Assembly: GCA_965205845.1 (NCBI GenBank)
Contig: CBDBIG010000003.1
Location: forward strand, 20,453 to 84,452
Source: a bacterium
GTDB taxonomy: Bacteria > SAR324 > JACQKK01
DNA length: 64,000 nucleotides
Reading direction: 5' to 3'
Below are positions 1-64,000 of this stretch, one piece after another. Within the stretch, counting starts at the first letter, position 1, and each line of letters begins with the position of its first letter. The notes beneath the pieces are model-generated. The model ran no database searches. It was given only the letters and a program-made list of their open reading frames with translations, and was not told where the DNA came from. A program made the translations under genes and the position numbers.

Positions 1-410
1 ACCTGGGGGATGGTTTGGGCTTGCATGTGGGGACTCCTTATTAAGGGTGTCAGGGTGTGGTTTAAAGGGGGGGCATCCCTTTTTCTAAGCGTGCGCCAAC
101 ATAAACCTTTGGCGTTTTCATCTATAGCCCTCCTTGCCAGCGTTGTAGCCCTGCGCGGGGTCGGTTGCTGGGGCGAACAAACCCCCTCCTGCCTTGGCCA
201 CGCAAAAAAAAGAGGTTTTTTACCCATGCCTTATAGGCGCGTCTCCCCTTTGAGATGCCATTTTTGTCGTGCTGCGCTTAAACTGTTGATGTCAATTTTC
301 ATGACGGGTCTCCTTTATTTATTTAAGCAAAACATGGGGCTGCTTGTGTGCCGCGTATAAATGCGAACAGGCAGGTGCACGCAGACGCCTGTTTTTGGGC
401 TTGATCGGGT

Positions 411-1443
411 TCATTCGCTAACTCCTCCCCGCTCGGAATAAGCGGTTTTAAGGTGGCTTAGGCTAAGGGCCTGCCGTGCCCCGTTTGCCGCCAGGCTGGC
501 CAAGCGTAGGGTTTTGGTAACCTCACGCAGTGCGCCGTGGCCGTGACCAATTTTGATTAAAAAGCCAAGGGCTTTCTGCTCGCTTACTCCCCATGCTTGG
601 GCAATGGCCTCTACATCGGCACGGCGGGCTTTTTTGGGGTTTAACACCTTGCCAACGCGGCTAAACAACTGGGCATACTCTGCCGAGCGCGGGCCGCTCA
701 TCCGGGTGTAGACGCTCTCGTTGCCCATGAACACCAGGGCGCAAGCAGTGGCATCGTGCAAAGCGCGTAGGCATTCCAAGGCGGGGCGGGTAAGGTGCTG
801 TGCCTCGTCTATAATCAGCAGGGCGTCTTTTTTTGAGAGATAGGCTGAGAAGCATGCGGTAAACCACATCTCCCCCGCGTCCGTCCGCGCGCTGGCTTGG
901 GGCAAGGGCAAACAAAAGGGCTTTAAGGCAGGCAGGGGCGCTGGCAAAACTGGGCACCATTGTGCACACCCAGCAATTAGGGCGGGTTTGGGCGTAGTGC
1001 TGGGCGGTGATGGTTTTGCCAACCCCTGCGCCACCGCACACCACCGCGATGTCGCGGCTTAGGTGGGCGTAGGCAATGGCCATGCCGATTTGGCGGGCTG
1101 TGGGGGTTTCTATCCAGTCTGCGCCCTTGCTGGGCAAAAAGGCGGTTTGGCAGGCTTGGTCTTCTAGCCATTGGCAAACCTTGGCTTCAAGGGCGGCGTT
1201 ATCGCCCGTGTACTTGCCGTTAAGCCAGCGCGAAAGCGCTGTTGCCCCGCACCCAATCCGCTTGGCCGCATCGGCTTGGGACAGGCACTGCTCGGTTAAG
1301 ACCGTCTGTAGCCCCGACCGCAAAATTGACGCCTGATTGCTCGCCTCGGCGGCGGGCAATGGGGACTTTGCTAACGGGGTGAGTGGTGGCTGATCGCCCT
1401 CTTGCACCACCTGTAAACTAGGGGTTGCCTTTGCTTGGTGCAT
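411..1443 (-). pseudogene. MuB-like AAA+ transposition ATPase, split across two overlapping frames (single frameshift near 900-1030)
   Basis: The N-terminal HTH plus Walker A (VVCGGAGVGKT) lies in ORF 661-1443. Walker B (LLIIDEAQHL) and the C-terminus lie in ORF 411-1034 in another frame. Confidence 0.6.
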
Positions 1444-1541
1444 GTTTTATACTCCATGTATTGTGTTGGTTGGCGGGGCTCTATGCCCCGCGGTTTAAGC
1501 CCTGCTACGGTTCTTGGCTGTCCGTGTGGGGCTTTTTGGTT

Positions 1542-3480
1542 TTAAAAGCCCTCCACCTGGCGCTGTGCTTCCATTTGTTTAAGGGCGTTTTCCAGCCCCC
1601 TGTTAAAGTTCTCTCTCTCCTCTTGGCTTACCTCTTCGTCTGACTTGCGCTGGGCAAACACCCCCGTGATGATTTTGGACGTGTGCTCCTCGGCTGGGGG
1701 CGCGCCCGTGCTAAGCCCCGCCGCCACCTCGGCCGCACTTAGGGTGCGCTGGGCGGCCAGTTCTTCTTTGGTGGCTTTTTTGTGCTGTTTTTGCGCCTTG
1801 GCATGGGCCCTGGCGGCGGCTTGATCGGTATACCCAATCGCGGCAATACAAGGCGCAAAGCACACCAGACGCCCATCGGGGGTTTCAACCTGCACGCCAT
1901 CGCGCGGGGCGTCGGGGTCAAAGCGCACCGTGAGATGCTTGCCGGCGTAGGGGGCTAGTTTTTTGTGCCAGAAACGGTTGCCCAAAATCCTAACGCTGGC
2001 ATCGTCGCGGTGAGCCAACACCTTCTCGGCTGCCATCAAAAAGGCGCGCTGCTGCTGGGGTGTGGCTTTGGTGATTGGGGCTTGGGCGTAGCTCTGGTTG
2101 TAAACCGCATCAAAACTGCGCCCGTTGCACACGCCCCCGGTGCGCCCCGTTTGGGCATTGTGCAAGGCAATTTGCCGGTTTGCGTGGGTCCGAAAGGCTT
2201 CAATCTCAATCGCCTTGCTGGCATAGTTCTCGGGCTTGGCGCTGGGGCTGTTGCCCGTGTAGGCGCCCGCGCAAAAGGGGTGCTTTGCAATGCTTTCACA
2301 CAGGTCTTTAAAGGCGCGTTCAATGGGCTTTGATTGGCCATGATAGGGCATTGCCCAGTGGATTTTGCAGCCCAAAGCCGTGAGCAAACCTTGGGGTTCT
2401 TCTGCCTTGATTTTAAAGCGAAAGCGGTTTTTAGCCCCGCCCGTTAGCCACTTGCTAGCAAAGGCGCGCCCGTTGTCGAGCAGCACGGCTTGGGGCACGC
2501 CGTGGTTTTTAAGCAGGTCGGCAAAAGCTAAACGCACCAACAAGGTGCTCTCGTTTAAGCCAATCCGCCAAGCCACAATTTTGCCCCTCGTAAACATCCT
2601 GCAAGGCAAGCAACATGGGGCGCACGGGCTTTTTTTGCCCTGGCCACTTGGTAAAAACATCAAAGCGGTGACCATCGCCGCAAACCAAGGCCAGCGCAAA
2701 AAGGTCTTTTGCGGTGCGCTCTTGGGCGGGGTAGGTGTTTTCTAATGCCCCTTCGCCGCGCCTTGCTAGCATAATCGTAGGGCGTGACACCTCGCGCTTT
2801 AGCCTGCGGGTAAGGGTTTTTAAACTGGGCAGTTGCCAGTCGTTTTGGGCGGCTGCCTGTTGCAAGCGGCGGTAGCAAGCCGTGGCGCTGGGGCGTTCGG
2901 GGCGCAAATAGTCGCTTTTGTAGATACTCCAAGCCTCAAGGGTGCCATTGGCCGTTTGTTGCCCGCCGCCGTGGCTGGGCGCAAGCATCGGAAGCCAGTC
3001 GGTGATTGGGTAGGAACGCACCCGCTCAAGCCAACGGAACACGGTTTTACGGTCGGGGGCTGCCCCCTGTTTTTGCAGGGCTGCGATGGCTTGGTTGCGG
3101 GTTAAGCCGTTGCTCTCCAGTGCAAGCAGGGCCATTAAAACCGCCATGCGCTTGTGGCCTTGTTTTTGCTGGCTCCCAGGCAAACGGCCAAACGCATCCC
3201 AACGCTGAATTGAAGAAGAGGATGCGCCATCCTTGGCGCGTTTCATGGCCTGCTTGCCCTCCTTTGTGTGGGTTGTATACCAGCGCATTGCCAATGCCGC
3301 CTGAACTGCCCTGGGCAGGCTGCCAAAATGGTATTCCTTGCCGCCGCCACAGCCTATGGGTGAACGTGAGAGTGACTGAAAACGCCAGGCTTCTTTGTCG
3401 GCCATGCGGCGTATTACGCGTTCATTTATTGACAAACCCGCCACACCGACCAATTCTTGTGCGCTGTACCATTGTTGCAT
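1542..3480 (-). pseudogene. MuA-like DDE transposase, split across two frames (frameshift within 2509-2699; may be an authentic pseudogene or a sequencing error in a T-homopolymer)
   Basis: The N-terminus (MQQWYSAQELVGVAGL) is an MuA-type DNA-binding domain. The first catalytic Asp region (CGDGHRFDVF) is in ORF 2509-3534. The DNGRAF second-Asp region and the remaining core are in ORF 1542-2699. Confidence 0.6.
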
Positions 3481-3697
3481 GCTGCTGTATCCTTTTTTAT
3501 ACAAACAATTCGCCCGTCTGCGAGTTTCGCCCATCGTTTAGGCCAGATTTCCCAAAGTGGAACTTGAATAATTTTTGTTGCGCAGTTAAATTTTACCGTT
3601 TTTCGCAAATAAGATACTGATGTCTTTGTTTTTGTTAATTTTTTACGCATCTATCAATGGATAGATTGTTGCGTACTTCTTTGCACAGTTTGGAGGG

Positions 3698-3997
3698 TTA
3701 AGTACGCAATGCGGGGGTCGTGATTTCCCTCTTGTTTTTAACGAACTCAAGCTCGTATTTCACGACAACCTTGATTTCTTTGAGAGCGCAATCCAGACAT
3801 GCGGGGGTCGTGATTTCCCTCTTGTTTTTAACGAACCCAAGCTTGTATTCCACGACAGCCTTTGCGGTGGCAGTCTCAAAATTGCCGTTCTCATCTTCAA
3901 AACCCTCGGTAATCTCATAATTGTGGTCCGCATTGGGGAAGAGTTCCTGCCCGCATTTGCAGTGGGTGCTTGTGGTTTGTTGTGTTTTTAGTGCCAT
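3698..3997 (-). CDS. hypothetical small protein between ner and A, with an internal ~24-aa duplication encoded by an imperfect 63-bp direct repeat (3708-3770 and 3795-3857)
   Basis: The ORF is on the same strand as ner and A. The repeat is visible in both DNA and protein. No family was recognised. Confidence 0.3.
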   Translation of the reverse strand: MALKTQQTTSTHCKCGQELFPNADHNYEITEGFEDENGNFETATAKAVVEYKLGFVKNKREITTPACLDCALKEIKVVVKYELEFVKNKREITTPALRT

Positions 3998-4314
3998 TTG
4001 GTAATGCGTCCTTGTTGGTTTGTGTTATGCCCTTGTTTCATCATGCTCCAAGCCAGCCTTTTCTTGCGGATGCCCGTGCCCATTGGCGAACCGTCCGCCT
4101 TGTAACGGCTGGGCCAAATCACCTGCGGGTGCACCCCTATAATATCGGCAATCGTTTTTTCTAAATCCGGCCAGCGCTGGATTTTGACGCGACAGCAAAC
4201 GCAGGCGTAGGAATAGCCTTTTTCTTTTGAAATCCTGGTAAGGGTGTAGCCCTTTTTTGCCAAGGCTGCCCTAACGTCCATCCAATGCCAGTCTTGGGAG
4301 GTATTTGTGTCCAT
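3988..4314 (-). CDS. ner: Ner-like DNA-binding regulator with a ~30-aa C-terminal extension
   Basis: DWHWMDVRAALAKKGYTLTRISKEKGY ... RWPDLEKTIADIIGVHPQVIWPSRY aligns with Mu Ner (DWHRADVIAGLKKRKLSLSALSRQFGY ... HWPKGEQIIANALETKPEVIWPSRY). Confidence 0.8.
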   Translation of the reverse strand: MDTNTSQDWHWMDVRAALAKKGYTLTRISKEKGYSYACVCCRVKIQRWPDLEKTIADIIGVHPQVIWPSRYKADGSPMGTGIRKKRLAWSMMKQGHNTNQQGRITKWH

Positions 4315-4505
4315 GACGCCTTTTTTGATATAATTTTTAGAAAGCGGTTTTTTAAACTAAAAATACAATAGCATTAGCGTTTAAAAAAATGCAATAGCAA
4401 ATTTGTTTTTTTTTTGAGTCCGAGTTCATATTTATTTTTAAAACCACACAAGGCAATGGAAATCCTTTGTTTATAGGGGCTAAGGACGGTTATACAGGTG
4501 AAAAT
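4315..4505. promoter_or_regulatory. divergent ner/c promoter-operator region, AT-rich, with repeated caatagca motifs and the DR0 copy gagtccgagtt (4416-4426)
   Basis: Intergenic region between divergent ner and c. Repeats are 21 bp apart. AGGTGA RBS sits 6 nt upstream of the ATG at 4506. Confidence 0.5.
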
Positions 4506-5609
4506 ATGAGTCCGAGTTTGGGTCCGAGTTCGAGTAGTAAACTCGGACACTTTATCAAAAGGCTCCGTCTGCTTATGCAAGGACAGACTGAAAAGTCTTT
4601 CTCTACCCAAGTAGGACTTCATCAAGCCACATTTAGGCGATATTTAGACGGCAGCGAACCATCCAGGAAATCTTTAATTGCTATTGCAAATGGGGCTAAT
4701 GTCACCATTCAATGGCTGGCCACTGGTGAGGGCCCGATGCGCCCTGTTGAAAGCCTGATGTACCCCGAGGATGAAAGCCTTGAGGAGGATATCGCGCGGA
4801 TGGAGGCGAAAATGGCCCGGGAGGATGCGGAGTCGCTTCGAAAAACGGGCAAGCCTAAGGTTTGGCGGTCGTCCGATGTGGAGATGGATGAAGGGACCGC
4901 GCTGATGATCAGGGTGCATTTAGCGGAAAACAGCCGCCTGAGCAAAGAAAACGAGGCCCTGAGGGCCGCGGGCTTTGGTGGGGGGCCGGCCCCGTCCCTT
5001 GCCTTGGAGCAGGAAATTGCGGAGTTGAAGCGCAGAATTGAAGCGCAACAAAACCTGCTGAACGACACCCATTCGATGAGGAATGATTTCGACGCCAAAA
5101 GGCGGGAAATTGAATTGCTTAAAGAGATGGCCGCGCTTAAGCAACTGGTTAAACAGCCCCCGCCCCCGCCTACCACAAGCGGTATTGCCAACATGACCCT
5201 GCTGGGCTTGGCGGAATGCGGGCTGGTGGGTTGGCAGCAAAAAAGGCCCTTAAGCGTAAAAGCGAACTGCCCCGCCGATATGAACCCCGCAGAAGACTTT
5301 GCGGTGATGGCCACGGGACACAGTCTGTTTTACGCGGGGATTGAGCCTGGCTTTATCTGTTTTTGCGCGCCTAAAAGCGAGGCACAGGTGGGGGATGTGG
5401 TGTTTGTGCTAAAGCCGAACAACCTTGCCAGTTTGGGATTGGTGAAAGAATTAAAGCGCAAAGAAGGGGGAGTAGAATGGCTGGTGCTCCAAAAATGGGA
5501 CGACCCCGACCCCAAAACGGGGGAGCGAAAACCTTACACCCTGAAAGAAAACATGGACGAAATAGAACAGGTTGTGCCCGTGATTTATGTGCAACGCAGG
5601 GCGGTTTAG
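4506..5609 (+). CDS. prophage repressor (CI/Mu c-like): N-terminal HTH_XRE, central coiled-coil, C-terminal S24/LexA-like domain
   Basis: QTEKSFSTQVGLHQATFRRYLDG is an HTH. The C-terminus (VMATGHSLFYAGIEPGF...VGDVVFVLKPNN...LVKELK) has a LexA-like fold. The gene is divergent from ner. The ATG at 4506 has a good RBS; the ORF track starts earlier at a TTG (4467). Confidence 0.7.
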   Translation: MSPSLGPSSSSKLGHFIKRLRLLMQGQTEKSFSTQVGLHQATFRRYLDGSEPSRKSLIAIANGANVTIQWLATGEGPMRPVESLMYPEDESLEEDIARMEAKMAREDAESLRKTGKPKVWRSSDVEMDEGTALMIRVHLAENSRLSKENEALRAAGFGGGPAPSLALEQEIAELKRRIEAQQNLLNDTHSMRNDFDAKRREIELLKEMAALKQLVKQPPPPPTTSGIANMTLLGLAECGLVGWQQKRPLSVKANCPADMNPAEDFAVMATGHSLFYAGIEPGFICFCAPKSEAQVGDVVFVLKPNNLASLGLVKELKRKEGGVEWLVLQKWDDPDPKTGERKPYTLKENMDEIEQVVPVIYVQRRAV

Positions 5610-7640
5610 AAAAAAAGGAGTTTAAAGCTAGATTATTTTTTATTTTTGAGCCAATCGCGCAAAAGCCTTTATAAAACAAGGGCTTGATCCATGAAAAGGG
5701 CGAAAAATTGAGTTTAAAGCTGAGTTTAAAGCTAGAGCACCTAGCTTTAAACTTTTGCGGGGTGGTTTTGGGGGTTTGTGCTAAAGCCGAACAGCCTTGC
5801 CCGTTTGGGATTGGTGAAAGAATTAAAGCGCAAAGAAGGGGGAGTAGAATGGCTGGTGCTCCAAAAATGGGACGACCCCGACCCCAAAACGGGGGAGCGA
5901 AAACCTTACACCCTGAAAGAAAACATGGACGAAATAGAACAGGTTGTGCCCGTGATTTATGTGCAACCCAGGGCGGTTTAAAAAAAAAGGAGTTACAAGC
6001 TAGATTATTTTTTATTTTTAGGCCAACCGCACAAAAGCCTTTATAAAACAAGGGCTTGATCCATAAAAAGGGCGAAAAATTGAGTTACAAGCTGAGTTAC
6101 AAGCTAGAGTGCCCAGCTTGTAACTTTTGCGGGGTGGTTTTGGGGGTTTGTGCTAAAGCCGAACAGCCTTGCCCGTTTGGGATTGGTGAAAGAATGGAGG
6201 CACAAAGAAGGGGGGCAACCTGGCTGGTGCTCCAAAAATGGGACGACCCCAACCCCAAAACGGGCGAGCGAAAACCCTACACCTTGCAAGAGAACATGGA
6301 CGAAATAGAACAGGTTGTGCCCGTGATTTATGTGCAACCCAGGGCGGTTTAAAAAAAAAGGAGTTCACAGTTCAATTATTTTTTATTTTTGAGCCAACCG
6401 CACAAAAGCCTTTATAAAACAAGGGCTTGATCCATAAAAAGGGCGAAAAATTGAGTTCAAAGCTGAGTTCAAAGCTAGAGTGCCTAGCTTTGAACTTTTA
6501 CGGGGTGGTTTTGGGGGTTTGTGCTAAAGCCGAACAGCCTTGCCCGTTTGGGATTGGTGAAAGAATGGAGGCACAAAGAAGGGGGGCAACCTGGCTGGTG
6601 CTCCAAAAATGGGACGACCCCAACCCCAAAACGGGCGAGCGAAAACCCTACACCTTGCAAGAGAACATGGACGAAATAGAACAGGTTGTGCCCGTGATTT
6701 ACGTGCAACCCAGGGCGGTTTAAAAAAAAAGGAGTTCAAAGCTAGATTATTTTTTATTTTTAGGCCAACCGCACAAAAGCCTTTATAAAACAAGGGCTTG
6801 ATCCATGAAAAGGGCGAAAAATTGAGTTCACAGTTCAGTTCACAGTTCGAGCGCTGAACTGTGAACTTTTGCGGGGTGGTTTTGGGGGTTTGTGCTAAAG
6901 CCGAACAACCTTGCCCGTTTGGGATTGGTGAAAGAATGGAGGCGCAAAGAAGGGGGGGCAACCTGGCTGGTGCTCCAAAAATGGGACGACCCCAACCCCA
7001 AAACGGGGGAGCGAAAACCCTACACCTTGCAAGAGAACATGGACGAAATAGAACAGGTTGTGCCCGTGATTTATGTGCAACCCAGGGCGGTTTAAAAAAA
7101 AGGATGTTATTTTTGATTCGTAAAAAACTATTTTTGATATTAACTATGTTGTTGATTTAAAAATAGAAATTTTCTTTACATGGATTCGTAAATAGATTCG
7201 TAAAAAACTATGGAATAACGAATCGTGAAGTGCCGAACTCCGACCTTTTGCGGGGTGGTTTTGGGGGTTTGTGCTAAAGCCGAACAGCCTTGCCCGTTTG
7301 GGACTGGTGAAAGAATGGAGGCGCAAAGAAGGGGGGGCACAATGGCTGGTGCTCCAAAAATGGGACGACCCCGACCCCAAAACGGGGGAGCGAAAACCTT
7401 ACACCTTGCAAGAGAACATGGACGAAATAGAACAGGTTGTGCCCGTGATTTACGTGCAACCCAGGGCGGTTTAAAAAAAAAGGAGTTCAAAGCTAGATTA
7501 TTTTTTATTTTTAGGCCAATCGCGAAAAAGTATTTTCAAAACAAGGGTTTGATCCATGAAAAGGGCGAAAAATTGAGTTCAAAGCTGAGTTCAAAGCTAG
7601 AGCACCTAGCTTTGAACTTTTACGGGGTGGTTTTGGGGGT
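5402..7640. repeat. tandem array of six ~371-bp units (unit starts ~5402, 5775, 6146, 6517, 6888, 7267; last partial unit to 7640). Each unit is a c-leader-like module plus a copy of the last ~200 bp of the c gene
   Basis: The C-terminal 67 codons of c recur in ORFs 5778-5981, 6056-6352, 6427-6723, 6892-7095 and 7271-7474. The intervening ~170 bp is homologous to the c 5' leader. Confidence 0.9.
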
Positions 7641-7759
7641 TTGGTTTTACGCTTCAAACGCATTATTCCTTAGAAATTTCACAAAATCGCTACATTGTTG
7701 GCACCACTTTACGGTCACACTGGGGTAAAAAAACCTAGCGTGGGTAAGGTGGGTGGCAC

Positions 7760-8143
7760 ATGCGAGATATAGCGTTGTTTTTACTGGCTTTTATAACATT
7801 AAGCCTTGTATTTGCAGAGATTTGGTTAAGCCAAAACCGCTCTTTAAGGGTGTTTAAGGCGCACATAGTCGGTTGTTATGATGGCAACACCTGCAGGTTT
7901 ACCCTGCCCAGTCACCACCCCATTTTAGGCGAGGGGGTTCAGGTGCAAATTGTGGGGTTGCAAACGCCAAAACTACGCGAACCCACCTTAAGCAAGGCCA
8001 GCAGCGCGCGCGATGCCATGCGTGGCCTGCTTGAACGCGCCGATGATATTTTTTTAGTAAACACAAAGCGCAAAAACCGCAGCCTGCACGCCAGCGTATG
8101 CGCAAATGGCAAAGACATGGCAAAGACGCGCCAAATGGCTTAG
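7760..8143 (+). CDS. secreted thermonuclease (SNase)-like protein
   Basis: N-terminal signal/TM. VGCYDGNTCRF and VQIVGLQTPKL resemble the SNase V.DGDT and R..G.D.PE motifs. Confidence 0.45.
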   Translation: MRDIALFLLAFITLSLVFAEIWLSQNRSLRVFKAHIVGCYDGNTCRFTLPSHHPILGEGVQVQIVGLQTPKLREPTLSKASSARDAMRGLLERADDIFLVNTKRKNRSLHASVCANGKDMAKTRQMA

Positions 8144-8261
8144 CCAGCAAGGGTTGGGCGTGTTACACCCCCAGCGCAAAGCCCCCCAATGCGGGGCACA
8201 AGCCTTGGTTTGTATGCCTTTGTGGCGCATTTAATGCGCGTTAATGCAAGTTAATGCTATC

Positions 8262-8315
8262 GTTGCCCCAGTTGCCCCAGTTGCCCCAGTTGCCCCAGTT
8301 GCCCCAGTTGCGCCA
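8262..8315. repeat. 9-bp microsatellite (GTTGCCCCA) x5 plus one variant copy
   Basis: Direct reading. Encodes (PQL)n or (WGN)n depending on strand. Confidence 0.9.
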
Positions 8316-8825
8316 AGGGTTTTTATGGGCACTGGGGGGTGCCACCCTTGGCATTTTGGTGTGGCGCGGCGCGGAAACCTTGCTGGTTATAATGCTGGCG
8401 CACAGCAAAAGCACCTTGGCAGGGGGCATTGCGGCAGGCTGGCGAAGCATAAGCGCAAACTTTACCCAAACCGCCTTAAAACAAGCCGGGGCAGAGCGAG
8501 AGCGTGGGTCGAAGGGCTGCATTTTGCACCCCCCTAACCGCCATGCGGGGTTATCTGCTGCCAGAGCGCTGCGCGCCAAGGGGTTTATGACCACCCTAAA
8601 GGGAAGAACCCTTTCCATTTGGTGGTAAGCCTTTTTGCGAATTGCAAAGCGGCATTTGAACTTACCCTTATCGAACGCAGTTTGCCCCCTTCTAAAACCC
8701 TTCGAATGAAGCGCGTACCGAGTGTAAGCCCATGTGTCCCAAAAACGCGCAAACCCGCATTACACCGTTTTTTTGGCGGGACAATTTACACCACCCTTTT
8801 GGCGCAAACACACTGCCCGTAAACT

Positions 8826-8862
8826 GTTGAAAAACCACATAAAACCACATAAAACCACATAA
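8826..8862. repeat. 10-bp tandem repeat (aaaaccacat) x3.5
   Basis: Direct reading. Confidence 0.85.
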
Positions 8863-9509
8863 AACCATAATTTTTCGACCAGTGTAAAAGCAAGTGTCCG
8901 GGCACAGCGGGCACGCTTTCTTAAAAAACACCACTGCCGTCAAAGGCGTAACAGCGGCAAGCCACGGCAAACAGGCATCCTTGAACGCTTTGTTTTAGCA
9001 CCTTTGCGCCGTACGCATTGCCCTCCACCCTAAGCAACTGCAAAGGGGGAGGGCGTGTGGGCGAGTGCTTTTGCAAGGGGTTTTGGGCTCAAATGGGCAA
9101 GGGGCAGGTACCCAGGGCTGTTTTTGTTGCCAGTTTGTTGCCAATAAAATGCTCTAAAATATGCAGTTTCCACCTGTTTCCTATTCATTTTTTTCGATAA
9201 GTAATTGTTTTTATTAGAAACAAGCACGACAAGGTTTGCTTGTTTAGACTAACTTATACAGACTCTTTCTCATGCTTGCCGTGATAACCCCAAAGTTGGT
9301 TGTCATACGAACAGCCTCAAAATCTTTTCTTAACTGATCTCTTTTAACCCACAATGTAAACGTTTACACCGGGAGAATAAAAATTTTGCATTGCTCAGCC
9401 AAAATACGTTATCGTGGGGGCAAGTTTCGCTGTACACTATTTTTATAAAGTGCAAGGGGTGTTGCTCTGTGAACCCGCACTTTAACCATAAAAGAAAGCT
9501 TTTTCTTCC

Positions 9510-10787
9510 ATGAAACCCCATCGCCCTGTTTACCTAGCCGCCCATGCCCTAACCCCGTTTACTGGAAAAGGGCATCCGCGCTTTATTTCCCCTTCCAAGG
9601 CACAGATTACAGGGCAAAAAAACCCAAGCCTTGAAGAGCAAATTGCCCAAGTGATTAGGCAACTGTTTGCGGGCGGTGGCCCTCAGCAGCAAAGCCTTGA
9701 TGCCAATTTGGTCGACCGCGGGTTGGTTGGCAATTTTGCGGGAGAATTGTTTTCGCAACAAGGGCATGTGGGGGCCATGGTATCGCGGGGAGATTCGCGC
9801 TTAGAAGGTGTGGGTTTTACCCGCTGTGAAGCGGCGTGTGCCTCGGGTGGTGTTAGTCTGGTGGGTGGTGCAGAAGCCATTCAAGCAGGCTGTGATGTGG
9901 TGCTGGTGTTGGGTGCAGAAGCACAAAATACCGTGAAAGCACGGGTGGGGGCTGACTACCTGGCTCGTGCCTCCCATTATGAAACAGAGCGATCCCTCGA
10001 TGAATTTACTTTTCCAGCCATGTTCGCGCGCCGCCTAAAAGCCTACAAAGAACGCTATCAGGTAAGCACCCGCGATGTTGCCCAGTTTTCAGTTAAAGCC
10101 TTTGGAAATGCCAACCGCAACCCGCTGGCGCATATGCACCACGTTCAAATGTCCCTTGAGCAAGCCGAAAGCACGGGTGAACACAACCCCACTTTTTTAC
10201 AAAGCCCCGAACTAAACCCTCACTTGCGCATCAGTGATTGCTCCCCTGTAACCGATGGCGCGGCGGCCGCTATTTTTGCCTCGAAGGAAGGCCTTGATAA
10301 GTTAGGCATTGCCCCGAATGATTGCATTCAGTTGATGTCGTATGCCCTTGCCTCCAACCCCTTAGGCAAGGTAGGAGACCTGTTACACATGGATACCACC
10401 GCCCTTGCCTGCCATGAAGTGTTTGCCGATGCGGGCAAAGGTCCTGCCGATATACAAGTGGCAGAGGTGCATGACTGTTTTACCATTGCGGAACTGCTGA
10501 TGTACGAAGCCATTGGTTGGGCCAAAGCAGGTCAAGGTCTCGATAGGCTCCAATCGGGGGATACCACCTTGGAAGGCAAAATGCCTGTGAACACGGGAGG
10601 CGGTTTGGTAGGTTTTGGGCACCCCGTGGGGGCGACTGGTGTCAAGCAGGCGGTCGAGATCCATCGCCAAATGAAGGGGCTTTGCGGCGATTATCAGATA
10701 AAAAATGCCCCTCAACTGGGCCTTACGGTCAATATGGGCGGGGATGACCGAACCTGTGTTGCCATGGTATGGTGCGATGCTGCCTGA
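9510..10787 (+). CDS. thiolase-family protein (acetyl-CoA C-acyltransferase / SCP-x-like)
   Basis: N-terminal VYLAAHALTPFTGKG. Active-site Cys region CEAACASGG. C-terminal NTGGGLVGFGHPVGATG. Confidence 0.65.
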   Translation: MKPHRPVYLAAHALTPFTGKGHPRFISPSKAQITGQKNPSLEEQIAQVIRQLFAGGGPQQQSLDANLVDRGLVGNFAGELFSQQGHVGAMVSRGDSRLEGVGFTRCEAACASGGVSLVGGAEAIQAGCDVVLVLGAEAQNTVKARVGADYLARASHYETERSLDEFTFPAMFARRLKAYKERYQVSTRDVAQFSVKAFGNANRNPLAHMHHVQMSLEQAESTGEHNPTFLQSPELNPHLRISDCSPVTDGAAAAIFASKEGLDKLGIAPNDCIQLMSYALASNPLGKVGDLLHMDTTALACHEVFADAGKGPADIQVAEVHDCFTIAELLMYEAIGWAKAGQGLDRLQSGDTTLEGKMPVNTGGGLVGFGHPVGATGVKQAVEIHRQMKGLCGDYQIKNAPQLGLTVNMGGDDRTCVAMVWCDAA

Positions 10788-11238
10788 AACTTTGCAGTCT
10801 TTTTTCAAAATCCATCAGACTTGTTTGAAGGTGGGGCTTTGTGCCGCGTTGGTTTTGCTAGGTGCGTGTACAGGGCGCGACTTTGCGCGGGTAACCCCAC
10901 CACTCGATCTGTATTCAGGCCAAGTGGCTGATTTGGGCCGCAAGGAGTGGCAGCAAGTGATTGTCACAAGCTGCCGTGCGGGCAGTAATGCAAGCAAGCG
11001 CCACGATTGTGAAGAAGAAGGAAAGGTACTTTTGCAGGCGGATAGTGCGCCTGCAAAGATTATTTCCACCATGTGTAACGAGTTTTCTACCACGCAAGGC
11101 ATGGCTGCGTGCTATTCCCAGGCCATTCAAATGGCCAATCACGATGCGCTTCGCCGCTTTCGTAACAGTTGTTCAGACGTACACCCAAAACCTAAGGCGT
11201 TTGTTACCTGCCTGCGCAAAGGCTTTCAGGCCTTTTAG
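10777..11238 (+). CDS. hypothetical lipoprotein (lipobox LLGAC); overlaps the thiolase stop by 11 nt
   Basis: Signal peptide plus lipobox. The 3' end including the stop is tandemly duplicated downstream. Confidence 0.4.
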   Translation: MLPETLQSFFKIHQTCLKVGLCAALVLLGACTGRDFARVTPPLDLYSGQVADLGRKEWQQVIVTSCRAGSNASKRHDCEEEGKVLLQADSAPAKIISTMCNEFSTTQGMAACYSQAIQMANHDALRRFRNSCSDVHPKPKAFVTCLRKGFQAF

Positions 11239-11344
11239 TGTTTTTAAAAATGCCCGTTGTTCGGACGTACACCCAAAACCTAAGGCATTGTTACCTGCCT
11301 GCGCAAAGGCTTTCAGGGCCTTTTAGTGTTTTTAAAAAATGCCC
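11168..11344. repeat. 88-bp x2 tandem duplication covering the stop codon of the lipoprotein gene
   Basis: 11168-11255 and 11256-11344 are ~95% identical. Confidence 0.9.
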
Positions 11345-11564
11345 GTCGTGTTGCTGCTCTAACACGCCAAGTAGCGTCACCGTCTGCCAATGCCGAGGGG
11401 TATTTATTTTGAAGCGTTTGGCGCATGGCTCTCCAAAGGCCGCCTGCCCGCATTTTAAAAAAATCACCCATGGCGCATCGAAGCTTTAAAAAATGGTTTT
11501 TTTAAGATTGGGGCTCAAAGGAAAACTCCGATGGGAACCATCTTTTAAAAAAGGGTTCGTGGTT

Positions 11565-13154
11565 TTACAAACGGGTGAGGATGTTCCCGGGGGTTTGACC
11601 CGTCATTTCGCCATTTTGGGCGACCACCACACCGTTTACCAAAACGCGTTGAATGCCACTTGGGTATTGATGCGGCGCTTTGTAAGTGGCGTTATCAAGA
11701 ATGTTGTCGGGCTCGAACACCACAATATCCGCAGCCATTTGTGGGGCTAGGCAACCTCTGTCTGTGATGCCAAAAGCCTTTGCTGGCTGCGAACTCATGC
11801 GTTGCACGGCCTGTTGGGGTGTAAGAAGTTTTTTGTCGCGTGCGTAACGCCCAATCACCCGCGGGAACGAGCCGTAATAGCGTGGGTGCGGTTGGCTTTT
11901 GTGCTCTTCCCCTTGGCGAGTGGTTAAAATGCCATCGGAGCCAATGGTGGTCCCTGGATGGGCCAGAATACACTCCATGTCTTCAACACCAATTAAAAAG
12001 AAAATAGCCAGGGTTTTGGTGTAATCTGCCAGTAGCAAATCAAGGGCTGCATCCACGGGAAGTTTCCCTTGGGCATCGCCTAATTCTTGCAGGTTTTTGC
12101 CGTTAAACTTGGCATTACTCGGCGATGCCGACACCATCACCTCTGTCCATTCGCTAATAGGCGATACCCCACTGCGATTGATGCCTTCCAGTATTTCGGC
12201 CCTAATTTGATCGCGGGTGCTGGGGTTTTGTAAGCGTTCGATCATCTTTTGGATGCCGCCTTCATGCGCCCACTGGGGAAGAATGGTTTTTAACCCCGTA
12301 CTGGTGGCAGGGTAGGGATATTGATCCCAATTGAGCTTGATGCCTTGGCTGCGCCAGTTTTCCAAGTGCTCTAGTACGGCTTGTGCTTGGCCCCAAAAGG
12401 CCTTACCGCTTATTTTGAGGTGTGAGATATGTACCGCCGCTCCCGAACGCTTCCCCACCTCCGCTGCTTCATCAATCGATTCAAAAATTTTCCCGCTCTC
12501 ATTGCGCATGTGGGTGTGATAGCCGCCCCCGTATTTGGCGGCAACCTTTGCCAATTCAGCGATTTCATCCACGTTTCCAAAAGACGAAGGTGGGTAGACC
12601 AGGCCCGTTGAAAAACCAAACGCACCACCCTTTAGGGATTCTTCCATCAAGGCTTTCATCCGCTCCATTTCAGACGGGGTCGGGGGGCGGTTTTCCATAC
12701 CCATCACCGCACAGCGCAGAGCCACATGCCCCACCAATTGAGCGATATTTTGTGCACACGGGGGCATTTTCTCTAAAAACTCCCCCATACTCTCCCAGTC
12801 ATAACGTAATCCACTGTCTAAGATTGCAGCATTTTCGCGGAGCAATTGTTTATGGGCAGGCAATATGGGTGCGGGAGACCAACCACACTGCCCTGTGATT
12901 TGGGTGGTAACCCCTTGCAACACCTTACCAGGTGCAAGGGGATTCACGGGCAGGTTAAACTCATCATGGGAATGGGAATCAATGAACCCAGGAGCGACGG
13001 CCAAGCCGCCTGAATCAATGATATGATCTGCTTTTTGATGGGCAAGGTCTCCTATTTCAACAATTTTACCCCCCGCAATGCTGATATCGGCTACATAGGG
13101 TTCGCCCCCCAAACCGTCCATTATCATGCCACCTCTAATCAATACTTCAACCAT
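11565..13154 (-). CDS. N-acyl-D-amino-acid deacylase (D-aminoacylase), amidohydrolase superfamily
   Basis: GFIDSHSHDE metal-binding motif. Length 529 aa. Overall D-aminoacylase-like. Confidence 0.7.
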   Translation of the reverse strand: MVEVLIRGGMIMDGLGGEPYVADISIAGGKIVEIGDLAHQKADHIIDSGGLAVAPGFIDSHSHDEFNLPVNPLAPGKVLQGVTTQITGQCGWSPAPILPAHKQLLRENAAILDSGLRYDWESMGEFLEKMPPCAQNIAQLVGHVALRCAVMGMENRPPTPSEMERMKALMEESLKGGAFGFSTGLVYPPSSFGNVDEIAELAKVAAKYGGGYHTHMRNESGKIFESIDEAAEVGKRSGAAVHISHLKISGKAFWGQAQAVLEHLENWRSQGIKLNWDQYPYPATSTGLKTILPQWAHEGGIQKMIERLQNPSTRDQIRAEILEGINRSGVSPISEWTEVMVSASPSNAKFNGKNLQELGDAQGKLPVDAALDLLLADYTKTLAIFFLIGVEDMECILAHPGTTIGSDGILTTRQGEEHKSQPHPRYYGSFPRVIGRYARDKKLLTPQQAVQRMSSQPAKAFGITDRGCLAPQMAADIVVFEPDNILDNATYKAPHQYPSGIQRVLVNGVVVAQNGEMTGQTPGNILTRL

Positions 13155-13747
13155 ATTCCTGTCCGTTCACGCGTTACCTTGTTTCAATGAAACCAAAATT
13201 GCAGCCAACGCAGCGAAGGGGCTGGCTACCAAAAACAGCCCCACCATAGAACTTTTAATCCTTATGTGCAAATCGGCCATCTCTTTTGTCGCCTGTGTTT
13301 CATCGTGAGACCTCAGCATAAGTTCTATATTCCAGTCTGAGCATATTTGATTATGCGGTGGTTGCTGGCAAAACCATATCGTTGCGATTTTGAGGGCGGA
13401 TTGTGATAAACTCGAGGGGCGTTTCAAAGGGAATTGCTTTACACAAATCTTGCACCTGAAACCAGGCAAACCCTAAAGGTAGCCTAGGACATCCTGACAA
13501 TATCGTTAAGGATGAGGAAAAACAAAATTACAAGCCAGAATATATTAGGCCAAAAACCCTTGCTTTTTAAAACCACCTTAAGTTCAGCCATGGGAAACCT
13601 TGTCCCTTTTGGCGCGTTGCAATGGGCATAGAGCAGTTGCAAATTATCATCGCTATCCGCTTCACCTTTTGCAAGGGACACAACGTGATCTTTGGTGAAA
13701 TTTTGATATAGGAAGGGTCGAGCCTTGCCGCCCCTCCCCCCAGCTTT

Positions 13748-14950
13748 CTAGTCTGTGGGTTGGGTTTGTAATGCTTGGAGCATAATGGCCAAGCCAGCAC
13801 GCAAACCCCAAGGCAAGCCGTCCTCGTTCATTAAAAACTCAGGAGCATGGTGCGGGTGCGATCGTTGATCGGCAGGGGCAATTCCCACCCTAAAGTAGCA
13901 TCCTGGGCGCGCTTGCAAAAACAAGCTCATGTCATCGCTGGCCATCACAGGGGCAGCCTCACCCATTTGTTTTGGGCTAAAGGCGTGGCTACAGCATTGG
14001 TGTACAAAAGCACTTTGTTCTTGGTGGTTTATCACGGCAGGGCAGTGCTCTCCTTGCAAGGTGAGTTTGGCATTGGCACGGTAAGCTTGCGCCATGCGTG
14101 CTGCATAGGCCTGTAAACGCTCTACCAATTGGTCGCGTATGTGGGATTTGTAAGTGCGAATCGAACCACGCAAATAGGCGTTGTTGGGAATGATGTTATG
14201 CTTTGAGCCCGCTTGCATCTGTCCCACGGTCAGCACGGCGGTATCTCGCGCGGGAATCTCGCGCGACACAAGATTTTGCATACCCAGCAAAATATTTGCA
14301 GCGGCGGTTAGGGGGTCAATCGAAAGGTGGGGGTAGGCACCATGCCCACCTTCGCCTGTAATTTCAATGTCAAAAAAGTCAGCGGAAGCCATGGACTCCC
14401 CAGGCTGCACCGTAATTTTTCCCGCAGGTGTTTGCGTGGTGAGGTGGAGACCGTAAACCTCCTCCACATAGGGGTTTTCCAAGGCACCCGCTTTAATCAT
14501 AGGCCTCGCGCCGCCAAACACCTCTTCTGCGGGTTGAAATAAAAATACAGCTGTCCCTGGCAAATCGGCTTTGCGGCTGGCCAGAATTTCGGCCAAATGC
14601 ACCGCAATGGCGGTGTGCCCATCGTGCCCACACGCATGCATCACCCCATTTGTGGTGGAGGCATAGGGAATATCAGGCGATTCCACAATGGGCAATGCAT
14701 CAATATCGGCACGCCAGCCAATCACGCGCCCTGCTTGATCGCCACGCAACACCCCGACAACGGCAGTTTCGCATCCTACTTTTTCGCGCACCTCAAGTCC
14801 TGCTGCGCGCAAACGCCCAGCAATCTGCTCCGCTGTGCGATGTTCTTTAAAACTAAGCTCGGGGTGTAGGTGTAGGTCGCGGCGCATATCAAGCAAAGAA
14901 TCAAGGCGGGCCCGTACCTCGTTCTCAAAACTTAAGGTGGTTTTGCTCAT
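13748..14950 (-). CDS. M20D-family amidohydrolase/aminoacylase (hippurate hydrolase-like)
   Basis: MHACGHDGHTAIAV motif. Start probably MSKTTLSF at 14950 rather than the ORF start at 15031. Confidence 0.7.
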   Translation of the reverse strand: MSKTTLSFENEVRARLDSLLDMRRDLHLHPELSFKEHRTAEQIAGRLRAAGLEVREKVGCETAVVGVLRGDQAGRVIGWRADIDALPIVESPDIPYASTTNGVMHACGHDGHTAIAVHLAEILASRKADLPGTAVFLFQPAEEVFGGARPMIKAGALENPYVEEVYGLHLTTQTPAGKITVQPGESMASADFFDIEITGEGGHGAYPHLSIDPLTAAANILLGMQNLVSREIPARDTAVLTVGQMQAGSKHNIIPNNAYLRGSIRTYKSHIRDQLVERLQAYAARMAQAYRANAKLTLQGEHCPAVINHQEQSAFVHQCCSHAFSPKQMGEAAPVMASDDMSLFLQARPGCYFRVGIAPADQRSHPHHAPEFLMNEDGLPWGLRAGLAIMLQALQTQPTD

Positions 14951-15116
14951 GGCTTTGTGGCTGCATAAAAAGGCTACTGAAGGGATGGGTTTGGGTGTGC
15001 GTTCTTTAACACCACAAAAACCCGCGGGCATCCCGCTAAGGCGTGTGTTTCACGCACCCTTGTCCTTGTAAAGGAAAAAGCAAGGAAAAAGCAAGTGCCA
15101 AAGTTTAGGCACCCGC

Positions 15117-15857
15117 CTACTGTAGTATCGATAAAAAATGGGTTTCTGTGCTGCGAAACACGTTCAGGTCGACGGGCGTTTGAATACCCTTCACGTTTCC
15201 ACGATCAGAAAATTGCCAAAACAGCCAGTTTTTTGGGCGAAGGGGACGCTGCCAGCGGTTACGCATCCAAATACGGGGATGTTGTAAATCGGCAAGGGCG
15301 TAAGCTTGATAAAACTGCCGCGTAACATAGATAATCGGCTTTTGAGCGTAGGTACGCTCAATTTCTTGTATCAAAAAAAGGACCTCTCCTTGCAACACCT
15401 CAATGCCAGGGCGCTTGCTGCAATTGCCTCCAAACTCCAAATCAATCGCGGGCGGCAGCGTGCCTTCTTCGGGTGGGGCCACGGCCAGCAGGTTTTTAAA
15501 TTGGTCGACAGCGGGGCGGCAGAGGGTAAAAAAATGGTAGGCACCGCGCACCAACCCCGCATCTTGGGCACCTTTCCAGTTTTCTACAAAGCGCGGATCA
15601 CGAAAATCACCCCCTTCGGTGGCTTTAATAAACACGAAGCGAAATTCGTCCGCGTCAATTTTTGTCCAGTCAATACGCCCTTGGTGATGGGAGACGTCCA
15701 GCCCCCAAAGATCAAATTCTCTGCGGGTGGGGTGGTTTAAACGTAACCAGTCTTGCTGATAGGCAGTATATAAGCCCAGCAATGCGCTGCCCAAAAGGAG
15801 GGTGATCCCCAAAAGCAAGCACGTTTTTTGGCGAGACAAAACAGGCATAAAGCACAC
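15117..15857 (-). CDS. GH25 lysozyme (muramidase) with N-terminal signal anchor
   Basis: GLDVSHHQGRIDWTKI ... FVFIKATEGGDFRDPRF ... GAYHFF. Confidence 0.75.
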   Translation of the reverse strand: MCFMPVLSRQKTCLLLGITLLLGSALLGLYTAYQQDWLRLNHPTRREFDLWGLDVSHHQGRIDWTKIDADEFRFVFIKATEGGDFRDPRFVENWKGAQDAGLVRGAYHFFTLCRPAVDQFKNLLAVAPPEEGTLPPAIDLEFGGNCSKRPGIEVLQGEVLFLIQEIERTYAQKPIIYVTRQFYQAYALADLQHPRIWMRNRWQRPLRPKNWLFWQFSDRGNVKGIQTPVDLNVFRSTETHFLSILQ

Positions 15858-15886
15858 GTTTGTAAGATAAAAAAGAAGGGGCTATG

Positions 15887-16160
15887 AAGGCGTCGTTTTA
15901 CGGGCGTGGAACCACAGGCTTTATCCCGTGAACATGCTCAAAAATCTCACCGCCAACGTGGCCCCAAAGATGAAGGCGTCGTTTTACGGGCGTGGAACCA
16001 CAGGCTTTATCCCGTTAACATGCTCAAAAATCTCACCGCCAACGTGGCCCCAAAGATGAAGGCGTCGTTTTGCGGGCATGGAACCACAGGCTTTATCCCG
16101 TTAACATGCTCAAAAATCTCACCGCCAACGTGGCCCCAAAGATGAAGGCGTCGTTTTACA
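15887..16160. repeat. 86-bp tandem repeat, 3.3 copies
   Basis: Units 15887-15972, 15973-16058, 16059-16144, then a partial copy. Confidence 0.9.
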
Positions 16161-16361
16161 AGGCAACGCGACCTTGGCACGAAATCGGGCTACCAAGAGA
16201 TACCTTCGGTGTGGATCACGAGGCAGGGTATGTTTGCGCAACACGCTAAAAACTTGTCTAAAAGCGGATGGCACGCCATGCCTAAAAATATAGCATAAGA
16301 AAGTCTGCGCCTATTTTAACGGACAGCAAGCGACAACACCATTTTTGAGCGTGTCAGTAAG

Positions 16362-16772
16362 TGGAGGCGGCGGGAGTCGAACCCGCGTCCTAATGGTGGT
16401 GAACTAAACGTTACTACAGGCTTAGCGACGTTTTGCGTTTAACAATGAGGATGTTGAAGCCGTCGCGGTCTCACCTCATGCGAGTTTGCCCTAGGAATTC
16501 GCCCAAAACACCAGCAAACCACTGTGCATAGGCTAGCACCATAAATGACACGGAAAAAGCGCTTATCGTGCGTGGGCACCTCCGCGGTCCAGCCCCTAAA
16601 TTAATAGGGGTGTAAGCACTCTGCTAAACCGCAATTAAGCGGCGAGGGCTACTGGAGCGTAGTTGCTGTTATTGGCATCTACGTGTGTGAACGATTTTTT
16701 ACGTGGCCCTTCGCTCAACCACGGCCTGCTCGCCTAATATCTCCTTCCACAGTCGAATGCCATAACGCCCCC
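16362..16772 (-). ncRNA. ssrA: tmRNA (ssrA), standard one-piece; predicted tag peptide ANNSNYAPVALAA
   Basis: 5' GGGGGCG...GCATTCGAC and 3' GGACGCGGGTTCGACTCCCGCCGCCTCCA form a tRNA-Ala-like acceptor with G3:U70. The 3' domain aligns with E. coli ssrA. The resume frame is GCC AAT AAC AGC AAC TAC GCT CCA GTA GCC CTC GCC GCT TAA. Confidence 0.8.
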
Positions 16773-16856
16773 ATGCGGGTAAAATACCCCCACTAAGGTC
16801 GACCATGCCAGCGCAGCCTATCTTGGCGCACAGTAACAGCCACTCCACGCTACAAC

Positions 16857-17963
16857 CTAAAGCAACTTGTCTAAAAGCGCAAGGACGTGCTTGGCAATGT
16901 GCTGGGCAGCATCGCCATAAAAAAGGGTATCGCAGCGCTTTTCCATGGTGGTAAGGCGTTTTGGGGCATCAAACAAGGCAACGATGGTTTTAGCCAATTG
17001 CTGGCCATTTAAGTTAGCTTGCTCAAGCAACACGGCTGCCCCTGCTTTGGCTAACCGCTGTGCGTTCTTGCGTTGATGATCCCCGCTTGATCGTGGAATG
17101 GGGGTTAGGATGGAAGCCCTTTTGGCACAGGTGAGTTCGTGAATGGTACTGGCGCCTGCACGGGCATACACCAAATGGGCTTTGGCATACATGGCTGGCA
17201 TGTCTTTAATAAAGGTTAAGGCCTCTGCTTGCAAGCTGGGGTATTTGGCTTGCTCTGCTTGCACCAAGGCCAAGTCAGCTGCCCCTGTTTGGTGAATAAT
17301 GCGCAGCGGCCTCCCCCATTCGGCCAAAAAAGGCAGGGCCGCAATAACCGCCTTGTTGAGCTGATGCGCCCCCTGACTTCCCCCAAAAATGAGCAAGCAA
17401 GCTGGCGTTTGTGCCCGTTTAGGGCTGTTGGCGTTGGGTTGGCGCAAGGCTAAAATGTCTTGGCGAACGGGGGAACCGGTAACCACGCCATGGCGAAAGT
17501 ACGAGGCCACGCCTTCCTCCTGGGGCAAAAAGGCCGCGTGGGCCCAGGGCCCTAACAGGCGGTTGGCCAGCCCTGGGTGTGCATTTTGTTCTTGTAATGC
17601 CACCTTGCACCTAAGCAGCAAGCCCAATGCCACAAAGGGTGCCGAGGCATACCCCCCCACGCCAATAATAAGGTGAGGGCGATAGCATACAAGGGCCCAA
17701 AGGCATTGCAACAGGGCCAAGGGAAGTAAACATAAGGTGGTTAAACGCCGCCTTAACCCCATGCCTGCCCAGCCGCGGATAGCTGCTAAGTGAATTTTAT
17801 AACCCAGCTGGGGTGCCAAACGGCGCTCGATGCCGTAGTACGCTCCACCAAAGCGCAGCTCGCACCCAGGGTTTTGTTTTTGAATGGCTTGGGCGATGGC
17901 CACCCCTGGAAAAAAATGTCCGCCAGTCCCCCCTCCAGCGATTAAAATGCGATACGCTCTCAT
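16857..17963 (-). CDS. murG: UDP-N-acetylglucosamine--N-acetylmuramyl-(pentapeptide) pyrophosphoryl-undecaprenol GlcNAc transferase
   Basis: N-terminal ILIAGGGTGGHFFPGVAIA. Confidence 0.8.
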   Translation of the reverse strand: MRAYRILIAGGGTGGHFFPGVAIAQAIQKQNPGCELRFGGAYYGIERRLAPQLGYKIHLAAIRGWAGMGLRRRLTTLCLLPLALLQCLWALVCYRPHLIIGVGGYASAPFVALGLLLRCKVALQEQNAHPGLANRLLGPWAHAAFLPQEEGVASYFRHGVVTGSPVRQDILALRQPNANSPKRAQTPACLLIFGGSQGAHQLNKAVIAALPFLAEWGRPLRIIHQTGAADLALVQAEQAKYPSLQAEALTFIKDMPAMYAKAHLVYARAGASTIHELTCAKRASILTPIPRSSGDHQRKNAQRLAKAGAAVLLEQANLNGQQLAKTIVALFDAPKRLTTMEKRCDTLFYGDAAQHIAKHVLALLDKLL

Positions 17964-17967
17964 AAGG

Positions 17968-19140
17968 CTAACCCGTAGCTCCCTTGCGTAACAAGGTACT
18001 TCGATGCGGTGCTACACGCAGCAAAACCTGGCGGCGCTGTAAACCCAACAATAAACCTGTCATCCACAAATTGGTAATGAGCGAGGCCCCTCCATAGCTC
18101 ATAAAAGGCAGGGGCAAACCTTTTGCAGGCACCAAACCCATTACCACAAATAAGTGGATTAAGGTTTGCAAGGCCAACGTACAACTGAGTCCACTGGCCA
18201 TTAAGCGTGCAAAGCGCTCTTCTAAATGCCAACTAAGCCTAAAGGCACGCCAAAAAAAAACCGCATACAATGCCAGTAAGGCCACCACCCCTAAAAAACC
18301 CGTTTCCTCTCCCCAGATCGAGAAAATAAAATCGGTGTGTGCATCGGGCAAAAAGAGCCGTTTTTGGCGGCTGGCACCCAGCCCCAACCCCAACAAGCCA
18401 CCCCCACCCAATGCGAGGTAGCTTTGTATAATTTGAAACCCTGAGTCAAGGCGATCCGCCCAAGGATCTAAAAAAGCCGTAACGCGGCGCATGCGATAGG
18501 GTTCGCTAAAGGTCAATACCCCCAGCACTACCCCCGCCACCATCCCTGCCAAACCAAGGTGCGCCAAGGGTGCACCCCCAATAAACAATACCATAAATAC
18601 GGCACCCACCAGCAAGGCGACCCCCCCAAAATCGGGCTGCAACAACACCATAAAAAGAGAGACCCCTGTCCAAAGCAGCGGGCGCATTTGATGATACCAA
18701 AAATCTGCTTCACGCCCACGGTAAGGGGCAAGGTGGTGTGCAAACAACAAAATCAAGGTGGGCTTAAGAATCTCAACGGGCTGTAAGCGAAAAAACCCCA
18801 AATCAAGCCAACGCTGGGCACCCCCCACTTTAACCCCCCAACTAGGGACCAGGGTAAGGGCAAGCAAAAACAAGCAGACATACACACTGGGCATGGTTAG
18901 TTTACGCAGCAGGCTCGTGGGCATTAAGGTGGCACAAAAAAGTGCCCCCAAACCAAGAACGGTATGTACCATATGGCGCTGAAAAAAAAATAAACTATCG
19001 CCGTAAAGCTGTTGGGCAATGGGCCCGCTAGCACTGGCAATGGCCACCGAGCCAATCAACAACAACAGCACTACACACCCCAGCAAGTGGAGGTCCCAGC
19101 CACGCGAATAATGGGCGAAAGCGTTTTTGAAAAAACCCAT
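17968..19140 (-). CDS. ftsW: SEDS-family peptidoglycan glycosyltransferase (FtsW)
   Basis: Polytopic membrane protein of the FtsW/RodA family, adjacent to murG. Confidence 0.7.
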   Translation of the reverse strand: MGFFKNAFAHYSRGWDLHLLGCVVLLLLIGSVAIASASGPIAQQLYGDSLFFFQRHMVHTVLGLGALFCATLMPTSLLRKLTMPSVYVCLFLLALTLVPSWGVKVGGAQRWLDLGFFRLQPVEILKPTLILLFAHHLAPYRGREADFWYHQMRPLLWTGVSLFMVLLQPDFGGVALLVGAVFMVLFIGGAPLAHLGLAGMVAGVVLGVLTFSEPYRMRRVTAFLDPWADRLDSGFQIIQSYLALGGGGLLGLGLGASRQKRLFLPDAHTDFIFSIWGEETGFLGVVALLALYAVFFWRAFRLSWHLEERFARLMASGLSCTLALQTLIHLFVVMGLVPAKGLPLPFMSYGGASLITNLWMTGLLLGLQRRQVLLRVAPHRSTLLRKGATG

Positions 19141-19441
19141 TGGCGGCCATTCTTGCCCATAAAAAAGATGCGAGAGGGGGTTTTAAAAAATGGGAGTAAA
19201 ACCCGTGTTCTATGGGGTTAGCGCAAAAAAGCAAGGCAAAAGGCCAAGTCCCATCAGCAAAAGAACGGGGCCTGCCTCGGTCAACGCCTTGGTTGCACTC
19301 GAAGTCCCATCAGCAAAAGAACGGGGCCTGCCTCGGTTCAAATACAATAAGAGCCTTGCGCTGTAAGTACTGTCTTGCTTGTAGATTGCAAAAGCATGCT
19401 TATTTCTCACAAAACCGCGACCTTAGTTTGCCTACGCACAG

Positions 19442-20917
19442 TCATGGCTTGCTAAGGTAGGCACAGGTATCGCAGCGCACCAACAGGGGGCATGGGTGGC
19501 GGCGACACCCTACCACCTCTCCTTGCAAGGCTAGCACAAGGCGTTCTAAATGCGCAGAACGCCCCCCTTTAACGCCAAACACGCTTTGGGGATTGTCCCA
19601 TTCAAGCAAGGCATCGAGCAAGGCATCCCACTGGTAAAACACCCGCAATTCAAGCGTTTTTATCAAAGGTTTAAGGCATTCTGCCAAGCCGTTGGGTTGG
19701 GGTTCATACACATAAAAGGCACTTAAGCTGGGAGTGATGGCCTTGGCAATATGCTGGCTTGTATGCTCCCAGCCTTGTTCCAGTTCGCTTAGCGGGCCCA
19801 GCACCAACACTTTGTTGGCCTCAGGACGCAAGTTTAAGGTTTGAATGAGGTTTGCAATCGTTTCGGGGCTGGCGTTGTAACTATCATCCAGCACAAAAGC
19901 CCCCTGCTTGGTTTTTGTGGGTGTCGCCCGCCCATATAGGGGCATGACTCGGCTGGCTGCCTTGGCCACCACGGCATCGGTTGGTGCACCCAGTGCTTTT
20001 GCCACAGCCCATGCCGCCAAAATGGGTTCGGCACCGTGAGGGCCCATCAGATTAGATTGCATGGGAATGCGCACATTTTGGTGCACCCCTTCAAAGCGTA
20101 CTTTACCTTGAGAATCAGCCCGTAGGTTTTGGGCGTAAAAGGCGTTGGGGGCAAGGGTTTTGGGGTTGGATAAAGCCGTATTTCCCCCATAAAATGCCAT
20201 GCATGCCTTGTTTGTGGCTAAGGCAGCCAGGCGTGGATCGTCGCCATTAAAAATGGCGAGACCGCCGGGAGCAAGGTGGGTAAACAGCTCGCCCTTGGTA
20301 TTTAAAATAGCCTGCTGGCTACCAAAAACGCCAATGTGTGCACTGCCCACTGCGGTTAAAACCCCAATATCGGGTGGGGCTATTCGGCATAAATGGGCAA
20401 TGTCCCCCACTTTGCGCGCCGAGTACTCAAGCACGGCCACCTGAGTTTGCGTACTTAGCTTAAGCAAGGTAAGGGGAATACCAATTTCATTGTTGTGTGT
20501 CCCCTGGCTTTTAAGCACGCGCCAGTCCTCGCTTAACACATGGGCAATCGTTTCTTTGCTGGTGGTTTTGCCGTAACTCCCGGTAATGGCCACCACCTTG
20601 GGTTGGTAATGTGCCACGAGCCATTGGGCCATTTGGTTAAGGGCTGTGTGCACATGATTTACCACCAGCACTGCCCCTGCAAAGGCCCCTAAATCCGCTT
20701 GGGGGTTGGAGATAACCGCTAGTTTAACGCTGCTGCGATAAAGGTTGGGCAAATAGCGATGGCCATCGTTTTGATCCCCTTGTAGGGCATAAAAAATTTG
20801 TGCTTCCCCCAGCTGACGGGTGTCAAAAGCCCCCCCATGCAAGGGGGTGTTCTCATGCGCAGGGGGGCGTAACCAGTTTCCAGCGCTGCTTTGTTGGGCT
20901 TGTGAAAAGGTAATCAT
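19442..20917 (-). CDS. murF: UDP-MurNAc-tripeptide--D-alanyl-D-alanine ligase
   Basis: ITGSYGKTT and DDSYNASP motifs. Confidence 0.7.
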   Translation of the reverse strand: MITFSQAQQSSAGNWLRPPAHENTPLHGGAFDTRQLGEAQIFYALQGDQNDGHRYLPNLYRSSVKLAVISNPQADLGAFAGAVLVVNHVHTALNQMAQWLVAHYQPKVVAITGSYGKTTSKETIAHVLSEDWRVLKSQGTHNNEIGIPLTLLKLSTQTQVAVLEYSARKVGDIAHLCRIAPPDIGVLTAVGSAHIGVFGSQQAILNTKGELFTHLAPGGLAIFNGDDPRLAALATNKACMAFYGGNTALSNPKTLAPNAFYAQNLRADSQGKVRFEGVHQNVRIPMQSNLMGPHGAEPILAAWAVAKALGAPTDAVVAKAASRVMPLYGRATPTKTKQGAFVLDDSYNASPETIANLIQTLNLRPEANKVLVLGPLSELEQGWEHTSQHIAKAITPSLSAFYVYEPQPNGLAECLKPLIKTLELRVFYQWDALLDALLEWDNPQSVFGVKGGRSAHLERLVLALQGEVVGCRRHPCPLLVRCDTCAYLSKP

Positions 20918-21034
20918 TGAAGCAAAGGGTTTGTTTAAACTGCGGTGGTTTTTTTGGTTTGAGGGCTTAAAGGGCGGTGGATTTTAAAAAAGAACGGCTT
21001 GATCACGTGCCATGGGTATACCTTACCAATCCGC

Positions 21035-21850
21035 TTACTGCCTTTGCAGCCACGGCTGTTGGTGTTGCCACAAAAAAAGGCACTTGGGCAAACACAACAT
21101 GCACAAGGCCACTACCGCCACCTGGCCATAAGCCAGGGAAGCGGCGTGTTGCCATGGCAAGGAAAGCAACAGGTCGTAATTGCCGTGGAAACCTACAGCC
21201 AGCAAAAACCCCCCCATTAGCCAAGCAAGGCGTTTGTATTGGGTGTTGGCGTGCATGGCGCATACCAAAAAAAAACCGCTTGCCATGGTAAAACCCATGT
21301 GTGCTGGGGTGGTAAGCACGGTGCGCAGCCACAGTACGCCCGAGCCAAAGCGTTGTAGATAGAGGATGTTTTCGGCACTGGCAAACCCTGCAGCCACGCT
21401 AGCCGCACACAACACCCCCTGGGATGTGCTCAAGCCGCGGCGAAAAAACGTGAGTCCCAACAGTGCTGCAAATTTACACAGCTCCTCGTTCCAAGCAATG
21501 CCTAACAGCCAAAAAAGGCTTTGCTGCCAAAGCGATGATGCGCCAATCCAAAGGGCTGTCCAGCGTTCAATCGCGCTGTTCATGAACAAAGCGGGGATGG
21601 TCATCACAAAGCCCAGCAAAAATAACTGCAGCGTGAGTGCACCGACCCCATGGTTATCAGGGGTGAGCCGCCCTAGCAGCAAAACCAGCAAAACCCCCGG
21701 GGCACAAGCCAGCACCACCAATCCGATCGTCATGTGAAATCCAATGCCTTTTGGGTTGTTTAAAAGTGCGACAAAAACCACGCATACCACGCGGCATCTA
21801 TCGCTGCCTATGGCACCACAGGCAACCCGCCTTGCCATGATACCACGCAT
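21035..21850 (-). CDS. polytopic membrane protein, possibly a PrsW-family protease
   Basis: Multiple TM segments. AAGFASAENILYL resembles a PrsW motif. Confidence 0.3.
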   Translation of the reverse strand: MRGIMARRVACGAIGSDRCRVVCVVFVALLNNPKGIGFHMTIGLVVLACAPGVLLVLLLGRLTPDNHGVGALTLQLFLLGFVMTIPALFMNSAIERWTALWIGASSLWQQSLFWLLGIAWNEELCKFAALLGLTFFRRGLSTSQGVLCAASVAAGFASAENILYLQRFGSGVLWLRTVLTTPAHMGFTMASGFFLVCAMHANTQYKRLAWLMGGFLLAVGFHGNYDLLLSLPWQHAASLAYGQVAVVALCMLCLPKCLFLWQHQQPWLQRQ

Positions 21851-21890
21851 CGTTGCAAAAAGTGCCGTGTAAAAATAATCCCCTTGTGCC

Positions 21891-22345
21891 CCCTAGCGCG
21901 GTGTTTGTTTGGGTTTGCTGCCAAATGCATTTAAATGGTTTTGTAAAAATTGCCCCACGCGGCGCCATTTGGGAGCGATTTTGGGCGTACGTTGCAGCGC
22001 ATTTAACGCCTGGTTTGCAACGGGCACATTACCCGCTTGCACCCTAGCGCGGTGTTTGTTTGGGTTTGCTGCCAAATGCATTTAAATGGTTTTGTAAAAA
22101 TTGCCCCGCGCGGCGCCATTTGGGAGCGATTTTGGGCGTACGTTGCAGCGCATTTAACGCCTGGTTTGCAACGGGCACATTACCCGCTTGCACCCTAGCG
22201 CGGTGTTTGTTTGGGTTTGCTGCCAAATGCATTTAAATGGTTTTGTAAAAATTGCCCCGCGCGGCGCCATTTGGGAGCGACTTTGGACGCACGTTGCAGC
22301 GCATTTAACGCCTGGTTTGCAACGGGCACATTGCCCGCTTGCACC
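21891..22345. repeat. 151-bp x3 tandem duplication of the 3' end of the TPR gene (ORF on minus strand)
   Basis: ORFs 21893-22081 and 22044-22232 encode identical 62-aa peptides equal to the C-terminus of 22195-23403. The unit contains the palindrome GCATTTAAATGC. Confidence 0.9.
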
Positions 22346-23403
22346 GCCAGTAAGGCTAAGGGCAGGTTGGCAAAGGGCCACTTTTGGGCATGATCTCGCA
22401 GCATTTCTTGGAGGTCGTTTATTCCACCGTACAAAGTTTCTAAACTGGGTGCTTGTTGCAGTACTTGCTCGTAGACACCAATGGCTTCTTCGTGCTTTTG
22501 TTGCGCAATCAAGACGAGCCCCAAATTAAGTTGTACGTACTGCAACTGCGGGTTTTGGACCAAGGCAGTGAGGCTATGTTTTTTTGCCTTGGAGTAGTCG
22601 CCTAACAGGTAGTACATCCAGCCGATGTTACCATGACCAACAGGGTCGGGCACCCGCTTCAAAGCCTGTTTGTAGGCGTGAATGGCCTTTTTAACCAGGG
22701 GAAGGTCGTAGGTGGCCAACCCGTCCAACTGCAAATTTTGGCTTGCACCGTAGTGCACATTGGCTAACGTCTGCCAAAGTTCTGCTTGTTGTAAAGGGTC
22801 GTTTACGGCATTTAAGCCTTGGGTCAACACCTGCACGGCCACGGCGTATTCCCCGTGTTGGCTTAGCCCAAACCCCGAAACCACATGGCGGTTCAAAGGT
22901 TGCAGTAAGGAAGAACGCGAACGTAGCCTCTTTAAAATAAGGTCCCGCCAGCGTTTTTCTAAGGCAAGGCCAGGAGGTGGCTGCGGCGTGTTTTTCTGGT
23001 TTCTACCCAATTGAAAACGACGCCACCATTCGCTTAAACTGGGAGCGTCGCCTGGGCGTTCTTGGGTTTGAGGGCGCCCTGTCTCCAAAAATTTCTGCCA
23101 CCAAGGGGCGTGGTTTCTGGCTAAAGCATTGGCCAGTGCTCTGCGCTCTTGCAAGGGGCGTGGAAACAGCCAATAAAGGGAAAGGTGCGCGACCAATACG
23201 ACAGCCACAAAGGTCAAGGCGGCTTTAAGCAACTCCTTTTTGGTGGGGGCGTGGTTTTTTTCCCGCCCAGGCAAACCCAGCCACAGACGCGTGGCGTGGC
23301 GCCACTGGTTTAAAGCGTCATCGTAGCGTTTGGCGGCAAAGTAAGCATTGCCCTGGTGGTAGGCTAGGCGCGCTTTTGTATGGGGTTGTGCTTTGTGTTG
23401 CAT
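22195..23403 (-). CDS. TPR-repeat protein with N-terminal membrane anchor
   Basis: TPR-like repeats (AYHQGNAYFAAKRYDDALNQW, WMYYLLGDYSKAKKH). Confidence 0.6.
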   Translation of the reverse strand: MQHKAQPHTKARLAYHQGNAYFAAKRYDDALNQWRHATRLWLGLPGREKNHAPTKKELLKAALTFVAVVLVAHLSLYWLFPRPLQERRALANALARNHAPWWQKFLETGRPQTQERPGDAPSLSEWWRRFQLGRNQKNTPQPPPGLALEKRWRDLILKRLRSRSSLLQPLNRHVVSGFGLSQHGEYAVAVQVLTQGLNAVNDPLQQAELWQTLANVHYGASQNLQLDGLATYDLPLVKKAIHAYKQALKRVPDPVGHGNIGWMYYLLGDYSKAKKHSLTALVQNPQLQYVQLNLGLVLIAQQKHEEAIGVYEQVLQQAPSLETLYGGINDLQEMLRDHAQKWPFANLPLALLAVQAGNVPVANQALNALQRASKVAPKWRRAGQFLQNHLNAFGSKPKQTPR

Positions 23404-23809
23404 GGGGGTTGGTGTATCTCAAAAAAACATTTCGCACGGATGTGCGTTGTTAAACAAAGGCGTATGTGCGCTCCGCTGCACAGTGCTGAGGTTTAAGATG
23501 GGATGGTGCCCATTGCAAAACCGCGCATCCATACCCTTTTTTCTGGGCACGGGCACTTATTTTTTTAGCACTTTAACCCATGGCTGCTATAATACCCACT
23601 TGAGCCTGCCTTTTGACAAAAAATTAAACGCGTCCATACCCCTGGGTTTATGGAAATGGGCGAACCCTTGCGCCGACCAAGATTGTGTTGGCGCACTTTT
23701 TGCCTTACTGCTTGCCATGGTAGCGTGCCTGTTTAAGGCATGACACATGACCCGTTTTTGGTTACTATTTGGTATATATCCACACGCCCTTGTGGAAAAA
23801 CAAGACTTC

Positions 23810-24406
23810 ATGGAAAATAACCCTACGAAAATGGCTATTCTCTCTCGTTACCCCGAAAGTCAGAAAAAAGATTACATCTTTGTACTTGCCCATGCTTTTA
23901 GCGAGTTTGAGGAAAGGCCAGCGGAAGAATGTGCGCTGTTTAACGATTGGGTATTAAATTTCAGGATTCCACAGGAATACCACAGCCAACTCAATCAAAT
24001 CATTGATGGCGATTGGTTGGATAAACAATACACAAAGCGCATTGAGCGCTTGGTGATGCACCGCTTGGCGGATCCCTTGTTGCTCGATTCAATGGCGTTG
24101 GCCATGTCCGATGGGGTGTTGATGGACGATGAAGTGGATGCCTTGCGCAACTTGGCAACAGCAATGAACGTGTCTTCGGTGCATTTTAACATTTATCTTG
24201 AGCTCATTCACTCCGCTTACCAGGCCGCCTACCTCGAAAACCCAGAACCTTTGTTTGAGCACAACATCGAGCAAGCCTTAAACTTGCTGTGTCAACGAAG
24301 GGTGGTTCTCTTTGAACACGCAAAACTTTGTACCTGCTCAAAAGACTACAATGGAAAAATTAAGCAGCACTGGCTACGAATGAGCCAGCACAAAAGGGCT
24401 CGCTAA
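23810..24406 (+). CDS. TerB-like domain protein
   Basis: MSDGVLMDDEVDALRNLATAMNVS is TerB-like. Start probably MENNPTK rather than the ORF start. Confidence 0.4.
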   Translation: MENNPTKMAILSRYPESQKKDYIFVLAHAFSEFEERPAEECALFNDWVLNFRIPQEYHSQLNQIIDGDWLDKQYTKRIERLVMHRLADPLLLDSMALAMSDGVLMDDEVDALRNLATAMNVSSVHFNIYLELIHSAYQAAYLENPEPLFEHNIEQALNLLCQRRVVLFEHAKLCTCSKDYNGKIKQHWLRMSQHKRAR

Positions 24407-24628
24407 GCAAGAAAGGCTAGGAAACCTTTTGCGCCCATTGCAAAACGAGGCTCATTGGAAAGTAAGCGTGGCTCTCTTTGAACACGCAAAACTTTGTACC
24501 TGCTCAAAAGACTACAATGGAAAAATTAAGCAGCACTGGCTACGAATGAGCCAGCACAAAAGGGCTCGCTAAGCAAGAAAGGCTAGGAAACCTTTTGCGC
24601 CCATTGCAAAACGAGGCTCATTGGAAGG
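24304..24628. repeat. ~160-bp x2 tandem duplication covering the stop codon of the TerB-like gene
   Basis: 24304-24462 and 24470-24628 are nearly identical. Confidence 0.9.
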
Positions 24629-24667
24629 TAATCAAAGCATGTCAGTCGGTTTTTTTGGGGTAGACCA

Positions 24668-25339
24668 ATGATTGAACTAAACCAAGTTAGCAAGGGGTAT
24701 CGCAAAAACATTGCCGTGATGCAAGGGGCTACTTGTAGCATTCACAATGGCGACTTCTTCTTTCTTACTGGGGTGAGTGGTTCGGGCAAAACCACCCTTT
24801 TTAAACTGCTGCTGCGTATGGAACGCCCTGATAGTGGCACGGTGTGTTTTGATGGGCACGACATTGCCCGGTTAAAAAGCAAACAGGTGGCAGAGCATCG
24901 GCGTAACATCGGCACGGTATTTCAAGATTTGCAATTGCTTGAAGACGAAAGCGTGGAAGAAAACATCGCTTTGCCCTTGTTGGTTTCAGGATTAAGACGA
25001 AAGCATGCCATGATGCGCGTGTCTGCGTTACTTGAACAGGTGAAGCTTGCCTCGCGAGGCAGAGAAAAGGTGTTCTACCTATCAGGGGGTGAAAAACAAC
25101 TGGTGGCCGTCGCACGTGCATTGGTGTTTGAGCCCAAGCTAATCTTGGCCGACGAGCCCACGGGAAATCTTGATATTGACGCTGCATTGCGGGTGATGAA
25201 CTTGCTACGCATGATGAATGCGCAAGGATGCACTGTGATGGTTTCAACCCACGACTTGCAGGTGATTAGGGCACTAAGGGCACGCACCTTAATCATTAAA
25301 GGTCAGCAGCTCATTGAGGTTCAACTGGCCGATTCTTAA
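24668..25339 (+). CDS. ftsE: cell-division ABC transporter ATPase
   Basis: Walker A GVSGSGKTT, LSGGEKQ signature, ILADEPTGNLD. Confidence 0.85.
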   Translation: MIELNQVSKGYRKNIAVMQGATCSIHNGDFFFLTGVSGSGKTTLFKLLLRMERPDSGTVCFDGHDIARLKSKQVAEHRRNIGTVFQDLQLLEDESVEENIALPLLVSGLRRKHAMMRVSALLEQVKLASRGREKVFYLSGGEKQLVAVARALVFEPKLILADEPTGNLDIDAALRVMNLLRMMNAQGCTVMVSTHDLQVIRALRARTLIIKGQQLIEVQLADS

Positions 25340-25402
25340 AACCAAAAAGGGCATTTATTTTTTGATTCTATTATTTGATGAAAAGAAGAATTCAAAGCAC
25401 CT

Positions 25403-26290
25403 ATGTTGATTTATGGATTAATGCGCGGCGTCAAAGGCTTGCTGCTTAATTGGCGTTCAGCAGCACAGCATTTTATCATTCTTACCACCTCTTTAAGTTT
25501 ATTGGGGGTGCTGGCTTTAACTGTGTTCAATGTGCAGACTTTGGCCAATCATTTCTTGCGCAGTGCGCCTGTGTCTTTATTTTTGGAACCCAGTGCTGAG
25601 GAAGAAGAACGCAAGGCGTTACTGGGTACGCTAAAAAAACACCCCCTCGTCCGTGACGTCCGCTTGGTTACCCCTGAAAAAGGCTTTGCGGAGCTCTCTA
25701 CGCACCTTGGGGTAGAAAATATATTGCTCAGAGAGGTTGACCACAGCACCTTGCCCTACACCATCGATTTTCGTGTGCCGTCTCAAAAAAAATCGGCCAT
25801 GCACGCCTTTATTCAAAGTTTAAGAAACCATGAGGTTGTGGCCGATGTTGTGCTGGCTGACAATCTCCTTGCGCGCATGCGCGGCGTGTTTGCAGCCTTG
25901 CGGGGGACTGGCCTATTTATGCTAGGTCTGGGTTTGTTGGCCTTTGTATTGGTGATGATGCATGCTACCCAGCTCTCTTTGATATCGCGCAAAAAAGAGT
26001 TGCAAGTATTTTCTTTAATGGGTGTTCCACAAACGGCAGTGCATTTTTCGTTTATGGTAGAAAGCGTTTTTTTAACCCTTTCGAGTGGGGTTTCGGCCTT
26101 GGTGCTGTTGTGGATTTTTTTGAATGCCGTGCGCCTCGCCTTGCAAGTAAATGCCATTGCAGAAAGTATAACCGCCTTTTTGGTGTACTTTCCTCCACTC
26201 ATTTGGGGAGGAGCGTTGGTAACCATTAGCCTGTTGGGCGTTTTTGGAAGCGCTATCGTAACGCATCAAATTTTAAGGGAAACATACTAA
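25403..26290 (+). CDS. ftsX: cell-division ABC transporter permease-like protein
   Basis: 4-TM FtsX topology, directly downstream of ftsE. Confidence 0.8.
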   Translation: MLIYGLMRGVKGLLLNWRSAAQHFIILTTSLSLLGVLALTVFNVQTLANHFLRSAPVSLFLEPSAEEEERKALLGTLKKHPLVRDVRLVTPEKGFAELSTHLGVENILLREVDHSTLPYTIDFRVPSQKKSAMHAFIQSLRNHEVVADVVLADNLLARMRGVFAALRGTGLFMLGLGLLAFVLVMMHATQLSLISRKKELQVFSLMGVPQTAVHFSFMVESVFLTLSSGVSALVLLWIFLNAVRLALQVNAIAESITAFLVYFPPLIWGGALVTISLLGVFGSAIVTHQILRETY

Positions 26291-26291
26291 C

Positions 26292-27467
26292 ATGGGTCCA
26301 AAAAACACCCTTGCCATGGCCCTTGGCCTCGTTTTTTGGGGGTGTGTCTTAAGCGTTTGTCAACCGCCTCTTGCCAAAGGGCAAATTTTTCCCCCTTTAG
26401 GTAAGGTTGGCGGACCACCTCCCAGCCAAAATGTAAGGAAACCACAAGACGTTCATGCCGTGCTCAACCACTTGGCAGGGCGCATTGGTGTCTCGCACAG
26501 GCGCAGGGACAATTTAAAAATACGCATTGCGCGTGCCCAAGAGCAAGTGCAAAGGACAAAGAATGCTTTTCTAAGCCTAGGCATTCGTCAACAACAAACC
26601 AAGGAGGAACTCAATGCGGGAATTTTGCAGTTGTATCGGGTATCTAAGCAGAGCCTTGGTGGTGCGTTTTTTTCCTTTGTGAATTCGCCCTATTTTTTAA
26701 AGTATGGGCGCTACGCTGCCATGGTGCATCAAGAGCAGTTTGCGCTGATTGATCATTATGCCAAAAGTCAAAAAAGCATCCAAAAAATAGGGTTTGAACG
26801 CCGCGATGCCTTAAACAACTTACAAGAGCTTGAAGCGGCGCTGAAAAATGAACGCCAGCGCTTGTACACCCAAACCAAGCACCTACGCAAGATATTGGTG
26901 AACTTGCGGAGCGATGACACGCTGCGTCAACGTAGAAGCAACCAGCTGCTGCTGCAGGCCAATCAGGCGAGTGCGCTGTTGTTAGACCTCGAAAAAACTT
27001 CCCCAGCCCTGCAAAAAAAACCATCCGCTGTGTGGCATCACCCCGTCGATGATGCCACCGTTATCCGCCATTTTGGCGATCGTAAAAGCTACCTTCAAGA
27101 AGAACCTTTGCAAGATGGGGTGCTGCTTCGCAGCCAAACGCGGCCCCTTGTGAAAGCGATGCATGGTGGCGTGGTCGCGTTGAGTGCACCTTTTTACGGA
27201 CAAGGGGACATGCTGGTCATTTATCATGGCAGCGGAGTCTATGGGGTGTATGGGCATCTGGAAAACATTCGCGTACAGCCAGGCCAGTGGATAAAAGCGG
27301 GGGATACTTTGGGCGACATTGCCTATCAACCATTGCACAACGACCACTGGCTTTACCTTGGCTTGCGTGAGCAAGGCAGGGCTCAAGACCCCCTTTTGAT
27401 TTTGCCATCCCCTGTGCGCCCCGTCAGCCAGCCCAGGGCACAACCCGCCTTCTTGGGTTCAAGATAA
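26292..27467 (+). CDS. EnvC-like murein hydrolase activator (coiled-coil plus degenerate LytM/M23 domain)
   Basis: Signal peptide, long coiled-coil, C-terminal M23-like domain lacking the full HxH motif. Sits downstream of ftsEX. Confidence 0.7.
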   Translation: MGPKNTLAMALGLVFWGCVLSVCQPPLAKGQIFPPLGKVGGPPPSQNVRKPQDVHAVLNHLAGRIGVSHRRRDNLKIRIARAQEQVQRTKNAFLSLGIRQQQTKEELNAGILQLYRVSKQSLGGAFFSFVNSPYFLKYGRYAAMVHQEQFALIDHYAKSQKSIQKIGFERRDALNNLQELEAALKNERQRLYTQTKHLRKILVNLRSDDTLRQRRSNQLLLQANQASALLLDLEKTSPALQKKPSAVWHHPVDDATVIRHFGDRKSYLQEEPLQDGVLLRSQTRPLVKAMHGGVVALSAPFYGQGDMLVIYHGSGVYGVYGHLENIRVQPGQWIKAGDTLGDIAYQPLHNDHWLYLGLREQGRAQDPLLILPSPVRPVSQPRAQPAFLGSR

Positions 27468-27705
27468 AGCAGCCCATGGAGCTGCGTGAAAACCCCCTGT
27501 TGCGCAGCGGCCGCCTCGCTTTGCCGATGGATTTTGCCTTGGCATGGTGTAAGAGGGAACATCGGGCGGGGGGTTGTCCGAAAAAGCACTGGGTACGCAA
27601 AATACTTTCTGTCCCTTGGTGCCGTGTAAAATACGCTGGCCCCTGGGGGTCGGTTTTCAAAAATGCAGATCGCGCTGATGGGTTTTCGGTTTCAGCATAA
27701 AAAAA

Positions 27706-27804
27706 TGGCGGAGATGCGTGGGAATCGAACCCACCCAAAGCGGTATCAGCGCCCTGCACACGGGTTTGAAGCCCGGGAAGCCCACCAGTGACTCATCCAT
27801 CTCC
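27706..27804 (-). tRNA. selC: tRNA with anticodon UCA and a ~26-nt variable arm; candidate tRNA-Sec (selC) or UGA-reading tRNA-Ser derivative
   Basis: Anticodon loop CUUCAAA is identical to the E. coli selC loop. Discriminator G73, encoded CCA, 99 nt. The D-arm is not canonical 6/4. Confidence 0.55.
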
Positions 27805-28016
27805 CTAAAACGAACGGTCCACACGGCTTACTGGCATGCTGCGTGCGTGTGCCGACCACGAACGATGATTGGGGTACGCTCTAAACTCTGTTGGAAAAAA
27901 AGCATTTGCGCAAGCACTAAAAACACATTCTTTGGGCTTGACATAGTCCTCCCTAAAACACGAGACTGCTGGTTGGAAGCGCGATGAAAGTGCGCTTTTC
28001 CAAAATGATCAGAACT

Positions 28017-28089
28017 GGGGATGTAGCTCAGATGGGAGAGCACGACGCTGGCAGTGTCGGGGTCAGGGGTTCGATCCCCCTCATCTCCA
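28017..28089 (+). tRNA. tRNA-Ala (GGC)
   Basis: Cloverleaf with anticodon loop CTGGCAG and G3:U70. CCA not encoded. Confidence 0.85.
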
Positions 28090-28202
28090 CTTCGCTTCAA
28101 AAACCAAAATAACGAATGGGGTTGGGCGAGGAACTTGCCCCTTGAACCCGCGATGAAGCCGCGCTTTTGCACCCGATGCGTTTTGTAAAGCAGCGCTTTC
28201 TT

Positions 28203-28955
28203 TTAAGAAGAATGCGAATGGGTATGGTGGTGGACGTAAGCTGCCAAATGGCTGGTGGTTTGCGCTCCAAACAGCTGGGCATAAGCGGGCATTTCAACCA
28301 CGTTGCGGGGTTTGCCCGAGCAGCAAATATGCCCGTTAATGCAGTATACACGGTCCGTCGAAGACATCACCATGTGGAGGTCGTGAGAAATAAAAACCAC
28401 GCTGCACTGGTGGCTTTTGCGGATGCGCATCATTAAACTGTGTAGGATTGCTTGGCCACCAACATCCACCCCTTGCAAGGGTTCATCTAAGGCCAACAGC
28501 TGGGGTCGGCTAATGAGGGCACGCGCCAGCAACACCCGTTGAATTTCACCGCCCGAAAGGGCTTGCATGCGCTTGTTCAACAAATGCAAGGCATCGCATT
28601 CTTCCAAAGGGGCCAAAATGGCCTGCCTTACCTCTCGTTTTCTGCCTTTGCCTTTGCAACCTAAACGCAAAAAACGTTCTACCGTAACGGGAAAATACGG
28701 ATCGAGGCGTAACTTCTGCGGCGTGTAGCCAATGCGTAGACCCGCTTGTTGATGGGCGGTTCCACTGGTAGGCTTAAGCAAGCCCAACAACATGCGCAAG
28801 GCCGTGGTTTTCCCACCACCATTAGGGCCAATAAAGGTCACCATCTCCTGGGGGGTTACCTCAATCGACAAGCCCTTCACAATCGCGTGTGTGTCCACGC
28901 TAAATGCAGCATTTTTTAATGCCACCAAGGCAGATGCATGGGAAGGAATGGTCAC
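28203..28955 (-). CDS. znuC: zinc ABC transporter ATPase
   Basis: ABC ATPase motifs (GPNGGGKTT, LSGGE). Divergent from a ZnuB-like permease. Confidence 0.7.
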   Translation of the reverse strand: MTIPSHASALVALKNAAFSVDTHAIVKGLSIEVTPQEMVTFIGPNGGGKTTALRMLLGLLKPTSGTAHQQAGLRIGYTPQKLRLDPYFPVTVERFLRLGCKGKGRKREVRQAILAPLEECDALHLLNKRMQALSGGEIQRVLLARALISRPQLLALDEPLQGVDVGGQAILHSLMMRIRKSHQCSVVFISHDLHMVMSSTDRVYCINGHICCSGKPRNVVEMPAYAQLFGAQTTSHLAAYVHHHTHSHSS

Positions 28956-29125
28956 GGGGATGATGAAGATCCTTTTTTGAAGAAGGTGACGGCTTTTAGC
29001 AAAGCACTGCTATGGCTGTAATCGAATGGCCAAAGGTCTCAAATACGACCCTATCCACACCCAACGCCCATAAATTTGGCCTAACCCATTCCACTACCGT
29101 CTACTATTGCACAGGGCTGATACAG

Positions 29126-29956
29126 ATGGCAGCATATACTTTTTTGTTAGAGCATGCTTGGGCTGTGCGTGCCTGCCTGGGTGGCGTAGGCGTGGCCTTG
29201 CTTGCAGGTCCCATGGGTTGCTTGTTGGTGTGGCGGCGCATGGCTTTTTTTACCGATGCCCTTGGGCATAGTACCTTGTTGGGGATTGGTCTTGGCATTG
29301 TGTTCCACCTTTCCCCTCGCGTTTCGGCCCTGTTGGGCATGGTCTTACTCATTGTACCGCTCTTTTTTTTAAAGCGGACCACCCCACAAACCGACGCCTT
29401 GCTCGGGGGTATGTCTCACGCCTATTTGGCGTTTGGGCTGTTGCTTATTCATCTGTTACCAGGGGTAAACATTAATATTCACGCACTGCTATTTGGAGAT
29501 ATTCTTTCGACCACCTTAAAGGATCTGGCATGGATTTACGGCGTGGGCTTGCTGATTTTCGTGGGGCTTGGGTTTTTTTGGTCGGCATTGGTTTCCATGA
29601 GCGTGAATGAAGATATGGCCAAAATAGAAGGCATTGCTACAGCGTGGGTCGAAGGGGTTTTTTTTGTTTTGGTGGGTTTGCTGGTGGCCATTGCCTTACA
29701 GGTGGTGGGGGTCTTGCTTACCGCGGCCTTGCTTATTTTGCCCGCCCTGTGTTCTACCCGGATAGGCAAAACCCCTGAGCAAACCGCCGTGCTGGCCAGT
29801 AGCATTGGCATTGCGTGTACCTTGGGCGGCATCGCCCTGGCTTTTTGGTGGGATGTCCCCGTGGGCCCCAGCATTGCCGCCACCATGGCCTTTATTTTTT
29901 GCGCAATCTTACTGATAGAATTTTTGGCCTTCAAAAAGCAGGCACCTCCCCCATAA
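29126..29956 (+). CDS. znuB: zinc/manganese ABC transporter permease (ZnuB-like)
   Basis: ABC-3 family polytopic permease. Start taken at MAAYTF. Confidence 0.7.
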   Translation: MAAYTFLLEHAWAVRACLGGVGVALLAGPMGCLLVWRRMAFFTDALGHSTLLGIGLGIVFHLSPRVSALLGMVLLIVPLFFLKRTTPQTDALLGGMSHAYLAFGLLLIHLLPGVNINIHALLFGDILSTTLKDLAWIYGVGLLIFVGLGFFWSALVSMSVNEDMAKIEGIATAWVEGVFFVLVGLLVAIALQVVGVLLTAALLILPALCSTRIGKTPEQTAVLASSIGIACTLGGIALAFWWDVPVGPSIAATMAFIFCAILLIEFLAFKKQAPPP

Positions 29957-30242
29957 TTCGCGCTTTCTTTTGGCGTGTCGCTCTCCAGTTGGCAATATAG
30001 CTAAGGGTGCTGACGAACACGATGGACTAAAGCGATGGCTGGGCTGTCTCCATCCGTGAACGGCGGTGGTTAGAGGGCACCTTTGCGGCTACGCTTGCTT
30101 AGTGGAAAACACCCTTCGCTCCACCCAAGGTAAATCCAAGGGCTGAGACCTCCTTTATCCATCCCCATTGACCAATGCCCTGGGTTGCCAAGGCGCACTG
30201 CGCCATCGCACCCTTATCCGAAGATGCGCTATAGCAGCATCT

Positions 30243-30328
30243 TGAGTAGGAAATTGCCGCATAATCGTGATATCACTCGTTTTGAGTAGGAAATTGCCGC
30301 ATAATCATGATATCATTCGCTCCGTATC
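30243..30328. repeat. 43-bp x2 tandem repeat (ttgagtaggaaattgccgcataatc[g/a]tgatatca)
   Basis: Direct reading; intergenic. Confidence 0.85.
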
Positions 30329-30353
30329 CCCGGAGCTTAAAGGTCGCCCTAAT

Positions 30354-30405
30354 AGTAACTGCAAACCAGGATCCCACAAGGGTCATCTCCAAGCCCTACT
30401 AAGGT
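30354..30405. repeat. dispersed ~52-bp element (gtaactgcaaaccag-atcccacaagggtcatctccaagccctactaaggtg); the second copy is at 57097-57150
   Basis: Two near-identical copies 27 kb apart, both intergenic. Confidence 0.8.
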
Positions 30406-30463
30406 GGAGCGTTGCGGTTCCTTTTTTTAAAAACAGCCTCTATTTTTAGATGACACGCTTTTT

Positions 30464-31279
30464 TTGCTGCGTTTATCGGGAGAATTGAAATTGATGTGCC
30501 CACGTGCTTTCTACGCTGATTTTTTAGGTGCAGGACTGTTATTTTTTGGCCTGCTTTCGACCCCTAGCATTGGCTTGGCCGATGCCAAAGGGCGTAGCGT
30601 CATGTTGCAAGTGTATCAAGAATCGCGCAAACACAGCACCCAGGAGTCGAATGTGTTGTTGCGCATTTTAGACCAAGAAAAACGCGAGCGTGTACGCAGC
30701 TTTACCAGCCGCCGCTTGCTTGAGAGCCCCGAAAGAAGCAAAAGTTTGATTAAGTTTTATCGCCCGCCTAACGTCAGCGGAACCTCGCTTTTAACCCACA
30801 CCGACGATGCACAAAACACCACCGAACAGTGGATTTATTTTCCAGCCCTGCGCAACGTGCGCCAGTTGGATACCGAAGGGCGCAACGAGAGTTTTATGGG
30901 CTCTGATTTTACCTACGCCGATGTGGCAGGACGACAGATTGACCAAGACGAACACACCTTGCTCAACGAGACTAAAACCCGCTGGATCATTCAGAGCATT
31001 CCAAAGGATAAAACGCAAGCCTATTCCAAACTCATTTTGCTCGTCGATAAAAAATCGAAAGTACCTTTGCGCGTGGTGTTTTATGATCGCAAAGGCAAAA
31101 AGCTTAAAACCTTAAGCAACACCAAAATTAGCATTGTCAAGGGCATGCACCTTGCCACCAATAGCGTGATGTTAAACCATCGCAGCAAGGGCAGGTCCTT
31201 GCTGGTGGTAAACGAGGTTAAAGTGGGGGTTAACATTAGCCAAAACGATGTGGGGATCATTGCCCTTAAAAGCAATTAA
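30464..31279 (+). CDS. LolA-like outer-membrane lipoprotein-sorting-family protein (DUF1329-type)
   Basis: EQWIYFPALRNVRQL...SDFTYADV-type motifs. Clustered with an MMPL transporter. Confidence 0.5.
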   Translation: MLRLSGELKLMCPRAFYADFLGAGLLFFGLLSTPSIGLADAKGRSVMLQVYQESRKHSTQESNVLLRILDQEKRERVRSFTSRRLLESPERSKSLIKFYRPPNVSGTSLLTHTDDAQNTTEQWIYFPALRNVRQLDTEGRNESFMGSDFTYADVAGRQIDQDEHTLLNETKTRWIIQSIPKDKTQAYSKLILLVDKKSKVPLRVVFYDRKGKKLKTLSNTKISIVKGMHLATNSVMLNHRSKGRSLLVVNEVKVGVNISQNDVGIIALKSN

Positions 31280-31435
31280 CCCACAGCAAAAGACTGATTG
31301 CGCTGGGTGCTGTCACGGCTGCCCGTGTGCGTATCCATGCTAAGAGCCGTTAATAATGAAGAGATTTACAAGATTCCTGTTTTTAGCCCCTAACCCTAAA
31401 CATTGTTTTGATATGTAAAGGGGATACATAAACCC

Positions 31436-33073
31436 ATGTGTACTTCTTTTGCTGCGTGGTTGAGACAAAAATGCAAAGCCATACTGGTTTTTAGTGTGTG
31501 CGCAGCGCACATGTTGGCATTTTATGCGCCTACATCCCCGGGGCAAACCACGACCCCTGAGGATGTGAACGCGCTTTTAGACGATCTAGGCGATCTTGAA
31601 CAAGAGGTCTTCATTGCCCCCCCCCAAAAAACGGAACGCTCCTTTAGCGACATCGTATTTGAGGATTTTTCAGGGCAACTTGGCTTCAGCCGTGTTGCGG
31701 GGGACATTCAACGCGAAAGCCAGTTTTTTGACCTGAACTACAATGTAGGCCCTGAATGGCTCCGCCTGGGGTTACGGGGCCGAGTCAGTAAAACCAGCAT
31801 CACCTACACCCTTAAACTCCGCAATACTTTGGGGGGCATCCATCAAACGGAGCCCTTCACCCTTTCAAATACCCTCACCGATTCCCAATCGGAGTTTGCG
31901 GAAGCCTACTTGCAATCGCGCCTGGGACCCTTATTGTTGCGTGTGGGGAAGCAAACCATTGTCCTGGGGCAGTTTGACCTGTTCTCCCCAATTGACTTTG
32001 CACTCCCCTTGCGTTCGGGTGCCTCAGGAGGGGGGAATTTGAGCAAGGTCGACAACCGCCTTCCGCAAAACGCTGCCAGTCTAGCGTGGTTTGTGTTGCC
32101 CTGGATGGAGCTCCAATACCATTACTTCCCCAAACTGGAGGTTGATCCCTTTTTGGAGCAGATTTTTTTGAGCCAAAAAACCCAATTGAGCTACACATCA
32201 GCCTCGACGTCCCCAACAGGGTTCGAGGCAAAACAAACCGACATCCGTATCCAAAAACCCAGCCCAGAAAAAGAGCAGCAAACCGTATCGCGCCTTTTGT
32301 TTTACCCTTCGTGGGGGGTCTTTGGTTTTACCTACTACAAGGGGTACGATACCAATGATGTTAAGAACGTGGGCACCTTAAACAGGTTATCAAATGGCAC
32401 GGATTATGTCGATTTCCACGAAATACACCCTCAAGTTGTTGCGCGGGAAACCCGCGGGTTTGAAATGGCTGTGCGCTCAGGCAAATGGACATGGAAACTG
32501 GAGGTGACACGTTCCCCTAGCCTTCAAGACATCGGTGGTTTTTTTGACCGCCAATACTCAGTGGTGGCCTCTGATCCCCGTCGGGATGAATTTCTCGATT
32601 GGGTACGCACACAAAATGACAACAAACTCTACCTTGAAGTCGAGGAAACCCTTGGGGCCTTTGGTGTTGATGCAGAACCAGGACGCTGGAGAATTAACCT
32701 AGCAATCTATGCGTTTAGTGAAAAATACGCGCCAGGACAAGAACGTGGACGAGAACTGGATGACGCTGTATTCGGTGAGCAATCAACCACGGGTTCCGTT
32801 GTTGTGTTCCCGAGTTTAAACGTTTCGCGCTACGTAGGGAAAGACCAAGAGGCCTTTTGGGGTGTTGCCCTCGGTATTGTGAATGCGGGGCAAGGGGGTA
32901 TTGTTTACTTTAACCAGCTGGTTTTTGATGGCCGATTGCGCTGGGGTGTTGCCCTGGAAGTTGTCGAATATTTTAACGACTTTGCCCTTGATGAAGCCGC
33001 GCCCAGCAATAACTATGAACGCGAAACAGAGACCGCAGTGGGCTTGCGCTATGGCATGGCATACCTGTTTTAA
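31436..33073 (+). CDS. DUF1302-like outer-membrane protein (putative)
   Basis: Signal peptide, beta-rich 545 aa. Position in the LolA-like/MMPL cluster. Confidence 0.4.
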   Translation: MCTSFAAWLRQKCKAILVFSVCAAHMLAFYAPTSPGQTTTPEDVNALLDDLGDLEQEVFIAPPQKTERSFSDIVFEDFSGQLGFSRVAGDIQRESQFFDLNYNVGPEWLRLGLRGRVSKTSITYTLKLRNTLGGIHQTEPFTLSNTLTDSQSEFAEAYLQSRLGPLLLRVGKQTIVLGQFDLFSPIDFALPLRSGASGGGNLSKVDNRLPQNAASLAWFVLPWMELQYHYFPKLEVDPFLEQIFLSQKTQLSYTSASTSPTGFEAKQTDIRIQKPSPEKEQQTVSRLLFYPSWGVFGFTYYKGYDTNDVKNVGTLNRLSNGTDYVDFHEIHPQVVARETRGFEMAVRSGKWTWKLEVTRSPSLQDIGGFFDRQYSVVASDPRRDEFLDWVRTQNDNKLYLEVEETLGAFGVDAEPGRWRINLAIYAFSEKYAPGQERGRELDDAVFGEQSTTGSVVVFPSLNVSRYVGKDQEAFWGVALGIVNAGQGGIVYFNQLVFDGRLRWGVALEVVEYFNDFALDEAAPSNNYERETETAVGLRYGMAYLF

Positions 33074-33168
33074 AACGAAACACGTTTTGTGATAAGCCCC
33101 TTTTTATGATGCCCTGTGCCGAGCACAGCATCTCCATTATCCGCTCGAGGTTCAAGCATAAACACCCC

Positions 33169-35445
33169 ATGTCACGCGTGTTTCTTTTTGTTTTTTACAC
33201 TGCCATTGCAGCCTCCCTTGCTTGGCAGGCCACCAAAACTACGTTTAACAACGATGATTGGTTACCACCTCACCACCCCATTCAAAAAACGAAGGATTAT
33301 TTAGAGAAAGAGTTTGCCCCAGGGCAGGATCTATCGGTAATGATTACCCTTCCCCGAGGCTTAAGTTTGTTTGATAACAGCGTGTTGCATCACCTTGGGA
33401 GCATTGATGAACGTATTAAAGACCTTGACGGTGTGCAAGAGGTGCGCAGCCCTCTTGAAGCCACCACCATCTTGCGTACAGGCGAGACACTGCAAAACGA
33501 AACCTTTGCAGAGGCTCTTAAAAAAGGGCACTTTAAGAATATTGCAGCCTACCGTAAAGAATTCGCAGCCAGCGTTTATCATGGGCGTTTGGCATCCAAA
33601 AATTACCAGCACATTCTCATCAACATTACCTTAAAACCTGTTGAACAAAACAAAATTTTTGCTTTGCGCGGCCGTGTCATTGAAGCGGTGCGAGGCATTA
33701 TGCAAAGCAATGGGTTTTTTAAACAATGGCAGTTTACGGGTGAAGGCTGGTTGTTTCAGCAATTGGACGAAGGGAGCCGCGACAATCTCCGCTTGTTTGT
33801 GCCTTTGGGGGCGGTCGTGGCGGTGCTATTTTTGTTGTTGATCATGAACAGCTTTCCCAAAGCCAGTTTGGTGCTGTTTAGCACCTTTATTTCCATGTTC
33901 AGTGCCCTTGCACTGATGGTGTGGCAAGGTCACCACCTAACCTTGGTGGGGGTGACCTTGCCATTGTTCATGATGGCCATTGCTTTGGCTGACTCGATAC
34001 ACATTATCAACCGCTGGGACCTGGCCTTGCAACAAGGTCTTTGCGCCTCGGACGCCATCAAATACACCATGCGGCACACCTGGTTACCTTGTCTGATGAC
34101 CTCCGTCACCACCGCCGTTGGCTTTGGATCTTTTGGACTGAGCGAACTTATTCCGCTAAGCCAAATGGGGCAAAGTGCTTTTGGAGCGATTATTGCCTCA
34201 TATTTAATTGTAATTGGCTGCAACTGGCTGGGCTTGTGGGTCCTCAAACCGATGCCCAGTCAAGGGTGGCAGCCCATTGAAAACGTGCATAAATGGGCCT
34301 CCAAGACCTGCCACACACTAAGCATGCAGCATCCGGGCAAGGTGATGCTGGGATTTGGATTGATAGGCCTGGTTGCCCTTGGGGCTCTTGTTACCCGCAT
34401 TCACTTTGAAACCAATTTTTTGGATGTCTTTTTTTTAAAAAACAGCCCCACCTACCAAGGTTTTTCCGAGGTAGATCGGCATTTGGGTGGATCGGGTTCG
34501 CTCGACCTTATTTTTAAAGACCCTCAGCGCGATGCCTATAAAAACCCCAAAGTTTTGCACGCTTTAAGCGTGCTCCAAACCGAGTTGCTTCAAGATGACG
34601 AGGTTTATCACGCCATTTCCTATCGCGAGCCCGTACACCTAGCGTTTCGCCGTTTTACCAGCGATGATGCCAGCCTGCCCAATAACCTCCCTGCATTAGC
34701 GCAAACCCTGCTCTTTTTGGAATTTTCTCGCGGCGCACAGAGCAAAGATGTGCTCTCACCATATGTTGATTTTTACTACCAAAATGCGCGCTTGCATTTG
34801 CAAACCCCAAACCTCAATTCAACAGCCACGGGTAACATTATCGAGCGCATTCAAGCGGTGTTGCAACGTCAAGGGCATCCGCAACCTTTGTGGGCGGGTT
34901 TGAATGCCTATTTTCACGCCATGAGCAGCGTGGTGTTGCACTCACAAGTACAAAGCACCTCGATTACCCTCGGGGTGATTGGCGTGCTGTTTTTATGTGT
35001 TTTTGGGTTTAGGCTAGGGGTGTTGGGCTGGCTTTCTAACGTGTATATTGCCTTGCTCACGGGGGGGGTTATCAGCCTGCTTAACATCCCTTTCGATTTT
35101 GCGAGCGTGCTTATTATTGCCGTTACCTTTGGCATTGTGGTCGACGACACCATTCACTTTGTACATGCCTTTCACGGTGCTAGCCAAAGCAGCCCTAATG
35201 CCAACGTGGTGGTGTGGTCGAGGCAGGCCCTTAACGCCCTTTCAAGGCCTTTGGTGTACACCACCCTTATTTTCTTCTTGGCCTTTGCCGTCCAATTGGT
35301 ATCAGACTTTGTGGTGCTGTTAAAGTTAGGATCTTTTTCGATTTTCGCTATTTTTTCTGCCCTTGTAACCGACCTGCTATTGGTGCCAGCCTCGTTTCGC
35401 TTATGGGAGAATGTACACGATTCGCGTAAAAAAGCCCACGCTTAA
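33169..35445 (+). CDS. RND-superfamily exporter, MMPL/HpnN-like
   Basis: 12-TM topology with two large periplasmic loops. 779 aa (start taken at MSRVFLF; the ORF track starts at 33106). Confidence 0.65.
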   Translation: MSRVFLFVFYTAIAASLAWQATKTTFNNDDWLPPHHPIQKTKDYLEKEFAPGQDLSVMITLPRGLSLFDNSVLHHLGSIDERIKDLDGVQEVRSPLEATTILRTGETLQNETFAEALKKGHFKNIAAYRKEFAASVYHGRLASKNYQHILINITLKPVEQNKIFALRGRVIEAVRGIMQSNGFFKQWQFTGEGWLFQQLDEGSRDNLRLFVPLGAVVAVLFLLLIMNSFPKASLVLFSTFISMFSALALMVWQGHHLTLVGVTLPLFMMAIALADSIHIINRWDLALQQGLCASDAIKYTMRHTWLPCLMTSVTTAVGFGSFGLSELIPLSQMGQSAFGAIIASYLIVIGCNWLGLWVLKPMPSQGWQPIENVHKWASKTCHTLSMQHPGKVMLGFGLIGLVALGALVTRIHFETNFLDVFFLKNSPTYQGFSEVDRHLGGSGSLDLIFKDPQRDAYKNPKVLHALSVLQTELLQDDEVYHAISYREPVHLAFRRFTSDDASLPNNLPALAQTLLFLEFSRGAQSKDVLSPYVDFYYQNARLHLQTPNLNSTATGNIIERIQAVLQRQGHPQPLWAGLNAYFHAMSSVVLHSQVQSTSITLGVIGVLFLCVFGFRLGVLGWLSNVYIALLTGGVISLLNIPFDFASVLIIAVTFGIVVDDTIHFVHAFHGASQSSPNANVVVWSRQALNALSRPLVYTTLIFFLAFAVQLVSDFVVLLKLGSFSIFAIFSALVTDLLLVPASFRLWENVHDSRKKAHA

Positions 35446-35470
35446 AACAACCCCCGTGAGGCAACCCTTT

Positions 35471-36451
35471 CTAAAAAGCCTTGATAAACGCTTGGATAAA
35501 CGCCTGTAATTGGGTGGGAGGTAACTGGGCAATCCCTGCTGCGCCTGCCCGTCCACCACCGCTGGGAAACGCCGCCGCGAGGGTGTTGGCTCCATAGGGG
35601 TTTTGTAGTGGCGCACGCACGCTAAAGCGCCAACTACCATCGCGATTTGGCACGCCCAAGGCAATCGCCTTGTGTGGCATGGCTTGGGCTTGTTGGTTTG
35701 CAAACACCCCCATTACCCGCCGCGCCCAGGGTTTTGCGGGCAGCAACCACGTGATGGCACGGTGATCACCCGTGTTGTCTGCCCACAATACGGGTTTTGT
35801 TGCATTGGCCAGGGCGAGGTCTTTGGACAAGCCTGTACGTAGGGTGTGAAGCATTTGGCTGTTGGTAGGGTTGGCTATAAAGTCAAAAGGGCTGGCATAA
35901 GGACGAAGCATGCGTGCCAAACGGGCGGGATGAAAAAACAAATCCTCTAAATTTTCACCATAGCCATTGTAATTGAGTAATTGACCAAGTTCTTGTAGGC
36001 TGTTGTTTTGTGTAGCGTTGAGGCTAAAATGGCTTAGCACCCCCTTGGCAGAAGCAGGCATGTTGTCTCCAAAAGCACCCACCGCAGCCCATAGCCCATA
36101 AGTTCCTTGCAACTGTGCATTCACAAGCAAACTGGTACAAACGTGGGGGTCAAAGTGAATGCGGGTGGTAAGATTAGGGTGCTGAGGCAACTGGGTGGCT
36201 TGGTGGTGGTCGCTGTAAAAAATGCGCACACCTTGAGCAAGCAAACGGGTGACCGCCTGGGCATTGGCATCAAAAGAAATATCCAATACATTGAGGATGG
36301 TATTGGTGGGTAGCACGAGCCCGTGCAATAGGTTGATGTGGCGTTTAACCCCAGTGACCAAAAGGCTCGGTTGGGGGTCGTGCAAGTGCAACTGCTGCAG
36401 GGCGCACAGGCCATCGGCATCGCCATTAAACACATCCACTTGCATAGGCAT
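35471..36451 (-). CDS. DHH-family phosphoesterase (NrnA-like)
   Basis: FNGDADGLCA (motif I) and YSDHH (DHH motif). Confidence 0.6.
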   Translation of the reverse strand: MPMQVDVFNGDADGLCALQQLHLHDPQPSLLVTGVKRHINLLHGLVLPTNTILNVLDISFDANAQAVTRLLAQGVRIFYSDHHQATQLPQHPNLTTRIHFDPHVCTSLLVNAQLQGTYGLWAAVGAFGDNMPASAKGVLSHFSLNATQNNSLQELGQLLNYNGYGENLEDLFFHPARLARMLRPYASPFDFIANPTNSQMLHTLRTGLSKDLALANATKPVLWADNTGDHRAITWLLPAKPWARRVMGVFANQQAQAMPHKAIALGVPNRDGSWRFSVRAPLQNPYGANTLAAAFPSGGGRAGAAGIAQLPPTQLQAFIQAFIKAF

Positions 36452-36526
36452 TCAATTTTGCGTCAACTCCCATCCAAACGAGGCTTGCAAAAGGACTAAC
36501 GTGAAAAGAACGCGTGTGCCCAATAT

Positions 36527-36843
36527 AAAGGCCCTCATTCTATCATGGCTATTTAGCGGAAAAAAGGGGGAAGCAAGATTGAATCAACGCTATAGCCGAT
36601 ACCATCCGTGCGTGCAAACGTGCAAAACCATTTTGCACAATACGAGCCATTTGGATCAAACCATCCGTGCAGCCCAACGCCATGAACTTAAAGGGCCCCA
36701 TTCGATCACGGCTATTTGCAGAAAAAAGGGGGAAACAAAATTGAATCAACGCTATGTCGATACCGTACGTGCGTGCAAAACCATTTTACACAATACGAGC
36801 CATTTGGATCAAACCATCAGTGCAGCCCAACGCCATGAACTTA
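36527..36843. repeat. ~155-bp x2 tandem repeat in a divergent intergenic region
   Basis: 36527-36690 and 36691-36843. Confidence 0.85.
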
Positions 36844-37067
36844 ACCGACTGTTTGCCGCTTTGCAGCAAGATGTCGCACGATTTTTAACGGCCGAGGAAG
36901 ATATGGGCCTTTGGGTGGGAGAAGAACTCTCGCAGTCGTAAAGGGTCGTTTTTGTACCCAATTTGCCGAGGGCAGAGAACTGCCAAGCAAATGTGGTGCC
37001 TTCCTTAAAGCATCCACAAAACCCCGTTTGTTCAAAAAAACCCTAGCCAAAATGCCGCGTAAAAACC

Positions 37068-40000
37068 ATGTTATTCTCACTTGAACGCCTGTTAGTATTG
37101 TGTGTGATGGGCATGTGGCTGACGCTGAGCGCATTGAGGGCGAACACGGCCTTTGCCCAAGCCTCCATTCCCCAACCAAACCCGGTGCCTGCCCTTTCAA
37201 CAAAAGACCGAGCGCGTATCGCACAGATGGTGCGTTTGCGTGAACACTTATCTGTGCAAGCAAACAACTTGCTCCAAGAGGCTTTGCAAGAACACAGTGA
37301 AGAAATACCCCAGACCCCAGGCCAACAGGGCGTCCCACAGCGCATCGAGGCAGCGGTGCTATTGGCGTGGAATTTGTACGCCAAAGGGGAAGTCGAACTG
37401 GCATTGAACACGCTCGAAGAAACCCTTGCACTACATGCCTATGACCCTTTAGCACCCTTTGTTGCCCTACAAACATGGCCCTTGTGGCAAGCCAGCCAGC
37501 ACCAAAACCGTGGCATAGAATGGACAGAATGGATCTCAGCCAATTACCCCCAAACACCCTACCTTGGGGCCTTGTACACCTGGGTAGCAAAAACGCTATT
37601 AAGCCAGCAGCGCACTACAGCAGCCCAACAAATCATCCAAAAAGCGTTGGTTTTGCAGGATCTCCATGCTGATACCAGCGCGCATTTGCAGCTCTTGCAT
37701 GCCATTGTTCTGGCAATGCAAGGGCAAAACGGCTGGCAGGCATTATTACAGGGTTTGTTAGCCAAAGTTCCTTGGCCCGAAAAAGAACGCGCATTGTGGC
37801 TGGTAGCCTGGCAGGAACGCAGCCGCCTTGGGCACAATGCCATGCTTCAAGCGTTGCGTCAGCGCGTGGAGCAATTGCCCACCAACACGACCCAGGGAAG
37901 CGAACATCGTGCAGCACTAAGCCACTTTATTGAGGCACGGTTTGCAGCATGGCAAACTCCCAAAGCCTTACAACGTGCTATTTTATACCAGCAGTCGTAC
38001 GCTGCCAGTGCAGCCCCTCCCCATGCGCGTGCATTAAGTGCACTTCGCCAGGCCGATTTACTCATTTTGGCCAAAAAACCCAAACGAGCACGCCAAGCTT
38101 TGCAAGCAGCCATTCAGCACCAACCCAATTTGCATAAAACCCCCGCAGCAGTACGCGTGCAAGCCCTTATTTTGGCAACACAAGGCCAATTAAGCGAGGC
38201 CATTTTGCTCTTACAAGGTGCTATTGTTGCCCCCAGTTATTCCCGTGCCAAGGGGGATAATTCTATTTTTTGGACCCCGCAAACCCTTGGGCACGCTGCA
38301 CTTTTTGAGCAAGATACCTTGCGCTTACGCCAAGAGATGGCAAACTTGCTACGCCGCCAAGGGCAATGTACAAAAGCGTTGGCCGTGTTAGGCAGCCAAA
38401 CGGCAAAACAGCCTGCCTTAAGAAATCACCCCAAAGCCGAGGCCGATGTGCGCGAATTGGCCGCTTGGAATGAGGTTTTATGCTTGAGCCAAGCCAAGCA
38501 TTGGCAAAAAGCAGCGCAAATTTTGACTCCCCTCATTGAGCATTCCCCGCTGGGAGCCGATGCGACCTATTTGGCTTTAAATATTCAATGGCAAGCAGGG
38601 CATTTGAAGCCCATGCAAACCTTGTTACAAAAATTGCTGGCTCAAAAAACCCTCGCCTACAACGGGGCCGTTGCCTCTTGGCAAGGGGTGATCGCAGCCC
38701 AGCAACAAAGATACCCGCAAGCCTTGTCTCATTTGAATCATGCGTTGACACATACACCCAAAAATTGGGGCGGGCATGCTGCTGTGCAATATTATATTGG
38801 CATGATGCAGCGGGAGTTGGGGCAAGTGCAAAAAGCCGAGCAGCATTTTTTGGTGGCCGTGGAAGCCTTGCCATTGAAGACAAGCGCTGCTTTGCCAAGC
38901 AATACCCTTGCACCATGGACACCTACAGCGGAAGAAAACCAACACGCAAAGCAAAGTGCCTTAAAAGTACTCATCGCAAGATTCCTCGAACAAAACAACA
39001 CCCCCCAAGCACTGGCATTGCTTCAACGACAAATCAACCGTTGGCATGGGCCTCTTCAGCAGCAGTTGCTATTGCATTTGCGCCAGCAAGTCTACCTGAG
39101 CATGCTCAAGGTGGCCAGCAAACAGACCAAGCCTAAAAAAACCTTGCTGCGTAGCTTGCGCACCAAGGCAAAAAACGATGGCATATTATCTCAGCGCATG
39201 CAGCAATTGGATAAGGCCCTAAGACCTTTGGAGGCGCTCATTTTACCATGGTCTCCCAAAACGCAGCGTGCTGTTGCAGAGCAAGCTTTACAACGTTGGC
39301 AAAAGATACAACAAAGCCAAGGTCTCACCTTGGGCAAGAAGCGTGGCAAGCGCAAAACAAAGTGGTTTCAAACCATGCAAACCGCTTTGCGCACGGCAGC
39401 ATCAACCCGCTTGGGCGAAAAATTGCAACAAATTCCCCTCGAAAGCATTGGCGAGGCCACCCCCGCTTTGCTTGGTTTGCACCGTCAGGCCTTAGGGTAT
39501 CTTGCGATAGATCAGCAAACACTGCGCCACCAACTTACCCTTCGCATGCAGCAATGGCTTCGAACATCTCCCGATGCCAATCAAGAATTGGCACAGTTGT
39601 GGCACAAAATACAGCCCGATGCTTTTGCCCCCCAGCAAGCCGTTGCCATTCGTCAACATCAAGCCACAGCGCAACTACAGTGGGGTAAAAGCCTTGCACA
39701 GCATGCTGCAAAAAAGCAGCAATTGGCACAAAAAGCCACACGCAAGCACAAGAAGCGTTACCAAAAACAAGCGCATGCGTTGGCCCTAAAAGCTGCCAAA
39801 GCCTATGTGCAAGGGTTTGATTCGTTGTTTTTGAACCCTGAAAACCCCAGTAAAACCGCGCATGTCAACCCAACCCTTTTTGCTTTGGCGCAACAGCTGG
39901 GCAGCCAACTCATTGCCCTACCCCCACAACAAGCCTCATTGATGTATGCTGCCAGGTGGCAAGAAACCTTGCTCCGCCATGCTCTACCTGCTGAACAACG

Positions 40001-40814
40001 CGCACTTAAAGATCAACTTGCCTGGGTTTACCTGACATGGGCTAAAATTGCACGTATGCAAAAGCAAGCAAAACCCGCTTGTGGGCGATCAAGGTACGCC
40101 CTGGAGCGGGTGGACAAAACGCGTTGGGAGTTCCAACTGCAAGCATTGGCCGTGTGGCAATGGGGAATTGAGCAACGCTGCGCTCGCCCAAAGGTCACCA
40201 CCAAATCCGGAAAAAAGCGCACGTCTAAACGCGCAAAAAAAATACCCTCGCCCATCGTTGCGCCCAATGTAGAACAAGAAAATGCGTGGCAGAAAACCCA
40301 CTGGAATGCTCTAATTCATGGCTATCAAAATGCCTACAACCACATACCGTTGGGCTTACAATACACATTGCAACGTCGCACAGCGGCATTGACGGTAGGG
40401 CAGTTGCTGTTACAACACAGGCAGCAAGGGAAAAAAGCCCAGCCATGGCTCATTCTGGCAAGCGCAAAACACAGCGACAATATTGCCTTGCGCTCAGGAT
40501 ATTTGCAGGCAAATTGGCTAGCCAAAACTGGGCAAAACGCCAAAGCCATTGCCACCTTGCAAGCGATGATTGCACGCCCAGGGGCTAAGGAATCCATTTG
40601 GCACCTGCCCTTACAGCATCAACTAGCTCTGCTATACCACCAGCAAGAGGCGTGGAAAAAAGCCCTGAGATACTACCGTTTGGTTGCAGCCAAAAAAGGT
40701 AAAAAACCCTATGCTCCCTTTGCCACCTTCATTAAAAATGCCCAGCAACAAGCAACGCGGATTGCTTTGCATCTCAAATTTGGCGGTGGGAAAGGATCAC
40801 CCACAACCAAGTAA
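37068..40814 (+). CDS. giant (1248 aa) secreted Ala/Gln/Leu-rich TPR-like repeat protein
   Basis: N-terminal signal peptide. Long uninterrupted ORF with helical-repeat character. Confidence 0.6.
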   Translation: MLFSLERLLVLCVMGMWLTLSALRANTAFAQASIPQPNPVPALSTKDRARIAQMVRLREHLSVQANNLLQEALQEHSEEIPQTPGQQGVPQRIEAAVLLAWNLYAKGEVELALNTLEETLALHAYDPLAPFVALQTWPLWQASQHQNRGIEWTEWISANYPQTPYLGALYTWVAKTLLSQQRTTAAQQIIQKALVLQDLHADTSAHLQLLHAIVLAMQGQNGWQALLQGLLAKVPWPEKERALWLVAWQERSRLGHNAMLQALRQRVEQLPTNTTQGSEHRAALSHFIEARFAAWQTPKALQRAILYQQSYAASAAPPHARALSALRQADLLILAKKPKRARQALQAAIQHQPNLHKTPAAVRVQALILATQGQLSEAILLLQGAIVAPSYSRAKGDNSIFWTPQTLGHAALFEQDTLRLRQEMANLLRRQGQCTKALAVLGSQTAKQPALRNHPKAEADVRELAAWNEVLCLSQAKHWQKAAQILTPLIEHSPLGADATYLALNIQWQAGHLKPMQTLLQKLLAQKTLAYNGAVASWQGVIAAQQQRYPQALSHLNHALTHTPKNWGGHAAVQYYIGMMQRELGQVQKAEQHFLVAVEALPLKTSAALPSNTLAPWTPTAEENQHAKQSALKVLIARFLEQNNTPQALALLQRQINRWHGPLQQQLLLHLRQQVYLSMLKVASKQTKPKKTLLRSLRTKAKNDGILSQRMQQLDKALRPLEALILPWSPKTQRAVAEQALQRWQKIQQSQGLTLGKKRGKRKTKWFQTMQTALRTAASTRLGEKLQQIPLESIGEATPALLGLHRQALGYLAIDQQTLRHQLTLRMQQWLRTSPDANQELAQLWHKIQPDAFAPQQAVAIRQHQATAQLQWGKSLAQHAAKKQQLAQKATRKHKKRYQKQAHALALKAAKAYVQGFDSLFLNPENPSKTAHVNPTLFALAQQLGSQLIALPPQQASLMYAARWQETLLRHALPAEQRALKDQLAWVYLTWAKIARMQKQAKPACGRSRYALERVDKTRWEFQLQALAVWQWGIEQRCARPKVTTKSGKKRTSKRAKKIPSPIVAPNVEQENAWQKTHWNALIHGYQNAYNHIPLGLQYTLQRRTAALTVGQLLLQHRQQGKKAQPWLILASAKHSDNIALRSGYLQANWLAKTGQNAKAIATLQAMIARPGAKESIWHLPLQHQLALLYHQQEAWKKALRYYRLVAAKKGKKPYAPFATFIKNAQQQATRIALHLKFGGGKGSPTTK

Positions 40815-41490
40815 CCCCCATCTCAAAAAAACACCAAGGCTCTCCTTTCCAACGCTCATCATGGCAGCCCACCTCTACGCCTAAAAACTGTGATGAATCG
40901 GGTTTGCGCCCAGCAGCAAAACCGTTGGATGCCGTTAAACCATGTGTTCTAGCCGGGGCGTTTTTAAGGTAATGTAGAGTTGGGGCTGGTTTTGTTCTCC
41001 TTTTGCCCACCGATGTTCACGTACAGAAAAAACCCATAATCGGATGGATTTCGTGGTTTTTAGAGGTGTTTATACTTTTTGAGGAAGGAGGCCATGCACC
41101 ATGGGGTGCCCACTGCCAAATCACCCTGCCATGGATTATTAAAGGGTTTGAGTGCCCGAGCGTTTTTTCCCAGGGGATACCAACCCGCGGGGCGAGCGGT
41201 AGGCGGGTTTTCTTTGGCAATAGCCATTGACGCCTGCCTTTTTGCTTGCTTATGATGGGGGTCAGTCTTTTTTAGCGATGGTGCAAGCGTGGTGCCGGTT
41301 TGCCTATAGCGTAACTAAAAATGCGTGCAGCCCGTACACTTTGCTCTTGTCTTTGTCATTGCCAATTGTTTTACAGCTAAGTTTTGCTGCCGCGCACCTT
41401 TTTGGCAGGAACCATGCTGCTGCGAGCAAGGCACCCATTTTGTGTAATAAGCCTCCCCATACAATGCCCAATACCGCCATACAAAGGTTT

Positions 41491-42630
41491 GCCATGCACA
41501 AGGCCACAACGCGCCCAGCATTGACGGCTTCCGTGGCCACCAAGTATGCCCAGTTGCTTGCTTTAATGCAGGAGTTGCAAAATGTGGTGGTGGCCTTTTC
41601 GGGTGGCATTGACAGCAGTTTGGTTGCCTACGTAGCCCATCGGGTGTTGGGCAAGTGCACGCTGGCGGTTACCTCGACCTCTGCCAGTTTGCCAAAAAAC
41701 GACCGCCACCTTACCCAAGCACTGGCATTGGAATGGGGCATGCGCCATCGCTTGATTGTTACCGACGAATTGAAAAATCCCCGCTACCTTGCCAACCCTT
41801 CGAACCGCTGCTATTTTTGTAAAACAACCTTGTATCGCGATTTGAGCGAACTGGCCCAAGGGCAACCCTTTACCACTGTGCTCAATGGCGTGAATGCAGA
41901 CGATTTTGCCGACTTTCGCCCAGGGTTGCAAGCTGCCAAAGAGCATCGGGTACGGGCACCGCTGGCAGAGTGCGGTTTTGGTAAAGACGATATCCGCATG
42001 CTGGCTTTTCATCTAGGCTTGCGCAACGCATTCAAACCCCAGTCAGCATGCTTATCAAGCCGTGTGCCTTATGGTGTAGCAATCTCTCGGCCTTTGCTGG
42101 GCCAAATTGAGTCGGCCGAGGCAGGGGTACGTGCCGTAATTGGGCCCCTGGGTTTTTTGCAACTTCGGGTGCGGCATCACGGGCATTTAGGGCGGATTGA
42201 ACTTGAAAATACCGCCTTGCTTCCCGCTTTGCAACACCATGCGTTGCTCGCAAAAGCGGTGCTCGAGGCTGGGTATCGTGTGGCAGGCTTGGATGTAAAT
42301 GGCTTTCGCAGCGGTGCCTTAAACATCGCTTGGCGCGGGGCATTAAAACAGCAAAAACGTGAAAAAATGAACGTCACCAGCACCCCAACCCAGCCCCAGC
42401 TAGCAGATGAAAAGCGCGTGTTCAAAGCCAATCAAGCCTTGAAAAAGCTGGGGTTTGAGGATGCCCGTGCCCATGCCTACGGCTGGGTGGTGGGTTTAAG
42501 CATGCCTCCCAGTCATCCGCATGGGCATGTTGCGCAGTTCACTGCGTTATGTCAACGCAATGCAAAACTCAGTTGTGCCATGCATGCAGCCGGATTTTCT
42601 GCAGTGGCTTTGCAAATAGGCACCCGCTAA
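41491..42630 (+). CDS. LarE-like PP-loop ATP pyrophosphatase (TIGR00268 family) with a C-terminal extension
   Basis: VVAFSGGIDSS PP-loop. NPSNRCYFCK closely resembles LarE. Confidence 0.65.
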   Translation, partial: AMHKATTRPALTASVATKYAQLLALMQELQNVVVAFSGGIDSSLVAYVAHRVLGKCTLAVTSTSASLPKNDRHLTQALALEWGMRHRLIVTDELKNPRYLANPSNRCYFCKTTLYRDLSELAQGQPFTTVLNGVNADDFADFRPGLQAAKEHRVRAPLAECGFGKDDIRMLAFHLGLRNAFKPQSACLSSRVPYGVAISRPLLGQIESAEAGVRAVIGPLGFLQLRVRHHGHLGRIELENTALLPALQHHALLAKAVLEAGYRVAGLDVNGFRSGALNIAWRGALKQQKREKMNVTSTPTQPQLADEKRVFKANQALKKLGFEDARAHAYGWVVGLSMPPSHPHGHVAQFTALCQRNAKLSCAMHAAGFSAVALQIGTR

Positions 42631-43340
42631 TGCGTAACCCAGCCGTTTTACAACCCCCTTTGATAGCCGTTGATGCCTTGCACAAAAGCCACCTGACTCC
42701 CAGTGGCGAGCGGGCGGTGATTTTGTGCGGTTTAAACTTGCGGGTACACGCGGGAGAAAGTGTTGCGATCATGGGGGCTTCGGGGGCTGGGAAAAGTACC
42801 TTGCTTCACTTGCTTGGTGCGCTTGACACGCCTGATTCGGGTAGCATTTGGGTGAATCAGCACGCCGTTGATACCATGGAACCCGAAAAAGCGGCCGCAT
42901 TTCGCAATCAACAAATAGGTTTTGTATTCCAATTTCATCACCTGCTCATGGACTTTAATGTTTTAGAAAATGTCATGATGCCCGCATGGATTCAAAATGG
43001 AAAAACCAGCGCAGTTGCCGCACAAGCCATGGGATTACTGCAAGAGGTGGGCCTAGAGACCCTTGCAAAGCGCCAACCCAATGCGCTTTCTGGTGGGGAA
43101 AGGCAGCGTTTGGCCATTGCACGCTGTCTCATGAATTCTCCCAGCGTGGTTATTGCCGACGAACCCACGGGGAGTTTGGATGAGCGCTCAGCAGCCCAAG
43201 TACAAAACCTGCTGCTTAAACTCAACCAAGAACGTCGAACGACCTTGATTTTAGCCACCCACAGTCAGCGTTTGGCCAAGGCAACAAAGCGTTGTTTGTG
43301 GCTCGAAAGCGGCACACTCAAACCCTACACGGCACGCTAA
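42630..43340 (+). CDS. lolD: lipoprotein-releasing system ATPase
   Basis: ABC ATPase (GASGAGKSTLL, LSGGERQR). Start overlaps the LarE-like stop (taATG). Confidence 0.65.
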   Translation: MRNPAVLQPPLIAVDALHKSHLTPSGERAVILCGLNLRVHAGESVAIMGASGAGKSTLLHLLGALDTPDSGSIWVNQHAVDTMEPEKAAAFRNQQIGFVFQFHHLLMDFNVLENVMMPAWIQNGKTSAVAAQAMGLLQEVGLETLAKRQPNALSGGERQRLAIARCLMNSPSVVIADEPTGSLDERSAAQVQNLLLKLNQERRTTLILATHSQRLAKATKRCLWLESGTLKPYTAR

Positions 43341-43349
43341 GGAAGGTTT

Positions 43350-45947
43350 ATGATCTCCCGCGCAGCGCAGCGATACAGCGTTTTGCTTTGCTGGTTTGGC
43401 TCCATGAGCAAAAGCCACGATTTCCGTGATTTTGGCAGCCAAACGGCTGCACGCTTTTGCATGGGCCTTGCTGTGCTTTATCTACTCCTTTTAAGCGTAG
43501 GAGTTCCACCCGCCCGAGCTCAAACGCCAAAACCCATTAATCCTGCACAAACCAGCCCAGCACCCAAAACAACCTCAAAACCTCTTACAGTACCCAGCAC
43601 GGCCGATCGCCAACTGCCTACCATTCGCGCGATTCGCTTCGAAGGTCTCCAACTGGTAAATCCTGCAGAGATCCGTTTTTTATTGCGCAGTCAAGCAGGG
43701 CGCAAACTAAACCCTGAGTACATTACCCAAGATATTAAAGCGGTCTACGGGTTAAAAGCATTTCAACACGTACAAGTGCTGGTAGAGGAATTAACCCAAA
43801 AAGAGATTAACCTCATTTATGTATTCACCGAACGCCCCCGCATTGGCGCACTGGTTATTGAGGGCGTGCACACCTTAAATCAAGAGAGCATTGATGCTGC
43901 TATTACCATTAAAGAAGGGCAGTTCTTCTCAAAAAACACCCTTGAAAATAACCTTGAAAGTTTGCGCAATGCCTACCGTGTGAAAAGCATTTACGATACC
44001 CGCATTCGCTATCAACTTAGCAGGCATACCAAGAATAGTTTTAAGGTACTCATTCAGGTTACAGAGGCAGAGCCACTCCGCCTAACCCAAATTCGCACCC
44101 ATAACAATCGCGCTTTTACGCAGTTACAGATTTTGCGCTTTTTTGAGTCCTCCGCAATCGACTGCTTTAACTGGGTCAATGACACAGGGATGTACCATGA
44201 AGAGCGGATTAACCACGATCTGCGTATCATTAGTGCCGAATACATTAAACGAGGGTACATTCGCTTGTTTATTGAAAAGCCCGCGGTCAGGTTTATACGA
44301 GGGCGTGCTTTTAGCAAGGTGCTTGTCGATTTACATTTTGTAGAAGGTGCGCAATACTTTGTGCGCAAAATAGAGGTGGTAGGCGAGGTTGAGGGTGATA
44401 GCCGCGCACTCACCGATTTTTTGGGCTTAAAAAGCGGGGATATTTACAATCCCTTGCAGCAAAACCGTGATATCGCTGCCTTAAGAGCATTTTTTCAAGA
44501 CCGTGGTTACGCCTTCGCCCAAGTGCTACCCCAAGTCAACATTGATGACAAAACCAAGCAAGTCGATGTGGTGCTGAACGTGAAACGCGGTGAAAAAACT
44601 TACATTGGTCGCATTTTGTTTCATGGCAATACCAGCACACGCGACTACGTGCTGCGCCGTGAAATGCTAATTTCAGAGGATGGTTTGTATCATGGTACCA
44701 AGCTTCGTCAATCGCAAAATAATTTGCTGCGACTGGGATATTTTAAACCATCGCTGAGCGTTGATAATACCCCTGCATGGCCAAGCAATGTTTTGGATAT
44801 CAATGTGCGAATGGAGGAGAGCCAGACTGGCACGGCGCAAGCGCAAATAGGTTACAACAAAAGCTCGGGAACCATCCTCTCTTTCTCCGTTTCGAAAGGC
44901 AATTTTTTAGGGCGTGGGCAAACCATTCGGACCTCCGTTGAATGGGCCCAACGCGATGTACGTCAACGCGTTTCCTTCGATTTTATCGAACCCCGTTTAT
45001 ACGGCAGTAAATTTTCAAGCAATAGCAGCATCTCGTTTTCGCAAAGTGAAGATAATATCGAACTCGAACGCGGGGATATTGAAGAGGTGTTTTTATCTGA
45101 AGGGATTGGGGTCCCCATTTTTGGACCATTGCGCGCTAATTTTTCGCTCTCGTGGCTTCAACGTACCTATGCAAACGATGACGACGAAAGCATCATTCTT
45201 CCCACAGCCTCAAGTAGCTTGGCATACAACACCGTAAATCACCCCGTATTCCCCTCCTCAGGCATTTCTATCTCTTTTGTTGGGGCGCAAACGGGGGGCA
45301 AAATTCTTGGGGGGTCAACGGAATACCGACGCTATACCTTTAGGGCACGAAAATTTATCAGTTTAAACAAGGCGGGGACTGTGGTGACAATGCTGCGTGC
45401 ACGCCTTGGTTGGCTCGATAGCGTGGGCAATCACCTCATTCCCCCAGAAGAGCGCTACCGTATTGGTGGGTCCAGTTCTTTGCGAGGGTTTGACAGGTTT
45501 GAGGTGGGCGGTGCTTTTGGGCTGCGCCAGTTTAAACTCAATAGCATTGACACCGTTGCCGTGGATGCTTTAGGGCGCCCTATTTTTGCAGGGAATACTT
45601 CGATAGATCGCAGGACGTTGGGTCTGCCACAAACCTCCATAGACCAACTCCGCAGTGGTGGAATTGCGCGACGCATTTTTAATGCAGAACTTTTGTTTCC
45701 GCTCACCGGTTCCACTTTGCGTGGGGTTTTATTTTACGATAGTGGGCAGGTGGTGTCAGAAAGTGAGCAGTACACAATCTTAAAGCAGGAAAAACCCGGA
45801 CCCTTTGACTTGCTGCATGCAGCGGGCTTAGGGATACGCTTTATCACCCCGTTGGGGGTGCTGCGCTTTGAATATGGCGTCAAGCTAAACCCTGAAAAAG
45901 AGGAAGACAAAAGCAGTTTTGATTTTAACGTGAGCTCGCTGTTTTAG
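43350..45947 (+). CDS. bamA: outer membrane protein assembly factor BamA (Omp85 with POTRA repeats)
   Basis: POTRA-like N-terminal domains and a C-terminal beta-barrel. Start may be MSKSHD at 43404. Confidence 0.75.
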   Translation: MISRAAQRYSVLLCWFGSMSKSHDFRDFGSQTAARFCMGLAVLYLLLLSVGVPPARAQTPKPINPAQTSPAPKTTSKPLTVPSTADRQLPTIRAIRFEGLQLVNPAEIRFLLRSQAGRKLNPEYITQDIKAVYGLKAFQHVQVLVEELTQKEINLIYVFTERPRIGALVIEGVHTLNQESIDAAITIKEGQFFSKNTLENNLESLRNAYRVKSIYDTRIRYQLSRHTKNSFKVLIQVTEAEPLRLTQIRTHNNRAFTQLQILRFFESSAIDCFNWVNDTGMYHEERINHDLRIISAEYIKRGYIRLFIEKPAVRFIRGRAFSKVLVDLHFVEGAQYFVRKIEVVGEVEGDSRALTDFLGLKSGDIYNPLQQNRDIAALRAFFQDRGYAFAQVLPQVNIDDKTKQVDVVLNVKRGEKTYIGRILFHGNTSTRDYVLRREMLISEDGLYHGTKLRQSQNNLLRLGYFKPSLSVDNTPAWPSNVLDINVRMEESQTGTAQAQIGYNKSSGTILSFSVSKGNFLGRGQTIRTSVEWAQRDVRQRVSFDFIEPRLYGSKFSSNSSISFSQSEDNIELERGDIEEVFLSEGIGVPIFGPLRANFSLSWLQRTYANDDDESIILPTASSSLAYNTVNHPVFPSSGISISFVGAQTGGKILGGSTEYRRYTFRARKFISLNKAGTVVTMLRARLGWLDSVGNHLIPPEERYRIGGSSSLRGFDRFEVGGAFGLRQFKLNSIDTVAVDALGRPIFAGNTSIDRRTLGLPQTSIDQLRSGGIARRIFNAELLFPLTGSTLRGVLFYDSGQVVSESEQYTILKQEKPGPFDLLHAAGLGIRFITPLGVLRFEYGVKLNPEKEEDKSSFDFNVSSLF

Positions 45948-46073
45948 CCAAATAATCGGAAAAAAAAACACCTCTTGGCTACTCGACCAAGGTGCCCCTT
46001 CCCTTTGCCTATGAGAGGGGACAAAAAACCGAAGCCTACAAGCAAGCACGCCTGGGCGGGTGAGTGTATCTGC

Positions 46074-46220
46074 TAACGCTTTGCCATGGTGGGTTTTGGG
46101 CGAGCCATGTGTTGGGCTTCCTTAACGCTTTGCCATGGGGGGTTTTGGGCGAGCCATGTGTTGGGCTTCCTTAACGCTTTGCCATGGGGGGTTTTGGGCG
46201 AGCCATGCCTGGGCTTCCTT
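46074..46220. repeat. ~49-bp x3 tandem repeat covering the 3' end and stop codon of the cca gene
   Basis: Units 46074-46122, 46123-46171, 46172-46220. Confidence 0.9.
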
Positions 46221-47642
46221 AACTGTCGAAAAACAACCTTCTATTTGTGCATTAAGCGCGTGGCGCACGCAATCTCCCATCTTGGGGCCGGGGGACATGC
46301 CTAGTGCCAAAAAATGCCGCCCAAGCAGCAGGGGCTGTAAGGGTTTTTGCCACACACCCAATTGTTTGGCCAAGGTCTCAAGGCGCAATGCCCCGACAGC
46401 AGGGGTATTAGGGTACTTGCTTTGGTGAATGGCCGCGGATAAAAAAGCCAAATGCTGGCAGCCACGCACCTGGGCCAACTGGCGCACACAGGCAGCAGCT
46501 GCGGCCTCATCTAACTGCTCAAACCCCTGTATGCTCTGCCATTGGGCCAAAAGTTCAAGTATCCATTGCTTGATGTTCACCTGATGGGTCACCCGATTGA
46601 GTAAGGATTCAACATGCACCAATGGTGTTGGCTTTGCCTTTGGAGTGTTGGGGTGGTTGGCTAACATGGGTTCTAGCAGTGCGCTTAAACATAGGGTCAC
46701 CCACGTATCTTCATCGAGCAAGGCAGGGCTGGTGGAGGCAGGGGTTTGGCTAGTTTCACCCTTTTCAAGTCCGCCTTTGCGCAAAATGGCGCACATGGCA
46801 TCGACCGCCTTCAAGGCCTGCCGCCATGCGGGGCATGGTGCCTGCTGGACATACTTTGCGGGGGTGCGAAAGGCTGGTATGCAGGTGGCATGGTTGGTCT
46901 TCGTCGTGTTGGTTTGCAAGCTCCTGCCGGAATACAGTGCTTGAAGTTCAGGAAGGTAGGGCAATACGCCCGCAGTGTGCATGTAGCGCAAGCCTTGAGA
47001 GGGCTGGGGAGATCGCAAAAACAGTTTGCGTATTTCCTCCCAAATACGCTCGCGAGGCAGTTCGCTCAAATCTTGCTGGCGACACATGGCAAGGGTGTTG
47101 GGATCGATTTTGAAATGAAAGCGCCCTGCAAACTGCAGACCCCTTAGTACCCGCAAAGGATCCTCGGAAAATGCGGGACCAACGTGTCGCAACACGCGTC
47201 TGGTTAAGTGTTTTTGTCCCTGGTGAGGGTCAAGCAACGCGCCCTCTAAAAATGCGTAGCCTATGGCATTTATGGTGAAATCCCTGCGTGAAGCCGCGGT
47301 GAAAAAATCCATGTCTGGGTCGCAATCTATCCAAAAGCCCTTGTGTCCCTTGCCCATGTTGCGTTCTTTACGCGGAACGCTAAAGTCGTATTCGTGATGG
47401 TTGCCCATGAACTTAAGCACCCCAAAGCTGCGCCCCACGCTATGCACTCGCCCAAAGGGGGTTAGAGTGTGTTTGAGCGTTTGCAAAGAAAGGTTAAAAA
47501 CCTCCACATCCCAATCTTTATCGACCCTCATGCCCAGCAGTTGATTGCGCACGCTGCCGCCCACCAACACGGGGTTCCCCCCCGCTTGGGCAATGGCCTG
47601 GCCAATTGTCATCAATTCCTTGGGTACGTGCAACTTAGGCAT
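46122..47642 (-). CDS. cca: tRNA nucleotidyltransferase (CCA-adding) / poly(A) polymerase family
   Basis: GGSVRNQLLG...D.D nucleotidyltransferase head. Confidence 0.65.
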   Translation of the reverse strand: MPKLHVPKELMTIGQAIAQAGGNPVLVGGSVRNQLLGMRVDKDWDVEVFNLSLQTLKHTLTPFGRVHSVGRSFGVLKFMGNHHEYDFSVPRKERNMGKGHKGFWIDCDPDMDFFTAASRRDFTINAIGYAFLEGALLDPHQGQKHLTRRVLRHVGPAFSEDPLRVLRGLQFAGRFHFKIDPNTLAMCRQQDLSELPRERIWEEIRKLFLRSPQPSQGLRYMHTAGVLPYLPELQALYSGRSLQTNTTKTNHATCIPAFRTPAKYVQQAPCPAWRQALKAVDAMCAILRKGGLEKGETSQTPASTSPALLDEDTWVTLCLSALLEPMLANHPNTPKAKPTPLVHVESLLNRVTHQVNIKQWILELLAQWQSIQGFEQLDEAAAAACVRQLAQVRGCQHLAFLSAAIHQSKYPNTPAVGALRLETLAKQLGVWQKPLQPLLLGRHFLALGMSPGPKMGDCVRHALNAQIEGCFSTVKEAQAWLAQNPPWQSVKEAQHMARPKPPMAKR

Positions 47643-47892
47643 GGCTTCTTCGCTTGCTTTGCATGGGGTGTGTGTGGGTAAATCGGTAACGTCAATGGGT
47701 ATCGCTAAAGGGCTTTACCGTGTGGGCTTTGCCATCCATTCCAGGTTGAGCAAGGCATTTTACGGGCTCAACGACACCATTTACTTACCAAAAATTTAAG
47801 GGTATCGTCATCCTTAAAAGGGGGTTGTTTTTAACCAGCATATCATGCCCAACACACCTTGTTCAGTTGCCATGCAAGCACGAGAGGTTATG

Positions 47893-48327
47893 TGGATGCG
47901 TTTGGCTATGGAAGAAGCCACCAAAGTACAGGGTAACACGGGGGACAACCCTGCTGTGGGCTGTGTGTTGGTGAGAAAGGGGCAGATTCTTGGTGTGGGC
48001 GGCACCGCCCCAAGCGGCGGTCCCCATGCAGAAGCCGTGGCTATTCAAAGGGCAAGGCAGGCGAAACAGCCATTGATGGGTTGCAGCGTGTATGTAACCT
48101 TGGAGCCTTGTTGCTTTACGGGGCGCACGCCTCCTTGCAGCAACCTACTCATCGCCTTGAGTCCCCAGCGCGTGGTGGTGGGTGTGCTCGATCCACACCC
48201 TAAAGTCAATGGAAAAGGCATCGCAGCCTTAAGATCTGCAGGCATCGAGGTGCATGTTGGCGTGTTGGCAGTGCCGATTTCGCGGCAACTTGCCCCATGG
48301 ATACAGCGCTTTGCGACAGCCACATAA
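47893..48327 (+). CDS. ribD: RibD-type pyrimidine deaminase domain only (no reductase domain)
   Basis: HAEAVAI, TLEPCCFTGRTPPC, DPHPKVNGKGI. Start taken at MWMRLAMEEA; the ORF track starts at 47845. Confidence 0.6.
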   Translation, partial: WMRLAMEEATKVQGNTGDNPAVGCVLVRKGQILGVGGTAPSGGPHAEAVAIQRARQAKQPLMGCSVYVTLEPCCFTGRTPPCSNLLIALSPQRVVVGVLDPHPKVNGKGIAALRSAGIEVHVGVLAVPISRQLAPWIQRFATAT

Positions 48328-48438
48328 AGATCCATTGGGCGGCGGTTTACAGCCCTCAGATATACAGCGCATCATCCGCGGTCAATGTAAATTTCCCCCT
48401 TTGCAAACCTCCTTACGCAAGCCTAGCCCTAAAAAAAT

Positions 48439-49788
48439 TCAACCTTGGCGCAGCAAGCCTGCCACAAAGTGCTTGGCATCAAAAGGGTGTAGGTCTTCAA
48501 TGCCCTCCCCCATGCCCACCCAGCGAATGGGCAATCCAAACTCGTTGACCAAGGCTACCAAGACGCCCCCTTTGGCTGAGCCTTCTAGTTTGGTCGCTAA
48601 AACGCCCGTCAACCCCACCACCTCATGAAAGCGTTTAGCCTGACGCAGCGCATTTTGTCCCGTGTTGGCATCCACGACCAGCAATTTTTCGTGAGGCGCC
48701 CCTGCATGGGCTTTTTGGGCAGCACGGCACACACCTGCCAATTCTTGCATTAAATTGTAGTTGGTGTGTAAACGCCCCGCGGTATCGCAAAGTACCAGTT
48801 GAATACCTTGGGCTTTGGCTTGTTCAATGCCCTGGTAGAGCACCTGGGAAGGAGAGGCTTTGTGCTCCCCTGTATACAATTCGCATCCTACCCGCTGGGC
48901 CCACACACGCAACTGTTCGGTGGCAGCTGCGCGAAAAGAATCGGCAGCTACAAGCATCACGCTAAACCCCGCATGGTGCAGCTGAAAGGCCACTTTACCA
49001 ATAGAGGTGGTTTTACCCACCCCATTCACCCCTAAAAACACCCACACCGAGGGTGAAACAGGGGTACTCAAAGCAACCTCCTTTGTCCCATCCACTCGCT
49101 TTTGCAGCAAAGCAGGGGGGAGGTGCAGGGGCTTAAAAGCTTGCGTAAACACATGATGCAGCGTTTGTCTTAACCCTTCTTCCATGGCTTGGCTCGAGGT
49201 AGAAGCAAGATTGCCTTGCAGAGGTTTGAGGAGTGCCTTGGTGGTTTGGAGACCTACATCTGCCATCAGCAAGGATTCTTCCATGGCTTTCAATGCTTGT
49301 TTGCGGTTTTTCTGCCATAAAGGCAGGGCTTTTAGCAGACCTTGGTGCAAAATACTGCGGGTATGCTGGGTGCTTTGGGTAAAAGCGTTTGCCTGCCATG
49401 TTTGGGTGAGGTGTGTTTCGGGTTTCGAAAACACGGTCCTCGCTGCTTGCAATTTGCCTTCTATCTGCTCCTTTTGGCGGCTAAGTTGGGTGAGTCGAGC
49501 ATCGACCCCGCGGCCTTTTTTGTTCTTGTTTTTGCTTAACGTACTGCGATAACTGCATAGCAAACGCCAGTACTGCCACAAACGCTTTCCAAACCAAGGC
49601 CGTTTGGGGGGCATGGTTTTCGGCGGCGTCTTTTGTGGTTGCTGTGTAGGGGTGAAGGGTGATGGTGGGAGATTGTCCGCAGACATGGTGGCGAATGGCT
49701 TTATAAAAGCTGCAAAATAGCCGAAACCCGAAGGATTTTTGTGAAAAAATGGAACGCCCCCACTGGCCTTGAAAAAAGGCCTTTGCAA
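48439..49788 (-). CDS. ftsY: signal recognition particle receptor
   Basis: GVNGVGKTTSIGK, DTAGR. Confidence 0.8.
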   Translation of the reverse strand: MQRPFFKASGGVPFFHKNPSGFGYFAAFIKPFATMSADNLPPSPFTPTQQPQKTPPKTMPPKRPWFGKRLWQYWRLLCSYRSTLSKNKNKKGRGVDARLTQLSRQKEQIEGKLQAARTVFSKPETHLTQTWQANAFTQSTQHTRSILHQGLLKALPLWQKNRKQALKAMEESLLMADVGLQTTKALLKPLQGNLASTSSQAMEEGLRQTLHHVFTQAFKPLHLPPALLQKRVDGTKEVALSTPVSPSVWVFLGVNGVGKTTSIGKVAFQLHHAGFSVMLVAADSFRAAATEQLRVWAQRVGCELYTGEHKASPSQVLYQGIEQAKAQGIQLVLCDTAGRLHTNYNLMQELAGVCRAAQKAHAGAPHEKLLVVDANTGQNALRQAKRFHEVVGLTGVLATKLEGSAKGGVLVALVNEFGLPIRWVGMGEGIEDLHPFDAKHFVAGLLRQG

Positions 49789-49895
49789 GGCGGCTAACGG
49801 CTTTTAGCGTGCCACACTTGTAGCGGATACACAATCGAGGCACAAATGCACAAATCCACATGTTTTTGCATGGTTACGGTGGGGTGTGCGCTTTT

Positions 49896-50768
49896 TTAAG
49901 GGTTTGCACTTAAAATAATCAAAATATCTTCGCTTAAGCGCAAGCGATCTCTGGGATTCATCGCCTGCACGAGTTGAGCACGAGGAAGCAAGGTAGCCAA
50001 CAGCAAGGCCGCCTTAATTTGCTTATCTTGGCGATAGCGAATCACCCCTCTACGTGGTAGGGGGCGCCAAAAACGCGGCGAAACACTGACAATCTCAATG
50101 GGCTTGCCCAACGCTATCTCAATTTTCTCGCGCTCTTGCTGGGTAATCAGCAGCATGGCTTCTTCACCAGCCAGCGGATTGCTCGGAGGAGGGGCAATGA
50201 TGACCTTGACACGCTGCGGAAGGGGGGCGAGAGGGTGAGGAGCGTTGCCACCGTTTTTCTGTGTGGCTACGGGCAGTACGGCGGCCCCAAGGCCCATGGG
50301 TGGGTCAAGAATCTCTTGCGCACGCTGGATGGCAGCACTTTCTGCTGCGGTTTCAGGAATTCCTGTGGCGGCGCGCATGCGTGCGGCATGATCCGATTCA
50401 AGCAATACGGGGGGAGGAAGATTGCCCCCAAAAATGCGTATATTGCGCTCCGTTTTCGCGTGATTGTCGAGGTCGGCGCCGATTGCTGCACGTCCGCTAT
50501 CAGGGTGAACAAGTTTCTCGGGCAAAGGAAAAACCTCAGGGGTTTCCTCGCGCAATACCGTAAACTGAGGGAGGTTATTGAACTTCATCTCACTAGAGGC
50601 ATCTGGTTGCTGGCTTTGACTGCAACTGCTCAGCAGCATCGCTACGCAAATGCACAGCAGCCCTGGGTAGAGGGCGCGTACTTGGGTGCATCCTTGCGAT
50701 AGCCCTTTAAAATAGTGCTTAACAGACATAAATGTAATGCGTAGAGTGGTCATGATTTTTTGTGTCAC
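49896..50768 (-). CDS. hypothetical lipoprotein
   Basis: Lipobox LLSSC. No confident family. Confidence 0.35.
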   Translation of the reverse strand: MTQKIMTTLRITFMSVKHYFKGLSQGCTQVRALYPGLLCICVAMLLSSCSQSQQPDASSEMKFNNLPQFTVLREETPEVFPLPEKLVHPDSGRAAIGADLDNHAKTERNIRIFGGNLPPPVLLESDHAARMRAATGIPETAAESAAIQRAQEILDPPMGLGAAVLPVATQKNGGNAPHPLAPLPQRVKVIIAPPPSNPLAGEEAMLLITQQEREKIEIALGKPIEIVSVSPRFWRPLPRRGVIRYRQDKQIKAALLLATLLPRAQLVQAMNPRDRLRLSEDILIILSANP

Positions 50769-50950
50769 CTCTCAATAGGGCCATGGCTGTCGCCCTTGGG
50801 CACATTGCCAACCCTAGTTTTTGTGGGACAACCGTTTTTGATAGACCCACCTGCAACAGGCAGTGCATAATACGAGCCATGCACAGCTGCAAAAACGGCC
50901 TTTTTTCTAACAAACAAAAGCCTTCTTTAAATAGGCGATAGACCCAATTT

Positions 50951-52189
50951 ATGGACGTGAAAGACAACGTACTCTACCTGGGGGGTTGTAATGCCCAAGC
51001 ACTGGTTGAGGCCTTTGGTTCGCCCTTGTATGTGTACGAAGAGGCGGTTTTGCGTGAGCAATGCCGTGTTTTGCGCCAAAGTTTTCAAACCTTGCAGCCT
51101 GACTTTCATTATGCCGTAAAAGCCAATAACAACCCACATATTTTGCGCATTTTTAAAGACGAAGGTATGGGGCTTGATGCAGTCTCTTCCTACGAGGCAC
51201 GGCTGGGGTTAGAATTAGGGTTTTTGCCAAAGCACATTGTGTTTACAGGCAATAATTGCACCGAAGAGGATTTTTGCTACTGCCTTAAAAAAGGCATTTT
51301 GGTCAATGTAGGCTCCCTTGGTGAATTGGATACGTTTGGGCGCCTTAACCGCGATGGCGAGGTGTGTTTACGCCTTAATCCTGATGTGGGGGCAGGGCAT
51401 CATCGGCATGTGATTACGGGTGGTCCCGATGCCAAGTTTGGCATCTCTCACGATCAGGTACATATCGTACGCAAACTGCTTAAAACCCACAACTTGCGCC
51501 TGATTGGCGTACATTGTCACATTGGCACGGGCATTTTGCGCGTCGAGGACATGATGGAGGCGATGGAGGTAATGCTCCAAGCTGCTCAAGGGTTTGATTT
51601 TCTTGAGTTTATCGACTTTGGCGGTGGTTTTGGGGTGCCTTATCACCCCGATGAAAAGCCCCTACCCTTAAACGCACTGGCTGAAATGATGGAAGCCCGT
51701 TTTGAGGACTTTTGCAAAGACTATGGGCGCTCACTGCGAATGGTGTTTGAACCTGGCAGGTTGCTTACCGCCCAAGCGGGTGTGTTGCTTGGGCGCGTCA
51801 CCAACATATCCCACACCTCAGCCCATGTATTTGTGGGGATGGATACGGGGTTTAATCACCTGATTCGCCCCGCTTTTTATGGATCCCATCACGAAATTGT
51901 GAATGCCAGTCAAGTACAAGGCGACCCCCAAGAGGTGGTGGTGGTGGGCAATATCTGCGAATCGGGCGATGTGTTCACCCAAAACAAGCAAGGCATTGAG
52001 CACCGCTGGATTACCAAACCCAAAATAGGGCAGGTTTTGGCACTGCTCGATGCTGGGGCATATGGCATGAGCCTTAGCATGCAATACAACATGCGCCCCC
52101 GCCCTGCAGAAGTGTTGGTGCAGGCAGGCGAATCGAAACTCATTCGCAGACGCGAGGTGTATGAGGATTTAATGCGCCAATTTGTCTAG
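50951..52189 (+). CDS. lysA: diaminopimelate decarboxylase
   Basis: YAVKANNNP PLP-lysine motif; fold III decarboxylase. Confidence 0.8.
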   Translation: MDVKDNVLYLGGCNAQALVEAFGSPLYVYEEAVLREQCRVLRQSFQTLQPDFHYAVKANNNPHILRIFKDEGMGLDAVSSYEARLGLELGFLPKHIVFTGNNCTEEDFCYCLKKGILVNVGSLGELDTFGRLNRDGEVCLRLNPDVGAGHHRHVITGGPDAKFGISHDQVHIVRKLLKTHNLRLIGVHCHIGTGILRVEDMMEAMEVMLQAAQGFDFLEFIDFGGGFGVPYHPDEKPLPLNALAEMMEARFEDFCKDYGRSLRMVFEPGRLLTAQAGVLLGRVTNISHTSAHVFVGMDTGFNHLIRPAFYGSHHEIVNASQVQGDPQEVVVVGNICESGDVFTQNKQGIEHRWITKPKIGQVLALLDAGAYGMSLSMQYNMRPRPAEVLVQAGESKLIRRREVYEDLMRQFV

Positions 52190-52230
52190 CATGCGGTGCG
52201 CAACAAACCCTTGGCAATGGCAGTCCAGCC

Positions 52231-53718
52231 TTGAACTCAAAATTTTTAAGCGCGAGGTTTACACTCAATTTGGAATTCACGAATACCTTGTATTATGGGG
52301 ATAATTTAGGCGTTTTAAAAAACCTCTCTAAAAGAGACCCGTTCATCGACCTGATTTACAGCGATCCACCTTTTAACTCAAAGAAGAACTACAATATACT
52401 ATACAAAGACCTCATCACCTCAAAAGAAAACGGCGAAAAAGCCACAGCACTCAAAGAGGCCTTTAAAGATACCTGGAGCAATGTTGAAATCGGAAATGAA
52501 CTCGAAGAATTAAAAAGGCTGGATAACCTCAAGATCTTTCAATTTCTCCACAACAACAGAGGCGTTTTTGGGGATGATCAAATGATCTATCTCACCATGA
52601 TGGCCATTCGCGTGTACTACATGAAAAAAGTGTTGAAGGAGACGGGAAGTTTTTACCTGCATTGCGATCCAACCATGAGCCACTACCTTAAGGTGTTGCT
52701 TGATATTATCTTTGGCAAAAACCATTTTAGGAACGAGATTGTGTGGCATTACAGACGATGGACTGCTGCCTCACAACACTTTCAAAAGATGCATGACATC
52801 ATTTTTCGCTACACAAAGTCTGAGACCTTTTGCTTTAACCTTCAGTATGAACCCTACGGTGACTGGATTAAAAAAGATTACGGCTATCTTGATGAAAAAT
52901 CAGGGAAACGCTGGCGTTGGCATACCGTAAAAGGAAAACGCTACAAAGTGTTTTTGGAGGATGAAGACCAGGGCGTAAAACTTAACGATGTTTGGCAAAT
53001 TCCCCCAATAGGATCCACAGCAAAAGAACGGTTGGGCTACCCCACCCAAAAGCCCGTGGCATTGTTAAGGCGGGTTATCGAAGCAAGTAGTAACAAAGGT
53101 GATGTGGTCGCGGATTTTTTTTGCGGCTGTGGGACCACCATTGCCGCAGCCCAAGAATTGGAGCGGAAATGGCTTGGGGTCGACATTAGCCATTTGGCTG
53201 TTGGCCTGATTGAAGACAAGAGGCTAAAAAATCTGAAACCCATTCCAAGTTATGGGGTCAAAGGATTTCCGAGCGACGTGGCAGAAGCAGAAAAGCTGGC
53301 AACAGAGAAGCCGTTTGAATTTGAAAACTGGATTGTTGAATACAAGCTTCACGGGCATGGCACCCAAAAAACGGGCGATGGAGGATTTGATGGGCATCTT
53401 GCGCTCGACTTTGTGGGCAAAAGGATCTCTTGCATCATCGAGGCAAAAGGCGGAAAGTGTGGCATAAAAAATATCAGGGAGTTTCATGCTGTCATGGCAA
53501 AGCAAGGGGTCGATGTGGGGCTGTTTGTGTGTTTTGAAAAGCAAGTTAGCGATGGGATGCGAAAATACTGTGATGCGGAGGGCTTGATTGACATAGGCGG
53601 TGGAAGCACCCTCAACATGTTTCAAATTCAAAAAATAGGCATTCTCACGGTGGAATCCTTGCTGGCCAATCAATACCCCCACTGGTTAAACACGTTTATT
53701 GCCAACCAAACCTACTAA
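52231..53718 (+). CDS. beta-class amino-DNA methyltransferase (N4C/N6A) fused to a C-terminal Mrr_cat-type PD-(D/E)xK nuclease domain
   Basis: SDPPF (motif IV) precedes DFFCGCGTT (motif I). The C-terminus has TGDGGFDGH...IIEAKG. Local GC is visibly lower than the flanks. Confidence 0.65.
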   Translation: MNSKFLSARFTLNLEFTNTLYYGDNLGVLKNLSKRDPFIDLIYSDPPFNSKKNYNILYKDLITSKENGEKATALKEAFKDTWSNVEIGNELEELKRLDNLKIFQFLHNNRGVFGDDQMIYLTMMAIRVYYMKKVLKETGSFYLHCDPTMSHYLKVLLDIIFGKNHFRNEIVWHYRRWTAASQHFQKMHDIIFRYTKSETFCFNLQYEPYGDWIKKDYGYLDEKSGKRWRWHTVKGKRYKVFLEDEDQGVKLNDVWQIPPIGSTAKERLGYPTQKPVALLRRVIEASSNKGDVVADFFCGCGTTIAAAQELERKWLGVDISHLAVGLIEDKRLKNLKPIPSYGVKGFPSDVAEAEKLATEKPFEFENWIVEYKLHGHGTQKTGDGGFDGHLALDFVGKRISCIIEAKGGKCGIKNIREFHAVMAKQGVDVGLFVCFEKQVSDGMRKYCDAEGLIDIGGGSTLNMFQIQKIGILTVESLLANQYPHWLNTFIANQTY

Positions 53719-53830
53719 AAACCCTTTTTATCGGTGCAAAATTAAGCCAATCTAGGCAAACCTTGTACCCTCAGCATTTTATTTCAAACACTCGCTTCCC
53801 CCCAGCAATATAGGTTACCCATTCTTTACC

Positions 53831-56512
53831 GTGTCTTCTCCCCTACCCCCATACTCCCCCAAAACCCTTGAAACCCCCATTTACCAACGCTGGCTTGGGG
53901 CAAACTGCTTTGCTCCTGCCTCAGACACGGCAAAGCGCGTCGAACGAGCGGGGGAGAGCTTTTGCATCGTGATTCCGCCGCCCAACGTAACGGGAGTCTT
54001 GCACCTTGGGCATGCATGGGATAGCACCTTGCAAGATATTTTAACGCGCTGGATGCGCATGGAAGGCCGCAATACCCTTTGGCTACCAGGAACAGACCAT
54101 GCAGGCATCGCCACCCAATGGATGGTTGAACGTCAGCTGCAAGAAGAGGGCAACAGCAAGGAAGAGATTGGGCGCGAAGCCTTTATGGAACGCGCTTGGG
54201 ACTTTAAAAACGCCTCCCATGGCTCCATTCGCAAGCAGCTCGAATGCCTCGGGGTTTCCTGCGATTGGTCGAGGGAACGCTTTACCCTCGACGAAACCCT
54301 TTCAAAAGCTGTGCGGCGTGTGTTTGTGCAACTCTACCACGAAAAGCTGATTTACCGCGGCCTGCGCATGGTCAATTGGAGCCCCGCTTTGCGCTCTGCG
54401 GTTTCAGACCTTGAAGTGCTGCACAAGGAGGTGAAAGGGCATTTGTGGAGTTTTATGTATCCTTTTGCCGATGGTGGTAAGATAGCGGGGCAAAAGGGGA
54501 TTGTCATTGCCACCACTCGCCCAGAAACGATGCTTGCCGATGGTGCCGTGGCTGTGCACCCCGATGATGAACGCTACCGTGCCATGGTGGGAAAATACGT
54601 AACCATTCCTTTGGCAAACCGCGATATTCCCATTATTACAGATGGCTATGTAAAACCAGAATTTGGTTCCGGGGCGGTTAAAATTTCCCCCGCCCACGAT
54701 TTTAATGACTTTGAGGTGGGGCAAAGGGCCAAACTTCCCTTTATCACCGTGATGGATGAAACAGGGACGATGGCAGGCAAGGGAGTCCCGACCCCATATC
54801 AAGGCCTTGATCGCCAGGCAGCACGCAAGCAAATGCTTTATGACCTTAAAGCCAAAGGCTTGCTGGTTAAAACAGAAACCCTCACGCACTCGGTGGGGCA
54901 TTGTAGCCGTAGCGGCGTAACCGTCGAACCACGTATCTCAGAGCAGTGGTTCGTCTCGGTAGATGGGATGGCTAAAACCGCCCTTCAGGCCGTTCATTCC
55001 CGTCAAATTGAGTTACTCCCCCAGTTTCAAGAGAAGATTTTTGCCGAATGGATGGAAAATATCCACGATTGGTGCATTTCGCGCCAGCTATGGTGGGGGC
55101 ATCAAATTCCTGCATGGCATTGTGCCAAATGTCAGCAATATAGCGTTGTCGAAAACGCCCCCAGTGTTTGCGAACACTGTCAAAGTTCTCAGATTACGCA
55201 GGCGACCGATGTCCTCGATACCTGGTTTAGCTCTGCCTTGTGGCCCTTTAGCACCATGGGGTGGCCCGAAAATACCCAAGATTTGCAGTCATTTTACCCC
55301 ACCTCGGTACTGGTTACGGGCTACGACATTTTGTTTTTTTGGGTGGCACGCATGGCCATGATGGGCTTAAAATGTATTCCTGAGCACCCCCCCTTTCATC
55401 AAGTGTTGCTCCATGGCCTGTTGCGTGACGAAAAGGGTGTTAAAATGTCCAAAACCAAAGGCAATGGGCTCGACCCTGTGGAGGTGGTTGAAGAATACGG
55501 GGCAGATGCCTTGCGGATGGCGTTGGCAGTGGGTACGGTGCTGGGGCAAGATTTATCCTTGGGGATGAATGCCGTCGAAGCCATGCGCAATTTTGCCAAT
55601 AAACTGTGGAATGCTGCACGCTTTGTGTTGGGATATCGTGGGCATATGGAACAACCCAAGGCACTTGAACACATGGTGCTAAGCGACTATGACACATGGT
55701 TGCTGACACGCTTAAACCTGGCCTGTGCCGCGGTGCGTCAAAACCTTGAGCAACGGCGCTTTAACGAGGCCGCGAAGGCGGTGTACGCCTTTGTGTGGGA
55801 TGAATTTTGCGATTGGGGCTTGGAAGCAGCCAAACCGATCTTAAATGGGCAAGATTCTCTGGCAGCGCAAGCGAGCTATGCCACGTTACACCACTGCTTG
55901 CAGAACACTTTACGCCTGCTGCATCCATTTATGCCCTACGTTACGGAGGCTTTGTGGGGGCATTTAATGCCGAAGGATGGTTTTGTGATGTTGCAAAGCT
56001 ATCCCAAAGGGGTCACCGCCAAGGATTTAAGCACAAGCCAGCGGGAAACAGCGCAAAACATTGCCCATGCCAACCGTTTTGTGAGTGCGTTGCGCACCTT
56101 ACGGAGCGAAAATCATGTGGCACCCAAAGCGCGGGTTGAAGTATTGGTATTGAGCGAAAGCCCGACCTTGCTTAAAACCTTAGATCAGCAGCAGACCATT
56201 GTATGTGCCATGGCAGGTGCCAGCACCATTTTGCCCGTAACGGTCGCACCCACCCAAAAAAGTTGGATTAAGCAAATTGGGCGGGGTTTTAGCGTGTATA
56301 TCAAGCTTCCACAAGCCTCGTTACAGGCTCAAAAAGCACGTATCCAAAAAGATGCAGCCAAGTTAGACCAAAAAATAACCCCACTGCAAATGAAATTGAA
56401 TAACCCTGAATTTGTGGAAAAAGCCCCCGCAGCCGTGGTGGAAAAAACCCGTCAAAAACTTGCCGAATTACAGGCACAGCACGCCCAACTGCATGCAGCC
56501 TTGCATCCATAG
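53831..56512 (+). CDS. valS: valyl-tRNA synthetase
   Basis: PPPNVTGVLHLGHA (HIGH), KMSKT, C-terminal coiled-coil. Confidence 0.9.
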   Translation: MSSPLPPYSPKTLETPIYQRWLGANCFAPASDTAKRVERAGESFCIVIPPPNVTGVLHLGHAWDSTLQDILTRWMRMEGRNTLWLPGTDHAGIATQWMVERQLQEEGNSKEEIGREAFMERAWDFKNASHGSIRKQLECLGVSCDWSRERFTLDETLSKAVRRVFVQLYHEKLIYRGLRMVNWSPALRSAVSDLEVLHKEVKGHLWSFMYPFADGGKIAGQKGIVIATTRPETMLADGAVAVHPDDERYRAMVGKYVTIPLANRDIPIITDGYVKPEFGSGAVKISPAHDFNDFEVGQRAKLPFITVMDETGTMAGKGVPTPYQGLDRQAARKQMLYDLKAKGLLVKTETLTHSVGHCSRSGVTVEPRISEQWFVSVDGMAKTALQAVHSRQIELLPQFQEKIFAEWMENIHDWCISRQLWWGHQIPAWHCAKCQQYSVVENAPSVCEHCQSSQITQATDVLDTWFSSALWPFSTMGWPENTQDLQSFYPTSVLVTGYDILFFWVARMAMMGLKCIPEHPPFHQVLLHGLLRDEKGVKMSKTKGNGLDPVEVVEEYGADALRMALAVGTVLGQDLSLGMNAVEAMRNFANKLWNAARFVLGYRGHMEQPKALEHMVLSDYDTWLLTRLNLACAAVRQNLEQRRFNEAAKAVYAFVWDEFCDWGLEAAKPILNGQDSLAAQASYATLHHCLQNTLRLLHPFMPYVTEALWGHLMPKDGFVMLQSYPKGVTAKDLSTSQRETAQNIAHANRFVSALRTLRSENHVAPKARVEVLVLSESPTLLKTLDQQQTIVCAMAGASTILPVTVAPTQKSWIKQIGRGFSVYIKLPQASLQAQKARIQKDAAKLDQKITPLQMKLNNPEFVEKAPAAVVEKTRQKLAELQAQHAQLHAALHP

Positions 56513-57986
56513 GCGGAGCAATTTTTTCGAACTTGCATCCTATTGAAGGGGGCGTACTCAAAGCAGATGAAATGGGTATTTGGAATCGTGGCCGTGATGC
56601 TCATTACGCATCTCATTTTTAAGCGTGCAGGGCGCAAGTAACCTCCTTTGTTTGTGCGTGAACACTCGCGGATTTGGACGCGCTTTACGCCGCCGCTGCG
56701 GCCCATGGTTTTGCAATGGTTTTGCAAGAGACCCACAACACACTAAAACGCTTTGGGATCCGCGGAGCAGGTGCAACCCAAGGGCTAGCGCAACAAACCG
56801 CTCTCGGATGAAGATAGGCACCGCAACGATAAAATCGCGCGCATTCGTGCTGGAGGTGAACGCCCCTTTGCCACCTACAAAAACCGCTACGCTCTCGCCC
56901 AAACATGATTTATGGAATGGGCTAAAAACATAACTGCCCCCGGCATCGCTGCGAATAGCCTACAACATACGCGAAAGGGGCCAGATTCCTGACGCTCTAT
57001 GGTCTGTCAGACCTCAGATTATGCTGCATCGATGTGTCCGATAGTCCCGCAATCGCCTTGAAACCGCCCATCGAATTCACCACAATCCGCCCTCAAAATC
57101 GCAAGTAACTGCAAACCAGTTATCCCACAAGGGTCATCTCCAAGCCCTACTAAGGTGAGTATTGCGAAAATGTTACGATTAAGAAAGCTTAAGCGAGTAA
57201 ACACAATGCGCTGCCATCGAAATCGTGTAGACAAAATACCCTTAAACTTAACGCACAACCATGCGCAGCAAAGCCAGAACATCCCACACAAGCACCACGG
57301 CTGCCATCAGCCAAAGACACCTCAGCATCCACGTGCCAAGCTGTGGCCATTGGCGTCTTATCCACTTGCGAAAAGCGAAGGTTAACAGCAAGAGCAACAG
57401 TGCCGCTTCCCATAAGCCCAATCCAAACATGGTTAGCGTTTTGCCTAGAAGGAATAGGAGGAATTTGTGGTGGTCATTGCAGAAGGGATTTGGTAACGCT
57501 TGAGCGAATCAGCAGCCCTCTTTGCACAGATTGCATGCCAAGAGGCTCGAGAACTCGTTGCACCCCGTTTTTTTGCGCTTGGTGCACCATACATAGCACG
57601 AGGCAGGCCTTTTTGTCATGGAGGCGAATGGCTATGTGGCACCCATGCTACCAAAGCCCAGCTTAGGCGATTGCGGGTAAAAAGCGCAAGCGTTGGCGTC
57701 CAATTGAGGTGGCCAAGTGGTGGTTCCTTCCTTTTTCCAAACGGGCTTCCCGTAAAGGCCCTGCTCGATACGCATTTTTTCAAAAGGCAAATGGGCGTTG
57801 TTAGAAGTTCCATCCGTTTTCCATAACCCAAGGGAACAAAGCCATGAGGGTTTGCAAGGTTCGTTTTGTTGTCATGCTTACAACTTCCACGAAGCGTCCA
57901 TGGGGTAACCTGTGCTAGCATGTGGGGGGCGGAGGTTTATAGGTGGTGGGTGAGATCAATTTTTTAGTTTTTTCTTAGCATAAAAG

Positions 57987-59738
57987 GTGTATTCGGTTGC
58001 CATGATGAATGGATGGATGGTTCAAAACCCCCTGGGCATAAAACCCATGGTTTGGTTATTGGTGTTGGGCATTGCTTGCATTGGCGGGGAAACACTCGGG
58101 CTGGCACAAGACACGGGTGCCCCTCCCCAAAGGGAGGTAGGGGAGGATAAAACCGATGCACATGGCAGTGCAAAAGCCAAAAAAGGCGGGGCGATGCGCT
58201 TGCGCCTTCCTGTTTCCCCCCCCTTGTTGCACCCCTTAAATGCCACGGATGCCTACGGTAACCGCGTGCTCGATAGCATTTATGAGTCCTTGGCAGATAC
58301 CGATGTGGATACCTTACGCTTTATTCCATTGTTGGCCTCACGTTGGAAAAAATCCCCCGATAGCCTGACGTATACCTTTTATTTAAACCCCAAAGCACGT
58401 TGGCACGATGGCAAGCCCGTCACCGCTGGCGATGTGGCCTTTAGCTTTGACGTACTCTTTGATTCCAATTTAAAGACCCGTGCCAAGTGGCAGTCGTATT
58501 ACAGCAATATCGCCTCGGTAAGGGTTATTGATACCTATACGGTCCGTTTTAGGGTGAAAAGGGATCATTTTCGAAATTTTATCAACCTTGCCACCTTGCG
58601 TATTGTGCCCAAACACTACTTTAAGCCAAACGAGCCCAACCAAACCGTTTTGGCCAAAAAGCCCGTGGGCAGTGGGCCCTACCGCTTTGTGTCCTGGAAA
58701 AAGGGGAGCCGGATTACCCTCAAACGCCATGCCGAGTATTGGGGCAAAAACCTCCCCCAAAACCGAGGGCGCTATAACCTGCGCCTGCTGCTTTACAAGG
58801 TGGTAACCAATAACAAGGTGGCCTTGCAATCGCTGCAAAAAGGCGAACTGGATCTGCTGGGCTTAACCCCCGAACAATGGAAAAAAGAAACCAAGAACCC
58901 AAAAATCTACGGCCAAGGTCCCATTACCAGTGCCCCCGTGGTCAAATTGAACGTGCAAAACCTCTCGCCACGGAGTTACAGCTACGTGGGTTGGAATCTT
59001 GCCTCCCCGTTGTTTAACGACCGCCGCGTACGCTTGGCTTTAAGCCATTTGTTCGATCGCAAAACCTTTATACAAAAGCTGTTTCATGGCTTGCGCGAGG
59101 AGGCAGTGGGCCCTTTTGCGTCCAATTCGCGCTATCGCTCGCCCAAAATTAAACCCATTCCGTTCTCGATTGCCGAGGCAGGGAGATTGTTTAAAGAGGC
59201 TGGTTGGACGGATAGCGATCAAGATGGTGTGCTTGATAAGAAGGGCCAAGCGATGCGCTTTACCGTGCTTACAGCCGACCCCGAAACAGGGGTAAAAATG
59301 CTAACCCTTGCCAAGCAGTCGATGCAAAAAGCGGGGGTCGATTTGCGCATTAAGGTGGTGGATTGGGCTGCTTTGCTAAAACTGATTGATGACCTCCGCT
59401 TTGATGCCGTGATGCTGGGTTGGTCCCGCAGTGCCTGGCCTGATCCCACCGCGTTATGGCACTCCAAAAGTGCGGTGGCGGGGGGGCTCAACTTGGTGCG
59501 TTACAAAAACCCCGAGGTCGATAATCTGATTGCAAAGGGGGTCAAATCGATACCCGACAAGCAACGGGTGGTGCTTTTTAGGCGGATACACGAGATCCTT
59601 TTTCGTGATCAACCCTATACTTTTTTGCTCGAAAGTGGGCATCAACTCACTGCCTATCGCAACCGTTACCATCAGGTCAAGCCTTGGTTTCACTACAGCC
59701 TTGGGAGCGATTATTGGTGGGAAAAATCCGTTAAATGA
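57987..59738 (+). CDS. ABC transporter substrate-binding protein, family 5 (OppA/DppA-like)
   Basis: Signal peptide; SBP_bac_5-like. Confidence 0.7.
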   Translation: MYSVAMMNGWMVQNPLGIKPMVWLLVLGIACIGGETLGLAQDTGAPPQREVGEDKTDAHGSAKAKKGGAMRLRLPVSPPLLHPLNATDAYGNRVLDSIYESLADTDVDTLRFIPLLASRWKKSPDSLTYTFYLNPKARWHDGKPVTAGDVAFSFDVLFDSNLKTRAKWQSYYSNIASVRVIDTYTVRFRVKRDHFRNFINLATLRIVPKHYFKPNEPNQTVLAKKPVGSGPYRFVSWKKGSRITLKRHAEYWGKNLPQNRGRYNLRLLLYKVVTNNKVALQSLQKGELDLLGLTPEQWKKETKNPKIYGQGPITSAPVVKLNVQNLSPRSYSYVGWNLASPLFNDRRVRLALSHLFDRKTFIQKLFHGLREEAVGPFASNSRYRSPKIKPIPFSIAEAGRLFKEAGWTDSDQDGVLDKKGQAMRFTVLTADPETGVKMLTLAKQSMQKAGVDLRIKVVDWAALLKLIDDLRFDAVMLGWSRSAWPDPTALWHSKSAVAGGLNLVRYKNPEVDNLIAKGVKSIPDKQRVVLFRRIHEILFRDQPYTFLLESGHQLTAYRNRYHQVKPWFHYSLGSDYWWEKSVK

Positions 59739-60812
59739 TAACGCCAGCCACACAGCCTTGGGAGCGATTATTGGTGGGGAAAAGGTGTTAAATAATAACG
59801 CCAGCCCACAGCCTTGGGAGGGTTTGTTGGCGGGAAAAGGCGTTAAATGATAACGCCAGCCACACAGCCTTGGGAGCGATTATTGGTGGGGAAAAGGCGT
59901 TAAATGATAACGCCAGCCTAACAGCCTTGGGAGCGATTGTTGGCGGGAAAAGGCGTTAAATGATAACGCCAGCCACACAGCCTTGGGAGCGATTATTGGT
60001 GGGAAAAATCCGTTAAATGATAACGCCAGCCACACAGCCTTGGGAGCGATTATTGGTGGGAAAAATCCGTTAAATGATAACGCCAGCCACACAGCCTTGG
60101 GAGGGATTGTTGGCGGGAAAAAGGTGTTAAATGATAACGCCAGCCCACAGCCTTGGGAGGGTTTGTTGGCGGGAAAAAGGCGTTAAATGATAACGCCAGC
60201 CCACAGCCTTGGGAGGGATTGTTGGCGGGAAAAAGCCGTCAAATGATAACGCCAGCCACACAGCCTTGGGAGGGATTGTTGGCGGGAAAAAGGCGTTAAA
60301 TGATAACGCCAGCCCACAGCCTTGGGAGGGATTGTTGGCGGGAAAAAGCCGTCAAATGATAACGCCAGCCACACAGCCTTGGGAGGGATTGTTGGCGGGA
60401 AAAAGCCGTCAAATGATAACGCCAGCCACACAGCCTTGGGAGGGATTGTTGGTGGGGAAAAGGCGTTAAATGATAACGCCAGCCTAACAGCCTTGGGAGG
60501 GATTGTTGGTGGGAAAAATCCGTTAAATGATAACGCCAGCCACACAGCCTTGGGAGGGATTGTTGGCGGGAAAAAGGTGTTAAATGATAACGCCAGCCCA
60601 CAGCCTTGGGAGGGTTTGTTGGCGGGGAAAAGGCGTTAAATGATAACGCCAGCCCACAGCCTTGGGAGGGATTGTTGGCGGGAAAAAGCCGTCAAATGAT
60701 AACGCCAGCCACACAGCCTTGGGAGGGATTGTTGGCGGGGAAAAGGCGTTAAATGATAACGCCAGCCACACAGCCTTGGGAGGGATTGTTGGCGGGGAAA
60801 AGGCGTTAAATA
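59695..60812. repeat. ~19 tandem copies of a 57-61-bp unit derived from the last codons, stop and downstream hairpin of the SBP gene
   Basis: Each unit carries GGCGTTA-aatga-TAACGCC (7-bp stem) and the TGA of the gene end. Confidence 0.9.
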
Positions 60813-60891
60813 ATGAGGTCACTCAAGCGGACGGCAAAAAGGCATTGAACTCCTTTTTCAATTTGCGCAAAAATAAGGGCCTTGCCTTTGT

Positions 60892-61923
60892 ATGTTCTCT
60901 TACATTGTAAAGCGTATTATGGCGATGGTGCCAACCTTTGTAGGCATTACGCTGATGACGTTTTTGGTGATTAACCTGGCGCCCGGGGGGCCTGTTGAGC
61001 AATTTTTGCGCGAGGTGCGCTTTGGGCAGGTACAAACGGGCAGTACAACGGGCTCCGGAAGCGGCATCGAAAATGCGGGGGTTACGGGGGACACCTTGCG
61101 CGAGCTCAAAGCCCAGTTTGGCTACGACAAACCTGTGCTAGAGCGCTACTTTATTTGGCTGGGTAATTTGCTGCGCCTCGACTTTGGGCGCTCTTTTGTG
61201 CACGATGTGCCTGCCATTGAGGTAATTGCCAGCAAATTTCCCGTGTCGCTCCAGTTTGGGATTACCTCTTTTTTACTAACCTACCTGGTGTGTATTCCCT
61301 TGGGTGTGTGGAAGGCCGTGCACGATGGGCAATGGGAGGATACGAGCACCTCGGCCCTTGTGTTTACAGGCTATGCGGTCTCGCCTTTAATGCTGGGCAT
61401 TGTGCTGATTGTGGTGTTTGGGGGTGGCGTGTTCGACTGGTTTCCCATTTCGGGCAGTGTATCTGACCTCCACGATGAACTAGGCTTTTTCGCACGCATT
61501 CAAGATCGCATTCACCATGCTATTTTGCCTTTAGGCTGCTATTTGGCGGGTAACTTCGCGGCGCTCACCTTGCTGATGAAAAATGCCTTTTTAGAAGAGA
61601 TGAACAAACCTTATGCCATTACAGCCATTGCCAAAGGCCTGCCCATGCGCACCGTGCGCTATTCCCATGTACTACGCAATGCCATGATCCCCATTGCCAC
61701 GGGGTTGGGGAGTTTTTTGGGGATTTTTTTTGCGGGGAATTTGTTTATCGAACAAATTTTTTCCCTCGATGGCATGGGGCTGCTGTTTTATCAAGCCTTG
61801 CTGGCCCGAGACTATCCCATTTTGCTGGGATCATTGAGCCTCATCAGCATGATACTGATGCTAGGGAACCTGATCTCCGACATGCTCTATGTGATCCTCG
61901 ATCCACGGATCGACTTTGATTAA
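60892..61923 (+). CDS. ABC transporter permease (OppB/DppB/YejB-like)
   Basis: N-terminal MFSYIVKRI...PGGPVEQF. 6-TM BPD permease. Confidence 0.75.
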   Translation: MFSYIVKRIMAMVPTFVGITLMTFLVINLAPGGPVEQFLREVRFGQVQTGSTTGSGSGIENAGVTGDTLRELKAQFGYDKPVLERYFIWLGNLLRLDFGRSFVHDVPAIEVIASKFPVSLQFGITSFLLTYLVCIPLGVWKAVHDGQWEDTSTSALVFTGYAVSPLMLGIVLIVVFGGGVFDWFPISGSVSDLHDELGFFARIQDRIHHAILPLGCYLAGNFAALTLLMKNAFLEEMNKPYAITAIAKGLPMRTVRYSHVLRNAMIPIATGLGSFLGIFFAGNLFIEQIFSLDGMGLLFYQALLARDYPILLGSLSLISMILMLGNLISDMLYVILDPRIDFD

Positions 61924-61976
61924 AGGGGTTGACCCAGATAACCCCCTAAAAAACACTTAATCCATTGTTTTGGCTG

Positions 61977-62420
61977 CGGTAATTGGACCGCAGGGGGTGC
62001 TAGATTGTTCAAACGCCTCCCGCACTCCCTTCAAAAGGTGCCAGAAGAATCGCGGAGGCCCTTGCGCTTTAGCGCCACACACATCGGCGGCGACTTTTGC
62101 CGTCTTTTGCCGTCTATCCTCGCAAATAAAATGCGCAATTCAAACGCCCTTGTTTGTATTGAACTTAAAAGGTGCCCCTTTTCCCACATACCGACTTGGG
62201 CGGTAATTGGACCGCAGGGGGTGCTAGATTGTTCAAACGCCTCCCGCACTCCCTTCAAAAGGTGCCAGAAGAATCGCGGAGGCCCTTGCGCTTTAGCGCC
62301 ACACACATCGGCGGCGACTTTTGCCGTCTTTTGCCGTCTATCCTCGCAAATAAAATGCGCAATTCAAACGCCCTTGTTTGTATTGAACTTAAAAGGTGCC
62401 CCTTTTCCCACATACCAACC
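61977..62420. repeat. 222-bp x2 tandem repeat in the convergent intergenic region between the permease and prfB
   Basis: 61977-62198 and 62199-62420. Confidence 0.9.
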
Positions 62421-62453
62421 CTGATAGCCCCCTTTTTGGGTTCTCTTAAAGAG

Positions 62454-63555
62454 TTAGCCCCAAACTTTTTGGAGGAGGGCTTGCTCAATAAGGGGTGTCA
62501 GGTTGCCATCGAGCACACCGATCGCATTGCCAATCTCAAGACCCGTGCGATGGTCTTTTACCATTTGGTAGGGGTGGAGCACGTAGCTCCGAATTTGGCT
62601 TCCCCAGGCAATTTGTTGCTTGCTGGCATTGCGTTTTTCTTTTTCAGCATCCAGTTCTTGTTTGCGGTGTTGATAGAGTTTGGCCTTAAGTACCTTCATG
62701 GCAGCAGCACGGTTTTTGTGCTGGGAGCGCTCACCTTGGCATTGTACCACAATCCCTGTGGGCAGATGGGTAATCCGAATGGCAGAATCCGTGGTGTTGA
62801 TGTGTTGACCGCCTGCCCCTTGGGCGCGAAAAGTGTCTATCCTCAACTCGGAATCGAGGATGTCAATTTGAATGTCATCCTCCACATCTGGATGCACAAA
62901 CACCGAAGCAAAGGAGGTATGGCGGCGCTTGTTGGTATCAAAAGGTGAAATGCGCACCAGGCGATGCACGCCGTTTTCGACCTTTAAGCGCCCAAAGGCG
63001 TAGTTCCCTTCCACTTGAAATGTAACCGACTTGACGCCCGTTTCTTCGCCAGGCTGCAAATCAAGGAGCTTCATTTTAAGCCCTTGTTCCTCGGTCCATC
63101 GTTGGTACATCCGCATAAGCATGGCTGCCCAATCCAAGGATTCGGTGCCACCTGCCCCCGAATGAATCAAAATGATGGCACTGCATTCATCGTGTTCTTC
63201 GCTCAGCATATTGCGTATTTTTAAAGCGTGCAAAGCGGCTTCCAAACGCGCACTAATCGCTTGCATTTCGGCATGCAAATCAGGGTCGACCTCCTCTTCC
63301 ACCAAGCTAAGACCCGCTTCTAAATCCTCGATCAAAGCGATGCAGGTCGCCCATTTTGTCAACAAAACCTGCATACTACGCGTTTCTCGTAGTACCTTAG
63401 CCTGCTCTTGGGCATCACGCTGCCAAAAATCCTCTTTGTTAGCCTCTGCTTGCAGGGCTTCTAACCTGGCTTGCTGGCTTGCTGGGTCAAAGATACTCCT
63501 TAAAAGTGGCAAGGCGGTGCTTTTGTTCAGGTAATAGATTTTTCCAGTCTTCCAT
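62454..63555 (-). CDS. prfB: peptide chain release factor 2 with programmed +1 frameshift
   Basis: ORF0 MEDWKNLLPEQKHRLATFKEYL ends at CUU UGA C. The +1 frame continues DPASQQARLEAL...; GGQ motif; SPF-type domain. Confidence 0.85.
63486..63500 (-). promoter_or_regulatory. prfB +1 frameshift site: internal SD AGGAGU, 3-nt spacer, CUU UGA C
   Basis: The sequence on the minus strand reads AAGGAGTATCTTTGAC. Confidence 0.85.
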
Positions 63556-64000
63556 TGGGTTCTTATTCGCAAATTTATTCAAAACGTTATCCGTAGCACG
63601 TACATACACATCTACCACAAAACGATTATTATCTCTGGAAAAATTTTTAGCCATTTGGAATGTGCACATGTTTTTTTCACGAATCGCGTACAGGCATCCC
63701 CATCATCGCGCTTGGCTTTGCTTTCTTCACGCAAGCGCAACCCCTTTCAACCCCTTACCTTGAGGATGCCGTTGCTTTGTACGCCGATTTTTATAGCATG
63801 GTGGTAGCAGGGCAAACCATCACGGCATTTTTTTACAAGCAAAAGCCAAGCTCTAAAAAATTTGCCCCGTCTCGGTTTTTTCCCCCGCTGTGCTGCACTA
63901 CAAAACACCCTATAAGCAGCAACTAAAACTGGTGAAATTATTCGGCTTCGGTTTAGCACCACATCGCCCACCCGTGACACGCTTTTGGGGGGCGCAAAGG

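Follow-up and report, generated by a model that had tools for sequence, protein, structure and literature searches.

The stretch of DNA analysed here, 64 kb in length and called the window below, contains a gene that encodes a DNA methyltransferase (MTase) fused to a C-terminal nuclease domain (Table 1). The maximal ORF was recovered exactly as an earlier reading made from the letters alone (the sequence-only reading) had given it, and so was its solitary position between lysA and valS; both flanking genes lie on the same strand, and neither a second copy nor a partner gene was found within the 64-kb window. Translation probably begins at the internal TTG at 52270, giving a protein of 482 aa. 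We prefer this start because a database copy (P0001) has precisely that length, because the N-terminus from this codon, MEFTNTLYYGDN, fits the family consensus MxxxNTLYYGDN, and because a GAGGT sequence lies 11 nt upstream. Depending on the start, 42-81 nt separate the lysA stop from the fusion gene. Promoter and terminator scans around the gene returned sites no more numerous than in shuffled controls, with no terminator-like site beyond chance between lysA and the fusion gene, and hence no evidence for a separate transcription unit. Repeats flanking the gene, direct or inverted, were limited to short chance-level matches; no att-like or IS-like boundaries were found in the window, and no tRNA near the gene.

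Table 1. Features of the fusion gene, its product and its neighbours, in window coordinates
Feature	Position	Strand	Basis or remark
lysA-like diaminopimelate decarboxylase (upstream flank)	50951..52189	+	Same strand as fusion; context only
Maximal ORF of the fusion	52231..53718	+	495 aa, TTG start
Probable true CDS of the methyltransferase-nuclease fusion	52270..53718	+	482 aa, TTG start
MTase core, N-terminal half, residues 39-165	52345..52725	+	Pfam, alignments, model
Catalytic motif IV DPPF, residues 45-48	52363-52374	+	Family alignments
Target-recognition domain (TRD), residues ~166-270, hypervariable cassette	52726..53040	+	Drop in paralogue/orthologue identity
MTase core, C-terminal half, residues 271-334	53041..53232	+	Pfam; aligns with M.RsrI, CcrM, M.BceJIV, EcoP15I Mod
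SAM-binding motif I FCGCG, residues 297-301	53119-53133	+	F297, G299, G301 invariant
Linker and C-terminal Mrr-family PD-(D/E)xK nuclease domain, residues 335-495	53233..53715	+	Pfam, alignments, model
Nuclease motif I, F364-E365	53320-53325	+	Alignment
Nuclease motif II, D383-G-G-F-D387-G	53377-53394	+	Alignment
Nuclease motif III, E404-A-K406	53440-53448	+	Alignment
valS, valine-tRNA ligase (downstream flank)	53831..56512	+	Same strand as fusion; context only

The local dip in GC that had been noticed from the letters is real: the gene has a GC content of 0.438 (window, 0.509), and no other 1488-bp segment across the 64 kb falls lower. The dip had been read as a sign of horizontal acquisition, and that interpretation did not hold. 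GC3 of the fusion gene, 0.51, is near the host level (0.53-0.59 in the neighbouring genes), and the dip arises mostly at codon positions 1 and 2, i.e., from amino-acid composition. A related locus, L083, whose ValS is 82% identical, carries an orthologue of the fusion (78% identity) in the same place upstream of valS and with the same GC dip, so any acquisition must be older than the split between the two lineages. Recent horizontal acquisition of the window's gene is not supported. By its ValS homologues, which share 51-53% identity, the host falls only loosely near MAGs of SAR324 / Ca. Lambdaproteobacteria.

Domain architecture and conserved motifs

A Pfam run on the protein bore out both domains proposed by the sequence-only reading. 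N6_N4_Mtase matched residues 39-324 with 158.2 bits (cut-off 26.7), and Mrr_cat matched residues 360-448 with 33.1 bits in the full protein (cut-off 21) and 35.8 bits when the C-terminal region was run by itself; the profile also matched 21 of 21 family members. The nuclease had been placed at residues ~370-470, and its catalytic residues are intact. The motifs proposed for the methyltransferase, DPPF followed by FxGxG, are likewise present, and they stand in the order DPPF (IV), variable region (166-270), PTQKP (X, residues 271-275), FCGCG (I), which defines a beta-class enzyme. D45, P46, P47, and F48 are invariant in all 120 close copies and in all 93 aligned distant ones. The signature is of the adenine type (DPPF, not the N4-cytosine type SPPY/F), its D45 is invariant in the family, and the best PDB matches are N6-adenine enzymes; by the DPPF heuristic, the methyltransferase would be an N6-adenine enzyme. 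The full-length AF2 model (pLDDT 81, pTM 0.80), in which a conserved loop at residues 50-77 is of low confidence, matches EcoP15I Mod, M.RsrI, M.BceJIV, M.MboIIA, and CcrM.

In the nuclease half, the strings GDGGFDG and IIEAK picked out earlier were located at residues 382-388 and 402-406. The modelled domain comprises helices at 350-372 and 412-425 and strands at 388-394, 397-405, and 429-434, with a helix acid at E417. When modelled separately (pLDDT 86), it gave its best Foldseek matches, with weak E-values of ~0.01, to the MspJI, FokI, and BamHI nucleases, EndoMS, and EcoT38I; when PDB sequences were searched with a profile of this domain, the only matches were marginal and uninformative ones to uL30 and Rpb5. 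Across 95 copies at 34-49% identity, six residues (D383, G385, D387, G388, K406, and G408) never vary, and they are near-invariant in the 120 closer ones. The motif III acid is less constant: position 404 in the wider family is held by S (46 members) or Q (29) rather than E, with the helix acid at 417 present in 63 of these 75. The window protein has the fully canonical E...D...ExK set.

This pattern can be compared with LlaGI, a classical single-chain restriction-modification (R-M) enzyme with an Mrr-family nuclease, whose cleavage is not methylation-dependent (PMC2790908). Mutagenesis found its D74, D78, and K94 to be critical; changing the Glu of motif I or the Gln of motif III caused only partial defects (PMC2790908). 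D383, D387, and K406 are the equivalents of the three critical residues, and the positions that vary in the family (365/370 and 404) are those that are not critical in LlaGI. Most family members also match Pfam NA-iREase1 (NACHT-associated inactive REase), whereas the window protein does not (17.4-20.1 bits, below the cut-off of 27); the members above that cut-off keep D383, D387, and K406. Over eight orthologue pairs, dN/dS was 0.03-0.19 for the nuclease domain and 0.03-0.17 for the MTase cores, values that point to purifying selection on both.

An Mrr-type nuclease does not in itself imply modification-dependence. In EcoKMrr and MspJI this property comes from a separate N-terminal reader domain, a winged helix in Mrr and an SRA domain in MspJI (PMC12707154); Mrr_cat is the catalytic module only, and Pfam found neither Mrr_N winged helix nor SRA in the fusion protein, whose N-terminal 334 residues are methyltransferase.

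Exchange of recognition domains and spread of the family

Tandem arrays of two to five paralogues occur at four loci (L001, L002, L003, and L088). When the paralogues of L001, L002, and L088 were compared by domain, the chassis was 88-100% identical and the TRD only 4-33%. The same replacement is seen between orthologues from different genomes, where TRD dN reached 0.47-0.65 with a chassis dN of 0.01-0.15, and 120 relatives fall into 64 TRD types at 50% identity. Such swapping of recognition domains on a constant chassis matches the way in which Type I, Type III, and MmeI-type systems diversify their specificity.

The pairing of a methyltransferase with Mrr_cat had been thought unusual; it proved to be widespread. 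Full-length homologues with 43-78% identity number at least 120 and loci in reference genomes at least 576, and the nuclease module, almost always C-terminal to this methylase, forms about 1,727 clusters (50% identity) at E <= 1e-10. Nuclease-profile matches of 150-300 aa were considered as stand-alone nucleases or split systems and rejected, since they open with remnants of the MTase C-terminus and so are truncated gene calls. The hosts span many bacterial phyla and an archaeon, and members also occur on plasmids and in temperate phages; current annotation calls them only "DNA methyltransferase." Among the members are proteins of Borrelia turcica IST7 (WP_120103878) and Sphingomonas sp. Leaf34 and a copy on pMLa of Mesorhizobium japonicum. 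Literature searches on N6_N4_Mtase plus Mrr_cat fusions, beta-class MTases with a nuclease, and tandem arrays of TRD-swapped MTases returned no description of the family and no published motif assignment for it. Two papers were set aside: the subject of one, Haloferax HVO_A0006, is a fragment of a gamma-class IIG enzyme that comprises its N-terminal nuclease, and the MTases described in the other, on Metamycoplasma hominis, are unrelated. The family is large, widespread, and apparently unstudied.

Neither a recurrent partner gene nor a recurrent helicase was found in 82 related loci or among 146 immediate flanking ORFs; the lack of a recurring neighbour marks the fusion gene as a stand-alone unit. 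In other genomes housekeeping genes make up most of the flanks, without a defence-island signal, and many chromosomal copies are single and stably inherited in such surroundings, as in Sphingomonas orthologues (94-96% identity) and the pair formed by the window and L083. Taken overall, the family is mobile. An occupied site (L088) and its empty counterpart (L089), with insertion at a tRNA site, show that the fusion module moves as a unit. In temperate phages, full-length members (Amgine gp37, MPV1_55, and Hippo gp48) are located in the integrase/repressor region, MPV1_55 directly downstream of a CI-like repressor gene. Panchino gp28, which a passage in a review attributes to Dedrick et al. 2017 as a single-subunit R-M system, is placed comparably, with the lysis cassette on one side and the integrase on the other. 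It was rejected as a characterised member of the family, being a protein of 827 aa with HSDR_N_2 and a gamma-class N6_Mtase in which BLASTP detected no similarity to the window protein (E = 1.7).

A putative single-chain restriction-modification enzyme

The explanation that we favour, at a probability of roughly 55%, is that the fusion is a self-contained, single-polypeptide, Type IIC-like R-M enzyme built on a Mod-like chassis; the sequence-only reading had suggested a single-chain R-M enzyme, and our best explanation agrees with it. The alternatives that it named, a self-controlled nuclease or an anti-phage module, may also apply. The N-terminal two-thirds would act as a Mod-like, beta-class N6-adenine DNA methyltransferase, with the central TRD setting the DNA sequence that is recognised, and a linker of ~25 residues would tether a C-terminal Mrr-family nuclease of the non-specific FokI/MspJI-like cleavage-module type. 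Binding of the site would go through the TRD, and the enzyme would probably be dimeric, as other beta-class MTases are. In host DNA it would use SAM to methylate the adenine of its target; incoming DNA that lacks the methyl mark would be cut nearby by the tethered nuclease domains. One TRD would thus serve both activities, and methylation would confer self-protection in this mechanism, blocking the enzyme's own cleavage. In its favour are the two domain matches with their models, catalytic motifs that are intact in both halves and agree with the critical residues of LlaGI, purifying selection on both domains, the missing partner gene, TRD exchange on a constant chassis, the occurrence of members on phages, plasmids, and chromosomes, and the movement of the module as a unit.

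Several observations speak against this explanation. Most family members match NA-iREase1, and S or Q stands in for the motif III acid in the wider family; stable single chromosomal copies are a pattern also typical of conserved orphan methyltransferases; the nuclease domain is more diverged than the methyltransferase between the window and L083 (65% identity and omega 0.19, versus 83-90% and 0.07-0.12); and the Foldseek E-values of the nuclease domain are weak. Were the site asymmetric, with methylation confined to one strand, an extra rule of self-protection would be needed once the DNA has replicated, as in Type III enzymes and MmeI, and none is visible in the sequence.

We consider it unlikely that the protein is instead an orphan adenine methyltransferase with an epigenetic or housekeeping role, whose REase-fold domain has ceased to restrict DNA and aids the methylase, for instance in non-specific DNA binding, dimerisation, or processivity. 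A precedent for a C-terminal domain of this kind is that of CcrM, which is needed for CcrM activity. The solitary gene, probably co-transcribed with lysA and valS and found at the same site in L083, would suit this role, as would the housekeeping flanks elsewhere without a defence-island signal, the resemblance to an "inactive" REase family, and the S or Q that most of the wider family has in place of the motif III acid. A non-catalytic domain, however, would have no reason to keep D383, D387, and K406 near-invariant over 34-78% identity, and the window protein keeps the full E-D-ExK set. Regulatory orphan MTases hold one specificity over long periods, whereas here TRDs are swapped among close paralogues and orthologues, and arrays carry up to five specificities. 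The three near-invariant residues are, in addition, those that are catalytically critical in LlaGI (PMC2790908).

A selfish/addiction or abortive module, the self-controlled nuclease of the sequence-only reading, in which the nuclease is a latent toxin restrained by its own methylation and post-segregational killing or suicide is the main effect, seems to us distinctly improbable. Type II R-M systems are known to act as addiction modules, and a single mobile gene on plasmids, in phages, and at a tRNA site would fit, with the weak TTG start holding expression low. Addiction would, however, be more an extra consequence of R-M activity than a distinct mechanism; long vertical inheritance, strong purifying selection, and TRD diversification favour defence breadth over pure addiction, and Pfam found no sensor or regulatory domain. 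Very hard to credit is a modification-dependent (Type IV-like) nuclease joined to a methylase, cutting DNA methylated in a foreign pattern or by the fused MTase: the name-giving member of Mrr_cat does restrict methylated DNA, but the fusion has no modified-base reader, LlaGI shows Mrr-family motifs in methylation-blocked cleavage (PMC2790908), and a nuclease that attacked DNA bearing the marks of its own MTase would be suicidal.

Returning to the single-chain R-M explanation, we advance a broader proposal only tentatively, with the odds somewhat against it: that these proteins may constitute a major class of R-M enzyme that has gone unrecognised, minimal in size (~480 aa) and amounting to a Type III Mod that works without a helicase, carries a nuclease of its own, and accepts a plug-in TRD. 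Tandem arrays, with near-identical chassis and different TRDs, might then provide defence of several specificities at once and a stock from which recombination generates new ones; the window gene would belong to this class as a single copy of long residence. Provided that the nuclease is active, the family would rank as about the smallest enzyme type known to unite restriction, modification, and recognition in one chain. Its proteins have roughly half the length of MmeI- or BpuSI-type enzymes and are made of different parts, a beta-class Mod-like methylase and a C-terminal Mrr nuclease. TRD swapping suggests a modular scaffold for new specificities, with practical bearing on enzyme engineering and on the assignment of methylome motifs. 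Given the annotation as methyltransferases only, censuses of R-M and defence systems would count members as orphan methylases and so understate restriction capacity, that of temperate phages included. Should the nuclease domain prove to lack catalysis, the family would clearly exemplify the recruitment of an REase fold to an accessory role in a methylase.

Comparison with known systems

The fusion protein, with methyltransferase and predicted endonuclease domains in one polypeptide by Pfam and structural models, shares the general architecture of Type IIC/IIG enzymes such as MmeI, BpuSI, Eco57I, and gp28 of mycobacteriophage Panchino. These also hold restriction, modification, and recognition in one chain, use one TRD for both activities, and need no partner gene; exchange of their TRD alters specificity, and prophage-borne examples defend lysogens. 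Their layout is different, however, with an N-terminal nuclease, a gamma-class MTase (N6_Mtase / MmeI_Mtase / Eco57I), and a length of 830-1,000+ aa, whereas here a beta-class MTase comes first and the nuclease is C-terminal in ~480 aa, so the canonical IIG layout does not apply. The Type ISP enzymes LlaGI and LlaBIII show an Mrr-family nuclease (D-x-G-x-D, (Q/E)xK) at work in methylation-blocked, host-protective, single-chain R-M. LlaGI differs in its N-terminal nuclease, its SF2 helicase motor, and its gamma-class MTase, all of which are absent from the fusion, and Pfam found no SF2 helicase-like ATPase in the 482-495 aa protein.

EcoKMrr (Type IV) has a nuclease of the same catalytic family (Mrr_cat, GDGGxDG...xK), but it carries an N-terminal winged-helix reader that confers modification-dependence and no MTase, and the fusion is without such a reader. 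The cleavage domains of FokI and MspJI are the closest solved folds, and both enzymes have the same succession of a recognition module and a tethered, non-specific C-terminal cleavage module. In neither is the recognition module a methyltransferase: for FokI the methylase is a separate protein, M.FokI, and MspJI reads 5mC through its SRA domain. Type III systems require an adjacent Res (helicase-nuclease) gene, whereas the fusion has its own nuclease and no ATPase; its flanks in the window are lysA and valS, and no res gene recurs in the 82 loci. In its methyltransferase half, the fusion resembles the Type III Mod subunits (EcoP15I, Mbo45V, and H. pylori), which are among its best structural and PADLOC matches: both have a beta-class N6-adenine MTase with conserved cores and a central variable TRD, and allelic replacement of the TRD on a constant chassis is common to the two.

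The fusion gene and its protein

The gene lies between lysA and valS, all three on one strand, with no second copy or partner within the 64-kb window. The sequence-only reading had it right on the ORF, both domains and their motifs, the solitary position, and the dip in GC. Pfam matched each half above its cut-off: N6_N4_Mtase at residues 39 to 324 (158.2 bits; cut-off, 26.7) and Mrr_cat at residues 360 to 448 (33.1 bits; cut-off, 21), the latter scoring 35.8 bits on the C-terminal region alone and matching in 21/21 family members tested. The motifs follow the beta-class order, DPPF (45 to 48) and then FCGCG (297 to 301), and the nuclease domain carries GDGGFDG (382 to 388) and IIEAK (402 to 406). 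Residues are numbered on the maximal ORF; translation probably begins at the TTG at 52270, since the resulting 482 aa equal the database copy of the protein (P0001), the N-terminus MEFTNTLYYGDN fits the family consensus, and GAGGT lies 11 nt upstream.

A full-length AlphaFold model was confident (pLDDT 81, pTM 0.80), and its best PDB matches, EcoP15I Mod, M.RsrI, M.BceJIV, M.MboIIA, CcrM, and Mbo45V Mod, are all beta-class amino-methyltransferases. For the C-terminal domain, modeled separately (pLDDT 86), the nearest solved folds were the nuclease domain of MspJI, BamHI, the cleavage domain of FokI, EndoMS, and EcoT38I; the E-values were weak (about 0.01), but the probabilities were 0.85 to 0.99 and the matches consistently PD-(D/E)xK.

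Features of the window and tandem arrays of the fusion gene at related loci (L numbers, loci in other genomes)
Feature	Location	Strand	Remarks
Fusion ORF	52231-53718	+	495 aa, TTG start, maximal ORF
lysA	50951-52189	+	flank
valS	53831-56512	+	flank
tmRNA gene	16359-16772	-	Rfam gathering-level
tRNA-Sec gene	27710-27804	-	Rfam gathering-level
Ordinary tRNA gene	28017-28089	+	Rfam gathering-level
Head-to-tail array, five copies	L001:6955-14327		gaps 11 nt
Head-to-tail array, three copies	L002:7095-11963		truncated fourth copy at end
Head-to-tail array, three copies	L003:6811-11425		
Head-to-tail array, two copies	L088:8904-11999		

The three RNA genes listed are the only Rfam gathering-level matches in the window, and the tRNA-Sec gene indicates that the organism uses selenocysteine. 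The roughly 1.47 kb that separate valS from the following long ORF (56513-57986) contain no ORF longer than 114 aa; its seven small ORFs had no Pfam match, the stretch gave no Rfam match at E<=0.1 and no similarity to the fusion gene, and its AT skew is positive (0.07 to 0.25).

A large family and its target recognition domains

The pairing of the two domains had been called unusual, a claim that does not stand: at least 576 fusion loci were confirmed when one genome per species was scanned, and an exhaustive search with the profile of the C-terminal domain alone gave 3,243 clusters (50% identity) at E<=1e-3, of which 1,727 passed E<=1e-10. The first homology search found at least 120 full-length relatives, 43 to 78% identical to the window protein and mostly with both Pfam domains; where named, their annotation reads "site-specific DNA-methyltransferase," "DNA methyltransferase," or "restriction endonuclease." The 80 loci retrieved come from Sphingomonas, Acidobacteriota, Chloroflexota/Dehalococcoidia, Streptomyces, Planctomycetota, Aquificota, Bacillota, and a Bathyarchaeia MAG. 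Apparent stand-alone nucleases among the short profile matches were rejected, as these begin with the methyltransferase tail and are truncated gene calls. Since the domain also lies nearly always at the extreme C-terminus in the best 150 clusters, the nuclease module is essentially specific to this methylase chassis. One metagenomic representative (P0194, 537 aa) has a C-terminal Peptidase_M78 domain (IrrE/ImmA-like) after N6_N4_Mtase and Mrr_cat, possibly a regulatory addition or the product of read-through.

Head-to-tail arrays of the gene occur at four related loci, one of which (L001) also has a sixth, diverged methyltransferase on the other strand (16918-18483). Domain-by-domain comparison at L001, L002, and L088 showed array paralogues to be 88 to 100% identical outside, but only 4 to 33% identical within, residues ~166 to 270, where the target recognition domain (TRD) of beta-class methyltransferases sits. 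Mean pairwise identity among 120 relatives was 59% and 73% for the N- and C-terminal parts of the methyltransferase core, 44% for the nuclease, and 24% for the TRD, which falls into 64 types at 50% identity. A chassis (the parts outside the TRD) more than 85% identical was combined with a TRD less than 35% identical in 75 pairs, against 27 with the opposite pattern. Orthologues in different genomes likewise swap the TRD (dN, 0.47 to 0.65, versus 0.01 to 0.15 for the chassis). Rapid exchange of the specificity module on an otherwise constant chassis is known from Type I hsdS, Type III mod alleles, and the MmeI family, and would be unexpected for an orphan methylase with a regulatory role.

ORFs for the neighbor scans were called by a simple longest-ORF heuristic. 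Clustering within 5 kb of 82 loci revealed no recurring neighbor apart from generic ABC ATPases and genes syntenic in Sphingomonas. Among 146 immediate flanking ORFs, searched with Pfam and PADLOC, no family occurred more than four times, and no helicase, nuclease, controller, integrase, or defense gene recurred. At L084:9687-11929, two methyltransferase genes (MethyltransfD12 and N6_N4_Mtase) on the opposite strand form a local methylase cluster beside a copy of P0004, a relative 65% identical to the window protein. The fusion is a stand-alone gene with swappable specificity.

We found no publications on the N6_N4_Mtase plus Mrr_cat architecture; REBASE lay outside that search, and its curators may already list such genes. 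We conclude that the family is large and uncharacterized, and that the window gene is a solitary member, ordinary for its family. The family is of note for its TRD-swapped arrays, its minimal size, and its blanket annotation as plain methyltransferases.

Mobility of the family and residence of the window copy

The fusion family moves. Full-length members are found on plasmids (Rhizobium, Mesorhizobium japonicum pMLa, and "Ca. Megaera") and in 28 phage records; in temperate phages the gene occupies the integrase/immunity region, with Hippo gp48 adjoining the serine integrase, Amgine gp37 between integrase/repressor genes and lysis genes, and MPV1_55 immediately 3' of a CI-like repressor on the same strand. 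At L088:8904-12141, two copies are inserted between valS and tRNA-Leu(CAG), separated by a degenerate second copy of this tRNA, 85 nt long with a Leu-type long arm, whose anticodon is now CGG and which ARAGORN calls tRNA-Pro; the related locus L089 (8694-10127) is an empty site, with one tRNA-Leu(CAG) and no insert.

Low GC had been taken as a sign of horizontal acquisition. The dip is real, at 0.438 versus 0.509 for the window, the lowest among all 1,488-bp stretches of the 64 kb; recent arrival is not borne out. GC3 is 0.51 versus 0.53 to 0.59 in neighboring genes, so codon positions 1 and 2 account for most of the dip. An orthologue occupies the matching place upstream of valS at L083, with a similar dip (0.437 versus 0.534); it is 78% identical overall, 90% in the TRD, and 65% in the nuclease. 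No repeats, tRNA, or integrase were found flanking the window gene. Together these observations show that this copy of a mobile family has been in place for a long time.

Apart from the L083 protein (82% identical), the proteins closest to the window ValS are only 51 to 57% identical, which indicates a poorly sampled lineage; the nearest named relatives are from SAR324 and "Ca. Lambdaproteobacteria" MAGs. Adjacency to valS was seen three times (window, 52270-56512; L083:222-4483; L088:6001-11999), the fusion preceding valS on the same strand in the window and at L083, but lying downstream of it on the other strand at L088. The two genes at L088 are from another sub-clade and are only ~40% identical, indicating independent insertion; the repeated adjacency could be coincidence or a hotspot.

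Catalytic residues, proposed activity, and known systems

Among 120 close relatives, E370 is conserved in 106, D387 in 117, E404 in 103 (Q in 10 more), and K406 in 117. In 95 more distant copies from named genomes (34 to 49% identity), D383, G385, D387, G388, K406, and G408 are fully or almost fully conserved, whereas positions 365 and 370 differ among copies and position 404 is S (46), Q (29), or E (20). Mrr-family motifs are I, F-E; II, D-x-G-x-D; and III, Q-x-K; in LlaGI, which does not target methylated DNA for cleavage, D74, D78, and K94 are critical, and mutants of E38 (motif I) and Q92 (motif III) retain partial activity (PMC2790908). The residues kept invariant in the family coincide exactly with those critical in LlaGI, and its variable positions with those that are not. 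With S or Q at 404, 63 of 75 sequences carry an acidic residue in the next helix at Lys+11, the position from which Mrr (E231, ten residues past K221) and Cfr10I/NgoMIV-type enzymes are proposed to make good the missing carboxylate (PMC2790908).

Nei-Gojobori dN/dS over eight orthologue pairs was 0.03 to 0.19 for the nuclease domain and 0.03 to 0.17 for the methyltransferase cores. The window protein belongs to a sub-clade with a fully canonical E...D...ExK. Compared with L083, its nuclease domain (53233-53715) has an omega of about 0.19, a rough value because dS is about 1.2, near saturation, versus 0.07 to 0.12 for the methyltransferase cores and TRD (83 to 90% identity); despite the greater nuclease divergence, both proteins retain all catalytic residues.

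The analysis shows the domains, their conservation, selection, and context; we read the protein, with a probability of roughly 0.55, as a compact single-chain restriction-modification (R-M) enzyme of unusual build, whose cleavage, self-methylation block, oligomeric state, and cut position are inferred. The TRD would bind the protein to its DNA site, probably as a dimer by analogy with M.RsrI, CcrM, and EcoP15I Mod, which are dimers. The target adenine of host DNA would be methylated, and unmethylated DNA would be cut nearby by the tethered C-terminal Mrr-family domains, much as by FokI-/MmeI-type enzymes. Overall, the earlier observation is confirmed and its interpretation supported in part.

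The main rival, in which an orphan methylase has its REase-fold domain as an accessory module for DNA binding or dimerization, is less likely: the housekeeping surroundings, stable inheritance, a resemblance of the nuclease domain to Pfam NA-iREase1, and the S/Q variants at 404 would all suit it, but the invariant catalytic triad and TRD turnover would not. An addiction or abortive role appears doubtful. A modification-dependent nuclease is very unlikely, because that property of Mrr and MspJI comes from a reader domain (PMC12707154), which the window protein lacks.

If the proposed R-M enzyme methylates and cleaves through one chain, it would be Type IIC, which in standard nomenclature denotes both activities on one chain (PMC12707154). 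We have likened it to Type IIC/IIG enzymes, but their usual layout, an N-terminal nuclease with a gamma-class methyltransferase, differs from that of the window protein. Panchino gp28, a prophage single-subunit R-M protein (HSDR_N_2 plus N6_Mtase, 827 aa), is unrelated (BLASTP E=1.7). The Type ISP enzyme LlaGI has a nuclease of the same family, but the window protein is without the helicase. Compared with Type III systems, Res is absent, but the methylase chassis is Mod-like.

Follow-up and report, generated by a model that had tools for sequence, protein, structure and literature searches.

A tandem array built from the end of a binding-protein gene lies between that gene and a permease gene in a repeat-rich bacterial locus

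An array of about 20 copies of a 57-nt unit separates an OppA/YejA-like binding-protein (SBP) gene from an OppB/YejB-like permease gene, and the unit is derived from the end of the SBP gene itself. The interpretation favoured here, with somewhat better than even confidence, treats the array as a bacterial minisatellite specific to this locus that arose through slippage or unequal exchange, one large case of a tandem-duplication habit and not a dedicated regulatory element. The window referred to throughout is the whole 64-kb stretch of DNA that was analysed.

Anatomy of the locus and origin of the array

The features of the locus are as follows.

57987–59738, plus strand: SBP gene, SBP_bac_5 (family 5, OppA/YejA-like; Pfam PF00496, E 7e-84)
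59695–59738, plus strand, 44 nt: array copy 0, the last 13 SBP codons (…SLGSDYWWEKSVK) and the TGA stop, placed by the TRF start at 59695 and the conserved C-terminus
59739–60812, plus strand, 1074 nt: 19 non-coding head-to-tail units of 55–57 nt each (TRF and unit splitting)
60813–60891, plus strand: unique 79-nt spacer from the array to the permease start codon, holding an 11-codon ORF (60813–60848)
60892–61923, plus strand: permease gene, BPD_transp_1 (OppB/YejB-like), 343 aa (Pfam PF00528, E 8e-28)
61976–62416, plus strand: perfect two-copy tandem duplication of 224 nt, 3' of the permease gene and before prfB (TRF)
62454–63572, minus strand: prfB (peptide chain release factor 2; Pfam PCRF and RF-1 domains), convergent with the permease gene and forming the locus boundary

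The SBP protein (P0001) has 578 aa, its database version beginning at the ATG at 58002, and the stop codon is the TGA at 59736–59738; the protein is intact across residues 20–578 relative to homologues at 58–63% identity. The permease aligns from residue 1 with permeases encoded 3' of the SBP gene in relatives. The first-pass annotation had described SBP and one permease only, with prfB next; this layout is correct, with the qualification that prfB is encoded on the minus strand, convergently with the permease gene. Because the relatives L034 and L172 have the same two-gene layout of SBP and a single permease, the missing second permease is not a sign of operon decay, and that explanation was rejected. 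Each 224-nt copy contains a terminator-like hairpin followed by a T-run (62085–62102 and 62309–62326), and these hairpins probably mark the end of the two-gene unit. A scan of 59500–62600 for sigma-70-like promoters, which may not suit this host, returned none, including none internal for the permease.

The array of about 19 copies described previously was recovered by TRF at 59695–60811 (period 57, 19.7 copies, 92% matches, 1% indels, score 1821). Cutting at TAACGCCAGCC divides it into copy 0 and 19 non-coding units of 55–57 nt, in each of which segment B (13 nt, TAACGCCAGCCAC) precedes a copied 44-nt gene tail, with orientation identical in all 19. The earlier statement that the unit repeats the end of the SBP gene thus holds, the repeated part being the last 13 codons and TGA, where about 14 codons had been given. 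The array terminates on a partial unit (0.7 copy) and not on segment B, and the 1.15-kb gap between the SBP and permease genes is G-rich on the plus strand (G 32%, C 20%). Spurious ORFs of 67–120 aa cross it.

Variation between units is confined to 11 alignment columns and is structured, partly block-wise, with a gradient from gene-type units near the SBP gene to derived, better-pairing units distally. Units u05 and u06 are identical to copy 0 over 44 nt; u04, u13, and u14 are mosaic, which, as far as the unit sequences can tell, shows exchange between variants. A higher-order period of eight units, raised by a 453-nt TRF row, is weak (mean identity 0.933 at lag 8 versus 0.928 at lag 1).

The C-terminus encoded by copy 0, …GSDYWWEKSVK, aligns with the conserved …GxDYWW… terminus of about 50 homologues, and in a 23-sequence alignment G573, Y576, W577, and W578 are invariant. 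Because its C-terminus matches the conserved terminus of the homologues, copy 0 is the true gene end, and the array was therefore built from the gene end, as had been proposed. The reverse direction, in which the array captured the gene end, was rejected because the conserved C-terminus sits in copy 0. Switching of C-terminal cassettes of SBP was also rejected, since derived units encode …GRDCWR…, replacing the invariant Y576 and W578. Between segment B and the spacer of L172, the syntenic relative, no significant homology was found (equalled by 318 of 2000 shuffles).

Junction hairpins and pairing-directed substitutions

Every junction had been said to form GGCGTTA-aatga-TAACGCC, a core palindrome of 7+5+7 nt. 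The perfect 7-bp stem (−8.1 kcal/mol) is present at only 8 of the 19 junctions; three others read GGTGTTA, with one G·U pair (−6.2 kcal/mol), giving an intact stem at 11 of 19. At the remaining eight the stem is weak or broken, four junctions reading TCCGTTA (5 bp, −2.1 kcal/mol) and four GCCGTCA (stem broken, −0.9 kcal/mol). The quasi-palindrome of the unit, TAACGCC… / …GGCGTTA, is extended by GCCA/UGGC and ACAGCCUU/AGGG·UUGU. As single-stranded DNA the junction hairpin has −7.0 to −7.4 kcal/mol on either strand (z about −4.2 to −4.5 in a 31-nt context). The array does fold better than shuffled sequences, although only moderately (z −1.4 to −2.8) and on both strands alike, with z of −2.1 for the plus strand versus −2.8 for the minus strand.

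Derived units fold at −18.0 kcal/mol per unit versus −8.6 for gene-type units, and sets of four at −87 versus −51. All five substitutions that lead from the gene-type to the derived unit either add pairs or make existing ones stronger, and together they bring the ensemble energy down by 18.6 kcal/mol; in a test designed post hoc, with the sequences already seen, as large a gain was reached by only 0.27% of five-substitution sets drawn at random and 1.8% of type-matched ones (p about 0.003–0.02). Both changes in GCCGTCA form an alternative 7-bp hairpin with UUGGCGG. No covariation was found among units, the score being equal to that of shuffles. Selection for RNA structure could account for these pairing-directed substitutions equally well, and the neutral reading has no need of it.

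Template switching at quasi-palindromes is known to perfect hairpins (PMC7202029, PMC8794818). In such mutagenesis, templated changes, often of several bases, bring imperfect inverted repeats closer to perfection. The two-base change from TCCGTTA to GGCGTTA resembles it in yielding the exact complement of TAACGCC. The other three pairing-improving substitutions, in contrast, are scattered singles that form no contiguous templated patch, so template switching alone cannot explain all five. TAACGCC was rejected as a motif that would tie the repeats together genome-wide, since it is not enriched (8 observed versus 7.5 expected), and a search of 59500–62500 against Rfam gave no match at E <= 1 and none at the gathering score. 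Integron attC-like sites were rejected on reading the sequence, in which the flanks misfit RYYYAAC/GTTRRRY pairing and there are no cassettes.

Repeat-rich context and mode of origin

Nine tandem repeats with a period of at least 40 nt occupy 8.2% of the bases of the window, a density of 0.141 per kb; in comparison DNA the density is 0.0094 per kb for related genomic loci (855 kb) and 0.0067 per kb for unrelated metagenome loci (445 kb), which makes the window about 15 times as dense. Five of the nine, the array included, copy the tail of an ORF together with its stop codon.

Period 371 nt, 6 copies: tail of an S24 repressor-like ORF
Period 151 nt, 3 copies: tail of a TPR protein gene
Period 166 nt, 2 copies: gene-tail repeat
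Period 49 nt, 3.1 copies: tail of a poly(A) polymerase/CCA-like gene
Period 57 nt, 19.7 copies: SBP array, the largest of the gene-tail duplications

Given four other gene-tail repeats within 64 kb, a generic duplication process explains the origin of the array without a function. The older arrays of the window are also diverged (87–98%). The SBP array itself has the properties of a minisatellite: head-to-tail copies, a unit of at least 10 bp (period 57), several copies (19.7), and a local origin, the unit coming from the adjoining gene tail.

Within the window and the collections searched, the array is confined to this locus. A 26-nt unit probe, allowing up to three mismatches, gave 13 matches in the window, all within the array (0.00 expected from shuffles), and no unit copies were found in the window outside 59695–60812. 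The junction 17-mer gave 80 single matches in metagenome contigs (longest extension 24 nt) and nine in viral contigs, all attributable to chance. The SBP cluster has one member, the best non-self ValS match is 57% identical, and all relatives from the genome-contig scan are at or below 63% identity. Exact matching of the SBP, permease, and ValS proteins returned no contig, and the collections searched gave no second genome or contig of the lineage. In three relatives the SBP–permease spacer is short (19 nt in L170, 22 nt in L006, and 74 nt in the syntenic L172) and the array is absent; likewise no tandem array was found in the SBP–permease spacers of L002, L034, and L014. Judged from these array-less spacers, the array would be a lineage-specific insertion. 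The long spacers of L034 and L002 (about 250 nt) carry strong hairpins unrelated to the array (z −2.8 and −3.6), which hints that structure at this spacer is favoured in the operon family.

For the mechanism of duplication, as for every effect on expression, we infer the following. A 57-bp segment comprising the last 13 SBP codons, the stop codon, and 13 nt downstream would have undergone tandem duplication and, through slipped-strand mispairing, unequal recombination, or both, grown to about 20 copies, the mosaic units resulting from exchange between copies. Such an array would be tolerated, as copy 0 preserves the reading frame and stop codon and the SBP protein is for that reason unchanged. 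Stronger pairing in the non-coding copies may have come from templated mutation at quasi-palindromes, from slippage that amplified hairpin-forming units preferentially, or from both, possibly with selection. If the two genes are co-transcribed, a moderately structured gap of 1.15 kb would take the place of the 19–74 nt of short-spacer relatives; it would uncouple translation of the permease from that of SBP. With such a gap the SBP segment may also decay more slowly in the 3'-to-5' direction, which would favour expression of the binding protein. Any such effect would be a by-product, co-opted or not. That the array acts on the SBP:permease ratio in a REP-like manner is nevertheless plausible from sequence comparison, because the long-spacer relatives L034 and L002 have unrelated strong hairpins at the same position. 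Counting against the minisatellite reading, it covers neither the source of segment B nor the end of the array on a partial unit.

Known systems and alternative explanations

The array had been likened to REP/BIME elements. The intercistronic position between binding-protein and permease genes on which that analogy drew was confirmed, and by analogy with malE-malF and hisJ-hisQ the stem-loop-forming units could protect upstream mRNA and lower downstream expression. REPs are imperfect palindromes of about 35 nt with hundreds of dispersed copies, alternating orientation in BIMEs, and association with RAYT transposases. The array, in contrast, consists of 57-nt direct copies of the adjoining gene's tail with 7-bp stems, at a single locus in the 64-kb window, and no RAYT/Y1 transposase domain was found by Pfam in the approximately 45 ORFs of the window. 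Since its units run head to tail, the array is not a REP/BIME element.

MIRUs are tandem intergenic units within operons, with ORFs that overlap the stop and start codons of the flanking genes (PMC12548453, PMC3184786). The array is like MIRU-VNTR loci in being made of tandem intergenic operon units in the 40–100-bp range (57 nt here) and in having a first mini-ORF whose ATG overlaps the SBP stop. It lacks their approximately 40 loci, apparent mobility (target duplications), and coupling to the downstream start codon: it is a single locus in the window and the collections searched, it originates from the upstream gene tail, its chain of ORFs has three breaks and stops short of the permease ATG by 43 nt, and it has no sequence similarity to them. 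A VNTR, moreover, is defined by variability in copy number, and the array is known here from one assembly. The intergenic VNTR-105 and VNTR-141 of Wolbachia have hairpins with 9-bp stems thought to trigger slippage, and tandem repeats in the non-coding DNA of Ehrlichia ruminantium expand and contract (PMC3287509, PMC10710844). Having long-period (about 100–150 bp) non-coding tandem repeats, short palindromic hairpins, and a high genome-wide load, repeats of this type appear by analogy to be the best match for the array's mode of origin, although they belong to other phyla and are unrelated in sequence, and the unit described here includes a coding tail with its stop codon and lies within a two-gene transporter unit.

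The array might instead be a REP-like intercistronic RNA element that arose from the gene tail and has been retained by selection, one whose transcribed stem-loops block 3'-to-5' exonucleases and/or attenuate read-through, stabilising SBP mRNA and lowering permease expression. REP function is documented in the his and mal operons (references in PMC3184786). Its placement exactly at the SBP–permease junction, the far better folding of derived than of gene-type units, the improvement of pairing by all five fixed substitutions (p about 0.003–0.02), the alternative 7-bp hairpin built with UUGGCGG by the GCCGTCA changes, and the strong unrelated hairpins in the approximately 250-nt spacers of L034 and L002 all speak for such an element, and a G-rich, C-poor plus strand would, from the known preference of Rho, be a poor Rho substrate, making read-through conceivable. 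However, the stems have only 7 bp and are weak or broken at 8 of 19 junctions, the z-scores are modest, with the plus strand faring no better than the minus (−2.1 versus −2.8), units do not covary, more distant relatives manage with spacers of 19–74 nt, and the four nearby gene-tail arrays mean that the origin needs no function; a selected element of this kind is considered unlikely. More doubtful still is an extended proposal, in which the SBP coding tail has been turned by exaptation into a REP-like intercistronic RNA element new to this lineage: a chance tandem duplication of 57 bp at the gene end would have been followed by selection which, aided by quasi-palindrome template switching, made the copies into sharper stem-loops and raised their number to about 20, so that they now set the binding-protein:permease ratio. 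On this view gene-tail arrays would be a routine product of the lineage, which branches deeply and is related to SAR324 and Lambdaproteobacteria, and would supply material for new 3'-UTR or intercistronic regulators.

The remaining alternatives are less probable. A MIRU-like chain of translationally coupled mini-ORFs, along which ribosomes would be relayed so that the array stays translated and shielded from polarity, is improbable. Each unit's ATG lies within AAATGA, the first overlapping the SBP stop (ATGA), and mini-ORFs of 18–19 codons end right before the next ATG (TAA, then ATG) or overlap it (ATGA), so that 14 of 18 ATG-started ORFs abut or overlap the next ATG; the TC-to-GG change also yields AAGG 7 nt upstream of the ATG. 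Open frames are automatic, however, when a stop-free coding tail with TAAATGA is copied, and the chain is broken at unit 1, which has no ATG, and at two CCTAACAG units with 5-codon ORFs, while the last ORF stops 43 nt short of the permease ATG. The junction hairpin, moreover, holds the ATG in its loop and the putative Shine-Dalgarno sequence in its stem, and reinitiation losses over 19 steps would presumably be large. There is very little likelihood that the array serves as a minus-strand terminator against antisense transcription from the prfB side, or that the 7-5-7 palindromes at 57-bp spacing bind a dimeric DNA-binding protein. The minus-strand junction does read as a hairpin followed by T4-5 (GGCGTTATCATTTAACGCC TTTTT), a terminator scan flags two minus-strand units while the others have T4, and the palindrome is well defined as single-stranded DNA on both strands; but the T-run is the complement of inherited Glu-Lys codons (GAA AAA), prfB ends 1.6 kb away with its own downstream region, no candidate binding protein was found, and only 8 of 19 units keep an intact palindrome. 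Misassembly of the copy number or of the entire array from repetitive reads is comparably remote: short reads cannot span a 1.1-kb array of 57-nt units and a perfect two-copy 224-nt duplication adjoins it, yet assemblers do not invent structured variation at 11 columns with a gradient from gene-type to derived units, older arrays of the window are diverged too (87–98%), and the array sits on an 877-kb contig.

If the neutral, minisatellite reading is true, the array would be mainly a marker: a hypervariable locus of use in strain typing, a caution for assembly and annotation given the spurious ORFs that cross it, and evidence of an unusually high rate of tandem duplication in an uncultured lineage. 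More generally, the duplications that survive in a compact genome may often be those at gene 3' ends, since the first copy then leaves the gene whole. Should the structured copies affect the fate of the mRNA, the array would be a rare base-by-base trace of the birth of a REP-like element, from coding tail through duplication to pairing-improving substitutions.

The array and its neighbouring genes

The 57-nt-period tandem repeat between a solute-binding protein (SBP; OppA/YejA-like) gene and a permease (OppB/YejB-like) gene is resolved by Tandem Repeats Finder as one array at 59695-60811 (19.7 copies, 92% matches, 1% indels), which bears out the approximately 19 copies reported in the first-pass annotation. 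The features of this region are as follows.

57987-59738: family-5 solute-binding protein (PF00496, E 7e-84), a 583-codon ORF upstream of the array
59695-59738: copy 0, the last 44 nt of that ORF
59739-60812: 19 units of 55-57 nt each, 1074 nt, directly after copy 0
60892-61923: BPD_transp_1 permease, the next gene after the array
61976-62416: perfect (100%) 224-nt duplication in two copies, between the permease gene and prfB
62454-63572, minus strand: prfB

Each unit begins with a 13-nt segment B (TAACGCCAGCCAC) and continues with the 44-nt gene tail (ACAGCC…GTTAAATGA) in copied form. Probing with 26 nt of the unit finds 13 matches at ≤3 mismatches, exclusively in the array, with zero expected from shuffles. 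The SBP stop codon and the permease start codon are 1153 nt apart, comprising the 1074-nt array and 79 nt of unique sequence, and this 1.15-kb gap is G-rich (32% G vs 20% C). The first-pass annotation has prfB follow the permease gene; prfB is on the minus strand and convergent with that gene. Both copies of the 224-nt duplication hold a terminator-like hairpin with a T-run (62085-62102 and 62309-62326); the duplication reflects either a very recent event or a problem of assembly. The interval that separates valS from the SBP gene (56513-57986, ∼1.47 kb) contains only short ORFs without a Pfam match.

Origin of the units and comparison with relatives

Copy 0 encodes the C-terminus …KPWFHYSLGSDYWWEKSVK*, which aligns with the conserved …KPWYAYxxGxDYWW… end of ∼50 homologues (55-63% identity); G573, Y576, W577, and W578 are invariant across a 23-sequence alignment. 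Because the terminus encoded by copy 0 is the conserved terminus of the homologues, the alignment indicates that the SBP gene end is ancestral and served as the template of the array, in line with the first-pass annotation. This direction is also supported by the exact match of the gene tail to u05 and u06, by the clustering of units resembling the gene tail (gene-type) in the first third of the array, with the derived consensus in distal units, and by mosaic units u04, u13, and u14, which show exchange between variants. Derived units are ruled out as alternative C-terminal cassettes, as they would encode …GRDCWR… and destroy the invariant residues.

The best relatives of the SBP in the searched collections are 58-63% identical. 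For ValS the best non-self match is 57% identical, and the named relatives are SAR324 and Lambdaproteobacteria MAGs (51-53%). The order SBP then permease is conserved among relatives, and in one locus, L172, synteny with the window extends over BamA, N6_N4 methylase, SBP, and permease genes. The spacer between the two genes is 19 nt in L170, 22 nt in L006, 74 nt in L172, and ∼250 nt in L034 and L002, and it holds a tandem array in none of the relatives examined, which identifies the array, on this comparison, as a lineage-specific expansion. A second permease gene directly follows the first in most relatives; none is found in the window, in agreement with the first-pass account of an SBP gene with a single permease gene. 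Since L034 and L172 likewise lack a second permease gene, the two-gene layout was rejected as a sign of decay.

Folding of the junctions

A hairpin had been proposed at every junction, and this holds in full for the 8 of 19 junctions with a perfect stem and, with a G·U pair, for three more; the others are weaker or broken.

Junction variants and hairpin energies
GGCGTTA-AATGA-TAACGCC, 8/19: -8.1 kcal/mol, perfect 7-bp stem
GGTGTTA, 3/19: -6.2 kcal/mol, one G·U pair
TCCGTTA, 4/19: -2.1 kcal/mol, gene-type, 5 bp
GCCGTCA, 4/19: -0.9 kcal/mol, broken; pairs instead with UUGGCGG upstream

As single-stranded DNA the core hairpin has an energy of -7.0 to -7.4 kcal/mol on either strand. Against dinucleotide shuffles the fold is only moderately better, with z between -1.4 and -2.1 when one unit or two are folded and z -2.7 when five real units are; four consensus units compared with arrays of shuffled units give z -2.1 on the plus strand and -2.8 on the minus strand. 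Pair counts over 20 aligned units reveal no covariation, the observed score equalling that of shuffles, and the array region matches no Rfam family.

The derived consensus differs from the gene tail by five substitutions (C>G, A>G, T>C, and TC>GG), and every one of them either adds a pair with the invariant arm TAACGCCAGCCACACAGCC or makes such a pair stronger. Their joint effect on the ensemble energy is a drop of 18.6 kcal/mol, which is equalled in 0.27% of random and 1.8% of type-matched five-substitution sets, and the MFE per unit changes from -8.6 (gene-type) to -18.0 kcal/mol (derived). The two changes of the GCCGTCA variant likewise improve its alternative hairpin. These pairing-directed substitutions point to structure, a result that is suggestive only, because the test was devised after the data had been seen and concerns one lineage.

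A repeat-rich window and the likely origin of the array

The 64-kb window contains nine tandem repeats of period ≥40 nt, which make up 8.2% of its bases. Their density of 0.141 per kb exceeds that of comparison DNA ∼15-20-fold, the values being 0.0094 per kb for related genomic loci (855 kb) and 0.0067 per kb for unrelated metagenome loci (445 kb). Five of the nine start within the 3' end of an ORF, take in the stop codon, and extend into the downstream spacer.

5402-7643: 371 nt × 6, 87% identity; last ∼67 codons (…LKPN…VIYVQ(R/P)RAV*) of an S24/LexA-like repressor ORF (4467-5609, plus strand) and ∼165 nt downstream
21887-22345: 151 nt × 3, 96-98% identity; last ∼48 codons and TAG of a TPR gene, minus strand, stop at 22195-22197
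24298-24631: 166 nt × 2, 96-98% identity; tail of an unannotated ORF (23747-24406) upstream of an ABC ATPase gene
46074-46223: 49 nt × 3.1, 96-98% identity; tail of a poly(A) polymerase/CCA-like gene, minus strand
59695-60811: 57 nt × 19.7; SBP gene tail

The 371-nt array repeats the anatomy of the 57-nt array on a larger scale, and the 151-, 166-, and 49-nt repeats are young duplications. The simplest reading of this context is that tandem duplications arise at a high rate and then pass through a survivorship filter, in which those anchored on a gene 3' end are tolerated because the first copy stays intact. As a genome-wide motif TAACGCC is not enriched (8 observed vs 7.5 expected).

The 371-nt array lies at the presumed end of a Mu-like prophage, the left end of which spans 661-5609.

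661-1443, minus strand: MuB-like AAA/HTH ORF
1542-2699, minus strand: MuA-type transposase with DDE_2 and Mu-transpos_C domains
3988-4314, minus strand: Ner-like HTH_35 ORF
4467-5609, plus strand: S24 repressor-like ORF, source of the 371-nt repeat

An 86-nt repeat (3.2 copies, 15884-16159) lies between a tmRNA gene (16359-16772, minus strand) and a GH25 lysozyme-family gene (15117-15857, minus strand), beginning 27 nt upstream of the start codon of the latter. A (GTTGCCCCA)x6 microsatellite (8262-8315) encodes WGN or PQL repeats in overlapping ORFs, and A and T tracts of 6-7 nt occur throughout the window at 10-12 times mononucleotide expectation. A tRNA-Sec gene is present at 27706-27804, and the organism thus uses selenocysteine.

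The array is explained with moderate confidence as a locus-specific minisatellite, in which a 57-bp gene-tail segment would have been duplicated in tandem and its copy number raised by slippage or unequal exchange, a process that the quasi-palindrome of the unit may itself have driven. Slippage is held to be stimulated by hairpins in Wolbachia intergenic VNTRs (PMC3287509), non-coding tandem repeats expand and contract genome-wide in Ehrlichia ruminantium (PMC10710844), and quasi-palindrome template switching perfects hairpins, RNA hairpins included (PMC7202029, PMC8794818). The step from TCCGTTA to GGCGTTA is exactly a change of this kind, two bases long and templated-looking. The likely by-product is the moderately structured 1.15-kb gap, which would uncouple translation of the permease from that of the SBP and might slow decay in the 3'-to-5' direction.

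A selected REP-like element was suggested in the first-pass annotation, and two observations would lend it some weight. One is the set of pairing-directed substitutions; the other is that the ∼250-nt spacers of L034 (7576-7826) and L002 (7588-7846), two relatives with 62-63% SBP identity, are full of perfect GC-rich hairpins that are strong (z -2.8 and -3.6) but unrelated in sequence. Such selection is nevertheless judged doubtful, and assignment to REP/BIME proper was rejected, because the repeats are direct rather than alternating and confined to a single locus, the stems are 7 bp, and the window has no RAYT gene. A MIRU-like relay of mini-ORFs is improbable: the SBP stop codon shares bases with the first ATG, and of 18 ORFs, 14 end directly before or within the ATG that follows (compare PMC12548453, PMC3184786), but this linkage is probably automatic from copying a stop-free coding tail containing TAAATGA, and the chain has three breaks and ends 43 nt before the permease ATG. 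Nor is the array itself a MIRU: it occupies a single locus, its unit comes from the gene that precedes it, and it lacks coupling to the start codon that follows. A minus-strand terminator or operator array is very unlikely, as the minus-strand T-run is merely the complement of inherited GAA AAA codons, and an assembly artefact is given equally little credence because the variation between units is structured.

By its sequence features the array would belong with the intergenic minisatellites (VNTRs) of bacteria that have hairpins within their units, and its mechanism is probably ordinary. Two features merit follow-up: the path from a coding tail to a hairpin-forming repeat can be traced at this locus, and gene-tail arrays are unusually dense in this deep-branching, uncultured lineage.
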